Shown here: positions 1 through 64,000 of the stretch, piece by piece
Layout of the letters: every line of letters starts with the position of its first letter
How positions within the stretch are numbered: position 1 is the stretch's first letter
Source of the DNA: a virus
Taxonomy: Duplodnaviria > Caudoviricetes
DNA: 64,000 bases
Strand: one strand, 5' to 3'
Virus record (IMG/VR): IMGVR_UViG_3300005739_000025
Program-made: the position numbers and the translations under genes
The notes under the pieces: generated by a model
The model's input: the letters and a program-made list of their open reading frames with translations, nothing else
Database searches by the model: none
What the model was told of the DNA's origin: nothing

Positions 1-1
1 A

Positions 2-739
2 CTTTTAAACTATTTAGACGAATTACAAGACAGACATTTTATATTATATTTTGTTGCTCAGGTTTTTGATCCAACAGGTGTTTTATCTTATCCTGACTTT
101 AGACGCTCAATTAGAAATTTTGAAACAGAGCAGAGTAATTGGAACGCTGGAATGGTGTTTGTATCATTTTTAGCGGCGTTGCCTGGATTAGGTATGGGTG
201 CGAGACTTATTAAAGATATTATATTATTCCCGTTAAAAATGTTAGGTAGTAGTAGTAAAGTTGCGAGATTTGCATTATCTAAAATTACAAGATTTTTTTC
301 TAGATCATCTAAACTTAAAGTGGAAATGTCTAAAGTGTTAGCAAAAATGTTTGATAAAGATAATGTAGGTAGAGATACAAAAGTATTTTATAATGCTCTA
401 CAGAGATTGGGCATTAAAGTTGATAAAGAAGCAATAGCAGAGGCTGCGGTAAAAACTGGTGTAAAAGTAGATGAAAAATATTTAAGAAAAATATCTAACG
501 ACCCATCGTTTATAAGTAAAATTATGAAAATAGTAGCAGCTAAAGGCGCGGGGTTAACTAAGAGAGGCGCTAGAACTGCTACAGCCGGAACCACTGCTTA
601 TACATCTTTATCTGATCAAGCTGGTAAAAATTTATTTGATATATTTAAGAGTATACCCAGAACCAGAACAGACGCAGTAAGAGGCGGGGGTATAAATTAT
701 ATAGGTAGAATAGGTGCAACAACACCCCCTAAGTTTTAA
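2..739 (+). CDS. 5'-truncated hypothetical protein (frame is open from the window edge)
   Basis: The frame of the 152..739 ORF has no stop from position 2 (LLNYLDELQDRHFILYFVAQVFDPTGVLSYPD...). It has a hydrophobic segment FVSFLAALPGLGMG followed by a basic region. Confidence 0.7.
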   Translation, partial: LLNYLDELQDRHFILYFVAQVFDPTGVLSYPDFRRSIRNFETEQSNWNAGMVFVSFLAALPGLGMGARLIKDIILFPLKMLGSSSKVARFALSKITRFFSRSSKLKVEMSKVLAKMFDKDNVGRDTKVFYNALQRLGIKVDKEAIAEAAVKTGVKVDEKYLRKISNDPSFISKIMKIVAAKGAGLTKRGARTATAGTTAYTSLSDQAGKNLFDIFKSIPRTRTDAVRGGGINYIGRIGATTPPKF

Positions 740-1114
740 TTACTCAGTAATAAAAATTTTTCTAAGAACTGATTTGACCATTTCGTCAAACGACTCTTTC
801 AAGCCTTTTTTCTTCTTAGATTTTTTCTTACCACCCTCTTGGTCTTCACCTTTAGCACCTGCAATGATATCACCTCTTGTTACTTTATCATAAGGTGGAT
901 AATTGTTTGCTAAGTTACCATCGTTGGATTCGTTAACCTTTTTCTTACTTTTACCTGCTTTTGAATAAGCAATTGCTGCAGCTTGTTTAGTAGCTGCTTT
1001 TTTTGACTTAGGTTTTGAACCCTTACCAACTTTACCAGTTTTTTTGTACTTTTTCATTTCTGTTTCTATATTTTTTGAAATAGTTTTTTTTGATTTTCCT
1101 TTTTTGAGTGGCAT
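740..1114 (-). CDS. Lys-rich basic late protein (MPLKKGKSKKTISKNI...), candidate internal head protein
   Basis: Start reassigned from 1132 to ATG 1114 because a TAAATA box lies 8 nt upstream. Highly basic, with internal VNE|S and LKE|S Glu sites. Confidence 0.6.
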   Translation of the reverse strand: MPLKKGKSKKTISKNIETEMKKYKKTGKVGKGSKPKSKKAATKQAAAIAYSKAGKSKKKVNESNDGNLANNYPPYDKVTRGDIIAGAKGEDQEGGKKKSKKKKGLKESFDEMVKSVLRKIFITE

Positions 1115-1122
1115 AACATATA

Positions 1123-1128
1123 TATTTA
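1123..1128 (-). promoter_or_regulatory. late promoter core TAAATA
   Basis: CTAAATA-8 nt-ATG(1114) on the minus strand. Confidence 0.6.
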
Positions 1129-1587
1129 GCACTTTTTAAAGCATTTTCTATATAAATTTAACAAATCTTCATCAGTAAATTTCATTTGTCTTAGAAAAGT
1201 TTCAATAAATCCTAAATCTTTAGAATTTAAAACTTGAATAACATCCGGGTCATCTTTCTTTTTTCCTAACTCTATCATTTTTTCTAAAATACCTTTTTTT
1301 AACAGAGTTAATTTTGAGTAGTTTGCACTTGTAACTTCTTGTGGTTGTTCATCTTCTACGGTTTCTATATTTGTTTTATTTACTGTTTGCACCGGATCAT
1401 AACCCGGTGGTATATTTACAATAAAGACCTTTAACTCATTACCAATATTTTCATGAAGTATATAACCCTCAAAATTAGGACTATTATAAAATCCTAATTT
1501 TTCAGCCCATAATGGATCAACCTTTATTCTTATCTTCTGTAACTTTTTATTTTCTAAAACATTTTTACAGATATTTAAAAATTTCAT
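1126..1587 (-). CDS. hypothetical late protein with capsid-targeting-like leader (MKFLNICKNVLE)
   Basis: ORF with ATAAATA 5 nt upstream. Confidence 0.55.
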   Translation of the reverse strand: MKFLNICKNVLENKKLQKIRIKVDPLWAEKLGFYNSPNFEGYILHENIGNELKVFIVNIPPGYDPVQTVNKTNIETVEDEQPQEVTSANYSKLTLLKKGILEKMIELGKKKDDPDVIQVLNSKDLGFIETFLRQMKFTDEDLLNLYRKCFKKC

Positions 1588-1592
1588 AATAT

Positions 1593-1626
1593 TATTTATT
1601 GAATTTTAGTGATTGAATATTATATT
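1593..1626. promoter_or_regulatory. divergent promoters: minus-strand late TAAATA (1593-1598) and plus-strand TTGAAT-N16-TATATT (1599-1626)
   Basis: Motifs read directly; they lie 5 nt and 7 nt from their respective ATGs. Confidence 0.55.
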
Positions 1627-1633
1627 ATAGTAT

Positions 1634-2284
1634 ATGAGTAAAAAGAAACTTCAGCATGCTAATCACAATATAGTTCATACATCAGAAGAAATAGAAGAGT
1701 TAATAACCAAAGGAGCCAAAGCATACGAAAATTATTTAGACGCTTTAGGGTTCGACTGGCGTAATGATCCTAATAGTGCGGATACCCCACATAGGGTAGC
1801 TAAAGCGTTTGTAACAGATCTGGCTATGGGTTGTTATACTGAACCACCAAAAGTGACGGCATTTGATAATGTTGATAGTTATGATGGCATGGTTTGCCAG
1901 AACAATATTAAGGTTGTTTCTTTATGCTCTCATCACCATGCACCTTTTATGGGTGTTGCTCATGTTGCTTATATCCCCTCTAAAAGTGGTAAAGTTATCG
2001 GACTATCGAAACTTAATCGAATTGTTGATTGGTTTGCCCGTCGTCCACAAGTTCAAGAAAATCTCACAATGCAGATTCATCAATATATTGATCAGGTTTG
2101 TGAGAAAAATAATGGGGTTGCAGTACTTATCGAAGCCAATCACACCTGCTGCTCTAATAGAGGTATTAAACATGATTCTACTATGAGAACAGCTAGAATG
2201 TCTGGTTCTTTTTTAGATAATAAAGATCAATCTAGAGCTGAGTTTTATAAGTTTGTAGAGTTTGCTCAAACCTGTAAGGGTTAA
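1634..2284 (+). CDS. folE: GTP cyclohydrolase I (FolE)
   Basis: Motifs [19 protein letters not shown] (Zn Cys/His), [20 protein letters not shown] and [11 protein letters not shown]. Confidence 0.95.
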
Positions 2285-2694
2285 TCCTTCTTGGTAATAT
2301 CTACTAAACCACCGTGTGCCTTTATAAAAGGTGCACCCAATAGAACTTTATAATTATTATCTGATCTGTCAGTAACAGAGAACGGTACGTTTTTATACAA
2401 CTTACCATTTACTATACAATCGGTTTGTATTACAGGTCTATCATCTATGTTACCCCCACCAATGTGAATTTTTATAACTTCAATAACAGGGAGAGTAACC
2501 TTTTTACCGTTTTCTAATTTAAAAGTTACTTCGTTCTTATTAATTTTTACTTCTGTTCCATGTAAGACGTTGTGCGCTTCATTGCCCGTATCAGTTTTAG
2601 CTTTAAATCTACCCAAATTAGGAATTTCTATATCTTCTATTAATCCGAGTGAGTTTTCAGTTATAATTGAGTTAGCTAAACAATGAAAATTCAT
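2281..2694 (-). CDS. retropepsin-like (RimK-associated type) putative aspartic protease
   Basis: KAKTDTGN resembles the AKIDTGA family motif; RPVI, and [15 protein letters not shown] resembles the L.DR..M.YP.LLGR motif. Confidence 0.7.
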
Positions 2695-2699
2695 ATATT

Positions 2700-2711
2700 T
2701 ATTTATAAATA
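2700..2711. promoter_or_regulatory. palindromic bidirectional late promoter TATTTATAAATA
   Basis: Perfect 12-bp palindrome giving TAAATA on each strand, exactly 5 nt from ATG 2694(-) and ATG 2717(+). Confidence 0.75.
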
Positions 2712-2716
2712 ACTAT

Positions 2717-3253
2717 ATGGGTAAAAAGACCGATTTAATTAATATATACGAAACATATAAAAATGAAGTAGTGGAAGAACTCAATATTGGTGTACCTCAA
2801 GGAGGCCCCGCTTTACACCCTACATTAGACGCTCAACCAACCAACGATCATATGGTTGGAATTAAGATAAAAGACGAAGATAGCGAACATCTTCCTTGTA
2901 ACGAACCACAAGAAGATAATAATACTGGGATGGCAAAGAGTGAAACTTTTAGCATCCTTAAAAACGCAAATGATTTAATGAATCTATTACAAACGGTTCA
3001 AAAAGTAGAGCCATGGCAGCTAAGTAAATTAGTAAAAGCAAACGATTATATTACATCATTAAAAAATTCGTTAGAATATGATGAGTTTGAAAAATGTCAA
3101 AAAGATATGCAGACAGGTATGAATGACATAGCTAACGGAATGGTGGTTGTATCTAAGATTAAAGATATGTTAACAGGCGAGGATATGGGTGTTAACGAAG
3201 AAGTGTTAAAACAAGTAATCTTTAATATTGAGTGTCTAAAAGAAAATAATTAA
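2717..3253 (+). CDS. hypothetical late protein, candidate internal head protein
   Basis: Leader ...INIYETYKNEVVEE. The EPWQLSKLVKANDYI segment resembles a motif I recall from T4-like environmental phage head proteins. Confidence 0.5.
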   Translation: MGKKTDLINIYETYKNEVVEELNIGVPQGGPALHPTLDAQPTNDHMVGIKIKDEDSEHLPCNEPQEDNNTGMAKSETFSILKNANDLMNLLQTVQKVEPWQLSKLVKANDYITSLKNSLEYDEFEKCQKDMQTGMNDIANGMVVVSKIKDMLTGEDMGVNEEVLKQVIFNIECLKENN

Positions 3254-3741
3254 TCCTTTTTCTCTTCTTTTTCTTCTTGTGGAACTTCTGTATCCACGTA
3301 CTCCTTCATTATATTATCAATAAACTTTAAAACTTTACGAGCCTTTTTGGGTGGTATTTCTAATTCACCCAAATCTTCATCTAGGTTTTGATAATTATAA
3401 CGGTTAATAACGTTTACTAAATTTTCTTCAACCGCGGTAGCACTGTCTTCATCCAAACCTTTAAGATATTTGATTACTTTAAGTCTATCGTCATCGTCTA
3501 GATCTACTAAAAGAGCTTTAGCTATCATTCCAATTAAAAATGCATCTGATGAACTTCTTGTAGCGGGTGTTTCGACAGGTTGTTCTGTCTCTACAGAAGC
3601 AGGAGCCGGTGCAGCAGGTGGCATAGCTGGAACTGGAGCTGGAGCTGCGGCTAAACCCGCAGCAGGTTCACCATAAGGTGGAACTTGTTCTGTTAAAACA
3701 TACTTATAAGCTCTATTAAGCTCTTTAATAAAATTACTCAT
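3250..3741 (-). CDS. hypothetical late protein with Ala/Pro linker
   Basis: CTAAATA 5 nt upstream (3747-3752); leader MSNFIKELNRAYKYVLTE. Confidence 0.55.
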   Translation of the reverse strand: MSNFIKELNRAYKYVLTEQVPPYGEPAAGLAAAPAPVPAMPPAAPAPASVETEQPVETPATRSSSDAFLIGMIAKALLVDLDDDDRLKVIKYLKGLDEDSATAVEENLVNVINRYNYQNLDEDLGELEIPPKKARKVLKFIDNIMKEYVDTEVPQEEKEEKKD

Positions 3742-3749
3742 AATATTAT

Positions 3750-4250
3750 TTAGGTAGATATGTACTTTAAATTTTTAACATCTTCTAAAGTCTTTATTAA
3801 ACTATAATATTCTTCTTTATTAACGTACTTTCTTAACTTAGTAGTATCTCTATCTTTTAAGTAAAAGCTACTTATCTTTTCATTTAAGCCTGTAAATTCC
3901 CCGTTTTGTTTTATAAAAATGCTATCGTTTTGAACCATAATAAGAGGAATAGGTAACAGCCTTTTTAAATGTTTAAAAACTAACAAAAAGTTTTTTAAGT
4001 ATTTTTTTGAAGTAATATTCGATAAACTATCAGTGAAAACTACATAGACGGGCCTATTTTTTAACGTTTTATTTTTGCTTAAAGTTAGTATTTGCTCTAC
4101 AAAAAAGTGTAAAATTAATTTTTTGAGGTCTTTCTCTCTTAAGTCAGTTGGATTTAATCCCAAATTAAGTATATCAGCAAAAATATTAGTAGAAAATGAA
4201 GAGCAATCATAATAGACTATATTATGATTTTTAGCAGAATACTTTTTCAC
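3750..4250 (-). CDS. hypothetical protein, weakly reminiscent of a degenerate T4 RNase H N-terminal domain
   Basis: Start placed at GTG 4250, 6 nt below TTGTTA-N16-TATAAT. LKKLILHFFVEQIL...VYVVFTD pattern without the full acidic catalytic set. Confidence 0.3.
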   Translation of the reverse strand: MKKYSAKNHNIVYYDCSSFSTNIFADILNLGLNPTDLREKDLKKLILHFFVEQILTLSKNKTLKNRPVYVVFTDSLSNITSKKYLKNFLLVFKHLKRLLPIPLIMVQNDSIFIKQNGEFTGLNEKISSFYLKDRDTTKLRKYVNKEEYYSLIKTLEDVKNLKYIST

Positions 4251-4270
4251 CAACTAATTATATAATAATT

Positions 4271-4687
4271 TTACTCTTTAACAAGATTTTTTGGCGGCTT
4301 ACCAATTCTAACGTTAATTATACCGTTATAGTAGTTTTCATTTAATAAAACATCTCTACTTATTTGTTCTTTAATTTCCTCGTAGCTTAATTCCCATTTA
4401 GAACCACAAGTCTTTAATATTAAAAACTCAAAATTGTCTTTGCCGCACTTCTTAATGTCTTCATTTAAGTCATTTGAAGAGCCTGTATAAAATTTCCAGT
4501 CTGATTCTTTACTATCAATTCTATTTCTAAGTTTACCCTTTAAGGGTTTTCTTTTAATTTTACGTCTGCACTGTTTTTTACCGATGTAGGTTTTATTATT
4601 TGTAAGATTTTTTATACTGTAAATAAAACCAAAGCAGTCTTCGGTGAAGTCTAACCCATCTTTAATTTTCCAGTGCCCTAAGTCCAC
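4271..4687 (-). CDS. free-standing GIY-YIG family endonuclease-like protein
   Basis: GFIYSIKNLTNNKTYIGKK motif, ESDWKFYTGSS, and C-terminal YYN. Confidence 0.8.
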   Translation of the reverse strand: MDLGHWKIKDGLDFTEDCFGFIYSIKNLTNNKTYIGKKQCRRKIKRKPLKGKLRNRIDSKESDWKFYTGSSNDLNEDIKKCGKDNFEFLILKTCGSKWELSYEEIKEQISRDVLLNENYYNGIINVRIGKPPKNLVKE

Positions 4688-4695
4688 TAGATTAA

Positions 4696-4914
4696 TTATT
4701 TTTCCTTTTTATTTTTTCTACTCTTCTTCTTTTTGCCTCTCCAAGCATCATTTCTAGAATAAATTCCCAATACATGAGGAACTCTTGAATCCCCAGAAGC
4801 GTAAAAATCTGTATTACCTACTTCACCACCATGCCCGAATGAACCGCCAGTTCCAAAAACACCTCCAGCACCTGCAGCGTTCATTTCATGTATGTAGGAC
4901 TTAAAACTCTTCAT
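4696..4914 (-). CDS. small late protein with T4 IP-like capsid-targeting leader MKSFKSYIHE
   Basis: The leader parallels T4 IPIII MKTYQEFIAE; TAAATA lies 8 nt upstream; Gly-rich body with a basic tail. Confidence 0.6.
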   Translation of the reverse strand: MKSFKSYIHEMNAAGAGGVFGTGGSFGHGGEVGNTDFYASGDSRVPHVLGIYSRNDAWRGKKKKSRKNKKEK

Positions 4915-4917
4915 ATA

Positions 4918-4945
4918 TTGATTATTTAATAAATTATACTATACT
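4918..4945 (+). promoter_or_regulatory. sigma70-like promoter TTGATT-N16-TATACT overlapping a minus-strand late TAAATA (4923-4928)
   Basis: Motif read directly, 9 nt before the uvsY ATG. Confidence 0.6.
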
Positions 4946-4954
4946 TTGTAATAT

Positions 4955-5347
4955 ATGTTGTTAGAAAACTATATAAAAGAAATTAAAGAGGATACTATAG
5001 TTAATGAGTTAAACTTAAAAGAAAAATCTCTATCTTTACCAGCGTTAAAAGCCAAATGGGTTGCAAGATTAATCAACCATAAAAATACTCTAAACGAGCT
5101 AGAAAAAAAGAAACGAATTTTAGTAAAAAGATTATTACCACAGGTAAAGGAATCTCTTCCTGTTAAACTTTCTGATAATCTAATTAAAGATGCTGCCGAA
5201 GATACTAAAGAAGTAGCTGAAATATCAGAAAAGATAAACGAACAGAAACAAATTATAGAATTTTTGGAAAGAACAGAAAAAGTAATGACGTCTTTTACCT
5301 ATGATATAGGTAATATTGTCAAAGTGATTCAACTAGAGACGTTATGA
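4955..5347 (+). CDS. uvsY: recombination mediator UvsY-like
   Basis: SLPALKAKWV...IEFLERTEKV..FTYDIGNIVKVIQLE coiled pattern; lies immediately upstream of uvsW. Confidence 0.75.
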   Translation: MLLENYIKEIKEDTIVNELNLKEKSLSLPALKAKWVARLINHKNTLNELEKKKRILVKRLLPQVKESLPVKLSDNLIKDAAEDTKEVAEISEKINEQKQIIEFLERTEKVMTSFTYDIGNIVKVIQLETL

Positions 5348-6798
5348 TAGAGTTAGATTACTGTAATACTAAGAATAAAGGTATCATTAAAGGTCCTTTA
5401 ATGAAAGAAATAAGAGAGTATTTCTCTGAAAAAAATGAAGCCGCTAAATTTTTAAGACATAGATTTAAATTTATACCACAAAGAAAATATGTTATAACAC
5501 CTACAGGTAGATTTAATGTCGGTTTAACATATGAGATTATTAGCTTTCTCAAAAACACATACCCACAAGAGAAATTTAACGTTACAAAAGACTTATTAAA
5601 TGTATCTACACCCAACTCGTGGTATGAATATTTTAAAAATAATTTGGATATCTTAAAATTAAACTTAAATCTTTACGATTATCAAGAAGATATAGTTAAA
5701 AGATGTTTAGTTTCTGGTCGTGGTACTATAGTTTTGGCAACTGCTGGTGGTAAGACTTTAATTACCTCATCGTTGATCAATCATGCGAGAAACACTCTCT
5801 ATAAAGATAAAAAATCCTTTAGATGTTTTGTTATTGTACCTTCTCTTTCACTAGTTGAGCAAACAATAGATAAATTTAATGAGTACGGGGTCAATTTTAC
5901 GTACTCAAAATGGACAGGCAACAATCAATTAAACTTAGGTACAGATGTTGTAGTGTGTAATTTAGGCATTTTACAAAGTAAAAACACAGACATAACCATA
6001 TTACAAAATATTGACCTACTTATTGTAGATGAAGTACACATGCTTAGACAGAGTAATAATTTTAATAAAATTATTGATGTTGTGGAAACACCTCACAAGT
6101 TTGGATTTACTGGCACGTTACCAGAATCTAATGTAGATAAATGGAATATTGTAGGTAGGGTTGGTCCATTGCTTTACGAGCGTAAGGGTTATGAGCTTAG
6201 AAAAAATAATTTCGTATCTAATGCACAAGTTTCTATCTTAGAGCTAAACTACAAAACAAGACCACCACAATCTCATAGCGTTATTGATAAGTATAGATCT
6301 GAATTAGAATTCTTAATTTTTAGCGAATACCGTAACAAAGTAATAAGTAAAGTATGCGACAACGCTAAAAATAATATCTTAATAATGGTAGATTATATTA
6401 GACATGGTGAAAAAATTTACAACATTCTTAAAGAAAATTTATCTGAAAGTAAAGAAATCTACTTTATTCAGGGCTCAGTTGATACTGATGTTAGAGAGAA
6501 AATTAGAAAAAAGATGGAATACAAAGATAATGTTGTGTGTATTGCCATATCAAAAATATTTTCAACAGGTATTGATATCAAGAATTTACATTATATAATT
6601 TTTGCAGGAGGTGGAAAAGCTAAAATAAAAATTTTACAAAGTATTGGACGTGGGTTGAGATTACATAAAAATAAAAACGTTTTTAGTATTATCGATATAC
6701 AAGATCAACTCCATTACAGCATTAACCACGGTAAAAAAAGAATAGAATTTTATGTACAAGAAAAAATCCCTTACCAAAAAACAACCCTCTCAGAGTAA
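5344..6798 (+). CDS. uvsW: SF2 DNA helicase UvsW
   Basis: LYDYQ, ATAGGKT, VDEVH, GFTGT, FSTGIDI and QSIGRGLR helicase motifs. Confidence 0.93.
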   Translation: MIELDYCNTKNKGIIKGPLMKEIREYFSEKNEAAKFLRHRFKFIPQRKYVITPTGRFNVGLTYEIISFLKNTYPQEKFNVTKDLLNVSTPNSWYEYFKNNLDILKLNLNLYDYQEDIVKRCLVSGRGTIVLATAGGKTLITSSLINHARNTLYKDKKSFRCFVIVPSLSLVEQTIDKFNEYGVNFTYSKWTGNNQLNLGTDVVVCNLGILQSKNTDITILQNIDLLIVDEVHMLRQSNNFNKIIDVVETPHKFGFTGTLPESNVDKWNIVGRVGPLLYERKGYELRKNNFVSNAQVSILELNYKTRPPQSHSVIDKYRSELEFLIFSEYRNKVISKVCDNAKNNILIMVDYIRHGEKIYNILKENLSESKEIYFIQGSVDTDVREKIRKKMEYKDNVVCIAISKIFSTGIDIKNLHYIIFAGGGKAKIKILQSIGRGLRLHKNKNVFSIIDIQDQLHYSINHGKKRIEFYVQEKIPYQKTTLSE

Positions 6799-7300
6799 AA
6801 AGTTAGACTCTGCTCCAGTGGTTGCTGAAGTTGCCGTTACTAAACGTAAGAAGAAAAAATCTGTATCAGATAAAGACCATTACGTTAATGGTAGAGAATT
6901 TGAAGATGCAATTAAGGGTTATTATTCTTCCGATAAAATTACAGCTTATCTAGGCGAAAGTTTGAGAAAAATAGCTGTCGGATTATCTTATGCTCCAAAC
7001 TTTATTAACTATTCCTTTAAAGACGACATGATCGGGGACGCAGTATTAAAAATGTATCAAGCATTAAAGCATAAAAAATTTAAATTAGATCATGGTTTTT
7101 CACCGTTTAGCTATTTCACAACCATTGCATTTCATGCATTTATATCTAGAATTAAAAAAGAGAAAAAGCACCATCAAGTTATAGAAGATTATAAAGAGAG
7201 ACAATATAATCTATTAATTAACTCTGATGAAGATATGAGATCTCATAGAGTTTATACTAAACCTAGCAATGTCGATCACGACATATATAATGAAGATTAA
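6752..7300 (+). CDS. gp55: late-transcription sigma factor gp55
   Basis: HYVNGREF, PNFINYSFKDDMIGDA and SPFSYFTTIAFHAFISRIKKEKK match the gp55 pattern; sits between uvsW and gp47. Confidence 0.88.
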   Translation: MYKKKSLTKKQPSQSKKLDSAPVVAEVAVTKRKKKKSVSDKDHYVNGREFEDAIKGYYSSDKITAYLGESLRKIAVGLSYAPNFINYSFKDDMIGDAVLKMYQALKHKKFKLDHGFSPFSYFTTIAFHAFISRIKKEKKHHQVIEDYKERQYNLLINSDEDMRSHRVYTKPSNVDHDIYNED

Positions 7301-8343
7301 TGAGTAATGCTAAATGGGCAGTCTTTACAGATCTGCACCTAGGGGTACATCAAAATAGCTCAGTATGGCATAAAATTGCTTTGGATTGGGTTGATTGGTT
7401 TGTAGCAGATTTAAAAGAAAAGAATATAAACCAAATTATATTCACTGGAGACTTTTTTCATTCTCGTTCTGAGATATCCGTTAATACTATACACGTAGCG
7501 GCAGAATTTTTAAGTAAGCTTAAAGGTTTTGATATAAAGATGGTTGTTGGTAACCACGACAGCTACTATAAACAAAAAGCAGAAGTACATTCCCTTTCTA
7601 TTCTATCTGGTTATTCCAATATAGAAATATTTGATAAAGTTTCTGTTATAGATATTAACGGTAAAAAGGCGACCTTCTGTCCTTGGGGGTTCGACTATGG
7701 TGATGTTAAGGATTGTGATATAATCTTTGGACACTTTGAGATTGAATCATTTAAGATGAATGCTCATAAGTTGTGTGAAGAAGGTTATAAACCTAAAGAT
7801 CTCTTAAAGAAAGCACCTTTAATATTCTCTGGCCACTTTCACTTAAACGAAGAGCGTGAATATGAAGAAGGTAAAATCATTTACGTTGGTAGTCCTTTCC
7901 AACTAGATTTCGGTGAAAGAGATTGTAATAAAGGTTATTATATTATTGACTTTAAAGATCTTTCCTACAATTATTTTACTAATAACAAAACACCAATACA
8001 TAAAAAACTATTAGTTTCTGAAATTATAAACGGGGAAGAGCTTAAAGAAGAATATAAAGAACTGATTAAAAATAACTTTGTAAAGATTGTTATAGATACA
8101 AATATTGAACAAAAAATCTTAGACAATATAATACATCTATGCAACAGTTATTCACCCTTGTCTCTCACTGTTGATCCCTTAGTAAACTATAATCTAACAA
8201 ATGATCAAGAAGGTACAGATCTTTCCGGTGTAGACATATCCAAAGCGATAGTAGAGTTTGTTAATCTTCTCGATATTAAAGAGAAAGAAGAAGTAACAAA
8301 ACATACATTATACCTTTACAACCAAGCATTAAAGCATGACTAA
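7300..8343 (+). CDS. gp47: Mre11/SbcD-like recombination nuclease gp47
   Basis: TDLHLG, GDFFH, GNHD, GHFE and SGHFH metallophosphoesterase motifs. Confidence 0.92.
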   Translation: MSNAKWAVFTDLHLGVHQNSSVWHKIALDWVDWFVADLKEKNINQIIFTGDFFHSRSEISVNTIHVAAEFLSKLKGFDIKMVVGNHDSYYKQKAEVHSLSILSGYSNIEIFDKVSVIDINGKKATFCPWGFDYGDVKDCDIIFGHFEIESFKMNAHKLCEEGYKPKDLLKKAPLIFSGHFHLNEEREYEEGKIIYVGSPFQLDFGERDCNKGYYIIDFKDLSYNYFTNNKTPIHKKLLVSEIINGEELKEEYKELIKNNFVKIVIDTNIEQKILDNIIHLCNSYSPLSLTVDPLVNYNLTNDQEGTDLSGVDISKAIVEFVNLLDIKEKEEVTKHTLYLYNQALKHD

Positions 8344-10141
8344 GAGAGTAAATTTTGAAAAGCTAGTTATAGAAAACTTTTTATCTATTGGAAATAAACC
8401 AGTAGAGATTAATTTTCGTTCTGGTTTACATGTTATAACCGGTATAAACAAAGACCAAGCTGATAGAAGAAATGGTATTGGTAAGAGTACGATATTGGAT
8501 GGTTTGAGTTTTGTATTGTTTGGCTCTACATTAAGAGAGCTTAAAAAAGAATTTGTAATAAACAATATTACAAAAAAGACTTCAAAGCTTACGTTAACGT
8601 TTTCTATTACTGAAAACAATGTAACAAATCACTACGAAGTTTTTAGATCAATAGAACCTAGTAAGTGTTATTTATACGAGAACGGTGTTGATATTACTCG
8701 TGACTCTATGGTTAATACTACAGAGTATATACAGAATATATTAAAACTTACTCCAGAAGTATTTCAAAACTGCATAGCTATGACGTTGAATAATATGATT
8801 CCGTTTATGGCTAAGAAAAAGATAGAAAAGAGAAAATTTATTGAAAGCATTTTTAATTTAGAAATCTTTAGCGAAATGAATAGCAATTTAAAAGTAGAAT
8901 TGCTCGAAGCTAAAAGAGAATTAGATATTAAAAATGGTAAGTATGAGGAGATTAAAAACTTCTTTAATGCACTCACCACACAAAACGAAAATAAAGAAAA
9001 AGAAAAACAAAGCAGAAAAGAAACTTTAAATAAACGACTTACAGATAATCAGAAAGAAATAGAACAAATTGATGCTAAAATCGATAAACACCAAAAATTA
9101 GATCTCACATCTGTTAAAGAAAAAATACAATTAGCTAACGAAAAGATTAATGAATTAACCACAAAGATTAATACCGTCGGTAAAGAAATTACATCGATAG
9201 AAACAAAAAGAGATTTTAGTAGATCATCCTTATTGAAGATTGGCACAGATAAAGAAACCTGTCCAGTATGTCTTAAACCGGTAACTGAAGCAGATAAGGA
9301 CCATATTAAAAATAAGAAAAAAACTTTTAATGATGAAATTAAGGCTTTTGAAAAAGATATTAAAGTGTTAGAAGAAAAACTTAATATTTACGAACAGTCT
9401 AAACATAAATTAAACGAAGCAGTTAATAAACTTAATGAAATCGTCAACAAGCAAAATGTTCAAAATGAACAGAAAAAACATTTCTTACAAAGAAGAAAAC
9501 AACTAGAAGATTACATTAAAGATATAGAAAAAGATTTAGAGGACTTAGATAAAACAAATACCGATTTTGGTAAGGCACTAAATGATCAAAAGGTAAAGTT
9601 AGATGATATAACAGCGGCATTAGAAAAAGACCGTCATAATATTAACATACTTGACTACGTAAAGTTCGTTTTAAGTGAAGATGGAGTTCGTAGTTATATT
9701 GTTAAGAAGATCTTGACTCTGTTTAATAACAAGCTATCACACTATCTTCGTAAGTTAAACTCTAATGCCTTTATAGCTTTTGATGAGTTCTTCGAAGAGA
9801 CTATAGTTAATAATAAAAACGTTCAAATGAGTTACTTCAATTATAGCGGTGCTGAAAAGAAAGTAATAGACCTTGCCATCATGTTTACATTTATAGAAAT
9901 GTTAAGATTACAAAGTGGTGTTATATATAATGTTCAGTTTTATGATGAGCTATTAGATACAAGTCTTGATGAAGCTGGTGTAGAGCTGGTTGTGTCATTG
10001 CTAAACGAACTCACCCAAACATTTGATTACGGTATATATATTATATCTCATAGGAAAGAATGCTCAAAACTCTCTACAGGAGACGTTATTTTCTTAGAAA
10101 AGAAGCAGGGTATAACTAAAAGAATACCCTTTGAAGGATAG
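8336..10141 (+). CDS. gp46: Rad50/SbcC-like ATPase gp46
   Basis: Walker A NGIGKS, coiled coil with CPVC zinc hook, signature YSGAEK, Walker B DELLD, ISH. Confidence 0.93.
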   Translation: MTKRVNFEKLVIENFLSIGNKPVEINFRSGLHVITGINKDQADRRNGIGKSTILDGLSFVLFGSTLRELKKEFVINNITKKTSKLTLTFSITENNVTNHYEVFRSIEPSKCYLYENGVDITRDSMVNTTEYIQNILKLTPEVFQNCIAMTLNNMIPFMAKKKIEKRKFIESIFNLEIFSEMNSNLKVELLEAKRELDIKNGKYEEIKNFFNALTTQNENKEKEKQSRKETLNKRLTDNQKEIEQIDAKIDKHQKLDLTSVKEKIQLANEKINELTTKINTVGKEITSIETKRDFSRSSLLKIGTDKETCPVCLKPVTEADKDHIKNKKKTFNDEIKAFEKDIKVLEEKLNIYEQSKHKLNEAVNKLNEIVNKQNVQNEQKKHFLQRRKQLEDYIKDIEKDLEDLDKTNTDFGKALNDQKVKLDDITAALEKDRHNINILDYVKFVLSEDGVRSYIVKKILTLFNNKLSHYLRKLNSNAFIAFDEFFEETIVNNKNVQMSYFNYSGAEKKVIDLAIMFTFIEMLRLQSGVIYNVQFYDELLDTSLDEAGVELVVSLLNELTQTFDYGIYIISHRKECSKLSTGDVIFLEKKQGITKRIPFEG

Positions 10142-10173
10142 TTGAAAGTTTTATTAAAGAAGTAAATAGATTT

Positions 10174-11412
10174 ATGTTTTTTCAAAAAAGTCCTATGATG
10201 ATGTCGCCGTTACAGCGTAACGCGCAAAAAATGACACCAACCTCTCCGATGATGCCAATGCAAGTGCCTGGAGCTCCGGGTCCGATGGTACCGCCAGAGA
10301 GCAATTTACCAAGAGCTATTCAATATTATGCTGATTATTCTGGTTGTGGTTTCTGGAGAATGATTTGGCCTGAACATATTATTAATGCTTATAATCATTG
10401 TACTGTTCATGGTAGTACAGTAATGTGTCTTGATCCCAGATGGTATGTTCAAGCTAAGGTTGTAAGAATACAAAGACAAGCAACAGAACATCAACTTCAA
10501 TTCGTTAAATTCCTTAAAGAAGTCCAAAGCCAAGTAGGATTCAGACTCATTTATGAAATCGATGATTTAGTATTCCATGAAGATATTCCCGAGTATAATA
10601 AATTTAAGCCAGCGTTTACTGATCCAAAGATCAGACAAAACATTTTGGAAATAATGAATCTCTGCGATGAAGTTACAGTAACTTGTCAATTCATGAAAGA
10701 TTATTATGAAGGTAAGACTGGACATAAAAATGTAACAATTATACCAAACTATCCACCAAAAATGTGGATTGGTAATCACTATGATCCTAAATGGATTTCA
10801 GATTCATATGATCAATTTCAAAGCAAGCCACGTATTTTATATGCTGGTTCTGGGGCACACTTCGACGTTGATAATAGAGTAGGTCAAAACGATGACTTTG
10901 CACACGTTATTAAAGCAATTGCTGACACAGTTGATAAGTTTCAGTGGGTGTTCCTCGGAGCATTTCCATTGCCGCTTAGACCTTTTGTTGAGTCTGGTAA
11001 AATAGAGTTTCACCCGTGGGTAAATCTCTACAACTATGGAGAAAAGATTAAAAACTTACGTATTAATATGATGGTTGCTCCATTACAGGACAACAACTTT
11101 AATAAATCTAAGTCAGATTTAAAATTAATTGAAGCTAATGCATTTGGTATTCCTATTGCATGTCAAAATCTTTGTACATATGAAGATGCACCATTTAAAT
11201 TTGATACAGGTGAAGAAATGATAGAGGTCGTTAAAGAAGTCTTAAGTAAGAAAGGTAGATATATGAATCTATCTGCAAAAGCTAGAGCTACAGCCAATAC
11301 AAGGTGGCTTGAGAACGAAGATAATCTTAAGGCCTATGTAGAGCTCTTTACCTTACCATGGGGCGACAAAAACAGAACTAAACTAAATGTTATTAACGGC
11401 ATTACCGTTTAA
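10174..11412 (+). CDS. putative glycosyltransferase (GT-B fold) with Met/Pro-rich N-terminus
   Basis: DYSGCGFWRMIWP, YEIDD, APLQDNNFNKSKSDLKLIEA; TAAATA lies 5 nt upstream (10163-10168). Confidence 0.75.
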   Translation: MFFQKSPMMMSPLQRNAQKMTPTSPMMPMQVPGAPGPMVPPESNLPRAIQYYADYSGCGFWRMIWPEHIINAYNHCTVHGSTVMCLDPRWYVQAKVVRIQRQATEHQLQFVKFLKEVQSQVGFRLIYEIDDLVFHEDIPEYNKFKPAFTDPKIRQNILEIMNLCDEVTVTCQFMKDYYEGKTGHKNVTIIPNYPPKMWIGNHYDPKWISDSYDQFQSKPRILYAGSGAHFDVDNRVGQNDDFAHVIKAIADTVDKFQWVFLGAFPLPLRPFVESGKIEFHPWVNLYNYGEKIKNLRINMMVAPLQDNNFNKSKSDLKLIEANAFGIPIACQNLCTYEDAPFKFDTGEEMIEVVKEVLSKKGRYMNLSAKARATANTRWLENEDNLKAYVELFTLPWGDKNRTKLNVINGITV

Positions 11413-11722
11413 TATTGCTGTAATATAAATAGCAAATACTAGGATAGGTAAAGAAAATCAAAAAAGGCCACCATAATGGTAAAGAAAATAATACTGTAAA
11501 TACTAAACCGACAACAAGCGATAACCAAAAACTTAAGCATATAAAACAAGAAATTAATTTACCTAAAATTTTTGATTTAATAAAAATTATATCATCAAAT
11601 TGATCCGGCATTAAATCTTTTTTAAATAATATTTTACCTAAAGTAATTTTTAAAGGTGAAAAAAACCATAAAAGTAGTACGCTATTGACGGTCAATAGTC
11701 CTATTAAATAAAAAAATATCAT
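11402..11722 (-). CDS. small multi-TM membrane protein with CxxCLSFW motif (DUF1360-like)
   Basis: About three hydrophobic helices; SCFICLSFW. Confidence 0.55.
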   Translation of the reverse strand: MIFFYLIGLLTVNSVLLLWFFSPLKITLGKILFKKDLMPDQFDDIIFIKSKILGKLISCFICLSFWLSLVVGLVFTVLFSLPLWWPFLIFFTYPSICYLYYSNIKR

Positions 11723-12021
11723 AATTTGTTAGCAATGTAAGAAGATATTATATTTAAATATTTTCTTTTTACGTGTTTTTCTACACATTTAAAGCACAAA
11801 TCTCTATTTTTTAATCCCTCTATTTCATTTAAATATTCTTTTCTCAACTCTTCACAATCAGGGATTATTTCTGGACAAACTTTTTCTTTATCAAACATTT
11901 CTTCACCAATAGTAAATAATTTAGAAATTTTGCCTATGTTTTTACAAGTCGGTAATATATATTGTAAAAATACAAATATTAATAAGCTAAAAAATAAAAA
12001 GTAAATTATTAAATTTGTCAT
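11719..12021 (-). CDS. membrane-anchored four-Cys domain protein
   Basis: N-terminal TM helix followed by CPEIIPDC...EY...CFKC...KY. Confidence 0.6.
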   Translation of the reverse strand: MTNLIIYFLFFSLLIFVFLQYILPTCKNIGKISKLFTIGEEMFDKEKVCPEIIPDCEELRKEYLNEIEGLKNRDLCFKCVEKHVKRKYLNIISSYIANKL

Positions 12022-12218
12022 ATACTAGGTTGTGCTAAAGATAATATTATAGTAACATATTTATTTCTCAAGCTTCTTTCAACGCATGAGCTACAAACTC
12101 CTTGCTCCCTATACCTGTCCAACTCTTTTTGATACTCCAGTCTTATTCTTTCACAGTTTGGTATTTCTGCGGGACATGGCTCGTCAAAGTTAAAAAATTT
12201 AAGTTGAATATCCTCCAT
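12018..12218 (-). CDS. soluble four-Cys domain protein, paralog of the adjacent gene
   Basis: CPAEIPNC...EY...CSSC...KY; 4-nt overlap with the next gene. Confidence 0.6.
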   Translation of the reverse strand: MEDIQLKFFNFDEPCPAEIPNCERIRLEYQKELDRYREQGVCSSCVERSLRNKYVTIILSLAQPSI

Positions 12219-12231
12219 AAAAATATATAAT
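12204..12231 (+). promoter_or_regulatory. sigma70-like promoter TTGAAT-N16-TATAAT for the DNA polymerase gene
   Basis: Motif read directly; 19 nt before the ATG, an exception to the short-leader rule. Confidence 0.55.
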
Positions 12232-12250
12232 TATCTAGTAATAAAAATCA

Positions 12251-14815
12251 ATGAGTTATAGAAATCTTGCTTATGATCCTAAAAATGAGTCGGTAAAGCT
12301 ATTTACTTGGGACGAGCACGGTAATAGAACATCTTACGATGTTTCGTATAACCCTTATCTCTATATAGAATCACATAATAAAGCGGATAAGAAAAGCATC
12401 TTTAATACTCCTCTTAAAAAGAAGGCATTTAAGAATCAATACGAGAGGTCAAAATACGTAAAGGAGTCTAATATTAAGAGACTTTTTGGCAATTTAACTA
12501 TTAATCAACAATTTTTAATAGATATGTTCTGGCAAGATTATGAGAAGCCAGAGTTCGTAAGAAATAATTTAAAGATAATGTTTTTGGATATTGAGACTTA
12601 TAGTGTAGAAGAATTTTCAACCCCCGAAAAGGCAGATCACCCTATTAATCTTATTACCTGTTATGACTCTCTTACAGAAAAATATATCACGTTCGGTCTT
12701 AAAAAAGAATACACACCTAAGCATTCAGATGAAAAGTATATCTGTTGTTTTAATGAAAAAGAGCTCTTATTAAAGTTTATAGATTATTGGTCTAAAGACT
12801 ACCCTGACGTTGTTTCGGGTTGGAACTCACATGGGTTTGATATTCCATATATCATTAACAGAATTACAAATATGCTCGGGTTTGAGTATGCTCAAAAACT
12901 TTCACCAGTAGGTAGAGTTTACAATAGATCAATGAAAGGTCAGTTCGGTAGAGAGCAAATACGCTGGTATATTGATGGACTTTCAAGCGTTGACTACCTG
13001 GATGTTTATAAAAGATTCGCTCCGAACCGTGAGAGTTATAAGCTGGATAACATCGCAAGACTTGAATTAGATGAGCAAAAAGTTGATTATGGTAGCACAA
13101 ATTTATCCGATTTAGCAGATACAAATTGGGAACTATTTGTAGATTATAACATTCAGGACGTTAAGCTAGTAGTTAAATTAGAGAAAACTTTAAAGTATAT
13201 TGAGTTATTAAGAATGTTATCTGTTGCTGGTCTAACGACTATGGAAGCTGCAATGGGCTCTATGACGGTTATTGTAGGTGCTTGTGCGATTAGAGCTCGG
13301 CAACGCGGTGAAATTATACCAACTTTTATTAGACCTCCCGATGATGGATCGCAAAATGCTGGCGCGTTTGTTAAGGATCCTGAGTCAGGTTTTCAGAAAA
13401 ATGTTGTGAGTTTTGACGCTAATTCTTTGTACCCAAACACAATGATTACGTTAAATTTGTCTCCAGAAACGAAGATAGGTAAAATTGTTGAGAAAGATGA
13501 CAGACAAGTAACCATTAAAGATGTTAATAATAACAATTTCAAACTGGCTATAGATAAGTTTGCTAAACTAGTTAAAGATCAAGAGTTAGCAATCTCTCGC
13601 GCTGGTGTATTATTCTCACAGAAGAAGAAAGGGTTAATCCCAGAAGTCGTCGACCATTACTATAATAAACGGGTAGAAGTTAAAAAAGAACTTAATAAAC
13701 TAAAAAGAAAATTAGCTCAGAACCCGGGTGATAAGCAGCTTGAGATAGAAATTAATAGGTTAGATATTAAACAATTAACAATTAAGATCTTTATTAACTC
13801 AGTGTATGGAGCGTTAGGCAATAAAGTATTTCCACTCGGTGATGACGACTTAGCTGAAAGCATTACACTAACAGGTCAAGCTGTTATTAAGGAAAGCGCT
13901 GAAATTGTTAAAAGGTACATTCAAAATAAAATCGGTAAGGACCCCGGTGAGGTTAACAAGTATTCAGATACAGACTCATGTTATTTTGTGCTGGATGAAC
14001 TAGTTCATCATATGAATATCGTTCCAGTAAAAAATAATAAGATTACAAAAGAATTTTATAATGTAGTTGAAGACGTTACGGAGTATCTCAATCAAGAAAT
14101 AACAGCTTGGGGTAAGAAAGTACTTAATAGCAAGGATTGTAGATTTATATTTAAGAGAGAGAAAATTTGCGACGTTGCTCTATTTTTACAGAAAAAAAGA
14201 TACGTCTTACATGTGCTGGACGACGAAGGCATTCCTTCTAATGAATTTAAATACGTTGGGGTAGAGGTTAAAAGAACTACAATGCCTGCAAGTGTTAAGC
14301 CTATAGTAAAAGAGATTATTGAAACAATGCTGCTCACACAAAACCAACAAGAGACAAATAAAATTGTTGAAAGAGCTTACGAAACATTTGTTAACTTACC
14401 CGTTGAAGAAATAGCAGAAACCTCAGGTATTAAGGGTTTAGAAAAGTATGCTAGCTTATGTGAAGGTTTTAAAACAAGTAAAGGAATGCCACATCACGTT
14501 AAGGCAGCTTATTTTCATAACGTTTTGCTATCTAAATTTGATATAGAAAAAAAATACGAAAAGATTCAATCCGGCGATAAAATTAAGCATTTTCAAGTTA
14601 AAACTCCAAATAGATATGGTATCAAAAAGATTGCCTACAAGTATTATTATCCTGAGGAATTTAAAGACTCGTTTCAGCCAGACCATGAAAAAATGTTTGA
14701 GAGGATTGTTTATTCTGTTGTAGAAAGATTTTACGATTGTGTAAAATGGAAGGCTAAAAAACCTGGTGAAATGTTTCAATCAGATTTATTTGACTTATTA
14801 AGTTTTGATAGTTGA
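12251..14815 (+). CDS. gp43: family B DNA polymerase gp43
   Basis: Exo DIET, GWNSHGFD and YNIQD; Pol SFDANSLYP, KIFINSVYG and YSDTDS. Confidence 0.96.
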   Translation: MSYRNLAYDPKNESVKLFTWDEHGNRTSYDVSYNPYLYIESHNKADKKSIFNTPLKKKAFKNQYERSKYVKESNIKRLFGNLTINQQFLIDMFWQDYEKPEFVRNNLKIMFLDIETYSVEEFSTPEKADHPINLITCYDSLTEKYITFGLKKEYTPKHSDEKYICCFNEKELLLKFIDYWSKDYPDVVSGWNSHGFDIPYIINRITNMLGFEYAQKLSPVGRVYNRSMKGQFGREQIRWYIDGLSSVDYLDVYKRFAPNRESYKLDNIARLELDEQKVDYGSTNLSDLADTNWELFVDYNIQDVKLVVKLEKTLKYIELLRMLSVAGLTTMEAAMGSMTVIVGACAIRARQRGEIIPTFIRPPDDGSQNAGAFVKDPESGFQKNVVSFDANSLYPNTMITLNLSPETKIGKIVEKDDRQVTIKDVNNNNFKLAIDKFAKLVKDQELAISRAGVLFSQKKKGLIPEVVDHYYNKRVEVKKELNKLKRKLAQNPGDKQLEIEINRLDIKQLTIKIFINSVYGALGNKVFPLGDDDLAESITLTGQAVIKESAEIVKRYIQNKIGKDPGEVNKYSDTDSCYFVLDELVHHMNIVPVKNNKITKEFYNVVEDVTEYLNQEITAWGKKVLNSKDCRFIFKREKICDVALFLQKKRYVLHVLDDEGIPSNEFKYVGVEVKRTTMPASVKPIVKEIIETMLLTQNQQETNKIVERAYETFVNLPVEEIAETSGIKGLEKYASLCEGFKTSKGMPHHVKAAYFHNVLLSKFDIEKKYEKIQSGDKIKHFQVKTPNRYGIKKIAYKYYYPEEFKDSFQPDHEKMFERIVYSVVERFYDCVKWKAKKPGEMFQSDLFDLLSFDS

Positions 14816-14845
14816 TTTTTTAATTATTAAAATTAAATTAAACAT

Positions 14846-15199
14846 ATGAAGAAAATAATCCTATTCATTGATCACGTCGGTTACACTGTAGTAGCTGAAG
14901 AAGTTAGCTCTGATGAAAAGAGCCTTGTTGTAAAGAACCCATCAGTTCTCCAAGCATCGCCCAATAATCAAAACCAACTTCAAGTTCAGTTGTTGCCTGT
15001 GCTCTTTAAGGAGTTTGTTGATTCTTCAGTAAGAGGTAAGGGTGTTACATTTACTTATCCTAAGGATAAAATTGTTGTTTCTGACGCTGACTTAGATCAG
15101 AGACTTAAGCAACAATATGAGCAAATGTTTACTGATACACCAAATGCTCAAGGTGCTAAGCCCTCTGAAGAAGTAATCAAACTTTTTGACGACGAATAA
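14846..15199 (+). CDS. conserved T4-like hypothetical protein, possible Sm-like fold
   Basis: Beta-rich N-terminus, KNP, and LKQQYEQMF tail; located next to the polymerase gene. Confidence 0.45.
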   Translation: MKKIILFIDHVGYTVVAEEVSSDEKSLVVKNPSVLQASPNNQNQLQVQLLPVLFKEFVDSSVRGKGVTFTYPKDKIVVSDADLDQRLKQQYEQMFTDTPNAQGAKPSEEVIKLFDDE

Positions 15200-15200
15200 G

Positions 15201-15228
15201 TTGAAATACAGAAATACTACTATATACT
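15201..15228 (+). promoter_or_regulatory. sigma70-like promoter TTGAAA-N16-TATACT
   Basis: 7 nt before the uvsX ATG. Confidence 0.65.
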
Positions 15229-15235
15229 TTCTTGT

Positions 15236-16294
15236 ATGAAAGATAAAAACTTACAAGATGTATTTGAAGTATTAGACGAGACCCCGTATACTACCTTTTT
15301 ATCAGAAAATACGTTATCAAACGTAGATAAATGGTATGATACGGGGTCTTATGCCTTAAACGCTATTATCTCAGGTAAAATTAAAGATGGTGGTGTTCCT
15401 AAGGGCAGAGTGATTATATTTGCTGGTGAAACAGGAACAGGGAAGACACTCTTAATTAATAAGATTCTTGGACTAGCTCAAAAACAAGGCATTCATCCAG
15501 TGATTTTTGATTCAGAGTTCGCCGTTGATGCCGAATCAGCTAAAAATGTTGGGCTTGATCCCGACAACACAAAATACGTACCTGTAGAAACAGTTGAAAG
15601 TTTAAGAAACTCTATATCTAAGTTCTTAGATAAGGTTATTGAGAACAAAATGCAAGGTAAATTTATTATCTCAATAGATAGCTTAGGCAACCTTTCATCT
15701 GAAAAAGAGCAACAAGACATCTTAAAAGATAAAGCAGCTGCTGATATGGGCTCTAGAGCAAAAGGTATTAAGAGTTTGCTTAGAACGCTTACATTGAAAG
15801 CAGGTCAAGCGGGTGTTACTGTTTTGATTTCTAATCATACCTACTCCGACCCGGTTGCTCTCTACCCGTCTTTAATTAAAAATCAATCTGGTGGTTCAGG
15901 TCCGCTTTATATGGCATCTGTCATTGTTCAATTAGCTAAAAAAAATGAAAAAGCTGAGACTGATGATGATGAAATTTTACCTGAAGCAAAAAATTATGCA
16001 GGTGCTACTTTAAGAGCACTTACAACTAAAAATAGATTTGTACCACCATTTTTAGAGACATCCTTGTATTTGAACTTTCTTAATGGGTTAGACAAATATT
16101 CTGGATTGTTTGATATGGCTATCAATCATGGCATTATTATCCAAACTGGATCTACATATACTATGCCAGATGGAACTAAACTAGGTTATAAGAAAAACTT
16201 TATTAATGAAAAGTTTTATGAGGAAGTTATTTTACCTGGATTAGAAAAGATTTTATCTGAAAAGTATAGATACTCTAAACCGGTTACGGAATAA
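15236..16294 (+). CDS. uvsX: RecA-like recombinase UvsX
   Basis: DTGSYALN, AGETGTGKT, FDSE, IDSLGNL, DMGSRAK, SGGSG. Confidence 0.93.
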   Translation: MKDKNLQDVFEVLDETPYTTFLSENTLSNVDKWYDTGSYALNAIISGKIKDGGVPKGRVIIFAGETGTGKTLLINKILGLAQKQGIHPVIFDSEFAVDAESAKNVGLDPDNTKYVPVETVESLRNSISKFLDKVIENKMQGKFIISIDSLGNLSSEKEQQDILKDKAAADMGSRAKGIKSLLRTLTLKAGQAGVTVLISNHTYSDPVALYPSLIKNQSGGSGPLYMASVIVQLAKKNEKAETDDDEILPEAKNYAGATLRALTTKNRFVPPFLETSLYLNFLNGLDKYSGLFDMAINHGIIIQTGSTYTMPDGTKLGYKKNFINEKFYEEVILPGLEKILSEKYRYSKPVTE

Positions 16295-16313
16295 TTCGAA
16301 ACCAAATACGCGG

Positions 16314-16348
16314 CCGCGTAGTCGGGTAACTGGCTACGCGGTTTTTTT
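16314..16348 (+). terminator. Rho-independent terminator after uvsX
   Basis: Stem CCGCGTAGTC / GGCTACGCGG (one G-U pair), 8-nt loop, then T7. Confidence 0.85.
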
Positions 16349-16349
16349 A

Positions 16350-16377
16350 TTGCATTATTAAAATAATTTTATATAAT
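16350..16377 (+). promoter_or_regulatory. sigma70-like promoter TTGCAT-N16-TATAAT
   Basis: Only 5 nt before the thyX ATG, implying a leaderless transcript. Confidence 0.7.
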
Positions 16378-16382
16378 TCATT

Positions 16383-17036
16383 ATGGTTACCTTAATTTCA
16401 GTAACAGAACCTAACGAATATCTAAAAAAGGAAGGTATTAAAACAGCTGAAGATTTAGTTGTTTTTGTCGCTAGGGTGTCGAATCCAAAAAATCAATTTA
16501 ACAGTAAAACAGGTCCAAAACTTTTATCCTATCTGATACAACATAAACATTGGAGCCCGTTTGAACATGTTTCTGCTACTTTAGAGATTAAAACTTCTAG
16601 AGCAATTGCAGCTCAACTATTAAGACATAGATCATTTACATTTCAAGAATTTAGTCAGCGCTACTCTTCAACAACTAGTTTAGAAAAATTAGAATGGAGA
16701 GAACAAGGTAAAACAAATAGACAGGTTGGTGATTCAGAAATAACTCTATCTGTTGTAGATCAAGGTATGGTCGATGCTGCGCAAAAAGCTTGTATCAAAA
16801 CATATGAAACCTTAATTGCAAATGGTATAGCTAAAGAATGTGCTAGAATGATTCTACCTCTTAATACCACATCTATAATATACATGACAGGAACGTTGAG
16901 ATCATGGATTCATTATATACAATTAAGAAACACAAAGGATACACAAAAAGAACATAGAGATATAGCTTTTAGCGTTAAGACTATACTTAAGACACAATTT
17001 CCAATAACGTTTGAAGTGTTGAAAGAATTAAAATAG
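16383..17036 (+). CDS. thyX: flavin-dependent thymidylate synthase ThyX
   Basis: HWSPFE, RAIAAQLLRHRSFTFQEFSQRY, ECARMILP. Confidence 0.95.
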   Translation: MVTLISVTEPNEYLKKEGIKTAEDLVVFVARVSNPKNQFNSKTGPKLLSYLIQHKHWSPFEHVSATLEIKTSRAIAAQLLRHRSFTFQEFSQRYSSTTSLEKLEWREQGKTNRQVGDSEITLSVVDQGMVDAAQKACIKTYETLIANGIAKECARMILPLNTTSIIYMTGTLRSWIHYIQLRNTKDTQKEHRDIAFSVKTILKTQFPITFEVLKELK

Positions 17037-17050
17037 ATATATAATAAGTT

Positions 17051-17773
17051 ATGAGCAAAAAGAAAATAGTAGTAACGGTTTCTGGGGGTATGGATAGCGC
17101 GGTACTACTTTATATGGCAGTACAAAAAGTCGGTAAAAATAATGTCTACCCTTTGTTTTTTAATTACAACCAACGTCATATACGAGAGTTGGGATGTGCC
17201 CGGGGGTTAGTAATGAATGTTTTAGATAAAGAACTTAAAGAGATTGACGTTTCTTTTATTCGAGAATTAGCTCCTACTAGCTCACTCACAAATGATGATA
17301 TTGAGACACCAAAAGTGGATGAAGTAATGGGTGAAGCACAACCAAAATCATACGTACCATTTAGAAACTTAATGTTTTTAAGTATCTGTTGCTCATATGC
17401 GGAGAGTGTAGATGCCAGTGAGGTGTGGTATGGTGCAACACAAATAGATAGCTTAGCTGGTTACTGGGATGCGGAAGAAAACTTTGTTAAAAAAGTTAAC
17501 CAAGTGGTAAAGTTAAATAGAGAAAAGAAAATTAAAGTTGTCGCGCCATTGCTCAGTGCAAATAAATCAGATATTGTAATGAAAGGTGTTGAGTTGGGAG
17601 TGCCTTTTGATATGACCTATACCTGTTATTCAGGGGATATGCCCGCAGATGCAACATCTGCGTCTTCCTCTTTAAGAATAAAGGGATTTTTAATGGCAGG
17701 TTATATCGATCCTATGCCCTACAAACAAGATTTAACTGAGATCTGGCAAAAGCATAATTGCAAAATAATATAA
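17051..17773 (+). CDS. queC: QueC-family ATP pyrophosphatase (7-cyano-7-deazaguanine synthase-like) with degenerate Zn site
   Basis: SGGMDS PP-loop, FNYNQRH, SSLT, YVPFRN, APL..NKSDIV, TCY. The zinc ligands read C-x7-D-x2-S-x2-S. Confidence 0.85.
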   Translation: MSKKKIVVTVSGGMDSAVLLYMAVQKVGKNNVYPLFFNYNQRHIRELGCARGLVMNVLDKELKEIDVSFIRELAPTSSLTNDDIETPKVDEVMGEAQPKSYVPFRNLMFLSICCSYAESVDASEVWYGATQIDSLAGYWDAEENFVKKVNQVVKLNREKKIKVVAPLLSANKSDIVMKGVELGVPFDMTYTCYSGDMPADATSASSSLRIKGFLMAGYIDPMPYKQDLTEIWQKHNCKII

Positions 17774-17777
17774 TACT

Positions 17778-18368
17778 ATGGAACGTTCTGAATTACAAAC
17801 AAGACTTAAAAATGAAACTAAAGGTATACATGATCTGGCAGAAAATATGACAGTAATGAAATCTTTTATTGATGGATCATTTAAGCTAAGACATCTTCTA
17901 CAATATTTGATTAATGTAAAGCCTCTTTATGATGTTGTTGAACAAAGATTATTACAACCTTATATTTTAAAAAATTCTGATTTAAAAAGAACCGATAAAA
18001 TACAACAGGATATTGACTCTATAGTAAAACATTTTAGATCTATTGGTGATGATTTGGGACATATGCTTACACCTTTAGAGGTTACAGATCTGTGGGTAGG
18101 TTGGTGTTGGAGTAAACCAAAAGATTTATTGAAGGCCGATCTATATACGCGTTGGCTAGCAGATATGTACGGAGGTCGCATTATGGCTAAAAATATGGGG
18201 ATATTTGCTGAGTCTTTAAAATTTAATGATACAGCTAAAGCTATAGAAGATGTTAGGTCGATAATAGATGAGAAAAATAAAGATGTAGACAATAACGATA
18301 TTATTGAAGAGACCATGAAAGTTTTTGAATATCATACTGATTTGTTTACTATTTTAGAAAATGAATAG
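17778..18368 (+). CDS. hemO: heme oxygenase
   Basis: LKNETKGIHDLAE (proximal His helix), RTDKIQQD, and YTRWLADMYGG (distal helix, compare YTRYLGDLSGG). Confidence 0.85.
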   Translation: MERSELQTRLKNETKGIHDLAENMTVMKSFIDGSFKLRHLLQYLINVKPLYDVVEQRLLQPYILKNSDLKRTDKIQQDIDSIVKHFRSIGDDLGHMLTPLEVTDLWVGWCWSKPKDLLKADLYTRWLADMYGGRIMAKNMGIFAESLKFNDTAKAIEDVRSIIDEKNKDVDNNDIIEETMKVFEYHTDLFTILENE

Positions 18369-19023
18369 TCACTTAATAATACAAAATTATTTTAACGAAC
18401 TATCATCACTCTTTAAAGAGTATTATGGAGATCCAGACGCTAAAACACTACCATTTCAAAAAGATATACACTCTTGGTTAAATTATTTTTATAAATCTCC
18501 TATTTTTAGACATATTCATTTAGAATATTATAAAACAGATAAAATTTGTGTACTCCACTCTAATATATTTCCAAACCCATTAGTAGATTTACCAATTATG
18601 GGGTTTGATCTTATAGCTTTGGGTGATAAAATTTCGGGATTATTCTTCGACTTTACCCCTACGGTAACTGAATCTCATGCTCTAAGACATAGTTTAGAGA
18701 ATTTAAATGAAAGATATAAATCTAAAAAACGCCTATTACCTGAATGGGCAACCTTTTTTAGTGATGATTTTTATTGCGTTACTCCTGAACCTAATGAAAT
18801 GGATAGGATCTTTAAAGATATAAAATTTTATATTAAACATTATCTTGAATTTGGTAGAGGTAAATTAGAAGAATATACATTTAATATAGCTATACAAAAC
18901 GGTTATTGTAAGGGTCAACAAAAAAATGATAAAACATTTAAAGCGCTTTCTGCGGAAATAGGAAGTAAAGATGCTAAAAAATTTCTTACTAAATATCTTT
19001 TTCCGAAAATTGCAATTAAGTAA
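18361..19023 (+). CDS. pcyA: ferredoxin-dependent bilin reductase (PcyA/PcyX family)
   Basis: FRHIHLE, VLHSNIFP..DLPIMGFD, FFDFTP, LPEWATFFS, YCKGQQKNDKT..L...G and YLFP; follows the heme oxygenase with an 8-nt overlap. Confidence 0.85.
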   Translation: MNSHLIIQNYFNELSSLFKEYYGDPDAKTLPFQKDIHSWLNYFYKSPIFRHIHLEYYKTDKICVLHSNIFPNPLVDLPIMGFDLIALGDKISGLFFDFTPTVTESHALRHSLENLNERYKSKKRLLPEWATFFSDDFYCVTPEPNEMDRIFKDIKFYIKHYLEFGRGKLEEYTFNIAIQNGYCKGQQKNDKTFKALSAEIGSKDAKKFLTKYLFPKIAIK

Positions 19024-19043
19024 ACGTACTATAAAATACATAG

Positions 19044-19700
19044 ATGTGTGGTATATATGGAGCAAATGATAGAGAAAAATTTCTTACTCTACAAAAATTA
19101 AATACAGAACGAGGAGATTTTTGCGAAAGTAGCGTATTAGTCACAAAAGACGGGTTTGAAATACATAAGGTTCCAAAAAAAGCTAAAAAAAATTATAAGT
19201 TTCCAAAAAGAAAAAAATTTGATTTGTATCTAGGACACTCCCAGGCCCCAACTTCCACTAAAAGATTATTTAACCCAGAAACATCTCATCCATTTACTGT
19301 TGAAAATTGGGTAGTAGCTCATAATGGAGTATTAACAAATTACAAAGAGCTTGTTAATCAATTTCAAAGACCATACAACAACCCGGTAGATAGCAGTATT
19401 ATACCCTATCTTATGTACAAAATGAGTGAACTTTCATCTAACGAAATAGAAATTATAGTTAATTCGTTAGAGTTTTTAAAAGGTACGTTTGGTGTTTGGA
19501 TACATAACGCATTTACAGGTAACACATTTTTAGCTAAATGTGGGGTAACATTATTTGCAGATATATATGATAATTGTTTTAGCTCAGTAAGTTACAAGTT
19601 TTTTGACCCTTTAGAGGAAGGAACACTATACCAACTAACAAGTGAAGGAATCACTAGTGTCGCAACATTTGATTGTGATAGTCCGTTCTTTACTGTTTAG
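19044..19700 (+). CDS. class II (Ntn) glutamine amidotransferase-like protein
   Basis: N-terminal MCGIYG, GHS, HPF, HNGVLTN, VDS, GTF. Confidence 0.85.
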   Translation: MCGIYGANDREKFLTLQKLNTERGDFCESSVLVTKDGFEIHKVPKKAKKNYKFPKRKKFDLYLGHSQAPTSTKRLFNPETSHPFTVENWVVAHNGVLTNYKELVNQFQRPYNNPVDSSIIPYLMYKMSELSSNEIEIIVNSLEFLKGTFGVWIHNAFTGNTFLAKCGVTLFADIYDNCFSSVSYKFFDPLEEGTLYQLTSEGITSVATFDCDSPFFTV

Positions 19701-20548
19701 TCCCAAGGCATATCACCTTTAGATCTACCAATATAAACACCACCGTAAGGGTCTTTATCAAAATCTTCCACGTCTTCAGGGTCATAACCAGAAGTTACCT
19801 CACCAGTACCTTCACCTTCATTTTCCTCTTTCTCTTTTGTCTCTTCTGGATCTACAGCTTCGTAGTTACCACCGTCGGTTTTTTGTAAATAACCTGTTCG
19901 AATAAGAGAAGAAATGTTTATTTTTGCTTCTGACTCTTCCATATCAGGGTTATCCCCTATCATCATTCTAGTTAATTCTTCTCTAGAATATCCACCTTCA
20001 CCTAAAATTCTTTCCCAGAATCTTTTCATTACTGGATCATCTATACCCGCACCAGCGTTTGTTTGTTTTGATGTTTCTGACGATGGCTCTTCTTTGTCTA
20101 GCTTATCTGCATTTTTTAAAGTGTAATTTGTTAACTTTTCTACACCTTTTTGTGATGGTTTTTTATCCATAACAACCCCATCTCTTTCGTCTTTAAGTAC
20201 CCCTGCTGCTTTTAAAGCATTGTATAATACTCTAGCTGAGTATTTTGAATTAGTGTTATTGATAGATGGTTTAATTTCTCTAATAACTGGAGCCAACTCC
20301 ATTTCATAAAAGTCCTTATATAGTTTTGGGGACTTTCCACCCTTAGCTTTAAATGTGGATAAGAATTTTGAAAATACTTGCGATGTTTCTTCAGGTGTTA
20401 AGTCGTATTTACCTTTAGCTAATTCTGGAAACTCAGCTTTTACCTCTTCCCCTGATCCTGAATAGTCACCCATCTCTACAGGTGCTAGTTCGTTTAATAC
20501 GTTTTTCTTTTTATAAGCTTCAAAAATTAGATATGAGTCTTTGTCCAT
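19697..20548 (-). CDS. late protein with capsid-targeting-like leader and possible winged-helix domains
   Basis: TATAAATA 5 nt upstream; leader ...LIFEAYKKKNVLNE; helix-helix-helix-beta hairpin pattern (NISSLIRTGYLQKTDGGNYEAV). Confidence 0.5.
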   Translation of the reverse strand: MDKDSYLIFEAYKKKNVLNELAPVEMGDYSGSGEEVKAEFPELAKGKYDLTPEETSQVFSKFLSTFKAKGGKSPKLYKDFYEMELAPVIREIKPSINNTNSKYSARVLYNALKAAGVLKDERDGVVMDKKPSQKGVEKLTNYTLKNADKLDKEEPSSETSKQTNAGAGIDDPVMKRFWERILGEGGYSREELTRMMIGDNPDMEESEAKINISSLIRTGYLQKTDGGNYEAVDPEETKEKEENEGEGTGEVTSGYDPEDVEDFDKDPYGGVYIGRSKGDMPWD

Positions 20549-20576
20549 TTGATTATTTATATTTTAGACATATAAT
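20549..20576. promoter_or_regulatory. plus-strand TTGATT-N16-TATAAT overlapping a minus-strand late TAAATA (20554-20559)
   Basis: Motifs read directly; they lie 8 nt and 5 nt from their ATGs. Confidence 0.65.
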
Positions 20577-20584
20577 ATACAGAA

Positions 20585-21244
20585 ATGGATACGGTAATTT
20601 GTAGTTTAACGAGAAATAAGGATAGATCCAATACAATATTATGGAGATCGTTGCAGAAAATAGGCGAGATTAAAATTAATATAGAAGATAACAACACTAA
20701 AAAAGGTTTAAGTCAGTACTATAATGAGTGTATCGAAAAATTTAAAGATAGTGATTGTATAGTTTTCGTTCATGATGATGTTGATATTATTAGTTCTGAT
20801 CTTTTATATCAACTCCGGGAAGGTTTTAAACGTTTTGATGTTATTGGTGTCGCTGGGTGTGTTAATCCTAAAATTTTAGATAGAAATTTATGGCATTGGA
20901 TGGCCGGAGATAGATCAAACTGCCGTGGAATAGCCGGGCACCCATATAGTGATTCTGAATTTTTCGTAACATCTTTCGGTCCTACACCTTCTAGAGTAGT
21001 AATTATAGATGGAGTTTTAATGGCAATTAAAACTAAAAAGATTTACAATTCCGGAATACGATTTGACGAACAGTTTAGATTTCATCATTATGATATAGAT
21101 TTTAGCTTGACCTGTAACACTAAAAAAGCTAAAATAGGGGTCTGGCCAATACTTATAAACCACCAATCACCTGGGCTAAAGGATTTTGACACAACATGGA
21201 ACGAAAGTAATCAAAAATTTATAGACAAATGGAAAAACAAATAG
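20585..21244 (+). CDS. GT-A fold glycosyltransferase (family 2-like)
   Basis: YNECI, FVHDDV (DxD-like), GVAG, IDGVLMA, FHHYDIDFSL, HQSPG. Confidence 0.8.
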   Translation: MDTVICSLTRNKDRSNTILWRSLQKIGEIKINIEDNNTKKGLSQYYNECIEKFKDSDCIVFVHDDVDIISSDLLYQLREGFKRFDVIGVAGCVNPKILDRNLWHWMAGDRSNCRGIAGHPYSDSEFFVTSFGPTPSRVVIIDGVLMAIKTKKIYNSGIRFDEQFRFHHYDIDFSLTCNTKKAKIGVWPILINHQSPGLKDFDTTWNESNQKFIDKWKNK

Positions 21245-22554
21245 ACCAAGACCTTTACGAGTATATTATCTTCTATAATTGTCTTGTAGATAAAACGTAT
21301 CTCTCTAGTATTAGTGATTACGTCAAACCCAGCATTTTTAAAAATAAAGATATTAAAGCTGTAATAGGTATTATTCTAGACTTCTTTAAAAAGAACGGCA
21401 ACTTACCCACAAACACTGAAATAAAGGTTTACCTCACTGACGATGCTCTTAAACAAAGCTTTAAAGCTGTACTCACTAAGCTTGTAGATATAGATAAAAA
21501 GTTTGATAAAGAAGAACTTTATAAAAATACTGAAACTTTTCTTAAGGAAAGGCACGTCTTTAATACATTATTACAAGCCGCTGAACATTTAGATTCCAAA
21601 AATTTAGATACACACAAGCTTTTAGCTAAGATTGAACACGCTGTTAATATAGATCTATCTACAAACTATGGTACAAACCTACTAATAGATATAGATAACT
21701 TTTTAACAGAGTTAAACAGAGATGAACCAGTTATACCTACCGGTTGGAAGTGGATGGATAATAAGCTTGATGGAGGTTTTTTAGAGAAAGGTCGAGCGCT
21801 TTATCTGTTTATGGGCGAAACTAACGTGGGCAAGAGTATCTTTTTAGGTAATATTGCTACGAACATAGCATTACAAGGTAAAAAAGTCTTGCTACTTACA
21901 TTTGAAATGTCGGAAGTAATGTATTCAAAGAGGCTGGCATCTTCTATTACCAAGATTCCTATGTCAGATCTCAGAAAAGATCAACAAACACTTAAACAAT
22001 TACTTGTTGAGACAAGAGAACAAAAGAAAAATTCTGCCATATTAATTAAAGAATTTCCCCCTTCAACAGTTTCCCCCGGACAAGTTAGTGCATTTATTAA
22101 AAAACTTATTCAATCAGGCTTTCAACCTGATGCTATAGTTTTAGATTATTTAAATCTACTTAATTCACCTCATGGTATTAACAGTTATGAGAGGGTTAAA
22201 TACATTGCTGAAAAAGTTAGGGCTATGAGCTATGAATTTAATTGTCCTATTATTAGCGCTACACAGGTTAATAGATCAGGCTTTAATGTTGATCAACCTG
22301 GTTTAGAAACAATATCAGAAAGTACTGGTCTTGCTGCTACAGCAGATGCAATATTTACAATATGGCAGAAAGACGAGGATAAAGAGATGGGAATAGTTAA
22401 TCTTGGTTGTGTTAAGAATAGATTTGGTCCTAATTTTGGTAATACAGTATTAAGAGTAGACTATTATACACTATCTCTTAAGGAAGACGAAATGATTTCC
22501 GGTACCGATGAAGCGCTGGACTTCTCAAAATCTATAAACGCTTTAGTTGAATGA
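21229..22554 (+). CDS. gp41: replicative DnaB-like helicase gp41
   Basis: PTGW..D..LDGG, GETNVGKS, FEMSE, LDYLN, ATQVNR, ISES, KNRFG. Confidence 0.93.
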   Translation: MEKQIDQDLYEYIIFYNCLVDKTYLSSISDYVKPSIFKNKDIKAVIGIILDFFKKNGNLPTNTEIKVYLTDDALKQSFKAVLTKLVDIDKKFDKEELYKNTETFLKERHVFNTLLQAAEHLDSKNLDTHKLLAKIEHAVNIDLSTNYGTNLLIDIDNFLTELNRDEPVIPTGWKWMDNKLDGGFLEKGRALYLFMGETNVGKSIFLGNIATNIALQGKKVLLLTFEMSEVMYSKRLASSITKIPMSDLRKDQQTLKQLLVETREQKKNSAILIKEFPPSTVSPGQVSAFIKKLIQSGFQPDAIVLDYLNLLNSPHGINSYERVKYIAEKVRAMSYEFNCPIISATQVNRSGFNVDQPGLETISESTGLAATADAIFTIWQKDEDKEMGIVNLGCVKNRFGPNFGNTVLRVDYYTLSLKEDEMISGTDEALDFSKSINALVE

Positions 22555-22581
22555 TTTTAATATTGGAATATATATTATACA

Positions 22582-23472
22582 GTGAATGCTAATTATATAC
22601 ACGTTTTTACAGATGCAGATCTAGATGGTGCCATAAGCTACTTAACACTTTGTTGGTTTATTGGGAAGGATTTGCCTGTAACAGCAACCACAGAAAAAGC
22701 TTTTGGAGAAGATTTTAAGAAATTTTCTCTTAGCAATGACATAAACAATTATACAAGAATTTATGTTCTTGATATAGACATTTGTAGTTACGCATCTCAA
22801 TTAGATAGACCTAATTTTAGTTTAGTCGATCACCATTTAGGTAGTATTGAATGTGGGTATAATTTTAAACACGCAAGACACAAGATAGAGGACAGTGGTA
22901 GTACATGTAAGCTTTTATACAACGTATTAAAAAATCATTATAATAAGGATATTGATGCATCTAAAAAACTATTAGTGTCTATTGGTCATGATTATGATAG
23001 CTACACATTAAAAAATAGAGAGCTCTCTATTGGGTTAAATATGTTGTTTTGGAACTTGCAAGGCAATAGACTAGAAAAATTTAAAGAGAGATATAAAAAC
23101 GGTTTTAAAGAATTTACCAACGAAGATTTAAAAATAATTTCTTTTTATAAAAATAAAATTAATAAACATTTACAAGATAATCATATTTTTTCTGGTGTGA
23201 TTCCTATGGGCGGAAAAAATGTAAAGGTTTCATCTGTATTTGCAGACTTTTGTATCAATGAAGTTGCACAAGAAGTTCTTACAAGAACAAATAGCGAAGT
23301 TGCAATTATAGTTAATCCAAAAACTGAATCAGTATCTTTTAGAAAAGCTTCGGGGTCTGATTTAAATGTGGCTAAGCTTGCGGCAAAAATAGCTGACGGT
23401 GGTGGTCATCCAAGTGCTGCTGGGGGTAAAATAACAGAAAGCTTTATGGAGTTCACAAAATTACTAAAATGA
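22582..23472 (+). CDS. DHH-family phosphoesterase
   Basis: DADLDG, LDI, VDHH, and DHHA1 GGGHPSAAGG. Confidence 0.88.
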   Translation: MNANYIHVFTDADLDGAISYLTLCWFIGKDLPVTATTEKAFGEDFKKFSLSNDINNYTRIYVLDIDICSYASQLDRPNFSLVDHHLGSIECGYNFKHARHKIEDSGSTCKLLYNVLKNHYNKDIDASKKLLVSIGHDYDSYTLKNRELSIGLNMLFWNLQGNRLEKFKERYKNGFKEFTNEDLKIISFYKNKINKHLQDNHIFSGVIPMGGKNVKVSSVFADFCINEVAQEVLTRTNSEVAIIVNPKTESVSFRKASGSDLNVAKLAAKIADGGGHPSAAGGKITESFMEFTKLLK

Positions 23473-23747
23473 TTAATAAAGAATTAGAATATAGAGAAAA
23501 TTTACACCTATTCAGAACCTTTTGTAGTTTCTTGTGTATTGTTTACAGTAAAAAATATAATATGGCAAACATATTGTTATTATATCTACAGAACAAAGGT
23601 GTGAGAGACCTATTTAAGGAGCTTTTATCTGTTAATACAGATTTTGAATCTATCAAAATATTTTTAGAATTTGACCCTACACTTTATAAAAGTAAGTATA
23701 TAATGAAGTATCTTAATAATTTTAAGAACAAAAGAATACTTCAATGA
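23469..23747 (+). CDS. hypothetical protein
   Basis: ORF overlapping both neighbours by 4 nt. Confidence 0.6.
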   Translation: MINKELEYRENLHLFRTFCSFLCIVYSKKYNMANILLLYLQNKGVRDLFKELLSVNTDFESIKIFLEFDPTLYKSKYIMKYLNNFKNKRILQ

Positions 23748-24421
23748 GAAATACTGATATAAAGCATATCTATAATACATTTCTAAGAATATCTCGACAA
23801 AAACAAAATAAGCCCTTTAAGCTTAGATCGAACTGGGATGATTTTGAAAAATCTGATTTTTACTTACCTGTTTTAAAACTTAAAAACTTTTTTGATAGAA
23901 ATTATACGGTTAATATAGAGGATTATTTTTTATCTCCTTATGAAGTTTATGAAGAAAAAACTTACTACGATTTAGACTTCTATAATACTTTATCAGCTGT
24001 GAAGGTTTATAATATTTTTTGTGGTAAGAAAAATCAGTTAGACGCTGATAATGAAATACAGGTAAATTCTATTCTAAGAGGTTTAAAATTTATAAAAAAA
24101 TTCTGTATTGAAAAAAATATAAGCCTGTCAGATTATTTAAATTATCTAGAACCTGGAGCTGTTGTTAACAGCTTTATTATTCACTTAAAAGAAAAAAATA
24201 TTAGCGTTTACAATCTTTTTACCTTTAAAGACTTTGACAAAATTTACTCCAGAAACGATTTTGATACTTTAAGATTCATATTGAACGATTTACCTTTAAA
24301 ACTGTCCATTTTAAGAGCTAAATTTTATAACTCTAAAAAAGGTAAAAGCATAGCTATTAACGGTTTAAAAATTATTGAAAAAGAAATTAACCAAAATCTT
24401 CTTGATAAATCGAAGAAATAG
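23744..24421 (+). CDS. probable helicase loader gp59-like
   Basis: Size and position directly upstream of gp32; helical, with a HLKEKNIS segment. Sequence similarity is weak. Confidence 0.45.
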   Translation: MRNTDIKHIYNTFLRISRQKQNKPFKLRSNWDDFEKSDFYLPVLKLKNFFDRNYTVNIEDYFLSPYEVYEEKTYYDLDFYNTLSAVKVYNIFCGKKNQLDADNEIQVNSILRGLKFIKKFCIEKNISLSDYLNYLEPGAVVNSFIIHLKEKNISVYNLFTFKDFDKIYSRNDFDTLRFILNDLPLKLSILRAKFYNSKKGKSIAINGLKIIEKEINQNLLDKSKK

Positions 24422-24429
24422 TATACATT
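24402..24429 (+). promoter_or_regulatory. sigma70-like promoter TTGATA-N16-TACATT
   Basis: 6 nt before the gp32 ATG. Confidence 0.5.
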
Positions 24430-24435
24430 TATAGT

Positions 24436-25296
24436 ATGAATAAATTCACTCCTTCAATGTTCGAAAGTATTAAAAATGCATTACAAAAAAATTCACAACA
24501 GTCTTCTTACAAAAACATTCTTAAGACAGAAGTGGGTAATTCTTATACCGTTAGACTTTTACCTAATGTAAAAGATCCTAGCAAGACTTTTTTCCACTTT
24601 TATTCTGTTGGTTGGACTTCTTTTGCTACTGGTCAGTATATTACATACTTGAGCCCATCTACTTTTGGTGAGCGTGACCCTGTCTTAGAAGCTAAGTATC
24701 GCATTCTTCGTAATGATAATGAAGACGAAGAGCTTAAGAAAAAAGCTAATGCTGTATTGCGTTCTGAAAAATGGCTAGTTAACGCCTATGTAGTTAAAGA
24801 TCCCAAGACTCCTGAGAACGATGGTAAGGTTATGATCGTTCGTTATGGTAAACAGCTTCAAAAGATTATTATGGATGCTATTGAAGGTGAGGGTTCTGAA
24901 GATTTCGGTCCAAGAATCTTTGATCTATCCTCCAACGGTTGTAACTTTGTTATCAAGGTTGAGAAGCAAGGCGATTATCCAACCTATGTTAGTAGTAAGT
25001 TTGGTATGCCTAAAGCTATTGAAGGTCTTGATGAAAGTAAGATCGAGTCAATCTATAACAGTACATCTGATTTGACCTCAGTACTTCCAGTTAAGAGCTT
25101 TGAAGAGATTCAAGGTCTTCTTAACGAACACTTCTATTGTAATGAAGATGTCCAAGAAAAAGTTACTTCGTCTGCTGTTGTTAGTACACCTTCAAAGACT
25201 ATGTCTGATTCCGTTACCGTTACTGACAGTTCTGATGAGTTGGTGGATGAAAATAAGGTCAACGAACTCCTTAAAGGGCTTGACGAATTAGTCTAA
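24436..25296 (+). CDS. gp32: single-stranded DNA-binding protein gp32
   Basis: VRLLP, NAYVVKDPKTPENDGKV, PRIFD, G.NF.IK, Y..SKF, acidic tail. Confidence 0.88.
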   Translation: MNKFTPSMFESIKNALQKNSQQSSYKNILKTEVGNSYTVRLLPNVKDPSKTFFHFYSVGWTSFATGQYITYLSPSTFGERDPVLEAKYRILRNDNEDEELKKKANAVLRSEKWLVNAYVVKDPKTPENDGKVMIVRYGKQLQKIIMDAIEGEGSEDFGPRIFDLSSNGCNFVIKVEKQGDYPTYVSSKFGMPKAIEGLDESKIESIYNSTSDLTSVLPVKSFEEIQGLLNEHFYCNEDVQEKVTSSAVVSTPSKTMSDSVTVTDSSDELVDENKVNELLKGLDELV

Positions 25297-25297
25297 T

Positions 25298-25777
25298 ATG
25301 GAAAATGATGTACTAGATGTAGGTTCATTGCCTACCGATCCTAGAGAAATGGCTCTAAGGTTGTTAGGTATGACTGCTGCGGAGCTAAAAAGTATAGATG
25401 AAAAAGTTGTATCTGGTAGAAACTCTGTTGGTGGGATTAGAACAGATATTAATAAAATTGTTCAAGATTTTAATAATATCAAACCTACAACTAATACAAT
25501 TCCTACACAGCAGGGTATATCAGCTCCTCCACAACCTGTTCAGGTAGTTCATCAACCTATAACACAACCAATATCTGCTCCTGCGGTTGTACAAGTAGAA
25601 GAGGAAAATAAAAATCAATTAGAATTTGACTTCTATAAGGCTATTAAACCAGAAGATCTAGAGTATAGATTGAGATTGATAGAGCAATCTCTTCAAGATA
25701 TAACTGGAAAAATAGATTTAGTGATTAATATTATAAAAAAAAATACTCAGGACCTAAATGGAAGTCACGACGAATAA
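25298..25777 (+). CDS. hypothetical protein with Pro/Gln linker
   Basis: ORF only. Confidence 0.55.
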   Translation: MENDVLDVGSLPTDPREMALRLLGMTAAELKSIDEKVVSGRNSVGGIRTDINKIVQDFNNIKPTTNTIPTQQGISAPPQPVQVVHQPITQPISAPAVVQVEEENKNQLEFDFYKAIKPEDLEYRLRLIEQSLQDITGKIDLVINIIKKNTQDLNGSHDE

Positions 25778-26492
25778 TAAATTTTTTAAGAAACTTTTTC
25801 TCGAACAAATAAGTAGAATTTCTGATAACGCGGTATTCGTACTAAGCAATAATTTGTTAGAGTGTAAAACTTGTACACCTGATAACTCTGTAATATTAGG
25901 CTTAAAGTTTAAAGTAATAACTAAAGATAATATTGATACTCCAATTACTATTAACGTAGGGGATATTAAAAAGTTAATACGTGCTTTTGATTGTATTGAA
26001 GATGAAAATATTACGTTTAAATTAGAAAATAACAATATCACTTACTCTGATAAAAATGTTAAATTTAAATACCATTTGCTAGAGAACGGTATTATTAATC
26101 AACCAAAAGTCAATCTTCAAAAACTTGATCAACTAGAGTTTGATGGTACATTTTCGTTGACAGATAAAACGCTAATCGATTTAATTAAAGCTAGTACTTT
26201 CTCTACAGATTCAAATAAAATTTATATCTCGTCTAATGAAAATTTATTGAAAGGTAATCTAACTGATAAAGCAAAATATAATGTGGATAGTTTTGAAATT
26301 AATGTATCAGATAATTATACAGGTAAATCAGTTGAAAATCTCTGCTTAAATTTTGAGGTATTTAGAATTCTTAGTACATCTAAAGTCAATAAGCTAGATT
26401 GTAAGATTTCTTCCAAAGTTGGAGTTGTTTTATTTAGTTTTGAGAATAATATAATTACATCAAAGTATATAGTATCAGCTCTAACAAAATGA
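25758..26492 (+). CDS. gp45: sliding clamp gp45-like
   Basis: About 240 aa with a two-domain PCNA-like beta/alpha pattern (INVGDIKKL, KFKYHL, KYIVS). Confidence 0.7.
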   Translation: MEVTTNNKFFKKLFLEQISRISDNAVFVLSNNLLECKTCTPDNSVILGLKFKVITKDNIDTPITINVGDIKKLIRAFDCIEDENITFKLENNNITYSDKNVKFKYHLLENGIINQPKVNLQKLDQLEFDGTFSLTDKTLIDLIKASTFSTDSNKIYISSNENLLKGNLTDKAKYNVDSFEINVSDNYTGKSVENLCLNFEVFRILSTSKVNKLDCKISSKVGVVLFSFENNIITSKYIVSALTK

Positions 26493-26878
26493 AAAAGCCT
26501 AAAAATACAATTAGAACACCATCTTACTTTTGCAAAAGACTAAAGGATAATAATTTTATTGTTTTTAAGGTTTTTAATAATTATGGTAAACACGATCCAA
26601 GAAGATGGACTGTGTTAGTTGATCCAGGTGGAGCCTCAGTGTTTATTACTTGTTACACAAACAAGGAATTCTCAGGGGATATTATGTTTGAATTTTCTGA
26701 TGGTGGTCAAAGATTTCCAAAAAACTACAGCCTCAAGACAGAAAGTATTGAAGTGGTTATAAGTCACTTGATTAATAGGGGAGTTAGTAACAATGCTAAG
26801 CAGTCTCCTTTGTATTTTTTACCTAAATACTTTAGTAGTAATGTCAGAGAAACCGAACAAGAAGTCAAAAATGGATAA
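26489..26878 (+). CDS. hypothetical protein
   Basis: ORF; RRWTVLVDPG and FEFSDGG segments. Confidence 0.6.
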   Translation: MKKPKNTIRTPSYFCKRLKDNNFIVFKVFNNYGKHDPRRWTVLVDPGGASVFITCYTNKEFSGDIMFEFSDGGQRFPKNYSLKTESIEVVISHLINRGVSNNAKQSPLYFLPKYFSSNVRETEQEVKNG

Positions 26879-27152
26879 GCTATCTGCTCCAGAAAAAGCT
26901 CACATTGAAGAACTGCTCAAAAGCGCAATGCAGGATTATGCAGTTCGTCAACACAAGTTTATAAAGGATAAAGAAGAGCTTGCCAAAAAGTTATCTAGCA
27001 TTATTTCAGAATATCTTGGCCCGTTCATGATTATTGGATATGACACAAAAGGCGAACCCTTTAATATTTTACACACCTCTTCACAATTAGATCTTGATGC
27101 TCTAATAACCGCAATAAATAAGTTCATATTTAATATTCATAACAACCAATGA
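26841..27152 (+). CDS. hypothetical protein (start reassigned to MSEKPNKK)
   Basis: The upstream extension in the ORF track overlaps the previous gene; CTAAATA lies 11 nt before ATG 26841. Confidence 0.5.
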   Translation: MSEKPNKKSKMDKLSAPEKAHIEELLKSAMQDYAVRQHKFIKDKEELAKKLSSIISEYLGPFMIIGYDTKGEPFNILHTSSQLDLDALITAINKFIFNIHNNQ

Positions 27153-28012
27153 AAACTATTTTACTCTTAGGCAACGGATTTTTAGGTAGTAACCTATCAA
27201 ACTTTTTCTCACAAAACAATGTAGATTATAATATTTATAATAGGTCAATGTTAGATTATACTAACCCGGATGTACTTAATAATTTTTTAGATAATAATAA
27301 AGATAAATTTTTTGCGGTCATCTCTTCTTTTGGTTACACTGGTAGACCCAACGTAGATGGATGTGAGGCAAATAAAGAAGATTGTTGGAATTTTAACGTT
27401 ACATATCCTCTAAACGTAGTTAAAGTTGCAAACGACCACAAACTACCCGTTATACATGTAAGTAGTGGTTGTATTTATAGTGGTTATGATAAAGTATATA
27501 CTGAAGATGATAAACCTAATTTTGGTTTGTTTTCTGATGACAGTAGTTTTTATAGTAAATGTAAACATGCCGGTGAACTGGCATTAGATGGTTATTGTGT
27601 TTATATTTTAAGAATAAGAATACCTTTTACAAATACATTTGTACCTAAAAATTATTTTACTAAACTTTATAAGTATAACGACCTAATAGACATGTCAAAT
27701 AGTGTTACTAGTGTAACAGATTTTAATAATTTTGTTTTTAGATTTATGTATTTGCTTAGAGATTTGCCTGGCGGTATCTACAATACAGTTAATCCACAAC
27801 CAGTAAAGGCATCTGAGGTTGTTGATATAATGAAAAAATATGGAATAGAAAATCCTAACTGGAACTTTATAGATGTTAAGGATTTAAATACTATAGCAAA
27901 AAGAAGCAATTGTGTTCTGAGTACAGAGAAGATAGAAAAATATAATCTTCCGTTCCCCAATACATTGGAATCATTAGAAAGAGATATTAAGGTTTTTAGA
28001 GGTTATATTTAA
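27149..28012 (+). CDS. NDP-4-keto-6-deoxyglucose 3,5-epimerase/4-reductase (RmlD/NRS-ER-like SDR)
   Basis: GNGFLG Rossmann motif, TGRPNVDGCE, SSGCIY, EDDKPNF, SFYSKCK (YxxxK). Confidence 0.8.
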   Translation: MKTILLLGNGFLGSNLSNFFSQNNVDYNIYNRSMLDYTNPDVLNNFLDNNKDKFFAVISSFGYTGRPNVDGCEANKEDCWNFNVTYPLNVVKVANDHKLPVIHVSSGCIYSGYDKVYTEDDKPNFGLFSDDSSFYSKCKHAGELALDGYCVYILRIRIPFTNTFVPKNYFTKLYKYNDLIDMSNSVTSVTDFNNFVFRFMYLLRDLPGGIYNTVNPQPVKASEVVDIMKKYGIENPNWNFIDVKDLNTIAKRSNCVLSTEKIEKYNLPFPNTLESLERDIKVFRGYI

Positions 28013-28365
28013 TGTTCTTTAAAAAGAGGTTTTTACCCACTAATAGAGGCTTCTACGCAGTTTTACATGGTACTTATAAAGGCAATTTTTTTGTTTTTAT
28101 AAAACAAAACATTACCAGTTGTGTTTGTTTTACTTTACCAGATAAAGAAGTTCTTACTGTCCCGTTAAATGATTTTTCTAAGGCACTCTCTTCTGGAATT
28201 ATAGAATTTATAGAAAAACTACCTAAAAAGGTATATACAACAGTTGAAGAAGAATTTATTAAGATAAATAAGTTTAATGGATATAGTAGAGCCCAGAAAA
28301 ATAACAAGCCCGATAAGCGGCTTACCAGTAGAGCCCAGAATTGTAACAATACAGCACGGAAATAA
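28012..28365 (+). CDS. hypothetical protein
   Basis: ORF; its 3' 89 nt overlap a hidden ORF in another frame. Confidence 0.55.
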   Translation: MFFKKRFLPTNRGFYAVLHGTYKGNFFVFIKQNITSCVCFTLPDKEVLTVPLNDFSKALSSGIIEFIEKLPKKVYTTVEEEFIKINKFNGYSRAQKNNKPDKRLTSRAQNCNNTARK

Positions 28366-28456
28366 AATTGTTAAAGAGGCTCATTGGATAGATCCCGCTT
28401 CAGGGACATTTATAAGAAAAGGTATTATTTCAGTAGAAGAAGTAAAACCTAGTTGA
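28277..28456 (+). CDS. hidden 59-aa late ORF (MDIVEPRKITSPISGLPVEPRIVTIQHGNKIVKEAHWIDPASGTFIRKGIISVEEVKPS)
   Basis: Translated by hand; ATAAATA (28264-28270) lies 6 nt upstream; fills the otherwise empty 28366-28456 gap. Confidence 0.65.
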   Translation: MDIVEPRKITSPISGLPVEPRIVTIQHGNKIVKEAHWIDPASGTFIRKGIISVEEVKPS

Positions 28457-28480
28457 TATATTCTATTATTTTTTTATAAT
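28453..28480 (+). promoter_or_regulatory. sigma70-like promoter TTGATA-N16-TATAAT
   Basis: 5 nt before the primase GTG. Confidence 0.7.
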
Positions 28481-28485
28481 AATAG

Positions 28486-29526
28486 GTGTTTTTACCGTTA
28501 ACAGAAAACTATATCGCGAGTAAGTTTTTTCAAAACTGCGGTAAACCCTTTTATAATAGAACTCAGAAAACCTATCAAGGTTCTTGCCCTATTTGTAGAG
28601 AAGGTAGCTCTTGGCTTAAAAAAAGACGATGCTACTATATCGTTGATAAGAACGTAGTCTGCTGCCATAATTGTGGTTGGTACAGCAATCCATATAATTG
28701 GATTTTAAAAGTAACAGGTCTTAATTTTTCTGAAGTTAAAAAAGAATTAGAAAATTTTGATACACCTATATTTTCTGTAAATATAAAGCAAAAGGATAAC
28801 AAAAAAGAACACAATATAACAGAGAACTTGCCTTCAGATAGTATTAACTTATTAGACGAAAATCAAACAGAGTATTATTCTCAAAACCAAACCATTAAAC
28901 AGGCACTAAGTTTACTTAGAAACAGAAGACTTATAAGCGCTATAAACAGACCTTTAACATTTTATATTTCACTAACTGACAAGGTACACGAAAATAGATT
29001 GGTGATACCTTTTTACAGTGATGATAATAAGATAATCCATTATCAAACAAGAACTGTTTTAGATACTGATACTAGACCAAAATATCTATCAAAAGTAGGG
29101 TCCGAAAAGTCTCTCTACGGTATTAATGCTGTAAATAGCGATCTCGAATATTTGTTTATTACAGAAGGTCCAATCGATGCTATGTTTTTACAAAATGGTA
29201 TTGCAGTAGCAGGTATTAATGAGAGTAAGACAAGAAACTTTACCGAGACCCAAAAACAGCAACTTAATGGCTACCCTCTACATAAAAAGATATGGGTATT
29301 AGATAATCAATATAGCGATAAAACAAGTAAACAAAAGACAAAGAACCTATTAGACGCAGGTGAAAACGTATTTATATGGCCTGAAAATCTAAAGAATTAC
29401 AAAGATTTAAACGAGTATTGTATAGATAAAAAGTGTGATAGTTTTGATAGAGATATTATTTTAAATAATACCTATTCAGGACTTAGAGGTAAGTTACTAC
29501 TTACTAGTCGTTGCTGCCAGCAATAA
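28486..29526 (+). CDS. gp61: DNA primase gp61
   Basis: Zn ribbon CPIC...CHNCG, RLVIPF, YQTR, PKY, and TOPRIM ITEGPIDAMF, LDN, KDLNE. Confidence 0.92.
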   Translation: MFLPLTENYIASKFFQNCGKPFYNRTQKTYQGSCPICREGSSWLKKRRCYYIVDKNVVCCHNCGWYSNPYNWILKVTGLNFSEVKKELENFDTPIFSVNIKQKDNKKEHNITENLPSDSINLLDENQTEYYSQNQTIKQALSLLRNRRLISAINRPLTFYISLTDKVHENRLVIPFYSDDNKIIHYQTRTVLDTDTRPKYLSKVGSEKSLYGINAVNSDLEYLFITEGPIDAMFLQNGIAVAGINESKTRNFTETQKQQLNGYPLHKKIWVLDNQYSDKTSKQKTKNLLDAGENVFIWPENLKNYKDLNEYCIDKKCDSFDRDIILNNTYSGLRGKLLLTSRCCQQ

Positions 29527-29923
29527 GATAACCTTTAAGAGCTTCTGCTAATGCTGATAGATCAACCGCCACTCTAGAAATTCTCTTTGATTCAGAGCTG
29601 GCAATTTTTTCAAACATTGTATCACAGTCACAATTGTGTAGTTTGGTTTGAACAGAAGATTCATTAACTCCGTTTAAGTATTCTACAAATTCTTCAATTT
29701 TAGAAATCCAATTAGTAAGCTCAGATTTTTGTGAATCTAGACTTTGTTGTTTTAAAGCTGCGATATCTTCGCCTGGCTTGATCCCAGCACCAAGATCTTC
29801 AGGAGCAACACCTGGCTCTAATTCACCTTGAAGAGCATCCTCTTCACCTGTGTCCTGAGGTGGCTTAATTTCTTCTTCATCTTGTTCTAATAGAACTTTG
29901 AAACGATCTTTAAATAGTGACAT
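29504..29923 (-). CDS. late protein with capsid-targeting-like leader (MSLFKDRFKVLLE)
   Basis: TAAGTA variant box 6 nt upstream; acidic N-terminal half. Confidence 0.55.
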   Translation of the reverse strand: MSLFKDRFKVLLEQDEEEIKPPQDTGEEDALQGELEPGVAPEDLGAGIKPGEDIAALKQQSLDSQKSELTNWISKIEEFVEYLNGVNESSVQTKLHNCDCDTMFEKIASSESKRISRVAVDLSALAEALKGYLIAGSND

Positions 29924-29964
29924 ATAAATTACTTATTCTAACCAAGCTAAAATAAATAATTAAA

Positions 29965-30351
29965 ATGGGTAAAAATAATAAAATGATTAGCGAAGATGTT
30001 CAGAACATATATAACAAATGGGTGTCTGGAATAGCTAAAAGAGAAGCGCCACCAGAAGTAATAACAGCAGCTGATATTCAGAATAGATATAGAAATGGTT
30101 TAAACTATACAGCGCCTCAATCGCTTCCTTATCCTTTAACTAATCTTTTAGATTTTTTAGGTAACTTATTTGTTAAGTCTGCTGAAATGAGACATTCTTT
30201 GGGAAGTGCTATTACGTATCCAGTAATTAAAGAAAAAAAATCTAGTGTAGATGCAATTAAAAAACTAAATGAAAAATTAAGAGAGATTCAGGACATTATA
30301 TACTCTTGCACTGAAGAGCTTAATCAAATAGTTGAAAATAAAGAAAAGTAG
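29965..30351 (+). CDS. hypothetical late protein
   Basis: ATAAATA 6 nt upstream; leader MGKNNKMISE. Confidence 0.55.
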   Translation: MGKNNKMISEDVQNIYNKWVSGIAKREAPPEVITAADIQNRYRNGLNYTAPQSLPYPLTNLLDFLGNLFVKSAEMRHSLGSAITYPVIKEKKSSVDAIKKLNEKLREIQDIIYSCTEELNQIVENKEK

Positions 30352-30359
30352 AATATAAT
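30332..30359 (+). promoter_or_regulatory. sigma70-like promoter TTGAAA-N16-TATAAT
   Basis: 6 nt before GTG 30366. Confidence 0.65.
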
Positions 30360-30365
30360 TATATT

Positions 30366-30821
30366 GTGATTTTACAAATAATTAAAAGTTTAATAATAAC
30401 TTTTACTGTAGCAGCAGCAATAGGATATTTTTTAACAACAGTAGGCATATCCTTTTTGCCAACTTTTTTCTTAGTTGTAATTTTGCAATTTTTGTTTTTT
30501 TATTTTTATGGTGAAATAGTAAAAAGAAGAAACGAAACACTACAAGTAGAAGCAGAGATTAATATAGCAAAAGAATTATCCCGTCAACAAGTCACTGTGA
30601 CTTGTCCTTGCGATAGAAATATTCAAACTACTATTCCTGTTGATTTAAGCCGACAAAACAGTTATGTATGTCAAGGGTGTAATAAAGATATAAGCGTTTT
30701 TATAGAAACTAAAACAGCTCTCTCTACTAAGCCCGTTATGTCTAATCCATTAGACACACCTATAATGTTAGATGAAATACAGAAAGTTTTAAAAGATGAT
30801 GCAAATAGAAGAGAAAAATAG
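30366..30821 (+). CDS. two-TM membrane protein with a C-terminal CxC...CxxC putative Zn ribbon
   Basis: Two hydrophobic helices, then CPC and CQGC. Confidence 0.6.
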   Translation: MILQIIKSLIITFTVAAAIGYFLTTVGISFLPTFFLVVILQFLFFYFYGEIVKRRNETLQVEAEINIAKELSRQQVTVTCPCDRNIQTTIPVDLSRQNSYVCQGCNKDISVFIETKTALSTKPVMSNPLDTPIMLDEIQKVLKDDANRREK

Positions 30822-31176
30822 CTCATCCATACTACCTGTTAAGGAGATTAAACAAGAGTATAATATTGCTGATTTAAACAATATAATTACCCAGTTACTT
30901 GCAAAAATAGATCCAAAGCTTTTAAAAACTTTTGATTTTTATTCTCTTAAAAACAATAGAGGTTTGGTTTTAGATTTATTTAATAATCTGGAAAATATTA
31001 TTAAAGATAAAAATTTAATTTCCGATAACCTGAACAATATAACAAAGATATTTGAAACAATAAAGATACAATTTCAGTTATTAGAAGAAATAAAAATAGA
31101 TAAACCGGAAAATAATGAAATTTTTACCGTCTTTCTTGCTACAACTCTGTCATACTTAAAAAAATATTTTTCTTGA
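30796..31176 (+). CDS. hypothetical protein
   Basis: ORF only. Confidence 0.5.
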   Translation: MMQIEEKNSSSILPVKEIKQEYNIADLNNIITQLLAKIDPKLLKTFDFYSLKNNRGLVLDLFNNLENIIKDKNLISDNLNNITKIFETIKIQFQLLEEIKIDKPENNEIFTVFLATTLSYLKKYFS

Positions 31177-31201
31177 CGTTCTTAAATATTTTTTATATAC
31201 T
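31173..31201 (+). promoter_or_regulatory. sigma70-like promoter TTGACG-N17-TATACT
   Basis: 6 nt before ATG 31208. Confidence 0.6.
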
Positions 31202-31207
31202 TTATTT

Positions 31208-31525
31208 ATGAGTAGTAAAAAATATGTAACATTTGAAACTAAAAAGAACGGAACCATTGCAATGTCAAAAGAAACATTCGCTAGATGGTTGTGTTTAATG
31301 GAAGCTTTTTATATCATTGAAAAGAAAGCAGAAGAACTAGAGGTCAATTTGACTGATAATGATCTAGTAAGACCCTTAGCATTTGAAAAATATATTGATC
31401 AGCGCTTTGAGAGCATGATGTTAGATCTCACACATGATGAAAAGAATAATTTACTTGGTAAAAATTTCGTACATTATTCAAACAACCCTGAAAGCGAAGA
31501 ACTAGTAGTATCCACCATAAGTTAA
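31208..31525 (+). CDS. hypothetical protein
   Basis: ORF with its own promoter. Confidence 0.6.
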   Translation: MSSKKYVTFETKKNGTIAMSKETFARWLCLMEAFYIIEKKAEELEVNLTDNDLVRPLAFEKYIDQRFESMMLDLTHDEKNNLLGKNFVHYSNNPESEELVVSTIS

Positions 31526-32251
31526 CGTGTTGTTAATATTCATATCAAATACCTGGAACCTAGACTGAGCTTCAGCATCTCCTGGATATGATGAAGTTCT
31601 AATAACAGGTGTAGTTTGATTACTAGATAATATCCCGTAATAAGTATCATCATGTACTTGGGCACTACCCTTTTCAAATGTTATATCTGGCTCAAAAGAG
31701 TAATCAAAACGCTTAGCTTTTAACATCCACACATAGTGTCCCATAAGCGGATTAATTTGAGAATTGTCTTCATCACATCTTTCGGTGATTTCAAACATCT
31801 TACCGTCCCTTTCACCTGGTCTGTCGGACCCATATTCTAAAAGTTTAAAAACATCTCCAGATTTTGGTTCCCATGTTGGAGGAAACACAGCATAGAAACT
31901 ACTTATATGTACATATGCTGTTACCGTGTCATCGCTTTGAAAACCAAACTTACTTAATACTAAGGCATTTTCAGCTAATTTAACTCCCATTATTAAAGGC
32001 TGAGGTGTTAAAAACCCCGCTAAAGGCTGTTCACCGTAAATGTTATCAGCAGTTTCTACATTATATTTGTTTCTATAATAAAGTACTTTTTGCCCATATA
32101 ATTCTATTTGCTCTTTCCACCAATTACTATACATTAGTCTTTCGCCATAATTGTTAGCCTTATCTGTATAACGTAAAGCGGTAGGGGTATATCCGTTATT
32201 TGGATATGTTTGAATACAATTCATTCCCTCATATTTGTCTAGTGAAATCAT
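31502..32251 (-). CDS. gp14: neck/head-closure protein gp14-like
   Basis: EQIELYGQKVLYY, NIYGE, LSKFG..SDD, EPKSGDV match the gp14 pattern. Confidence 0.75.
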   Translation of the reverse strand: MISLDKYEGMNCIQTYPNNGYTPTALRYTDKANNYGERLMYSNWWKEQIELYGQKVLYYRNKYNVETADNIYGEQPLAGFLTPQPLIMGVKLAENALVLSKFGFQSDDTVTAYVHISSFYAVFPPTWEPKSGDVFKLLEYGSDRPGERDGKMFEITERCDEDNSQINPLMGHYVWMLKAKRFDYSFEPDITFEKGSAQVHDDTYYGILSSNQTTPVIRTSSYPGDAEAQSRFQVFDMNINNTLTYGGYY

Positions 32252-32619
32252 TTTTTAAGTGCAAAGGTTTTTAAGTTATTGTCCCAAACTATAGCTATAC
32301 CCGTGTTTCCAAGCTTTCTAGGTACATCTTTAGTTACTTTATAAATTTTATATTTCTTACAAATTTGTTTTAATTGAACACCATTTAAGGGTTCATAGTG
32401 AGAGAATTTGTTTTTAATTTTTTCTACTTTTTGAATGATATCTGGGTCCGGTTTAATATATTCCGGAACGGTTTGAAGATTTTTTCTTAATAAGGGGTTT
32501 CTGATAATATTAGCTCTATGTCTATGACCTTTTTCTTGAGCAGGATCTTTTATAGGAGCAAAGAAATTAACGTAGCCGCCATTCCAGGTCTGTTCAAAAA
32601 ATTTTTTAAACGTTAACAT
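32248..32619 (-). CDS. late hypothetical protein with leader MLTFKKFFE
   Basis: CTAAATA 6 nt upstream. Confidence 0.55.
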   Translation of the reverse strand: MLTFKKFFEQTWNGGYVNFFAPIKDPAQEKGHRHRANIIRNPLLRKNLQTVPEYIKPDPDIIQKVEKIKNKFSHYEPLNGVQLKQICKKYKIYKVTKDVPRKLGNTGIAIVWDNNLKTFALKK

Positions 32620-32634
32620 TTAAAGTATTTAGTC

Positions 32635-32665
32635 AAAAAAAATCCCCTAGCATAACTAGGGGATT
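32635..32665 (-). terminator. Rho-independent terminator after the acidic late gene
   Basis: Perfect 10-bp stem AATCCCCTAG / CTAGGGGATT with a 5-nt loop; a T-tract follows on the minus strand. Confidence 0.85.
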
Positions 32666-32691
32666 AATTATTTTTTATTTTCTAGATTTGA

Positions 32692-33540
32692 TTATGAGAA
32701 TAAGTTATGTCCAGCTTTAATGGAACTACTTACTTTGTTATCTTTCTTTGTAAGAACGTGACCTTTGTCACCAAGAGCTGTTAAGTCAGAAGCTTTTGTT
32801 ACGTCTGTTGAAGCTTTGCCTTTTGAAGCTTTGATGTTGCCAGCAGCGTCCATACCTTTTGTTAGCTTTTTGCCGTGCTCATCAGATAATTTTTCTGCTT
32901 CTACTTCTTCAGAATAACTATCTTCCTCTTCTTCATCTTCGTCTTCGACTTCTTCATCTTCGTCTTCTACTTCTTCTTCGTCTTCATCTTTGTTCTCTTC
33001 ACCACCTTCTGTGTCGATTTCGAGATCTTCTAGGTCTGACTCTTCATCACTACCTAAATCTTCTTCACCACCAACTGCAGCTTGAAGAACGTCGATTAAT
33101 GTTTGTGCTGTTTCTTTGTCTAAAGTAACTGTTACTTCGTTACCACCCATGTCTTCTTCACCACCGAAGTCGGTATCGACATCTGTATCAGATTCCATAT
33201 CGCCTTCTGGACCGGCACTAGGACCGAGATCTAACTCGTCATCCATTACGTTTTCGAAAAGTTTATCAAATTTAGATTTCATAAAACTATTTATATTTTC
33301 GCGTACATTTTTTCTACTACTTTTTTTACTTTTTTTAACCTTTTTGAGACCTTTAACTTTTTCTGGGCCAGAATCTTTCATTGTTTTTGGCTCCTTAACA
33401 GTCTCACCAGCTTTTGGAAATGTACCTTTAGGAAATTTTTTAGCTGATTTCTTTTCTTCTACTAATTCTGAACCACCTGTATTTTTGTACATTGATTCAT
33501 ATAGTGAACTGATGTCAGTAATAGATTTAATTCTTGTCAT
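32692..33540 (-). CDS. charged low-complexity late protein, candidate head core/scaffold-type protein
   Basis: ATAAATA 5 nt upstream; basic N-terminal part and Glu/Asp-rich middle; internal late promoter with an in-frame ATG at 33282. Confidence 0.55.
   Translation of the reverse strand: MTRIKSITDISSLYESMYKNTGGSELVEEKKSAKKFPKGTFPKAGETVKEPKTMKDSGPEKVKGLKKVKKSKKSSRKNVRENINSFMKSKFDKLFENVMDDELDLGPSAGPEGDMESDTDVDTDFGGEEDMGGNEVTVTLDKETAQTLIDVLQAAVGGEEDLGSDEESDLEDLEIDTEGGEENKDEDEEEVEDEDEEVEDEDEEEEDSYSEEVEAEKLSDEHGKKLTKGMDAAGNIKASKGKASTDVTKASDLTALGDKGHVLTKKDNKVSSSIKAGHNLFS
33288..33293 (-). promoter_or_regulatory. intragenic late promoter TATAAATA driving in-frame ATG 33282
   Basis: Minus strand reads TATAAATA-GTTTT-ATG AAA TCT AAA TTT. 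Confidence 0.6.
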
Positions 33541-33545
33541 ATAGT

Positions 33546-33569
33546 TATTTATTGCTAACGGTGTAAATA
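33546..33569. promoter_or_regulatory. divergent late promoters (minus 33546-33551; plus 33564-33569)
   Basis: TAAATA boxes 5 and 6 nt from ATG 33540(-) and ATG 33576(+). Confidence 0.65.
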
Positions 33570-33575
33570 TTTACA

Positions 33576-35324
33576 ATGTCAAAGAATAAAGATTTAGGTA
33601 CAGGGGAAAAGGCCTATCTCGGTAATAGTAATATTCCTGCTCCGGGTTCTAGATACGAATATACTCCGGAAATGATTGCAGAGATTAAAAAATGTAAAAA
33701 GTCTCTTTTACATTTTGCCGAAAATCATTTCTATATAGTTAACGTTGATGAGGGTAGACAACAAATTAAATTAAGAAAATATCAAAAAAGAATTCTCAAA
33801 ACATTAAAAAACGATAGATTTGTTGTTTTATTAGCAAGTAGACAGATAGGTAAGAGTAGTATTCTTACTATATATATGTTGTGGGTAGCATTATTTAATG
33901 ATGACCAAAATATCTTATTAGTAGCTAACAAAGAGGTAACAGCTAAAGAAATTTTTAAAAGAATTAAACTAGCGTATGAAATGTTGCCAAACTATTTAAA
34001 GTCACCTGTTGTAAAATATGCAGAGACATCAATGTCTTTAACAAATGGTAGCACAATTAGTATATCTACTACAACATCAGATACAGGTCGTGGTTCGTCT
34101 GTGTCACTATTATGTCTTGACGAGCTTGCGTTTATTGAACCAGGAATGCTTGAAGCGTTTTGGGCTTCTGTTTACCCTGTAATTTCCTCATCTAAAAAGG
34201 CTAAAATTTTAGCTGTTAGTACTCCAAATGGTGTTGGTAACCTATTTCATTCATTATATTCAGGAGCAATTAAGAAAGGGGATGATTGGAATGGGTGGAA
34301 GGCAGAAAGAGTGGACTGGTGGGAAGTACCTGATAGAGATGAAGAATGGAAGGAAAGAACTATTCGAACAATGGGTTCTCGTGAAAAATTCGCTCAAGAG
34401 TTTGAATGTGTATTCTTATCTTCAGGGGAAAGCGCTCTCGATGAAGGTCTTTACGAAAACTTACAATTAAACATTTATGATCCGAAATATGTTTACGACG
34501 ACGGGTCTTACTTAATCTGGGAGCAGCCATCAAATGATAAAATTTATGCAGTTGGAGTTGACGTCGGGGAGGGGTTAAAACTTAATGCATCTGTTGCTCA
34601 AATTTTAGATATTACCGATCTTTCTAATATTAAGCAAGTTGCGGAATATTACACTACATCTTTACCACCATATAATTTTACACAAAAATTACAAGAAGTT
34701 TTAACCCATTGGGGTAAACCTGTTGTAGCAATTGAAAGAAATAATTGTGGAGCGCAAGTTGTAGACAATTTAAGAAATGTTTATGGTTATGAAAATATTA
34801 TAACTTGGGGTGCTAAGACTGAAGAAAAAAATATATACCAAAGATTAGGAATTGTATCTCATACTAATACCAAATATCGAGGCATTATGAATATGAGATA
34901 TTGGGTTAATCAATTAAGAGTAGTAAAAATTCATGATATTAAAACATTAAATGAATTTAAAGATTTTGTAAGACACCCCAACAACACATGGTCAGGAAGA
35001 ACAGCAAACACCTTGGACGATAGAGTAATGGCAATGGTATGGGCTTTAATTTGTCTTGAAAACGATATTTGTGCTAGATATTTTGAAATTATCAAACTAG
35101 ACGACAATATGAGACCAGAAGTTATAAAGAGCTTAGATTATGGTTTTAAAGGTATAGTAAGTCCAATTGGCGTTTACAATAATGAAGCAGATCAAATAGG
35201 GGTACAGCCGCTTCCTGTTGTGTATCAAACAAAAAATGATGATGCAGAACAATTTGATAATCCCGATTTAGAAGATTTGTATGAGCAGGGCTGGAGATTC
35301 CCAGAACTAAATAATAGATACTAG
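33576..35324 (+). CDS. gp17: terminase large subunit gp17
   Basis: ASRQIGKS, GRGSS, LDELAF, STPNG, FAQEFEC, VGVDVGEG, DDRVMA. Confidence 0.95.
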   Translation: MSKNKDLGTGEKAYLGNSNIPAPGSRYEYTPEMIAEIKKCKKSLLHFAENHFYIVNVDEGRQQIKLRKYQKRILKTLKNDRFVVLLASRQIGKSSILTIYMLWVALFNDDQNILLVANKEVTAKEIFKRIKLAYEMLPNYLKSPVVKYAETSMSLTNGSTISISTTTSDTGRGSSVSLLCLDELAFIEPGMLEAFWASVYPVISSSKKAKILAVSTPNGVGNLFHSLYSGAIKKGDDWNGWKAERVDWWEVPDRDEEWKERTIRTMGSREKFAQEFECVFLSSGESALDEGLYENLQLNIYDPKYVYDDGSYLIWEQPSNDKIYAVGVDVGEGLKLNASVAQILDITDLSNIKQVAEYYTTSLPPYNFTQKLQEVLTHWGKPVVAIERNNCGAQVVDNLRNVYGYENIITWGAKTEEKNIYQRLGIVSHTNTKYRGIMNMRYWVNQLRVVKIHDIKTLNEFKDFVRHPNNTWSGRTANTLDDRVMAMVWALICLENDICARYFEIIKLDDNMRPEVIKSLDYGFKGIVSPIGVYNNEADQIGVQPLPVVYQTKNDDAEQFDNPDLEDLYEQGWRFPELNNRY

Positions 35325-35908
35325 TGAATATTCCTATCCAAAATAACGCTTATTATCAAAGCTATTTAAACAAGACAAGAAAAGACAAATTTATTATGGT
35401 TTTTTCTTTACCAGAAACTTTAAAGGCTATAAAAGCTTCTGTTGGTAGAAGAAACAATAGTGTAATCCCAGATACAATGCAGTTTTCCATATATGGATCT
35501 GTAATACCCACCTTTACTGTTCCTGAAAAAGAAGTTCCATACGACGGTCAAGTCATGAAAGTTACCAGCTATACAAGACCATCTTACCCTAAAAATGTTA
35601 TTAATTTTACTGTTGACAACATGTTTAACAACTATTGGGTTATATACAAATGGTTACAAATATTTAATAGTGAAAAAGAGAGTATTTATAAATCAAAATT
35701 AGCAAATGACACGGGTTCTCTTAAAAACTACGAAACCACTATTTCAGTTTTTGGCTTAGATGAGTATAATAATAGAGTTATTGAATTTAAATATTACCAT
35801 GCTTTTCCCGTTTCTTTAGGAGGGATTACATATTCTGATAGAGATTCTAATGAACTGGAGTCTACTTTTGAATATGTTTATCATCAGTTTGAAGCAATTT
35901 TATTATAG
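35324..35908 (+). CDS. tail completion protein gp3-like (tube fold)
   Basis: IP..TV, FTVDNMFNNYWVIYKW, FKYYHAFPVSLG. Confidence 0.65.
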   Translation: MNIPIQNNAYYQSYLNKTRKDKFIMVFSLPETLKAIKASVGRRNNSVIPDTMQFSIYGSVIPTFTVPEKEVPYDGQVMKVTSYTRPSYPKNVINFTVDNMFNNYWVIYKWLQIFNSEKESIYKSKLANDTGSLKNYETTISVFGLDEYNNRVIEFKYYHAFPVSLGGITYSDRDSNELESTFEYVYHQFEAILL

Positions 35909-35936
35909 TTTGTTAAAAAAGGGAGCAAAGAAATAA

Positions 35937-35942
35937 TAAATA
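35937..35942 (+). promoter_or_regulatory. late promoter TAAATA for the sheath gene
   Basis: ATAAATA-ATTTT-ATG; the same string precedes the tube (38390) and gp25 (48823) genes. Confidence 0.75.
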
Positions 35943-35947
35943 ATTTT

Positions 35948-38365
35948 ATGGCAAGAACAATTCAATCACCAGGTGTAGAGATTAGAGAAATAGATTTCTC
36001 AATTAGACCAGTAACAACAGAAGGAACATTTGTATTTTTACCAGGTTTTGCAAACCAAGGACCTATAGACGAAGTTTTGCAACCAGGTAGCATTTCAGAG
36101 TTTGAACAAGTTTACGGTGCACCAACAAATGCAGCAGAACAATATTTTTATCAAACAGCAAAAGCAATACTTGGTTCATCCCCTGCAAAATTACTTACAA
36201 CACGTTTACCATATGGTTCGAAAAAAGGTGATGGTTTTACAACTTGGAGATATAGTGCATTAGTTTATCCTGCCAGCGGTTTTATTACATCAAACACATC
36301 AACATCAGCTGCTACCGCTTTAACAGATGCGAATGTATATTTGTTTGGTAAGCCAACACACCTTGAATTGAGTGCAGAACAATATCAATCTATACTTGAT
36401 AATAATATAGATTGGCAAAATTCAGTTTCAAACACATTTTTATCAGGCATCGATTACGGTAGTATAGAAAATGCAGGTTTAATCATATTAAACAAAGCAC
36501 AAACAACCGTTAATAACACATTCGAAGGTTACTATGTTGGTATTATTGATAACAATAATTATAACCCAGCAACTCCCTTCAACGGCGCTCTTAGGGTAAA
36601 TGCAATACAATCTTCAAATACAACTATTTACAACTATTTACAAGTTCCCGAAGCTAGATTAAATTTTGCCTTAAGTGCAACAAAAGCTGGTGATGGTTCA
36701 AGTATTTCTGAAGTATTGGAGAATCTAGGTCAAACTGACCTAAATTCAAGATCATTTGACGATACTTTATCATTTGGCTTGTTTAAGCTAAGAAAGAGCA
36801 TCTACACTCCAGATACAATTTCACTTGACTACGTATTGTCTGAAAGTTATATCGGCTCTCTTGACTATCATAGACAAGTTGCCGATCAAACCGGTGGTCC
36901 AGCCAAAACATTCTACCTTGGCGCCCTTGCGGATAATTCCTCTAATGTTGTAGTAAAGGTCAACCCTTATATTAGTAGTAGATTTACCAATACCTGGATT
37001 GGTAGCGGTGGAAACCCTACTAAAAAGGTTCGCTTTTTGAGTACACAACTTGCAACTCCATTAAACGATACTGGTTTTATTGATACCTCAGCAACTTACC
37101 TAACAAGAGTTGGTATGACAAGTGCTTCAGTAAGTGCAGCGCTTGACAAAATGGGGGGCACAGATGCAATATACGCTTTAGGGGTATATTCAAACACAGT
37201 TTCTAACGATAAATCAATTGGTGGTCTACCATCAAAACTTGAAAGAGCTTTTGAATTGGTTGAGAACCCTGATATATATCCAATTAATCTAGCTGTTGAA
37301 GCAGGTTTAGGAACTGTTTATGTAAATTCAATTTACCAAACAGCATCAGCTCCATCGGATGTTGTTAATGATCAAACAGCTGGACCGTTCGTAGATTCAA
37401 AACCACTTAACGCTTTAAGTGCTTTCTACGTAACAAACTCAGATGGTTTAGGTGATGAAGGTACAAATCTAAGAAGTTATTACAACGCGGTGGCAAATGT
37501 ATTTGTTAATGCAGCTGAAAAGCAAAGAAAAGACTTCATGGTAATTCTTGATCCTATTAGAAACATTTTTGTTCAGGGTCAAAATTCAAAAGTAATTAAT
37601 GCTAAGAAGACGTGGGGCCCAAATGCAGGTATTGATCCAGATCCATACGCTGCAGGTTATGTTACTACAAACTTCAGCCAACATGTTTACTGGCCATTAA
37701 GACATCAATTCTCTACAATTAATTCATCATATGCAACAACATATGGCCAATTTGCACAAGTAATTGATTCAACATCAAATAGACAAATGTGGGTTCCGTT
37801 CTCCGGATTTGCAGCGGCCGCGATGGCTAACACAGATAGTTTATTTCAGCCATGGTTTGCACCAGCTGGCTTTACACGTGGTGTAATTACAAATGCTACT
37901 GATCTTGCTGTTTACCCGAAACAAAAACAACGCGATCAACTTTATAAAGTATCAATTAACCCAGTTGCGTTCTTCCCAGCAGAAGGTTTCGTAATCTTTG
38001 GTCAAAAGACCTTGCTCAAGAAACCATCAGCATTCGATAGAATTAACGTTCGTAGATTGTTCTTAAATCTCGAGGTACAAACTCGTGATACAGTTAAGTT
38101 CTTCGTATTTGAGCCAAATACATTCTTTACAAGAACCCAAATTGTTAATACTCTATCACCTATATTTGATAGAGCTAAGAACACAGAAGGTTTATATGAC
38201 TACTTGATTGTCTGCGACGAAAGAAATAACACACCTGACGTTATTGACAACAATGAGTTAAAAGTTGATATTTATATTAAACCGGTTCGTACTGCAGAGT
38301 TTATCTTAGTATCCTTCTACGCGACACGTACAGGACAAGATTTTCAGGAGCTAATTGGTTTATAA
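35948..38365 (+). CDS. gp18: contractile tail sheath gp18
   Basis: SPGVEIREID, PWFAPAGFTRG, GQKT, AFDRINVRRLF, VCDERNNTP, IKPVRTAEFI. Confidence 0.95.
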   Translation: MARTIQSPGVEIREIDFSIRPVTTEGTFVFLPGFANQGPIDEVLQPGSISEFEQVYGAPTNAAEQYFYQTAKAILGSSPAKLLTTRLPYGSKKGDGFTTWRYSALVYPASGFITSNTSTSAATALTDANVYLFGKPTHLELSAEQYQSILDNNIDWQNSVSNTFLSGIDYGSIENAGLIILNKAQTTVNNTFEGYYVGIIDNNNYNPATPFNGALRVNAIQSSNTTIYNYLQVPEARLNFALSATKAGDGSSISEVLENLGQTDLNSRSFDDTLSFGLFKLRKSIYTPDTISLDYVLSESYIGSLDYHRQVADQTGGPAKTFYLGALADNSSNVVVKVNPYISSRFTNTWIGSGGNPTKKVRFLSTQLATPLNDTGFIDTSATYLTRVGMTSASVSAALDKMGGTDAIYALGVYSNTVSNDKSIGGLPSKLERAFELVENPDIYPINLAVEAGLGTVYVNSIYQTASAPSDVVNDQTAGPFVDSKPLNALSAFYVTNSDGLGDEGTNLRSYYNAVANVFVNAAEKQRKDFMVILDPIRNIFVQGQNSKVINAKKTWGPNAGIDPDPYAAGYVTTNFSQHVYWPLRHQFSTINSSYATTYGQFAQVIDSTSNRQMWVPFSGFAAAAMANTDSLFQPWFAPAGFTRGVITNATDLAVYPKQKQRDQLYKVSINPVAFFPAEGFVIFGQKTLLKKPSAFDRINVRRLFLNLEVQTRDTVKFFVFEPNTFFTRTQIVNTLSPIFDRAKNTEGLYDYLIVCDERNNTPDVIDNNELKVDIYIKPVRTAEFILVSFYATRTGQDFQELIGL

Positions 38366-38389
38366 CAAAATTAATGAATAAATAATTTT

Positions 38390-38992
38390 ATGGCACAACT
38401 AACAGATCTACTAATAAACAATTTTTACGACAGAGCAATTGCTGTTGATTTTTCAAGAGACATCAATTTCAAAGTTGTAGCAATTGTACCTGGTGCACAA
38501 TACGGCACTTTAGGCAACAATTTTATAACAACTAACGACTTAGTTTATGCAAAATCAGCTAAGTTGCCAGGCAGAAACATAACAAACGTTGAAGCCAAAT
38601 ATATGGGCTTGGCATTTAATTTACCTGGAATTGTTGAGTACCCAGATAGCGCTAGCTACCAAGTTCAATTTTATTGTGACAAAAACAGTCAATTAAGAAA
38701 TAAATTCGAACAATGGAGTAGATTGTTATTCAACGATGAAAACTCAACAGGTGTTTATTCAATACCTCAACGTTCTTCTTATATTCAATTAGCTCAATTA
38801 GATCCTGCTAAAAATATTATGCAGCAATATAGACTTATTGGTGCAAGCGTTCGCAATCTAGGTGATATTGAATATAATATGGCTGAAGGTACAGGTGCAA
38901 TAATGTCGTTTAACGTTACATTTGCTTATCATTATTACGTTCTAACATCAGACGAGTCAGCGGATACAGCAATTAACGCTGGTGGCCCGTAG
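38390..38992 (+). CDS. gp19: tail tube protein gp19
   Basis: Follows the sheath; AKLPGR, FEQW, LGDIEY, FNVTFAYHYY. Confidence 0.85.
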   Translation: MAQLTDLLINNFYDRAIAVDFSRDINFKVVAIVPGAQYGTLGNNFITTNDLVYAKSAKLPGRNITNVEAKYMGLAFNLPGIVEYPDSASYQVQFYCDKNSQLRNKFEQWSRLLFNDENSTGVYSIPQRSSYIQLAQLDPAKNIMQQYRLIGASVRNLGDIEYNMAEGTGAIMSFNVTFAYHYYVLTSDESADTAINAGGP

Positions 38993-39031
38993 TATTAATC
39001 AATAACTAATCGTGCCTATTAAATAATATTA

Positions 39032-39913
39032 ATGGCCGTATCAAACACATTTTTAAATGGCGCTTCTAATGTAGTAAGGTCTATATTAGGTAATTTAGGT
39101 GGTTTAGTTAACGGTCAGAATCCACCAACCCAACCTCAAATAGGAAACCTCATAGGTTTTAATATACCTGCTGCACCACTAGTAAGCACTAGGGATTATT
39201 TTTTATCTCAATTAAATTCTTGGGTATCTACACCTTCTTTACAATCTCAGTGGATTGCTATTATAGATAGATTTCCACCAGCGTTAAACTCAGCAATTTT
39301 AAAAAACTTAGAGAGAACAGTAGGTAATAATAATGCGTTTGAAATAAACGCAGCTAAAACCATATTAACGTCCTACCCCTTTCAATATGTAACGGGATGT
39401 ATTTTTTGCAATTCTTTTGAAATGCCAGAAGAAAAATACACTGTCGAAACAGCGACATTAAGAAACAATAGAGGTTTTATACCTGGGGTATTAGGAGGTG
39501 CGAGAGCGAGTTACGCTGATACACCTCTTGTGCTTGGGTTTTACGACAATAATACTTCTTTTATGGATTTTATTATTAGGCCTTGGGTAATGCTAGCAAG
39601 TCATTACGGACACGTAACAAGAAGAGATGCTAGATATAGTGTTAAGTGTAATATTACTCTTTTATCGTATAGTAAAACCTACGCTAATATTAGTATGGTT
39701 CCAAGAAAAGTGTTTACGTTTTTTAATTGTGTACCAACTACAGTATCTAGACAAAACTATGAATACGACGAGCCTAACGAGGTAAAATCGTATACTGCTA
39801 ATTTTTCTTTTACAAATTATACAATACAAAATAATATGTATTTACCATTACCTGGTATAATAAATTCTATAAGAAGTAATCAACCATTTTTTAGTAATCC
39901 ATTAACCTTTTAA
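39032..39913 (+). CDS. tube-fold baseplate protein (gp54-like)
   Basis: FEMPEE, FIIRPW, FFNCVP..V, YTANFSF tube-like pattern; late promoter. Confidence 0.6.
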   Translation: MAVSNTFLNGASNVVRSILGNLGGLVNGQNPPTQPQIGNLIGFNIPAAPLVSTRDYFLSQLNSWVSTPSLQSQWIAIIDRFPPALNSAILKNLERTVGNNNAFEINAAKTILTSYPFQYVTGCIFCNSFEMPEEKYTVETATLRNNRGFIPGVLGGARASYADTPLVLGFYDNNTSFMDFIIRPWVMLASHYGHVTRRDARYSVKCNITLLSYSKTYANISMVPRKVFTFFNCVPTTVSRQNYEYDEPNEVKSYTANFSFTNYTIQNNMYLPLPGIINSIRSNQPFFSNPLTF

Positions 39914-39915
39914 CT

Positions 39916-40698
39916 GTGAACGATTATAAAATAAAAACGATTGTACCTAGCTTATCAACTACAGTATATTTAAATCAAATAAAAAATAAAAACTTATTTG
40001 ATATAAGCAAATTTATCTCATCAAACGATGATACCGGGTTAGCTTATTATCTAGAAAACTTAGTTAAAAAAATACCAACAGATAATAACTTTGACAAAAC
40101 TTTTGCTTTGTTAAATTTAAGAATGGTGTGTATAAGTAATGAATTAAAAATTAAAATATCACAAGGTAGTACACCAATAAATTATAAATTTAATATTAAT
40201 AATATTCTTCTTAATTTGTTAAACAATGTTAATGAACCTATTACAAAATATGTTAAAGAAGATTTAGAACTAGAATTAAAACACCCAAGCAAACTCTATT
40301 ATAGTAATTTTATAGAATTTTTAATAGATATAATAGTTGATTTAAAAATAAAAAAAGTAGAAATAGACTATAAAAAATTATCTATTAAAAATAAAAGTAA
40401 ATTATTGACAACATTGAAAAAGGAAATAATAAAAGAAATAAAAGATTATTTAAAACTGAACCAAAAAATTTACACAACACTAGTTTTTGAAAATAGTGAA
40501 AGAAAAATTTCCTTTTATGACAATACTTTTTTTTATTTTATAAAATTTCTATTTAATTACAATCTTTCTAATTTATATAATAAAATGTTTTTAACTTGTA
40601 GTGCTTTAAAGTTAACCTATAGTGAGTATAAAAGTTTAACTCCTGCAGAAACAGACGTACTAATAGCTATATACAAAAAGAATAATAATATTAAATAA
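39916..40698 (+). CDS. baseplate hub assembly protein (gp26-like, with a gp51-like C-terminus)
   Basis: Position; LLNLRMVCI; C-terminal LTYSEYKSLTPAETDVLI. Confidence 0.5.
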   Translation: MNDYKIKTIVPSLSTTVYLNQIKNKNLFDISKFISSNDDTGLAYYLENLVKKIPTDNNFDKTFALLNLRMVCISNELKIKISQGSTPINYKFNINNILLNLLNNVNEPITKYVKEDLELELKHPSKLYYSNFIEFLIDIIVDLKIKKVEIDYKKLSIKNKSKLLTTLKKEIIKEIKDYLKLNQKIYTTLVFENSERKISFYDNTFFYFIKFLFNYNLSNLYNKMFLTCSALKLTYSEYKSLTPAETDVLIAIYKKNNNIK

Positions 40699-40702
40699 TT
40701 AA

Positions 40703-42124
40703 GTGGACAATATCGTAAGTTTACCAGAAAAATATTTTGATGTTAATTCATTTAACAATCAAGAGGATTTAGAGGGTGATAATTTAGAGTATAGAGTTGA
40801 AGATCCCCTAACTCTATCTGAAGATTATGCAATGCCAGGAGAAACAAGAGGGATAATTTCTAAACCCGCGACACCCACAAGGTCGTATGCCAATAACGAT
40901 ACTGTAACTAAAGATGAAAATGAAGAATCTTTAGATAACAACACTGTTAATAATACTAATGTTTATCAAGCTCAAGACAACACAGAATTATTAAATGAAA
41001 TAAAACAGTTAGATGAAAAAATAAAAAATCTTCAAAACGAGATACAAATAACGCCAACACAAGAAATAAAACAAAATATTGTTAATACTAATTTAGAAGA
41101 TTCAGATTCTACCGTAAATGTGGTAAATAAGGATTTTTTTAATAACAATCTACAAAATACAGATAATGTTTTTAATGAATTGTCTTCCGAATCAATCAAC
41201 AATTTACAAAACAATAATGCAGACAATACAAATATAGTTCAAAATACTAAATCAAATATTAACAATAATGATCAAGTTCTTCAAAGAGAAATAAACAATT
41301 TACTAGAAAAAAGAGAACAACTATTAAACCAATTTTATTTTAAAGAAGCTCAAAATCAAAACGTCTTTGACACTACCAACGTTAATAATTCTAATACAGA
41401 ATCTAGAGTACTAGTTGATAACTTTACACCTAATTTTGCTTTTGTTTCAGAAGAGCAACAAGAAGCTATAGATAGAAGTGTAGAAGCTGAAAATGCGTTT
41501 GGCAGTGACCCAAAATTAGTTAGTGATAGTTTTGGTAATCCTGCAGTTATAAGTGAAGATCAAGTAGATCTTAATACCGCTATTGATCAACACGGTGGTG
41601 TGGATAATGCTATACAGGATTCAGTAAATCAGCAACAATACTTAAACAACGGTAATTTACAATCAGGAGAAACTTTAGAAGAAAACAATACTTTTAATAA
41701 TGATTCTAAATCTACTATAAAAGAAGGTGATAGTGCGCTAAGCGAAGAAAATAATTATGAAAATATTGATAATAGTTTTTATGGCATAGGCAAAGACGAT
41801 AGTTCTGAGGCTATAAAAAGCTCAGGTAAGCAGACTGTTGATGCAATAAACAAATTAGCAAATCAGTTTAATAATTTAGCAAAAGCTATAACAAGCGGTT
41901 TTAATTCTGTTAATGGTAAAATAAAGGATATTGGTAATCAATCTCAAAACAACGTTACTAATAATTACAAAAATGAATCATCTGGAAGTTCACCTCAAAT
42001 GGGATCAAAAAATAAAAGTAATATATCACCGGAAATAAGAGGAGACACGCCATTAAAGCAACATTTTCCTAGTAATATGGATTTAAATAATTTACATGGA
42101 AATAACTTATTTACAAGAGTATGA
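40703..42124 (+). CDS. Asn-rich low-complexity protein at the tape-measure (gp29) position
   Basis: TTAAATA 5 nt before GTG; lies between gp26-like and gp48-like genes. Confidence 0.4.
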   Translation: MDNIVSLPEKYFDVNSFNNQEDLEGDNLEYRVEDPLTLSEDYAMPGETRGIISKPATPTRSYANNDTVTKDENEESLDNNTVNNTNVYQAQDNTELLNEIKQLDEKIKNLQNEIQITPTQEIKQNIVNTNLEDSDSTVNVVNKDFFNNNLQNTDNVFNELSSESINNLQNNNADNTNIVQNTKSNINNNDQVLQREINNLLEKREQLLNQFYFKEAQNQNVFDTTNVNNSNTESRVLVDNFTPNFAFVSEEQQEAIDRSVEAENAFGSDPKLVSDSFGNPAVISEDQVDLNTAIDQHGGVDNAIQDSVNQQQYLNNGNLQSGETLEENNTFNNDSKSTIKEGDSALSEENNYENIDNSFYGIGKDDSSEAIKSSGKQTVDAINKLANQFNNLAKAITSGFNSVNGKIKDIGNQSQNNVTNNYKNESSGSSPQMGSKNKSNISPEIRGDTPLKQHFPSNMDLNNLHGNNLFTRV

Positions 42125-43356
42125 GTAATTTATATAGTTTTACAAATAATAAATGTGAAAATGCAGGTGCACCTATGTTAACACCCGCAGGTGGTTTTAC
42201 TGCATCATTTAATGGTTCAAATTATATTGGTAGAGATAGTTTAAATTTTTCTTCTGGTTTTATAGATGTAGTGAACAACTTTCAATGGACTCACTCACCT
42301 CCTGGTACACAATCAAGACAAGAAGTACCAGGTATAACACTAAGAGAAAAGAGACTTAGAACTAATTCACTAATAGCTGGTGCTGCTTATTTTCTTTCTT
42401 CAGCTTCTTCTTCATTAGGTACTCTAGATGCAAGAATAGGATCCGTGTTTGGTCAATCAATCGGTGGTGTATTAAGTAACATAGCTTCAAACCCTGGACT
42501 ACAAAGTACTTTTTCTACAATTGGTAATATTTTTAATCAAAATCTTTTAAATTCAGTTGCAACTCTTACAACTGGAAATTCTGATATTAATAGTATATTG
42601 GGCGCTACTATTGAAGGTCTAAACAGCAAATATCTAAGACCGTATGAAGGTCTCTATATAACAGAAGATACCAAATTTACTTATTATCTACCTTATTTTG
42701 CAGATCAATTAAATAACGTTTTAAACAGATTTACAGAAAATGATCAACAACTGTCAAATTCCATTATGGGTCAAGGTGTAAATGAAATTTATAACGCAGC
42801 TTCTGCTTTAGCTAGATTTGCACATTTTAAGGAACCAGGCATTTATATTGAAAGACCAAAATTTTATAATTTTACCAATACAGGTGAAAGTATAGAATTA
42901 GAATTTCCGTTAGTTAATACCGGTTGGGCTACATATGATGATGTGAGAAGAAATTGGCAATTATGTTTTATGCTTACATATCAAAATAGACCAAATAGAA
43001 GATCAAGAGAGCTTATTGATCCAGCTTGTATATATGAAGTCAACATACCAGGGGTTAAATATATGCCTTATGCTTTTATAAGTCAATTAAAAATAGACTT
43101 TATGGGTTCAAGAAGAATGATGCCTTTAGAAGTTCCAGGGGGTACCATTAATACAATCGTACCAGACGCATATAAAATTTATATGCTTATAGAAGGGCTA
43201 TTACCAGAATCTCAAAACTTCTTAGCTTCTATGCTTTCTGATAAACAGGATATAGTCAATGTAGTAAGCAATGATCGTTACAACCCATTTGGTGAAATTT
43301 TTAATAGCTATGAAAATTCTTTTAGAAATGAAAGTGCATCTTTAAGAACCCAGTAA
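42121..43356 (+). CDS. baseplate tail-tube cap gp48-like
   Basis: IERPKFY, EFPLVNT, NRPNR, PACIYEVNIPG pattern. Confidence 0.55.
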   Translation: MSNLYSFTNNKCENAGAPMLTPAGGFTASFNGSNYIGRDSLNFSSGFIDVVNNFQWTHSPPGTQSRQEVPGITLREKRLRTNSLIAGAAYFLSSASSSLGTLDARIGSVFGQSIGGVLSNIASNPGLQSTFSTIGNIFNQNLLNSVATLTTGNSDINSILGATIEGLNSKYLRPYEGLYITEDTKFTYYLPYFADQLNNVLNRFTENDQQLSNSIMGQGVNEIYNAASALARFAHFKEPGIYIERPKFYNFTNTGESIELEFPLVNTGWATYDDVRRNWQLCFMLTYQNRPNRRSRELIDPACIYEVNIPGVKYMPYAFISQLKIDFMGSRRMMPLEVPGGTINTIVPDAYKIYMLIEGLLPESQNFLASMLSDKQDIVNVVSNDRYNPFGEIFNSYENSFRNESASLRTQ

Positions 43357-43360
43357 TATT

Positions 43361-43759
43361 ATGATTATCACAAATCAACAAAGCATTTCAGCTGTAGGAC
43401 CTTTTCAAAAAGATGTTCCTTATTTACCTACTTTAGATGAATTTTCGTTTGAAAATTTTTTAAGATTATATTTAACTAAAGATAATCAATTTTTTTATAA
43501 TCTTCTAACCACACAAGTGGTTATTGATGGAGAATTAGACGCTAGCACGTTTTATACAATTACAGTAACAAAATCTATACCGTGGACAACTATTAGTTAT
43601 AACGAATATAGAAATATGAACTTGTGGTGGTTAATAATGGCAACTAATAAGATTAGAAACCCTATTGAATATCCGGTACCGGGAACTCAACTTAAAATAC
43701 TATACCCCCAATTTGTTAGATATGTTGTTGATCAAATAATAGAAAAACAAAAAACATGA
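43361..43759 (+). CDS. gp53: baseplate wedge LysM protein gp53-like
   Basis: WTTISYNEY....LWWLIMATNKIRNP...PGTQLKI. Confidence 0.75.
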   Translation: MIITNQQSISAVGPFQKDVPYLPTLDEFSFENFLRLYLTKDNQFFYNLLTTQVVIDGELDASTFYTITVTKSIPWTTISYNEYRNMNLWWLIMATNKIRNPIEYPVPGTQLKILYPQFVRYVVDQIIEKQKT

Positions 43760-45408
43760 TAAAAGGTATTTTCAGCAATTTAACTTCTGGTGGCGCAAAA
43801 AAGGATAACGTTGAGCAAATTGGCGATAACGTATATATTTTTAACTTAAAACTTTTTAACGGAACTTCTGAAGTAGGTTTAAAATTTAGCGCAGTAGAGG
43901 ATTTACAAATTGTAGATGACTTAAGGTTCTTTTATGTTTATGGAACTTTAACAATTAACTACAACAATGATGTTTTAGAAGCGTTTGAAAGTTTAGGTAG
44001 TAGCATGGGAACAGGTGGTGGTAATGCGCAGTCGTATCAATTTAGAGGTGATGGTAGAGATATTTTAAAAATAGATATAATGCCTCAAATAAAAGAGCAA
44101 AAATGTTTGGAGGTTTATGCTTCAGAAAGTGACAGAAAAAAATATAATATTAAACACGAATGTAGTATATACAAATATGAAGATATAACTTCGAGTAAGG
44201 GAAATAAACAGAGAAAATTTTATTTTTGGGACAGAGATTTTCAAATATTAAGCGATGTAACAATAGACTACTCTACAGGAGACAAAACAAAAAGTGGTAC
44301 AGGTTCGTCTCCTAAGGGTGGTTCTGCAAAAACAGGCGCTGGTGCTGCAGCTGCAGCATCTAACCCAGCAACAAGATCTACTACAAGCGGTACCCAGGCT
44401 GGTAATAAAAAAGCTTCAAACTCGAATACAGAAAATAGTGTATTAACTAGTGAAGCTATGGAGGATATATTAAAGAAAGCTTTAGTAGAAATATCTGGAC
44501 AAAAATTTAAAAAGGGTTTGTGGGATACCGGGGAATCAAAAATAATGTATTATAGCACAAGCAGCAACAAAGCTGTACAAGATCTGTCTTATGTGTTATC
44601 ACTACATATTAGTGATAAAAGTAATAACAACTTACCGTGTTTGCTAAAAAAAGAAAGATATACAGACAAATATGATTTAAAACCTATAAACAAGTATTAT
44701 TCTGGGGGTACCGGTCTGAGTTTGGGTACTTTGTTAAACGCTAATGATCAAGAGGATTTTTACATAGGTAAAATAGATCCATCTTCTTCTGGACTACAAC
44801 GAGGTAGTATGAAGGGTTCCAGAGGAGGTAAGATGAACGTTTCTGATTACAACTTGATAGACGATTATACTTTCACTAAAATAAATGCTAAAGACCTACA
44901 AAAGTATCTAGCAACATCTATAGTTCATAGTAATGATCCAAGAGGTTTTTTTACATCAGATTTTAAAGAAAATAACTTTCAAAGCGCTACTAAGTTATAC
45001 GAAAAAACTTATTTAAAATCAGGAAATTACTCTAGTGGTTCTAGTACAAATACCCCTGTTAATAAATTAAGAAAAACTCACAAGACTATAACACATGATT
45101 ATATTCCAGATAACGTAAGTAAAGAACAAAGAAAAAGTTATGGTGTTAATAAAGGTATGTTAAATTTATTTTTTAAAAATACATCTATATCTTTTAGAGC
45201 TAGAGGTAATACAATGAGACAAACAGGTAAATTTTTCACAATAAATAGAATGGATAGTAACATAAGTACTTCATATGATAACAATGTTTTAGGAAAGTAT
45301 ATGACAACGTACGTGATACATCAATTTGGAAAAGGCGGATATACTAATACTATTCACGGGGTCAAACCGTATGTAGATAAAAAACAAAACTTTACGGAGG
45401 AAGTCTAA
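43756..45408 (+). CDS. baseplate hub protein gp27-like
   Basis: Follows gp53; C-terminal RGN...GK...GKY.TT.V.H.F hub pattern. Confidence 0.6.
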   Translation: MIKGIFSNLTSGGAKKDNVEQIGDNVYIFNLKLFNGTSEVGLKFSAVEDLQIVDDLRFFYVYGTLTINYNNDVLEAFESLGSSMGTGGGNAQSYQFRGDGRDILKIDIMPQIKEQKCLEVYASESDRKKYNIKHECSIYKYEDITSSKGNKQRKFYFWDRDFQILSDVTIDYSTGDKTKSGTGSSPKGGSAKTGAGAAAAASNPATRSTTSGTQAGNKKASNSNTENSVLTSEAMEDILKKALVEISGQKFKKGLWDTGESKIMYYSTSSNKAVQDLSYVLSLHISDKSNNNLPCLLKKERYTDKYDLKPINKYYSGGTGLSLGTLLNANDQEDFYIGKIDPSSSGLQRGSMKGSRGGKMNVSDYNLIDDYTFTKINAKDLQKYLATSIVHSNDPRGFFTSDFKENNFQSATKLYEKTYLKSGNYSSGSSTNTPVNKLRKTHKTITHDYIPDNVSKEQRKSYGVNKGMLNLFFKNTSISFRARGNTMRQTGKFFTINRMDSNISTSYDNNVLGKYMTTYVIHQFGKGGYTNTIHGVKPYVDKKQNFTEEV

Positions 45409-46253
45409 TGGTACCAACAGCAACATTTTACACGCTTTTGAGAAATTATAACCCGGTAAATGAGCTTATAGCTCCCCAATTAAAAGAAATTTTTGGTCAA
45501 TACGGGCCCGAGGTTTTAGATACATTTAAAGCACACTGGGATGCCAAAAATTCCAATAAGCCAGTTGAAAGACTTGCTGATTTCTTTTCAAAACTAGACG
45601 GTCAGTTAAAAAATATAGATGATCCAGGTATAGTCGAAGGTTGGAGATCCCACTTTAAATCACAATCACCTTTAATTAAATCTGAGACACTTAGAAAATT
45701 ACCAAAACCCACATTTTTGGGGGTAAATTTACCAAAATTGGGCCCGGTTGATCCTAGAAATTTATTTCAAGCAGCAACTACACCATTTTTTAATACAGCT
45801 GGAGGGGGTGGCGCTCCTCCTAACTTTACAAATATAGGAGTTAGACTTAGTCCTACGTTAGAGGCCAATATGGCATCTGCATTGAAAATAGTAGGTACTA
45901 TCTCAAACAAAAACTTAACCCCTATTATAGGGTCATTGGCTAAAAGCACAATGAATCACGGTACTAATTTAGTTTTAGATAGTGAACACGTAAAAAGGGT
46001 TGGAGAGGTAATTACTTCTTACACAAAAAAATTACAAGAGGTAGTAGGTGATGCGTCTAGCTTTTTACTCAAATCTATAAACTTTAATAAGTTTGGAGTA
46101 CAAAACGTTGACATAAGTTCACCCGCAATTGCGTTTACTAACGTGGTGGAAGGTCTTAATACAGTTGTAGATGGTGTAGGTAAAGATATTGTAAGTAAGC
46201 TTCCGATTAATGTTAAAGACTTTGCTTCACCAAAACCTTCTAATCTTGTTTAA
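45408..46253 (+). CDS. hypothetical protein in the baseplate operon
   Basis: 1-nt overlap with the hub gene. Confidence 0.55.
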   Translation: MVPTATFYTLLRNYNPVNELIAPQLKEIFGQYGPEVLDTFKAHWDAKNSNKPVERLADFFSKLDGQLKNIDDPGIVEGWRSHFKSQSPLIKSETLRKLPKPTFLGVNLPKLGPVDPRNLFQAATTPFFNTAGGGGAPPNFTNIGVRLSPTLEANMASALKIVGTISNKNLTPIIGSLAKSTMNHGTNLVLDSEHVKRVGEVITSYTKKLQEVVGDASSFLLKSINFNKFGVQNVDISSPAIAFTNVVEGLNTVVDGVGKDIVSKLPINVKDFASPKPSNLV

Positions 46254-46734
46254 TATCTAACGGTTCAAATTCAGCTTCTATAACTTCTGACTTTTCTATA
46301 AGTTTTTTAAGAACTTCATCTCTAGTTAACAAATATTTTTGTGGTATATCTTCTTTGCTTGCTTCCTTAAGCTCTTTTTTTGCTTTAATGTCCATTTCTT
46401 TTAACTCTTTGTTATTTTCTATTTTTGAATTTGCAACTTGTATATCCTTAAGAACTGATAATGCACTGCTTACCGCTTTGAACGCTTGAGAAAGTGATTC
46501 GATTTCTTCTGCATTTGGATTACTTACAAATATAGACTTAAGCTCTTTAATTGTATCAAGACCCTCTACAACTAATTCGCCTGTTTTTTCTAATATAAAT
46601 TTTTCTAAATTATCTTTTTTAAGAGTATCAACTTCAGATTTATATTCTTTGTTTTTTGTATTAACATTATCAACTTGCTCTTTAAGCTTTTCCGTTAACT
46701 CGTTTACAGTAATGTAATTAGAATCATCTTCCAT
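46240..46734 (-). CDS. helical protein, possible terminase small subunit gp16-like
   Basis: ILEKTGEL..EGLDTI..L..., LSVLKDIQ and LLTRDEVLKKL loosely follow the gp16 layout. Confidence 0.35.
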   Translation of the reverse strand: MEDDSNYITVNELTEKLKEQVDNVNTKNKEYKSEVDTLKKDNLEKFILEKTGELVVEGLDTIKELKSIFVSNPNAEEIESLSQAFKAVSSALSVLKDIQVANSKIENNKELKEMDIKAKKELKEASKEDIPQKYLLTRDEVLKKLIEKSEVIEAEFEPLDIKQD

Positions 46735-46750
46735 TTAATTAGTTATTATG

Positions 46751-46778
46751 TTGATTAAGTTAATCTATAATTTATAAT
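46751..46778 (+). promoter_or_regulatory. sigma70-like promoter TTGATT-N16-TATAAT
   Basis: 6 nt before the dUTPase ATG. Confidence 0.7.
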
Positions 46779-46784
46779 AAGGTT

Positions 46785-47231
46785 ATGATTCAGTCTATTC
46801 TTAAAAAACCCGTTATGAGATTTGCTAAAACTCATCAAGACGCTCAATTACCAAAAAAAAATCATTCTGACGATGCTGGCTGGGATTTATTTTCTGTAGA
46901 AAATAAAATTATTAAAGCTAAAGAGAAAGCAGTCGTTGATGTCGGCTTACAACTAGCTTATTTAGAGCCTGGTTATTGGATTAGAGTTGCTTCAAGATCT
47001 GGATTATCATTTAAGAATGGTATTTTAGCTCATCCTGGTGTTATTGATACGGGATATAGAGGTACTCTTGGAGTACTATTGTATAATCATGATTTAGTTG
47101 ATCACGAAGTTAAAGTAGGTGATAGAATTGCCCAAATAGTTGTACATTTTAACGTTGACTTAGACGTGGAATGGGGTAATATAGAAACTACAGAACGAGG
47201 TGAAAAAGGTTTTGGTTCTTCTGGAAGATAA
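46785..47231 (+). CDS. dut: trimeric dUTPase
   Basis: DAGWDL, SRSGL, GVIDTGYRG, GDRIAQ, RGEKGFGSSG. Confidence 0.96.
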   Translation: MIQSILKKPVMRFAKTHQDAQLPKKNHSDDAGWDLFSVENKIIKAKEKAVVDVGLQLAYLEPGYWIRVASRSGLSFKNGILAHPGVIDTGYRGTLGVLLYNHDLVDHEVKVGDRIAQIVVHFNVDLDVEWGNIETTERGEKGFGSSGR

Positions 47232-48166
47232 TGGAAAATAACTTAGAAAATCTTTGGATTGAGAAATATCGTCCAAAGCTAATTAGTGATCTTGTCTTAT
47301 CTGATGAAAACAGAAAGATAATAGATAAATTTATTACTAGCGATGAAATACCGAATTTACTTTTATACGGTAATGCTGGCACAGGTAAGACTTCATTAGC
47401 TAAGATTTTGGTAAATGTATTGGATGCAGAGCATTTATTATTGAACTGCTCCGAGGTTGGTATTGATACAGTTAGAACAACTATCACACAATTTAGTCAG
47501 ACCAAAAGCTTTAACGGTAAAATGAAAATCGTTATATGCGATGAAATAGATTCCGCTTCTAGTGATGCTCAAAGAGGTTTAAGAAATACAATGGAAGAAA
47601 ACGCGGGTTATTGTAGGTATATCTTAACCTGTAATTATGTTAATAGAGTCATACAACCTCTACAAAGTAGATGTCAATCGTTTTTACTAACCCCACCTAT
47701 TGCAGGTATCGTTAAAAGAATAGGTCATATTTTAAAAGTCGAAAACATTACTCTGGACGAAGATAATAAGAAAAAGTTGGTTTTACTTGTAAAGAGACTT
47801 TACCCTGATACGAGAAAGAGTATTAATGAAGTTCAAAAGTTCTGTGTTGAGGGTTCGTTAGCTTTGCCAGAAGTTAATATAGTAGATAATTTTGCTACCG
47901 AAATAGTAAATTTAATTATTAAAGGCAAAGCATTAGATGCTAGAAAGTATGTTATCGAGAACGAAGCAGGATTCAATGCTGACTACCAGCAGCTTTTGAA
48001 CACGTTGTTTGATATGGTCTGTAATCAGAATTTACCGATAACAGAGCTGCAGAAAAAGATGTGGCTTATTACTATAGGGGAATATATGTATAGAAGTGCA
48101 TTTGTGGTTGATCCTGAAATTAACTTCTATTGTCTTATTTTAGCCCTATCAGAAATAAGGGATTAA
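47231..48166 (+). CDS. gp44: clamp loader AAA+ subunit gp44
   Basis: WIEKYRP, GNAGTGKT, DEID, TCN, SRC, DTRK. Confidence 0.92.
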   Translation: MENNLENLWIEKYRPKLISDLVLSDENRKIIDKFITSDEIPNLLLYGNAGTGKTSLAKILVNVLDAEHLLLNCSEVGIDTVRTTITQFSQTKSFNGKMKIVICDEIDSASSDAQRGLRNTMEENAGYCRYILTCNYVNRVIQPLQSRCQSFLLTPPIAGIVKRIGHILKVENITLDEDNKKKLVLLVKRLYPDTRKSINEVQKFCVEGSLALPEVNIVDNFATEIVNLIIKGKALDARKYVIENEAGFNADYQQLLNTLFDMVCNQNLPITELQKKMWLITIGEYMYRSAFVVDPEINFYCLILALSEIRD

Positions 48167-48771
48167 CGACTCTTGGGCATGTAACGTGCTGTGTAGCTTG
48201 CTACTGCTGGATCTTTATCTCCTTCGGCTGGACTTGAAGGAATTTTTACGTTTTGGGTAGGAAGACTTATATTAGATTTAGAATCTCTACCATCACCAGT
48301 ATCTGTTGTATTTGTTTGCCTGTAAGGTGATAGGTATGAAGTTGGATCCTGTTTTGTTGTTATTTCTTCTGGATCTATAACTTCATTATTATGTCTTCTT
48401 AATGCATCCGGAACTGGAGCTAGATTAATACCTGTATCTACGTACTCTAATACATGCGCCGGTACAGTTACGAATTGATAGTATAATCCTGGAGCCGTTT
48501 CTAAAACAATGTCCACTAAGAAAGATTCAGCCTCGTTCTGAATATTACCTGGTTTGTAAGAGCTGGGATAAACTGCTTTAACAGCAGAGACCCTTATATT
48601 AAGTCCTGATTTAACAAATTCATCGATCTTTTGAAGATAATTAACAGCTTGTTTTTTAAAGAATTCATCTCCTTGAAAACCTTCTTTAAATTTTACCAAA
48701 TCTCCAACTAGAAAGCCACCTCTAGTATATCTTTGAATAGCTGATTCGTACAGTTTTATAAACTTTCCCAT
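48163..48771 (-). CDS. late hypothetical protein with leader MGKFIKLYE
   Basis: TATAAATA 5 nt upstream. Confidence 0.6.
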   Translation of the reverse strand: MGKFIKLYESAIQRYTRGGFLVGDLVKFKEGFQGDEFFKKQAVNYLQKIDEFVKSGLNIRVSAVKAVYPSSYKPGNIQNEAESFLVDIVLETAPGLYYQFVTVPAHVLEYVDTGINLAPVPDALRRHNNEVIDPEEITTKQDPTSYLSPYRQTNTTDTGDGRDSKSNISLPTQNVKIPSSPAEGDKDPAVASYTARYMPKSR

Positions 48772-48822
48772 ATAGTTATTTATATTACCAGGTATAAAAA
48801 ACTAATAGTCATAAATAATTTT

Positions 48823-49293
48823 ATGTCATCTATAGTAATTGATACCCTTAAAGTGAAAGATAAGGGTAAACCTATTTATGTTGATATTGAGCTGGATTTA
48901 AAGCAAAATTACGCTAAAAGTCCTAGATTAAACAGTAAAAACGTTTTAAAAGATTTAGTAGCTTCTTTTGATGTAGATGCGGTAAAAAATAGCTTATTCA
49001 ATCTATTTACTACCATACCCGGACAAAAGATTTTAAATCCTATTTATGGTTTGAACCTTTTACAATTTGTTTTTACAGGTATAACTGAAATAAACGCAAA
49101 CTTAATGGGCAATTTAATTTTAGAGGGTATTAATAAATTTGAACCGAGATTAGAAGTTAAAAAGATTTTTATTTTTCCAGATATAGAAAATCAAACTTAT
49201 GAAATTGGTCTTAGATTAGATGTACCTTCGTTAAATATATTAGGTATTACCTTACAGGGTAAACTATCAGAATCAGGATTTTATTTTAACTAA
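48823..49293 (+). CDS. gp25: baseplate wedge protein gp25
   Basis: AVKNSLFNLFTTIPGQKILNPIYG, KFEPR. Confidence 0.9.
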   Translation: MSSIVIDTLKVKDKGKPIYVDIELDLKQNYAKSPRLNSKNVLKDLVASFDVDAVKNSLFNLFTTIPGQKILNPIYGLNLLQFVFTGITEINANLMGNLILEGINKFEPRLEVKKIFIFPDIENQTYEIGLRLDVPSLNILGITLQGKLSESGFYFN

Positions 49294-49295
49294 AA

Positions 49296-51170
49296 ATGAG
49301 CGACACAAACAAACAAAGACCATTTGACCAGGAGTTTCCGTTATCTTATAACGCGTATGCTGCTTTTGACGCGCAAAGCTTAAAGCTATTAATGCAGCAA
49401 CGTCTTACTGAAAACGGGGTTTTTACAGATCAAATTTTTGAAGGAAGCAATTTTAATAATTTACTTGATGTGGTGGCGTACAGTTATAATGTGTTGCTCT
49501 ACTATTTAAATCAAACAAGTAATGAGAGTTTATTTTCAAATGTTACTCTTTATGAGAACATGAGCAAAATAGTAAAATTATTAAATTATAAACCAATTGG
49601 GCTACATTCTTCTGTTTTGAGCTTTCAGGCAGAGGCAAATGAATTGTTAGAACCAGGGGTATATACAATTCCTAGGTTTTCTTACTTTACGGTAAATGAT
49701 ATTATTTACAGTGTTAATAACGACCTTACATTTGTCAAAAGTTCAACAGGGGTTGAAACATTAAACGAACTTAGTGATTTTTCCTTACTTTATCAAGGGG
49801 AATTTATTGAATATCCAATTTATGTTTCAACAGGTGAAAACTTTGAAGAAGTAAATATAGTATCCGTAGATTCAGATGGTAATAACGAGCCTATAGATCA
49901 CAGCAACTTTTACGTATTTGTTAGAAATGAAACAGGTAAATGGAGAGAGTGGAAGAGAGTAGAATCTCTCTATTTACAAAACGGTAGTAATGAGTGTTTT
50001 GAGGTTAGATTGAACGAAAATCAAAGATATACAGTAAAGTTCGGTAACAGCGTTACAGGTAAAAAATTAATTGCAGGTAATTTAGTAGCAATTTATTATT
50101 TAAGATCGGATAAAGACTCTGGGTTTATAGGACCCAATACACTAGATAATAATAAAATGTTCTTTTATTCTACAGAACAATATAACGCTATTGTAAATGA
50201 TATTAGAGATGCTAAAACTAGATTAATAACTTTAGAAGAAGTTAGTAATATTAATTTTACAAACACAGAAGCTTCATCACCTTATTCTGATGTAGAAACA
50301 GTAGCTCAAATAAGACAAAATGCACCAAACACATTTAGACAACAAAATAGATTAGTTACTATAGAAGATTTTGAATCTTACATTCATACAAATTTTGGCA
50401 ATATATTAACAGATGTAAAAGTGGTAAATAACTGGGATTATTTAGACGAGCATATTAGATATTTGTATAATATAGGTTTAAAAGAACCGTCATTAGATAG
50501 TAGGGTATTGTTAAATCAGGTAAGATTTGCTGATAGTTGTAATTTTAACAACATTTACATTTATGGTATACCTAAAAAATTAATTACTAATAATTTTACT
50601 TTTGATAGAGGATTTTTAAGTGAAGGTATTAAAGACTATATATTAAACAAAATTAATGCCTTAAAAATGTCTACAACAGAAATAGTATTTCAAGACCCTG
50701 TTTTTTTTGCTGTAGGTTTTGGGGTTGCAACCCAAGAAGAAATTTTTAACAACAATTTGACTACAGATATAGTTAAACAAAGCAAACTAGTAGTAAGTAG
50801 ATCCGCTTCTAGTAATTTAAGTATAAGCGAAATAAAAAATCAAATAAAACAAACAATACTGGATTACTTTTCATTTTCTAATACTAGACTTGGTCAAGAG
50901 ATAGACTTACAACTATTAACCCAACAGATTTACAATTTAGGGGGGGTTAAAAATATATTTACAACAAGAGATGGGGTGGTTACCCCGGGTTTAAATTTAT
51001 TAGGATTTAATCCAGTATATAATTTTAAAAATGAAGATATAGGTATAATAGCTCAAAATACTAAACTACCATTTTTTAAAATCCCATATTGGTATGATGT
51101 GTCAGGTTTAGATTCGCAGATAGAAGTAATATCTTCTGACTATTTAATAAACAGTAAAAGAGAGTATTAA
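49296..51170 (+). CDS. gp6: baseplate wedge protein gp6-like
   Basis: FD...LK, FEGSN...LLDVVAY, NE, Y.VKFGN...GK, IRQNAP, QNRLVTIEDF. Confidence 0.85.
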   Translation: MSDTNKQRPFDQEFPLSYNAYAAFDAQSLKLLMQQRLTENGVFTDQIFEGSNFNNLLDVVAYSYNVLLYYLNQTSNESLFSNVTLYENMSKIVKLLNYKPIGLHSSVLSFQAEANELLEPGVYTIPRFSYFTVNDIIYSVNNDLTFVKSSTGVETLNELSDFSLLYQGEFIEYPIYVSTGENFEEVNIVSVDSDGNNEPIDHSNFYVFVRNETGKWREWKRVESLYLQNGSNECFEVRLNENQRYTVKFGNSVTGKKLIAGNLVAIYYLRSDKDSGFIGPNTLDNNKMFFYSTEQYNAIVNDIRDAKTRLITLEEVSNINFTNTEASSPYSDVETVAQIRQNAPNTFRQQNRLVTIEDFESYIHTNFGNILTDVKVVNNWDYLDEHIRYLYNIGLKEPSLDSRVLLNQVRFADSCNFNNIYIYGIPKKLITNNFTFDRGFLSEGIKDYILNKINALKMSTTEIVFQDPVFFAVGFGVATQEEIFNNNLTTDIVKQSKLVVSRSASSNLSISEIKNQIKQTILDYFSFSNTRLGQEIDLQLLTQQIYNLGGVKNIFTTRDGVVTPGLNLLGFNPVYNFKNEDIGIIAQNTKLPFFKIPYWYDVSGLDSQIEVISSDYLINSKREY

Positions 51171-51172
51171 TA

Positions 51173-54100
51173 ATGATAAGCTTAACAGGTGTAAAGATAA
51201 AAACTACCACTTATCCGGATTTTGCGGCTATACAAAGTTTTTTTAGTTATACTTTGTCAAATACTCCATTTTATTTTAAATTACAGTGGGTTTCTAATGA
51301 TGAAAATTATAGAAACTTATTTAGTAGAAATCAAATTTTATGGGATTTTGGTGATGGTGAGTTTTACGTAGGTGAGACAGCAGAACATTATTACAAATGG
51401 CCTGGGTCGTATTTGGTTACAGCCACAATTTATGATGTAGAGGGTAATACCTACACCCTACAAGTAGATAATTTTTTACAAGTTTATAATGCTGTTCCTG
51501 ATTTGGTATCTATAGGAGATCTTGGAGGGTCAGTAGCATATCCTATTGAAGCGGGTAAAAAAACCCCACCTCTAAAAATTTTTAGAAGCAATAGCTGGCA
51601 ATATGATAGCTTTTTAAATGGAAAAAATTATACTGTTAATTTATACGCCTCAGGTTGTAGAAGCAATTTTATAAGTGTAAGTTCATATTATTCTAATTCT
51701 TGGTCACATCTTAAAACATATTTTGGCTTTATTGAAACAACGGTTAATGTTAATAATATTTTAGAAGATAAAATAATTGATTCCACAACAACAACAAGCG
51801 CTAGCGTTTATGCTGAGAGAATTAACACAGGGTTTATTAACAATAGCTGGGATGTAAAATTAAAATTTTACAGTTATCCAGAAAAAAATACAGTTTTTTG
51901 TGGAACGACCGGAGCTCTTTCAAACGATAAAATATTAACATTTGTAGATCAAAGAGCTAATCTTGACAACATTTATAGTTTTGATATTTTATACGCATCT
52001 TTTGACTCTACCATTTTTAAAGATGCAAATTATTTAAAATATAATTATAATTCAGATGACCCCTATGGTTTTATAAACTATCCTTACACAGCTCAATTTA
52101 TCAAGTCTTTATTCAATCCTGCTACAGGTATAAAAATAACATCCAACGGCATTTCTGTAGAAGGTCCTGTAGAAGAATCAAATGATAGATTTCAAAGAAA
52201 CTATTCATTTGATATATACCCTATAAAATATACCGATTCTAAAATAAATTTTGTATGCACATTTAAAGATAAAGACAATTTTACAACAAAATGCTATCCA
52301 CCTTTAAAATTAAATCAAAATAAAGCATTAGAATTAAACGACATAAGAGTTACATTAATGGAATATAATGGCATCTCTTCCACGCCAATTACCGGTGTAA
52401 ATATATATAAAAACATTGATATACCCGATTATAATAATAGTGGTAGCTATTTTGCTGGGATATTAGAAAGCAAAGAAGAAAGGTCAGTTGTAGCATTATC
52501 AGCTATATCTTACATAGTAGATGAGGCTTATACACTTCCAACATTAAACTATGGCTATATAATGCAGCCAGGTTTAAATCAATTTAGGAGAATAAAAAAT
52601 GAATTTAATTACGGTTATTATAACAATTCAGAAAAATTTAAAACTGGTGTAAAAAGTAAATTAGACACCTATAAAGCAAATGTTAGCGGCGGTGTAAACA
52701 TCACTTACGCGCCTTTGTTTATAAAAGACCCCTTATCGGGAGGATTTGTATGGATAACAAACAGTGCCAATGATTCATTACTATTATTTGACACGGAGGG
52801 TCAACAAAAAGGTATAGTGTTTTTTAGAAGATTGAGGGTTTTTAGACCTAGTCCGTCCGGCATAGGCGGATCAGCCCCTATTATAAATGCATTGGGGGAT
52901 AATAGAAGTGCTTCACCCTGTAATATCGCTATTGATAGCAACGGTGATGCTTGGGTTACCTTAAGAGATACAATTACTTCATTTAAGCTGGATAAAAATA
53001 CTTTGATTGCTACTAAAGTGATAATACCCTCAGTCAAAAGCTTTCCATTTTACAGTAGTGATACAGATTATCTTTCTTTATGTGGTTTTGCGGGTGAAGA
53101 TTCTGTTTTACCTTCTAGTATAGATGTAGATAGAAATGACAATGTTTATATTTCTTACACAAATACACTTTGCAGCTTTATAGCAAAATATGACAAAGAT
53201 GGGAAAGAATTGTTAAAAATTCCATTTTTATTCCCGTACACAATAAAACAACTATTAATTGACACAGAAAATAATATTTGGGCTACCTCTTTTAATAACG
53301 CGGGTTTATTAGACGAATTAAACGTTCCCCAAACAACGAATATTGTTAATAGAGTAGATTTACTATATTATATAGATCAAAAAAATCCGCTAAACAACTT
53401 TGTTAAAAGATTTTCAATGTTAGGCGACCTAACAATGGATAGTGGTGGTAACGTTTGGGTCAACAGTCAAAACAATACTATTAACAGAATAACAAAAGAT
53501 GGCAATGTAATAAGTTTTTTAATGGGTAACCCTGAAAGTGTAACCGATTATATTCAAGATTTTGGAGGGCTGGCCGGAGATTTGGATGGAAATCTTTGGG
53601 TAATAAACAATTCAGAAGGATTAATACAATTTTTTGATACAAAAAATCCTCGACAGCTTGATCCATCAGATTACAGTAGCACTATAATACCTGGTATTTT
53701 GCCAGCAATTGTATTACCGGATACATTTAAAACCGTATCCGAGGAAGGTACCTTTGCATATTACCAGACTATTGGTGATTTTACAGGTATTAGATGGGCG
53801 TTAAAAAATAGAGTGAGAACAACGACCGCCCCGAGAATTGTTACAGGTACAAGTAATTACTTTACAATTAGAAAACCTGAATCTATAGTAGTAAAGAAAA
53901 ACGAAAATTATGATTTAGCTACCACAATAAGAAGTTATGCTTTACAGGAATCGCTATATAATAGTACAGACTTTTTTAATAATTTTTTAACCCCAATACT
54001 TAACGGTAATACAGGTAATGTTGATGAATTGGGTAAAGTCATATACGAAAAAATTACCAATTTTGTTGATAATAATTCTGATATAGACAAATGCAATCTA

Positions 54101-54703
54101 AGAAGTTTACAATCTATTTACGAAATGTTTGGTGAAGAATTTACAGATTTTTATTTTTCCGCGCCACCGTTTATGAGAAGAGTAATTGACTTACTATCAA
54201 TTAAAAAATGTATATTATATGGCAATTTTAATACCTTTAACAGACAGTTTATCTTATCTTCTTTTGAATATTCTATCGATTCAAATTTAGGTGCAGAGAT
54301 AGATATTGAAACCGGAAAATTTACACCCGGGTTGCCAATAATCACTTACGAGTATTTTAGTAAAAAATATAATTTAGTTCATAATACTTTAGTAAAGGCA
54401 CCTGGATTAAGTGCATTTAAACCCTATCCCCTATCAGCTATAAATTATAATTGGGGGTGGGGTTTAATTACAGGAAATATAGAACAAGATTACAGGGAAA
54501 TTAAAAATTATTATAAATTTTTTGCTTTTAAACCTACAAACAATAAAGATCTTTATGACGGCTTAATAGACTTTGATGATAGTCTTACTAGACTTGAAAA
54601 AGAAATAATCGATTTTAATGAATGGAAATCGTATGCAGGTACGATGGAGTATATAATTGGTGGTAATTTGTATAAAAACCTTAAACAGTTTAAAATACAG
54701 TAA
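51173..54703 (+). CDS. large baseplate protein (gp7-like position) with a PKD domain and NHL-type beta-propeller
   Basis: WDFGDG...HYY..PG.Y.VT (PKD); repeated IAIDSNGDAWV / DVDRNDNVYI / DSGGNVWV / DLDGNLWV blades. Confidence 0.7.
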   Translation: MISLTGVKIKTTTYPDFAAIQSFFSYTLSNTPFYFKLQWVSNDENYRNLFSRNQILWDFGDGEFYVGETAEHYYKWPGSYLVTATIYDVEGNTYTLQVDNFLQVYNAVPDLVSIGDLGGSVAYPIEAGKKTPPLKIFRSNSWQYDSFLNGKNYTVNLYASGCRSNFISVSSYYSNSWSHLKTYFGFIETTVNVNNILEDKIIDSTTTTSASVYAERINTGFINNSWDVKLKFYSYPEKNTVFCGTTGALSNDKILTFVDQRANLDNIYSFDILYASFDSTIFKDANYLKYNYNSDDPYGFINYPYTAQFIKSLFNPATGIKITSNGISVEGPVEESNDRFQRNYSFDIYPIKYTDSKINFVCTFKDKDNFTTKCYPPLKLNQNKALELNDIRVTLMEYNGISSTPITGVNIYKNIDIPDYNNSGSYFAGILESKEERSVVALSAISYIVDEAYTLPTLNYGYIMQPGLNQFRRIKNEFNYGYYNNSEKFKTGVKSKLDTYKANVSGGVNITYAPLFIKDPLSGGFVWITNSANDSLLLFDTEGQQKGIVFFRRLRVFRPSPSGIGGSAPIINALGDNRSASPCNIAIDSNGDAWVTLRDTITSFKLDKNTLIATKVIIPSVKSFPFYSSDTDYLSLCGFAGEDSVLPSSIDVDRNDNVYISYTNTLCSFIAKYDKDGKELLKIPFLFPYTIKQLLIDTENNIWATSFNNAGLLDELNVPQTTNIVNRVDLLYYIDQKNPLNNFVKRFSMLGDLTMDSGGNVWVNSQNNTINRITKDGNVISFLMGNPESVTDYIQDFGGLAGDLDGNLWVINNSEGLIQFFDTKNPRQLDPSDYSSTIIPGILPAIVLPDTFKTVSEEGTFAYYQTIGDFTGIRWALKNRVRTTTAPRIVTGTSNYFTIRKPESIVVKKNENYDLATTIRSYALQESLYNSTDFFNNFLTPILNGNTGNVDELGKVIYEKITNFVDNNSDIDKCNLRSLQSIYEMFGEEFTDFYFSAPPFMRRVIDLLSIKKCILYGNFNTFNRQFILSSFEYSIDSNLGAEIDIETGKFTPGLPIITYEYFSKKYNLVHNTLVKAPGLSAFKPYPLSAINYNWGWGLITGNIEQDYREIKNYYKFFAFKPTNNKDLYDGLIDFDDSLTRLEKEIIDFNEWKSYAGTMEYIIGGNLYKNLKQFKIQ

Positions 54704-54742
54704 ATAGGTATAAAAACGGGTGTATTATTTTAAATAATAATG

Positions 54743-57700
54743 ATGTCAGATTACTCAAAAGCATTACTGTTTAAATCATCAGGTCCTGCGACTTTTTTAA
54801 ATTGGTTAGAATTACAAGAGACAGTGTCTCCTAATTTTTCAGTTAATTTAAAAAATTATCAATCTTACATAAAAGAATGGGGTGTACTCAAAAACAGTAA
54901 AAAAGGTTCGTCTGATAAGTTTTTTTCCGATCTTTACATTAATCTGTTAAGAGAAATAACTTTAAACTTTTCAACAGAAGAAGAAAGAAGATTTATTGTA
55001 AATTTTGATTTTACAAAAACAGATAATTTAGACACAATATTACCATTTTTTATTGAAAAAATAAAAAGTATATGTTTATACTATTGCGGTAAAAGAGACA
55101 AATTAAAACAAAAGATATCCCTATTACCTTTTAAAGGAACAACTTTTTCTGTACAAAAAGCAATAAAAACTATAATTTTGGAAGATATAGAATCAGGTAA
55201 TGTTTTAAAATTCGCTGAAGGTAGAGTAAATTTTCCATCTCTTAGTTCAATAAATAAAAATTTAAGTGTTAAAGTAGAAGAAATTTATGATAGTACTGAC
55301 TATTTTAATACAAACACGGTTTACGAAAATGTATCCTCTTATGGTTTTAATGAAATAGATCCAAATTTATATATAGATTTCAAAGAGTCTATTATTAACG
55401 CCATAAATCAATATCCGTTATTTTTAACTAATATAAGAAACTCCTTATCATTAAGTTACAATTTAAGTGGTAATGAGCTCTATTATCTAAAAGAAAGGGA
55501 TTTTTTAAATTATATTTTTTCTCTTAGTTCAGAGGATTTAAAACTTAATTTAAAACAAAAACTTGCACCTAAATACGCGAGTTGTGATTTTTATTATCTT
55601 TCTGTAGGTTCAACAATAAATGATATTTTTTCAGGGGTATTGTTTACAACCAAACCTCTCACCGGTGCAAATACTCAAAATCTTTCTAACAGAGATAAAT
55701 CTGCTTTTGCAACAGTTCAAAGTCTTGATCAAATTTATACAACTTATGAAATGGGTAAATTTTTTATACCATCAAACACAGGTGTATTACAATATAACAC
55801 AATAGATAAAAAAATAGCTATTAATTATAAAAAATTATCTCCTAACGGGGTTTATGTATTTCCTGATCCTGGGGTAGTTGAGAGCTCTGATTTAGATTAT
55901 CCAATAATTTATAGAGTAAACTTATCCTGGAATAAGGAATCCTTAGAAAGTGGATTTAAATTAGGAGATGTAATTTCCAATAGTTATTATCAAAGATTTT
56001 ACCCGTATGAGAGCTATTCACAAGATGTTGTAAACCAACCTTACGGCCTTTCTTTAGCTAAAGATAATGTAGATTTTTGGAATGGTGAGAAAGACAGTGT
56101 ATGGACAGATAGCGATTTATGGCCTGGGTTAAATGAGATAGAATCATTACCATTAGACACCAGATTAAATTCCCTCTTGCAAGATAAAGGGTTTTTAACT
56201 GAATGGTATACAGATATTTACGGTAACGAATTTGGTCTATATAAAAGGGTAAGTGAAAACGAAAATATATTTAATAAAAGAAAATTTATACAGGGCGATC
56301 TTTATGTAAAAAATTCTTTAACAGGGTTGGTTTCTTCTGCTAACCATTTCTTCAATAATATATTTTTAAAATATCCTACAGAAATTCAGAAAGAGTTATT
56401 TAATAAACATCTGTCTTTTTATTTAATTAAAAACGTGTTTGTTGTAGAGACAGAAAATTACGTAATTGTTGATTCATATAATTTTGAATTTAGTACTGGT
56501 AAATTTTTAAATACCCTATTACCTGGTATATACATACCAAAATATACAATAAATTCTAATTTAGAAAAATATATTAATAGTTACTATGTTGAAAGTACTA
56601 ATAAACTGTATTTGTGTTTTGTAAAATTATTACCCTCCCTATCAGCATCAAATTATAAAAATGTATACCCTACTATATATGAACTTGATGTAGATAGTTT
56701 AGAATTTAAACAAAAATACCCCGGGCTACAATTAGATGTATCTATTCACACTCTATCATCTTTTAAATATGATAACTTTCCAGAAGTAGATATTAGATAC
56801 ATAGAAGGTGCTAAATTTTCTTACAAAGAAAAATTTAACTTATTTAATTTAACATATTGCGGTTACAATTTAAATGGGATACCTTTTTACATAAACGAAC
56901 AATTTTCTATAAGTGATGGTAGCGGGGATATTGTTTCTTATTTTCCTATATTAAACAAACCATATTTTTATACTAGAGATATAAATTTTTCAAACCCTAA
57001 TCCTGATTATAAGTTTAGATTTACTGGTAATTATTCTGAACCAGCTGGTTTTAATGATTTAGAGAATTTTAATTTTGATAAATTAAACATAGACTATAAC
57101 AACTTTCATTACAATACTAAAGTAAACCCTGTTTTTATAAACATTCCAGGGTCACACTATGTTCATTTTGATTTCGATCAATATATTTTTGGTAACGTTT
57201 ATATAGGTTGTGAAAATTTAAAGGTTACAAAAATAGATAATTTTAATTTTTTAGAGTTTATAACTGAGCAAAATGATTTGACTTCACTAAGAATATCATC
57301 AGATGAGATTTGGTATAAGGTTAGAAACTACTCATTTAATAACTATACTTTTAGTTTATCTGTTTTAAGACCAAAAAATACCAACGGAGCTGTGTTAAAA
57401 TTTAATGCTTCAACATCTTTATCAGGTTTTTCAGGTGTATTTTGTAAAAATTTATATTCTGTGTATAGAAATGTAAAGATAGTAAAAAGCGGAACAGGAA
57501 ACGGTATAGTTACTAGCGATCCATTCTGTTTGGATTGCGGAAATTTGTGTGAGTTTTTATATCCAATAAACGGTACTTTAACCTTAATTCCTTCCGCTGG
57601 TTTTAGATCCGTATTTGGTGGGTGGTTGGGTGCACCATGTCAAGGTTTAGCTAGTAACTGTTTTTTAGCAATTACCGATAATACTACAATAACTGCTATA

Positions 57701-59137
57701 TTTACTAAAATACCAGAATATACATTACAATTATCGACTAATTTACCAGGTACATCAGCCTTTACAATAGATGGTAAAATATCTTGTGGTAACACGTGTT
57801 CAGCTATATACTTAGACGGTGACTTTGCTATATTATCAGCAACTAAAGCTCCTGCAGGCTATTTCTTCGAAGGATTTAAAGGAGGTCCATGCGGTGGTAA
57901 CAACCCTTGTGGTCTGCCAATGACTCAAAACTACTATTTAACCGCTACTTATCTTTCTGGCAATTCAGAAATATTACTTACTAAAGATTTTAATGGTTTA
58001 GAATATGGTCCTATATTAGGTAGAATAAACAATGTAGCTATTGAATTATTAGATTCTAACGAGAATACCGTATGTTACAATGATGGTCCATATGACTTTG
58101 GCTCTATTGTATGTTCACTATCACCGTCGTTGGAAATTTATGGGTTTAAGACTATTGTAGCGCCTAGAAACGAATTTGTTTTAATTTCTGCAAATATAAT
58201 GGCACCTTATGTTTTGGAAAAGTACGAAGGTTCGCCCTGTCAAAACTTTACAGATGTTTGCGGATTTTTTGCAGAAACTAATACATATAACATTACCGCG
58301 TTTTTAAATGCACCAATTTATACAATTAATATTCTAAATTCTGGTAGTGGTCTTTTTTATACACAATCAACAGATGGTAATATAAATTGCGGATCACTAA
58401 GTTTAGCAAACTTTAGAGATAAATGTGCGTTTAGTTATTTATCAGGTACTATGATAACCCTGTCAGGTATTGCTTTAGGCGCTTCTAAAATGATACAATT
58501 AAATGCGGAAGATTATGTATCATATGCTTCAAACTTAGTTACTGGAGATCAAGAATTACAGTTAACTTTTCCTGTAACTAAAAATTTAGCAGTAACAGCT
58601 GCCGGGGTAGGAAATACCTTTAGAACTTTAACAATTATTAAATCAGGTTTCAATACTCTCACCACCGCCTACAACGATGCAATAGTAACAATAGATAATT
58701 ATGGTGAATTGATTAATGTAAACTCAGGCGTTTCGGCTCAAACGTTTAATTTTATAGATACTTCAGAGTTAAAATTATTTCCAAGATTTACCCCGGCCTC
58801 AAATAATTATCTTTATACAATTGGTTCTTCTGCGCTTTATTATATTTTATCTTCCGGTCCGGGATTAGTTTTTTCTGACGGTAACCCGATAACGGTATTT
58901 CAATCAGACACCGTTTTATCAAATAGTTTGTTTAATTTAATACCTAACCCTGGTAATTTTCCTCTATTTGTAAATAGTATTGATGCGTACGTTACTTTTT
59001 CTAATCCGGTAACATATGTTACTATGACAGAACCAATAACAGCTATTTTTGTTTATTCAGACGCTGGACGTCTAGTAACAGAAGAAAATATTGACTTAGA
59101 TATTCTAACAGAAAGATTACAGTTAATATATATATAA
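54743..59137 (+). CDS. very large baseplate/fibre protein with divergent InlB B-type repeats
   Basis: TAAATA 6 nt before the second ATG (54743); C-terminal repeats K.GTG.G.V.S....I.CG..C...F.GW.G.PC....C.......TA.F. Confidence 0.65.
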   Translation: MSDYSKALLFKSSGPATFLNWLELQETVSPNFSVNLKNYQSYIKEWGVLKNSKKGSSDKFFSDLYINLLREITLNFSTEEERRFIVNFDFTKTDNLDTILPFFIEKIKSICLYYCGKRDKLKQKISLLPFKGTTFSVQKAIKTIILEDIESGNVLKFAEGRVNFPSLSSINKNLSVKVEEIYDSTDYFNTNTVYENVSSYGFNEIDPNLYIDFKESIINAINQYPLFLTNIRNSLSLSYNLSGNELYYLKERDFLNYIFSLSSEDLKLNLKQKLAPKYASCDFYYLSVGSTINDIFSGVLFTTKPLTGANTQNLSNRDKSAFATVQSLDQIYTTYEMGKFFIPSNTGVLQYNTIDKKIAINYKKLSPNGVYVFPDPGVVESSDLDYPIIYRVNLSWNKESLESGFKLGDVISNSYYQRFYPYESYSQDVVNQPYGLSLAKDNVDFWNGEKDSVWTDSDLWPGLNEIESLPLDTRLNSLLQDKGFLTEWYTDIYGNEFGLYKRVSENENIFNKRKFIQGDLYVKNSLTGLVSSANHFFNNIFLKYPTEIQKELFNKHLSFYLIKNVFVVETENYVIVDSYNFEFSTGKFLNTLLPGIYIPKYTINSNLEKYINSYYVESTNKLYLCFVKLLPSLSASNYKNVYPTIYELDVDSLEFKQKYPGLQLDVSIHTLSSFKYDNFPEVDIRYIEGAKFSYKEKFNLFNLTYCGYNLNGIPFYINEQFSISDGSGDIVSYFPILNKPYFYTRDINFSNPNPDYKFRFTGNYSEPAGFNDLENFNFDKLNIDYNNFHYNTKVNPVFINIPGSHYVHFDFDQYIFGNVYIGCENLKVTKIDNFNFLEFITEQNDLTSLRISSDEIWYKVRNYSFNNYTFSLSVLRPKNTNGAVLKFNASTSLSGFSGVFCKNLYSVYRNVKIVKSGTGNGIVTSDPFCLDCGNLCEFLYPINGTLTLIPSAGFRSVFGGWLGAPCQGLASNCFLAITDNTTITAIFTKIPEYTLQLSTNLPGTSAFTIDGKISCGNTCSAIYLDGDFAILSATKAPAGYFFEGFKGGPCGGNNPCGLPMTQNYYLTATYLSGNSEILLTKDFNGLEYGPILGRINNVAIELLDSNENTVCYNDGPYDFGSIVCSLSPSLEIYGFKTIVAPRNEFVLISANIMAPYVLEKYEGSPCQNFTDVCGFFAETNTYNITAFLNAPIYTINILNSGSGLFYTQSTDGNINCGSLSLANFRDKCAFSYLSGTMITLSGIALGASKMIQLNAEDYVSYASNLVTGDQELQLTFPVTKNLAVTAAGVGNTFRTLTIIKSGFNTLTTAYNDAIVTIDNYGELINVNSGVSAQTFNFIDTSELKLFPRFTPASNNYLYTIGSSALYYILSSGPGLVFSDGNPITVFQSDTVLSNSLFNLIPNPGNFPLFVNSIDAYVTFSNPVTYVTMTEPITAIFVYSDAGRLVTEENIDLDILTERLQLIYI

Positions 59138-59147
59138 ATAAAAAAAT

Positions 59148-60410
59148 ATGGCAGCAGGTATTAAAATTTCTCAATTAGCAGGCGGTGGTAGTGCGCTTGA
59201 AGGTGATACAATACCTATTGCAAGAGGTGGCAATACCTTTAAACTTACTGTAGGTGATATAGCAGGTTCTTTAACCGCAGCAAGCAACTCAATAAAGGGT
59301 AATCCTACAGCAGCTACTGCAAAAGCTATAGATATTTCTTTAGCTAATCATAGTATATTAGCAAGAACAGGTAGTAATATAGAAAATATTTTAGCTAACC
59401 CTAATACTGTACTTTGCAGATTAGAGTCTGACTCAACTTTAGCTTTTAGATCATTTACAGGAGATTTAATTCAAAATAATACAATTTCAAACGCAAAGCT
59501 TTCGCAAATGGCTGCTTATACCATAAAGCTTAATAACACGGGAAATACCGCAAACGCATCAGATTTTGCTATAGCAGATAATTCCGTTTTAGTAAGAAGT
59601 GGTAATTTTACTAGTTTGGTTGCAAACAACAACACGATATTAAGAAGACTTGGTGGTACCTCTACCTTAGAGTTTGGTCAGGTTACAACAGATTTAATAG
59701 TTAATGGTGCTATTAATTCAGATAAATTGGCAGCGGGCTCGGTAACAAATAATGCTATAACTGACAATACAATTTCCGGTAATAAACTTGTAGCAAACTC
59801 AGTTAATTTAGATAGAATACAGCAAATAGCTGGACAAACAGTCTTGGGTAATGTTGGTACTGGATTAGGCAATACTGCTGCGGTAAAAGTTACACCAAAT
59901 CTACTTTCAACCGGTGCTCCTAGTTGGGACGCTGACGGGAATGTAACTGCTAACGGGAATGTAACAGTTGTTAAAAATTTACAAATAGGTAGCGGTTCTT
60001 TTGCTACAACTATTAATTCTTCATCAATTACAAGTATAGTAACAAGAAGAATAGAGTGTGATAGAATTAACGTTGATAGGCCTGTAGAAACAAAAGTAGT
60101 AGTGCCGATTGTAAATAATGCTATTGAAATTGATTTAAATAGAGGCACCGTTTTTGTGGTGGAAAATAAAAATGTTAATATTGATTCTATAACTACCACT
60201 AACAATCAATCTATTGATGAAGTGGTTAGCTTTATACTACAAATTGTTAGTGGAGGTAATACAGTAATTTCATGGCCAGCATCTTTTAAATGGACAAATG
60301 GATTTTCACCTTTTCTGTCGCCAACTGCAGGCAAAACTGATACATTTGGATTTTTTTCTTACAATAGTGGTAATACATGGTGGGCTTTTACATTAGGTTT
60401 AAATGCATAA
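59148..60410 (+). CDS. tail fibre protein A
   Basis: GIKISQL N-terminus; I..N.I...KL repeats; C-terminal WPASFKW...P......DTFGF..Y..G.TW domain. Confidence 0.7.
   Translation: MAAGIKISQLAGGGSALEGDTIPIARGGNTFKLTVGDIAGSLTAASNSIKGNPTAATAKAIDISLANHSILARTGSNIENILANPNTVLCRLESDSTLAFRSFTGDLIQNNTISNAKLSQMAAYTIKLNNTGNTANASDFAIADNSVLVRSGNFTSLVANNNTILRRLGGTSTLEFGQVTTDLIVNGAINSDKLAAGSVTNNAITDNTISGNKLVANSVNLDRIQQIAGQTVLGNVGTGLGNTAAVKVTPNLLSTGAPSWDADGNVTANGNVTVVKNLQIGSGSFATTINSSSITSIVTRRIECDRINVDRPVETKVVVPIVNNAIEIDLNRGTVFVVENKNVNIDSITTTNNQSIDEVVSFILQIVSGGNTVISWPASFKWTNGFSPFLSPTAGKTDTFGFFSYNSGNTWWAFTLGLNA
59156..59897 (+). repeat. copy 1 of a ~740-bp imperfect direct repeat (fibre N-terminus)
   Basis: Colinear with 61874-62615 at a constant offset of about 2718 nt, with long identical blocks. 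Confidence 0.9.
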
Positions 60411-61840
60411 TGTCTACGTTATCTAAATTGTTTCGTTCAACACCGCTTGTTGGTACAATGTGGGAAAGAATAGCCTTACCCTCGTTAGGTACGTGGTACG
60501 GGGCTGTTGGCGGTAACGGTAAATATATTGCTGTTCGTGGTCAAGCAGAAAGAACAAATATAGGAGCTTTTAGTAGCGATGGTTATATTTGGCAGGGTAT
60601 AACTTTGACGTCTACATCGTTAGAAAAATATGATATAGCATATGGTAATGGTAGATTTATAACTATGGGGTTTAACACCAATACTTTTATAACCTCTTTA
60701 AATGGAACTGACTGGACGTCAGGCACGTTGGGAGCTAGTCGTTCTTGGGTTAGTTTGGCATACGGAAACGGAAGATGGGTAATAATATCTTACCAAAATA
60801 CTAACGTTTCTACTTCTACAAATGGAACTTCTTTTTCAATAAATTCAAATTTACCCGCTACCAGGGATTGGTGGAGAGTGAGATTTGGAAATGGTATGTT
60901 TATTGCTACCGCTTTAAACTCAACATCGTACGCCACTTCTACTGATGGTTTAAATTGGACCTCTAGAACGTTTCCCACAGTTCCTAGTTGTAATACATGG
61001 AGAGGTATAGCGTATGGCAATGGTGTTTGGATAATAGTTGGTGCTAACTCTGGTTCGAATAATAATATAGCACTTAGAAGTAGTGATGGTATAAATTGGA
61101 CACAAGTAACACTACCTAGTAGTAGAGGGTGGACAGCTGTTATTTTTACAGGCAGGTTGTTTGTTGCTATTTCTTTTGGTGGTGTAACTGTTGTATCGAG
61201 TGATGGTTTAAATTGGAAAGTAGTAGATAACTTACCAGCTAATTCGTGTAATTTTATAAGTATGTCTTATGATAGTGCAGGGGATAAAATTGTTGCAACA
61301 GGCTTTGGTGGAACACAAATTGTGTCGCCAGCTGAAGATCAGAAAATAATAGCTCAAGGTTCAGTTACAGGTGGTAGTTCTAGTTATTCTAAAACTATCC
61401 AAAGCTTTATTAATGAATACGGTCCCCGGTTACAATATATTGGAGGTGGCACAGGGGGTGGTGGCGCAGGAAGTGGAACAACATCTGCAGGTACTTTTAC
61501 AACATCTTCAGGTAGGTGGTCTGGTGCTGCTTTAGTTTTTACTGATATAAGACTACAAAATGGTAGACTTATAGCTAACGTGAGATATGGCTCTGCTGGA
61601 GCTGAGGGTTTTAATTCATTAGCAGGAGCTCGTACAGCTATTCAAAACGGTAGAAATGCTGCTATTAGTAATAGTAATGTAGATATAACAGATATGACTT
61701 TGTCTCTTACTTTTGGTAGTAGTACTAGTACGAATTCAGCTTCATATGCTGTTGTAATAGGAATAGGACCTTTAACAGATGGTTTAACCGACACAGGGGG
61801 TAATATTTTGTGGGTATCTCCTCCTAGAGGCTTAGCTTAA
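60410..61840 (+). CDS. beta-propeller protein (W..IAYGNG.F / S.DG..W repeats), putative receptor-binding partner
   Basis: Start moved to ATG 60410, which overlaps the TAA of fibre A; about six or seven repeats. Confidence 0.7.
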   Translation: MSTLSKLFRSTPLVGTMWERIALPSLGTWYGAVGGNGKYIAVRGQAERTNIGAFSSDGYIWQGITLTSTSLEKYDIAYGNGRFITMGFNTNTFITSLNGTDWTSGTLGASRSWVSLAYGNGRWVIISYQNTNVSTSTNGTSFSINSNLPATRDWWRVRFGNGMFIATALNSTSYATSTDGLNWTSRTFPTVPSCNTWRGIAYGNGVWIIVGANSGSNNNIALRSSDGINWTQVTLPSSRGWTAVIFTGRLFVAISFGGVTVVSSDGLNWKVVDNLPANSCNFISMSYDSAGDKIVATGFGGTQIVSPAEDQKIIAQGSVTGGSSSYSKTIQSFINEYGPRLQYIGGGTGGGGAGSGTTSAGTFTTSSGRWSGAALVFTDIRLQNGRLIANVRYGSAGAEGFNSLAGARTAIQNGRNAAISNSNVDITDMTLSLTFGSSTSTNSASYAVVIGIGPLTDGLTDTGGNILWVSPPRGLA

Positions 61841-61865
61841 TTTTTATTATAAATAAATATATTAT

Positions 61866-63719
61866 ATGTCCCAAGGTATTAAAATTTCTCAATTAACAGG
61901 CGGTGGTAGTGCGCTTGAAGGTGATACAATACCTATTGCAAGAGGTGGCAATACCTTTAAACTTACTGTAGGTGATATAGCAGGTTCTTTAACCGCAGCA
62001 AGCAACTCAATAAAGGGTAATCCCACTTTATCTCTTGCAAAGGCAGTAGATATAGTCTTATCACCCCATAGCATACTTGCAAGAACTAGCTCAACAATAG
62101 AAAATTTAATTGCAGAAACTAATACAGTTTTATGTAGACTTGATGCTAACTCAACTTTAGCTTTTAGATCATTTACAGGAGATTTAATTCAAAATAATAC
62201 AATATCTAATACAAAATTATCACAAGCACCTGCTTATACCATAAAGCTTAATAACACGGGAAATACCGCAAACGTTGGCGATTTTGCTATAGCAGATAAT
62301 TCCGTTTTAGTAAGAAGTGGTAATTTTACTAGTTTAGTTGCTGGTAATAATACCATACTAAGAAGACTTGGTGGTACCTCTACCTTAGAGTTTGGTCAGG
62401 TTACAACAGATTTAATTGATAACAATGCCATAACTTCTGATAAATTAAATATCGGGTCTGTAACAAATAATGCTATAACTGACAATACAATTTCCGGTAA
62501 TAAACTTGTAGCAAACTCAGTTAATTTAGATAGAATTCAGCAAATAACCGGTCAATCTGTTTTAGGAAACGTTGGTACTGGATTGGGCAATATTGGTGCG
62601 GTAAAAGTTACACCAGGTTTGCTGTCAACAGGAGGCCCTTCATGGAATACGTTAGGCGATTTAACACCCTCATCTGGTAAATTAATAGGCAATGCAGATA
62701 CAGCTACAAGTTTGCAAACTGCTAGAAATATTACTGTTGGAGGTACTAGTAGATCGTTTGATGGGTCTAGTAATATTTCATGGACATTAGATAATATTAT
62801 TCAAGGACAAGCAGATATATTAGCATTTAATAATGGAGGGTTTGGAACTGTTACAACAAGAACAGATGGAACTTATAAGTATTACATTTTTAAAGTTAAT
62901 GATTCTATAAGTGATTTTACATGGATACAAGCAGGTTTTTTAGTTATAACAAACTGTATATCTATACCTGTAGAGTTATTTTTAGTAGGAGGAGGGGGTG
63001 GAGGAGGTTCTAGGCTCTATGCTGGAGGTGGAGGAGGGGGTGACGCGCGATTTTTTTATGGCGTTTTAGGAGCGAATACTTATGTTGCTAATGTGGGTTG
63101 TGGTGGTTTTGGAGGTGGTCGTCGTTTTTCAAACCCAACAACGATCGAGTACATGCCAGGTGAAAATGGTGGTCCTACTGAATTTGCTGGTTATACCGTA
63201 TTGGGTGGTGGAGGTGGAGGATCTTCTAATGATAACGTTACAGCTATGAATGGCACACCTAGCATGGGTCGTCCGGGTGGTAGTGCAGGTGGTGCTAGTG
63301 GTTATGCGCCATATTTCCTACCAAGCAGTATAGGTTTTGGTACACGAGGTGGTAGAGGTGGGTTATATGGCGGAGGAGGTGGTGGAGGTGCTCTTTCCCC
63401 AGGAGATTCCGGGACAAATAGTGTAGGGGGTAGAGGTGGTGAAGGTAACACAAGTAACCGAGAAACAGGTAGTGATTTAGTCTACGGATCGGGTGGAGGT
63501 GGGGGTGGTTATAGTAATAGTGGCGGCAACAATAATTGGGGACTTGGTGGTACAAGAGCAGGTAGAGGTGGTGGTAATAATCAAGCTCCATTAAATGGTG
63601 TAAATTCTTCGGGTGGTGGAGGGGGTGGTGCAAATAATTTGGGTCCTGGTGGTACCGGTGGACACGGCATTATAGTAGTTAGGATAAATAATATACACAT
63701 TAAATCATCAAATATATGA
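61866..63719 (+). CDS. tail fibre protein B with a glycine-rich C-terminal domain
   Basis: N-terminus paralogous to fibre A; LFLVGGGGGGG and GSGGGGG glycine-rich tip; late promoter upstream. Confidence 0.75.
   Translation: MSQGIKISQLTGGGSALEGDTIPIARGGNTFKLTVGDIAGSLTAASNSIKGNPTLSLAKAVDIVLSPHSILARTSSTIENLIAETNTVLCRLDANSTLAFRSFTGDLIQNNTISNTKLSQAPAYTIKLNNTGNTANVGDFAIADNSVLVRSGNFTSLVAGNNTILRRLGGTSTLEFGQVTTDLIDNNAITSDKLNIGSVTNNAITDNTISGNKLVANSVNLDRIQQITGQSVLGNVGTGLGNIGAVKVTPGLLSTGGPSWNTLGDLTPSSGKLIGNADTATSLQTARNITVGGTSRSFDGSSNISWTLDNIIQGQADILAFNNGGFGTVTTRTDGTYKYYIFKVNDSISDFTWIQAGFLVITNCISIPVELFLVGGGGGGGSRLYAGGGGGGDARFFYGVLGANTYVANVGCGGFGGGRRFSNPTTIEYMPGENGGPTEFAGYTVLGGGGGGSSNDNVTAMNGTPSMGRPGGSAGGASGYAPYFLPSSIGFGTRGGRGGLYGGGGGGGALSPGDSGTNSVGGRGGEGNTSNRETGSDLVYGSGGGGGGYSNSGGNNNWGLGGTRAGRGGGNNQAPLNGVNSSGGGGGGANNLGPGGTGGHGIIVVRINNIHIKSSNI
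61874..62615 (+). repeat. copy 2 of the ~740-bp imperfect direct repeat
   Basis: See copy 1. Confidence 0.9.
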
Positions 63720-63970
63720 TAGTCAAAGATTATATCAACGTTATTTTAAATGATGTTTCTGTTGTCGGAGCTGGCTGGTCCCACATAAAAAGAAGAAGAG
63801 ATTTCATTTTACAGTTAACAGATTGGACTCAAAGTGCCGATAGCCCGTTATCTGAAGAGTTAAAAGAAAAATATAGAATATACAGAAAAGAACTTAGAGA
63901 GTTACCCCAAAAATATCCAAACCCCGACGATGTAATTTGGCCTGTTTCCCCTACTGATAAATACATATAA
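63716..63970 (+). CDS. tail fibre assembly chaperone-like protein
   Basis: RRDFIL..TDWTQSADSPL...YRKELRELPQ....P..VIWPVSP. Confidence 0.85.
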   Translation: MIVKDYINVILNDVSVVGAGWSHIKRRRDFILQLTDWTQSADSPLSEELKEKYRIYRKELRELPQKYPNPDDVIWPVSPTDKYI

Positions 63971-63988
63971 GTTGTTAAATAATATTAT

Positions 63989-64000
63989 ATGCTTTTCAAC
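63989..64000 (+). CDS. start of a late gene cut off by the window end
   Basis: TTAAATA 7 nt before ATG CTT TTC AAC. Confidence 0.35.

Follow-up and report, generated by a model that had tools for sequence, protein, structure and literature searches.

The window analysed here is a stretch of 64,000 nucleotides (64 kb), which is part of a 148.8-kb virus record estimated to be about 70% complete; the full genome probably has a size of about 244 kb. Within the window, two overlapping genes code for a heme oxygenase (HO) and a PcyA-type ferredoxin-dependent bilin reductase (FDBR). The features of the locus are as follows:

16312..16343, plus strand: terminator-like hairpin after uvsX, 14-bp stem and T run (consensus scan only)
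17051..17773, plus strand: QueC-like gene, upstream flank of the cassette slot (Pfam PF06508, 169.6 bits)
17778..18368, plus strand: HO, 196 aa, HO-1 family (Pfam PF01126, phmmer, AF2 and Foldseek)
18361..18368, plus strand: overlap of the HO stop codon and the FDBR start codon, 8 nt, ATGAATAG (sequence reading)
18361..19023, plus strand: PcyA-type FDBR, 220 aa (Pfam PF05996, phmmer, AF2 and Foldseek, trees)
19044..19700, plus strand: small glutamine-amidotransferase-like gene, downstream flank (GATase_6 24.9 bits, GATase_7 19.8 bits, both below the curated cut-offs)

An earlier examination of this DNA (the sequence-only reading) had placed the ORF pair at 17778-19023, and the two genes span exactly this region. 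Their 8-nt overlap is consistent with coupled translation. In relatives which carry both genes, HO is always located directly upstream of FDBR, the genes either overlapping or being 13-32 nt apart, and neither ORF is broken in any of the relatives examined.

HO matches the Pfam family Heme_oxygenase (PF01126) with 41 bits (cut-off 23; E 2.4e-10), and its best PDB match by phmmer is Synechocystis HO-2 (1WOV, E 2.5e-6). The AF2 model (pLDDT 93.2) shows TM scores of 0.72-0.78 to the HO-1/HO-2/HmuO structures 1WOV, 1WE1, 1IW1, and 5UC8 (Foldseek). We are confident that the modelled protein has an all-helical HO-1-type fold with a proximal His ligand. This ligand is H18, which is invariant in the family alignment of 27 sequences, as are D129, G132, and G133, the counterparts of human HO-1 Asp140, Gly143, and Gly144. 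At the Gly139 position, Ala is found in the window protein and in 17 of 18 other sequences of alignment A3, while P0303 and Mosig have Gly.

It had been noticed that the oxygenase has Asp-Leu-Tyr where His-x-Tyr is usual. Alignment to Synechocystis HO-2 proves this to be real (Ala-Asp-Leu-Tyr-Thr-Arg-Trp-Leu-Ala-Asp-Met-Tyr-Gly-Gly in the window vs. Ala-His-Cys-Tyr-Thr-Arg-Tyr-Leu-Gly-Asp-Leu-Ser-Gly-Gly). The residue concerned is D121, at the position of human HO-1 His132, and all 18 of the 18 family members in alignment A3 have Asp or Glu there. Since the HO from Bradyrhizobium ORS278 has Cys at this position, and the HO from phage CB_2 is active by assay even without the distal Asp (both PMC11480375 supplement), we do not regard the change from His to Asp as alarming, and His132 is not a defining residue.

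FDBR reaches 89.4 bits against Pfam Fe_bilin_red (PF05996; cut-off 31, E 3.7e-25). A phmmer search of the PDB returned PcyA (2G18, 7.5e-20; 2D1E, 2.2e-18), PcyX (5OWG, 8.7e-16), and PebS (2.4e-3). When the AF2 model (pLDDT 94.9) was compared to the PDB using Foldseek, the top 18 matches were all PcyA (probability 1.0, E about 1e-13) and PcyX was encountered at rank 29. The family scores of both proteins support the route claimed before, by which heme would be converted to biliverdin and further to a reduced bilin.

The catalytic triad of PcyA consists of Glu76, His88, and Asp105, with Glu76 being PcyA-specific and needed for 18-vinyl reduction (PMC13446030, PMC10151467). In PcyX, which yields phycoerythrobilin (PEB), Glu76 is replaced by Asp and Asp220 by Pro (PMC13446030 Table 2). 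Pre-PcyA proteins are devoid of both Glu76 and His88 (PMC13446030). In the sequence-only reading, H53, E55, H66, and D83 of FDBR had been mapped by eye to PcyA His74, Glu76, His88, and Asp105. Exactly this correspondence emerges from the phmmer alignment to Synechocystis PcyA (2D1E), which additionally pairs D190 with Asp220. With Glu55 and Asp190, the window FDBR is devoid of the PcyX pattern (Asp for Glu76, Pro for Asp220), while PcyX-clade representatives and Mosig carry Asp-His-Asp-Pro, or Ser, Asn, Gln, or Lys at the first of these positions. None of H53, E55, H66, and D83 varies in alignment A1. FDBR agrees with PcyA (EC 1.3.7.5) in fold and family, in the triad, and in its placement in the AX crown group, which is described below.

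In a careful maximum-likelihood (ML) tree, with PebS as outgroup and without pre-PcyA references, the AX superclade (alphaproteobacterial PcyA and phage PcyX) has a support of 100/100. The window FDBR is found inside this superclade, which is separated from cyanobacterial and cyanophage PcyA by a long branch, also with 100/100 support. The window family and a second phage lineage (100/99) constitute clade A (100/95). Its sister, clade B, comprises PcyX (100/100), Bradyrhizobium-type PcyA (100/99), and CB_2-like sequences. All characterised AX enzymes (PcyX, Bradyrhizobium PcyA, CB_2 vPcyA) belong to clade B and none to clade A; the positions of Bradyrhizobium PcyA, CB_2 vPcyA, and PcyX EBK42635 are approximate, being based on short-motif matching to representatives. 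Within the data searched, all carriers of clade A are large T4-like lake phages. No relatives of the family were detected in one collection of 185,579 species-representative prokaryote genomes, which was scanned with two short family-specific peptide patterns (alignment A1, P0152).

A phylogeny had been proposed in the sequence-only reading; the ML tree positions FDBR outside the 100/100 PcyX clade. In AU tests, a tree with the family forced together with PcyX is not formally rejected (p 0.086), nor is one with the family forced together with the cyanobacterial PcyA group (p 0.058).

Because FDBR has Glu and Asp where PcyX differs, and because it falls outside the PcyX clade, the best prediction for its product is phycocyanobilin (PCB), which we consider most likely, rather than PEB. 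The same product had been proposed from the residue at the Glu76 position, and Glu55, Asp190, and the ML tree argue in its favor. Enzymes with Glu-His-Asp which have been assayed make PCB, namely CB_2 vPcyA (PMC11480375) as well as AX alphaproteobacterial PcyA and cyanobacterial PcyA (PMC10151467).

FDBR might be active but make another bilin (PEB, phytochromobilin, or a mixture), the triad alone being an insufficient guide to regiospecificity in an uncharacterised branch of AX. We consider this unlikely, although less so than the other alternatives discussed below. The regiospecificity of FDBRs shifts by subtle substitutions, as with pre-PcyA and with algal HY2, which is turned from PCB to PEB by a change from Asn to Asp (PMC13446030). 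In addition, clade A is devoid of a characterised member, the sister relationship with PcyX has an AU p of 0.086, and natural Glu-to-Gln variants occur at the key position in the sister phage lineage. Against this stands the presence of Glu55 in 120 of the 120 family members listed (cluster representatives, 53-100% identity), together with the formation of PCB by the triad enzymes CB_2 vPcyA and AX alphaproteobacterial PcyA. Also, the C-terminal motif of the window FDBR, Asn-Asp-Lys-Thr, is that of cyanobacterial PcyA, not the Asn-Pro-His-Thr of PcyX.

In the sister lineage, the residue at the Glu76 position switches between Glu and Gln among close relatives which are 80-87% identical (according to codons and pairwise identities). 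An effect of the natural Gln variants is predicted because Glu76 is stated to be required for 18-vinyl reduction (PMC10151467, PMC13446030); a literature search for the product of a PcyA Glu76Gln mutant retrieved no paper. As judged from these sequences, the switches suggest that selection does not always act on the exact product. A further possibility is that clade A represents a separate viral invention, with strictly conserved PCB-type chemistry serving a bilin-binding partner (a light sensor or regulator which is taken over) in a non-phototrophic host, and with the change from Glu to Gln retuning the product in the sister lineage. We regard this as doubtful, slightly more so than the formation of another bilin.

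The phage carrying the pair is an uncultured, deep-branching T4-like phage from freshwater. No cultured phage has a DNA polymerase more than 32% identical to its own, and a megablast search with 12 kb around the locus gave no match to cultured phages. In the replication genes, cultured cyanophages and pelagiphages share only about 31-32% identity with it, for which reason we judge that it is no standard cyanophage. Three lines of evidence support the freshwater origin. Short contigs with 100% identity come from freshwater metagenomes (three runs, three studies); scaffolds from a German lakes dataset (GROS21-1) carry family members; and the runs listed as holding the stretch are freshwater metagenomes in 6 of 6 cases, with no RNA run among them. 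A lookup of the exact window FDBR sequence on public contigs returned no record.

The window had been described as lacking psbA, hli, cpeT, and a petF-type [2Fe-2S] ferredoxin, and a search of the rest of the genome for ferredoxin and photosynthesis genes had been suggested. The description holds across the whole 148.8-kb record. In this record, and in related records of up to 176.8 kb (82% complete), no genes were found for psbA/psbD, CpeT, phycobiliprotein, GAF, ferredoxin (Fer2, Fer4), flavodoxin, ALA synthase, or ferrochelatase. For hli, the search covered the 148.8-kb record alone and found none, with no Chloroa_b-bind match above the threshold. Five related records (32-82% complete) are devoid of above-threshold matches to Photo_RC, Phycobilisome, and Fer2; CpeT was searched in some of them. 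A Phycobilisome match below the threshold (15.6 bits; 32067-32243 of the 148.8-kb record, within an ORF of 1496 aa) was dismissed as a chance match.

These results bear on the possibility that the phage infects a freshwater cyanobacterium and that the pair tops up PCB for the phycobilisomes of this host, the role put forward for cyanophage ho1/pcyA. The predicted product is indeed the phycobilisome chromophore, the best cultured polymerase matches include freshwater and marine cyanophages (S-CRM01, BUCT-ZZ01), even if at only about 31-32% identity, and photosynthesis genes could be located in the about 30% of the genome outside the record. However, psbA/psbD, phycobilisome, and CpeT genes are found neither in the 148.8 kb nor in the related records of 69-177 kb, hli is not found in the 148.8 kb, and the tree puts FDBR with AX, apart from the clade which contains three cyanophage PcyA anchors. 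The G+C content of the window is about 26-39% per 2-kb bin and mostly near 31%, a value well below that of most freshwater cyanobacteria. We thus consider a cyanophage origin improbable.

The bilin pair is located among phage genes for DNA replication and nucleotide metabolism. The hairpin at 16312..16343, a consensus match which does not by itself speak for a function, may mark the 5′ limit of a tightly packed thyX-queC-HO-FDBR-GATase block. The glutamine-amidotransferase-like protein starts with Met-Cys-Gly-Ile and has a conserved position in relatives; used as the query of a single-protein scan, it found no match. Relatives retain both the cassette and its flanks on contigs of 55-227 kb. 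In 70+ related phages, the interval between QueC and GATase is occupied by other, unrelated genes of unknown function, and in the second lineage the cassette has another site, directly after gp43. A functional link of the bilin genes to QueC or the amidotransferase was therefore rejected. Their placement reflects a variable slot, not a pathway.

Could the pair be a decaying or functionless passenger of this hypervariable slot? The slot content differs among related phages, the Pfam score of HO is modest (41 bits), and HO diverges fast: relatives with a UvsX identity of 51-88% share only 39-51% in HO, which could be due to relaxed constraint or to cassette exchange. On the other hand, the catalytic residues of the pair are unchanged across 26-27 aligned sequences (45-90% identity) and in 120 cluster representatives, both ORFs are intact in all relatives examined, both fold models are confident, and FDBR forms at least 168 clusters. 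We give hardly any credence to a passenger.

Our main reading, to which we assign a probability of roughly 65%, is that HO and FDBR serve this deep-branching, T4-like phage of freshwater as an auxiliary metabolic cassette, with PCB as the most likely product and a host which is probably not a cyanobacterium. The data themselves show that the genes are intact, which fold they encode, that the residue set is strictly conserved, where FDBR falls in the tree, that the cassette is mobile, that the phage comes from freshwater, and that the available DNA has no photosynthesis genes. Enzyme activity, product, electron donor, and host are what we infer here. The pair would probably be expressed together with the replication and nucleotide-metabolism genes during infection because it is located among them. 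HO would open host heme, yielding biliverdin IX-alpha, iron, and CO. FDBR would then carry out a four-electron reduction of biliverdin, presumably with electrons from host ferredoxin since no electron carrier was found in the phage records searched. Its complete set of PcyA proton donors, including the Glu that drives 18-vinyl reduction, would lead to PCB. Within this main reading, the role we prefer, at somewhat less than even odds, is a breakdown of heme which frees iron or remodels host heme, with FDBR removing the biliverdin. Next, and rather tentative, is the supply of a bilin to a putative bilin-binding protein.

A freshwater-phage HemO/PcyA pair which makes PCB is already known from CB_2, a jumbo phage from Crystal Bog (Chen et al. 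2020; biochemistry in Nat Commun 2024, PMC11480375). Its vHemO and vPcyA make biliverdin and then PCB, and load a phytochrome (PMC11480375). The biological points of the sequence-only reading stand in silico, but this published case of a PcyA, not a PcyX, in a freshwater non-cyanophage had been missed (PMC11480375). Like the window phage, CB_2 has an HO and an FDBR from the AX superclade, with Glu at the Glu76 position and without the Asp of PcyX. The window pair is a new branch. CB_2 has a genome of 527 kb whereas the window phage is T4-like with about 244 kb; the CB_2 genes are one gene apart and accompanied by a viral ALA synthase, while the window pair overlaps and no ALA synthase was found. 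The CB_2 motifs belong to a small clade beside Bradyrhizobium-type PcyA in clade B, and the window family belongs to clade A. The C-terminal motif is Asn-Glu-His-Thr in the CB_2 FDBR but Asn-Asp-Lys-Thr in the window FDBR. The CB_2 HO has His where the window protein has Asp, and Tyr where the latter retains the distal Asp.

What phages infecting heterotrophs gain from a phycobilin is a standing puzzle. The locus alone opens no new kind of biology. It adds another phage type and another enzyme subclade to CB_2, the only freshwater case characterised. With at least 168 clusters, its lake-borne T4-like lineage is large, and the PcyA-type Glu is conserved there without exception. This lineage and its Glu/Gln sister lineage represent a natural experiment on bilin identity vs. 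mere removal of heme or biliverdin.

The hemO-pcyX pairs of marine phages (PcyX EBK42635, PDB 5OWG; Pelagibacter phage Mosig) resemble the window pair in having HO upstream of an overlapping AX FDBR and in being carried by T4-like phages of non-phototrophs (probable hosts in the case of the window phage). The Mosig FDBR is the best cultured match of the window FDBR (31% identity). However, PcyX has Asp and Pro and makes PEB, while the window enzyme has Glu and Asp and is excluded from the 100/100 PcyX clade of the ML tree. The Mosig HO, 24% identical to the window HO, retains the usual His, and a ferrochelatase gene is nearby, while none was found in the window phage.

Bradyrhizobium sp. ORS278 PcyA is likewise an AX enzyme with Glu-His-Asp; it is non-cyanobacterial and makes PCB for a photoreceptor. 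It differs in being a cellular enzyme of about 250 aa from another subclade, encoded in a hemO-pcyA-alaS island beside a phytochrome gene. Unlike in this island, no GAF/phytochrome gene was found in the window-phage records.

The PcyA enzymes from cyanobacteria (Synechocystis 2D1E, Nostoc 2G18) and cyanophages (P-SSM4, P-RSM4, S-SSM6b) share the Glu/His/Asp triad, Asp220, and Asn-Asp-Lys-Thr with the window FDBR. Those from cyanobacteria are its best PDB matches by sequence and fold; identity to cyanobacterial and cyanophage PcyA is 25-31%. The photosynthesis gene set of the Kyanoviridae (psbA/psbD, hli, usually others) is not seen in the 148.8-kb record. In three cyanophage loci compared, pcyA has no adjacent HO, and the respective phages are standard Kyanoviridae. 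The N-terminus of the window FDBR is 20-30 residues shorter than that of cyanobacterial and cyanophage PcyA.

The window carries two overlapping open reading frames (ORFs) on the plus strand, one for a heme oxygenase (HO) and one for a ferredoxin-dependent bilin reductase (FDBR), and both lie exactly where the sequence-only reading had placed them. Both ORFs share the eight bases ATGAATAG, where the HO stop codon and the FDBR start codon overlap. The pair belongs to a tight plus-strand block which consists of uvsX, a terminator-like hairpin, thyX, a queC-like gene, HO, FDBR, and a small amidotransferase-like gene (GATase). Beyond the latter follow a convergent ORF, a glycosyltransferase gene (GT), and a gp41-type helicase gene. 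This layout within a replication-gene region is consistent with coupled expression.

Features of the HO/FDBR region
16312-16343, uvsX/thyX gap: strong terminator-like hairpin (14-bp stem, 8 G-C pairs, T run)
17051-17773, plus strand: QueC-like gene, backbone gene upstream of HO
17778-18368, plus strand: HO ORF, 196 aa; Pfam Heme_oxygenase, 41 bits (cut-off 23)
18361-19023, plus strand: FDBR ORF, 220 aa; Pfam Fe_bilin_red, 89.4 bits (cut-off 31); PHROGs "ferredoxin oxidoreductase"
19044-19700, plus strand: small amidotransferase-like gene starting with Met-Cys-Gly-Ile, backbone gene downstream of FDBR
19697-20548, minus strand: ORF rich in acidic residues, 283 aa, convergent on the amidotransferase-like gene; no Pfam or PHROG match

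The 283-aa ORF is kept among close relatives (58-61% identity); near its position, more distant relatives carry unrelated minus-strand ORFs of 335-580 aa.

When the FDBR was compared to all PDB sequences, PcyA from Nostoc (2G18, 7.5e-20) came first, with Synechocystis PcyA (2D1E) at 2.2e-18; PcyX (5OWG, 8.7e-16) ranked after PcyA, and PebS and PebB were only distant. The alignment with 2D1E reproduces the residue correspondence previously drawn by eye (H53, E55, H66, and D83 for His74, Glu76, His88, and Asp105) and additionally pairs D190 with Asp220, within a Lys-Asn-Asp-Lys-Thr motif identical in both proteins. Glu76, His88, and Asp105 form the catalytic triad of PcyA, in which Glu76 is peculiar to PcyA and required for 18-vinyl reduction; PcyX, which makes phycoerythrobilin, has Asp at the Glu76 position and Pro at the Asp220 position (PMC10151467, PMC13446030), in agreement with the sequence-only reading on its product and on the difference at Glu76. 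A search of 5.8 billion proteins returned at least 168 clusters of close FDBR relatives (53-90% identity, 217-227 aa), all of them metagenomic. An alignment of 26 sequences shows no variation at H53, E55, H66, or D83, and all 120 representatives listed have Glu at the E55 position; at the Asp220 position, the latter vary, with Asp in 82, Glu in 23, Asn in 5, Val in 3, and Ser in 1. An AlphaFold2 model built on the 26-sequence alignment has a pLDDT of 94.9, and its Foldseek matches in the PDB are PcyA throughout ranks 1-18, with PcyX at rank 29.

When 1.84 billion representatives were searched exhaustively with HMMER, the window FDBR family formed a single 50% cluster, and the clusters ranking next reached at most 41% identity. 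Two phylogenies were computed, a rapid one of 142 rows and a careful one of 101 rows (IQ-TREE, LG+C20) that had P-SSM2 PebS as its outgroup. Named anchors were pcyA from P-SSM4, P-RSM4, and S-SSM6b and the gene from Mosig; PcyX EBK42635, PcyA from Bradyrhizobium ORS278, and vPcyA, the FDBR of the freshwater jumbo phage CB_2, were placed via motif-based stand-ins only (sequences in the supplement of PMC11480375). A long branch (100/100) separates cyanobacterial and cyanophage PcyA from a superclade of alphaproteobacterial PcyA and phage PcyX (AX). One part of AX, clade B, unites the PcyX clade (100/100), where the Glu76 position is taken by Asp, Ser, Asn, Gln, or Lys and 220 is mostly Pro, with Bradyrhizobium-type PcyA (100/99), a pair resembling CB_2, and several short Glu-His-Asp groups. 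The window family falls into clade A (100/95), together with a second phage lineage (100/99), a P0122-type group of four members, and eight further short Glu-His-Asp proteins. From this position in the careful tree, our best estimate is that the window enzyme is of the AX type, on a branch without a characterised member, and thus neither a cyanobacterial-type PcyA nor a PcyX; two alternatives, a forced union of the window family with PcyX and one with the cyanobacterial PcyA group, had AU p values of 0.086 and 0.058, short of formal rejection. Phycocyanobilin is the most economical prediction for the product, as it is made by all Glu-His-Asp enzymes assayed on either side (PcyA of cyanobacteria and of Bradyrhizobium, vPcyA of CB_2; PMC11480375, PMC10151467).

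In the sister lineage, enzymes that are 80-87% identical to each other differ at the Glu76 position, some having Glu (GAA) and others Gln (CAA/CAG) (loci L011, L014, L016, and L017 vs. L010 and L012, with FDBR at about 7990-8640 of each locus). The Gln forms are predicted to have lost 18-vinyl reduction. This alternation argues that in some phages heme or biliverdin removal alone may matter. In the window family, by contrast, Glu55 never varies, which suggests that there 18-vinyl reduction, and therefore product identity, is probably under selection.

HO has diverged strongly: Synechocystis HO-2 is its best match in the PDB (E 2.5e-6), and its identity with the Mosig HO is 24%. Even so, it has 35 close relatives. 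Invariant among 27 aligned sequences of its family are H18 (the proximal His), Glu22, Tyr123, Arg125, Asp129 (distal), and Gly132-Gly133, and nearly all members have Ala at the Gly139 position of human HO-1. The unusual Asp-Leu-Tyr had been noticed correctly: the position of His132 in human HO-1 is Asp or Glu family-wide. As Bradyrhizobium HO has Cys at this position (PMC11480375 supplement), and as Tyr replaces the distal Asp in the experimentally active CB_2 oxygenase vHemO (PMC11480375), these replacements do not argue against HO activity. With a pLDDT of 93.2, the AlphaFold2 model of HO fits HO-1, HO-2, and HmuO at TM 0.72-0.78. Both enzymes are intact and conserved, with complete catalytic residues, and fold well in the models.

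The interpretation of the pair as a route from heme to a phycobilin is supported in silico. During infection, HO would split host heme into biliverdin IX-alpha, iron, and CO, and FDBR, with host ferredoxin, would convert biliverdin to phycocyanobilin. We lean towards a role in heme catabolism and iron release, in which FDBR would serve as a sink for biliverdin; as a second option, the pair may provide some binder with a chromophore or effector. What a phage of a probable non-phototroph gains is the same puzzle as for PcyX and CB_2 (PMC11480375).

Among the representatives are apparent natural fusions (P0123, P0134, P0135, and P0161, 380-399 aa; P0155, 504 aa; P0151, 410 aa). Four have FDBR N-terminal and HO C-terminal, one has HO followed by FDBR, and one joins FDBR to a methyltransferase domain. 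They are possibly gene-calling read-throughs; if real, the HO-FDBR fusions are independent evidence that both enzymes work as a unit.

The 148.8-kb IMG/VR record which includes the window is about 70% complete according to CheckV, and the window FDBR protein is also present on a 244-kb contig. The window codes for T4-like myophage proteins (gp43 polymerase, large terminase, tail sheath, baseplate wedge), and no cultured phage, cyanophages and the Pelagibacter phage Mosig included, has a gp43 more than 32% identical to that of the window. HMM searches of this record and of related records (69-177 kb, at most 82% complete) found no psbA/psbD, Fer2 ferredoxin, phycobilisome protein, GAF, or CpeT, nor Fer4 ferredoxin, flavodoxin, ALA synthase, or ferrochelatase; hli was searched for, and not found, in the 148.8-kb record alone. 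The absence of psbA, hli, cpeT, and petF noticed in the window thus extends to that record. Judged by its gp43, the phage is a deep T4-like lineage and not a standard cyanomyovirus, and the cassette appears to be a bare two-gene form. With neither ferredoxin nor flavodoxin in the searched records, HO and FDBR presumably must draw on host electron carriers. In the structural region (40703-45405 and 51173-59134), none of five large ORFs, of 473, 411, 550, 1176, and 1465 aa, matches a PHROG at E 1e-5.

In close relatives, whose gp43 is 76-77% identical, the genes follow the order uvsX-(thyX)-queC-HO-FDBR-GATase-(ORF)-GT-gp41. A scan by QueC alignment yielded 80 loci, more than 70 of which (L029-L104; gp43 49-58% identical) have the same backbone, always with a variable interval of 1.1-3.7 kb between the QueC-like and the Met-Cys-Gly-Ile amidotransferase-like genes; this holds unrelated, mostly minus-strand ORFs without Pfam match. 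In the second lineage (gp43 about 43% identical), the pair directly follows gp43. A meaningful position between QueC and the amidotransferase was therefore rejected: the bilin pair is mobile cargo in a slot whose content varies. A TGT/DpdA-type transglycosylase was not found in the 148.8-kb record. The pair diverges faster than its flanks: in relatives whose cassette lies in this slot (L025 to L028), HO is 39-51% identical to that of the window, and FDBR, retained in three of the four (L026 to L028), 55-59%, vs. 87-88% for UvsX and 68-70% for QueC. On two contigs, FDBR has no recognisable HO directly upstream (L007, 5471-6124; L009, 8001-8648) and an HNH-type ORF is nearby; HO may be elsewhere or absent.

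Cyanophages are known to carry ho1/pcyA and ho1/pebS. Marine phages such as the pelagimyophage Mosig have hemO/pcyX, and ho1 with "pcyX-like" genes was reported from large freshwater phages in 2020-2024; vHemO and vPcyA of CB_2 are proven phycocyanobilin makers (PMC11480375). Novelty is thus moderate, such pairs being already known in phages. To these cases the window contributes another type of phage (T4-like, about 244 kb), an FDBR from a different, apparently virus-only AX subclade without a characterised member, a cassette in which no ALA synthase was found, and, in a neighbouring lineage, a natural Glu/Gln polymorphism.

A pattern-based scan of 185,579 species-representative prokaryote genomes found no family member. 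The window is matched at 100% identity by short contigs in three freshwater metagenome runs, which belong to three studies; one run is perhaps the source sample, and a fourth run has relatives about 80-85% identical over the whole block. P0013 and P0039, two members of the family, and P0280, its nearest outgroup, lie on 55-215 kb scaffolds of the German lakes dataset GROS21-1.
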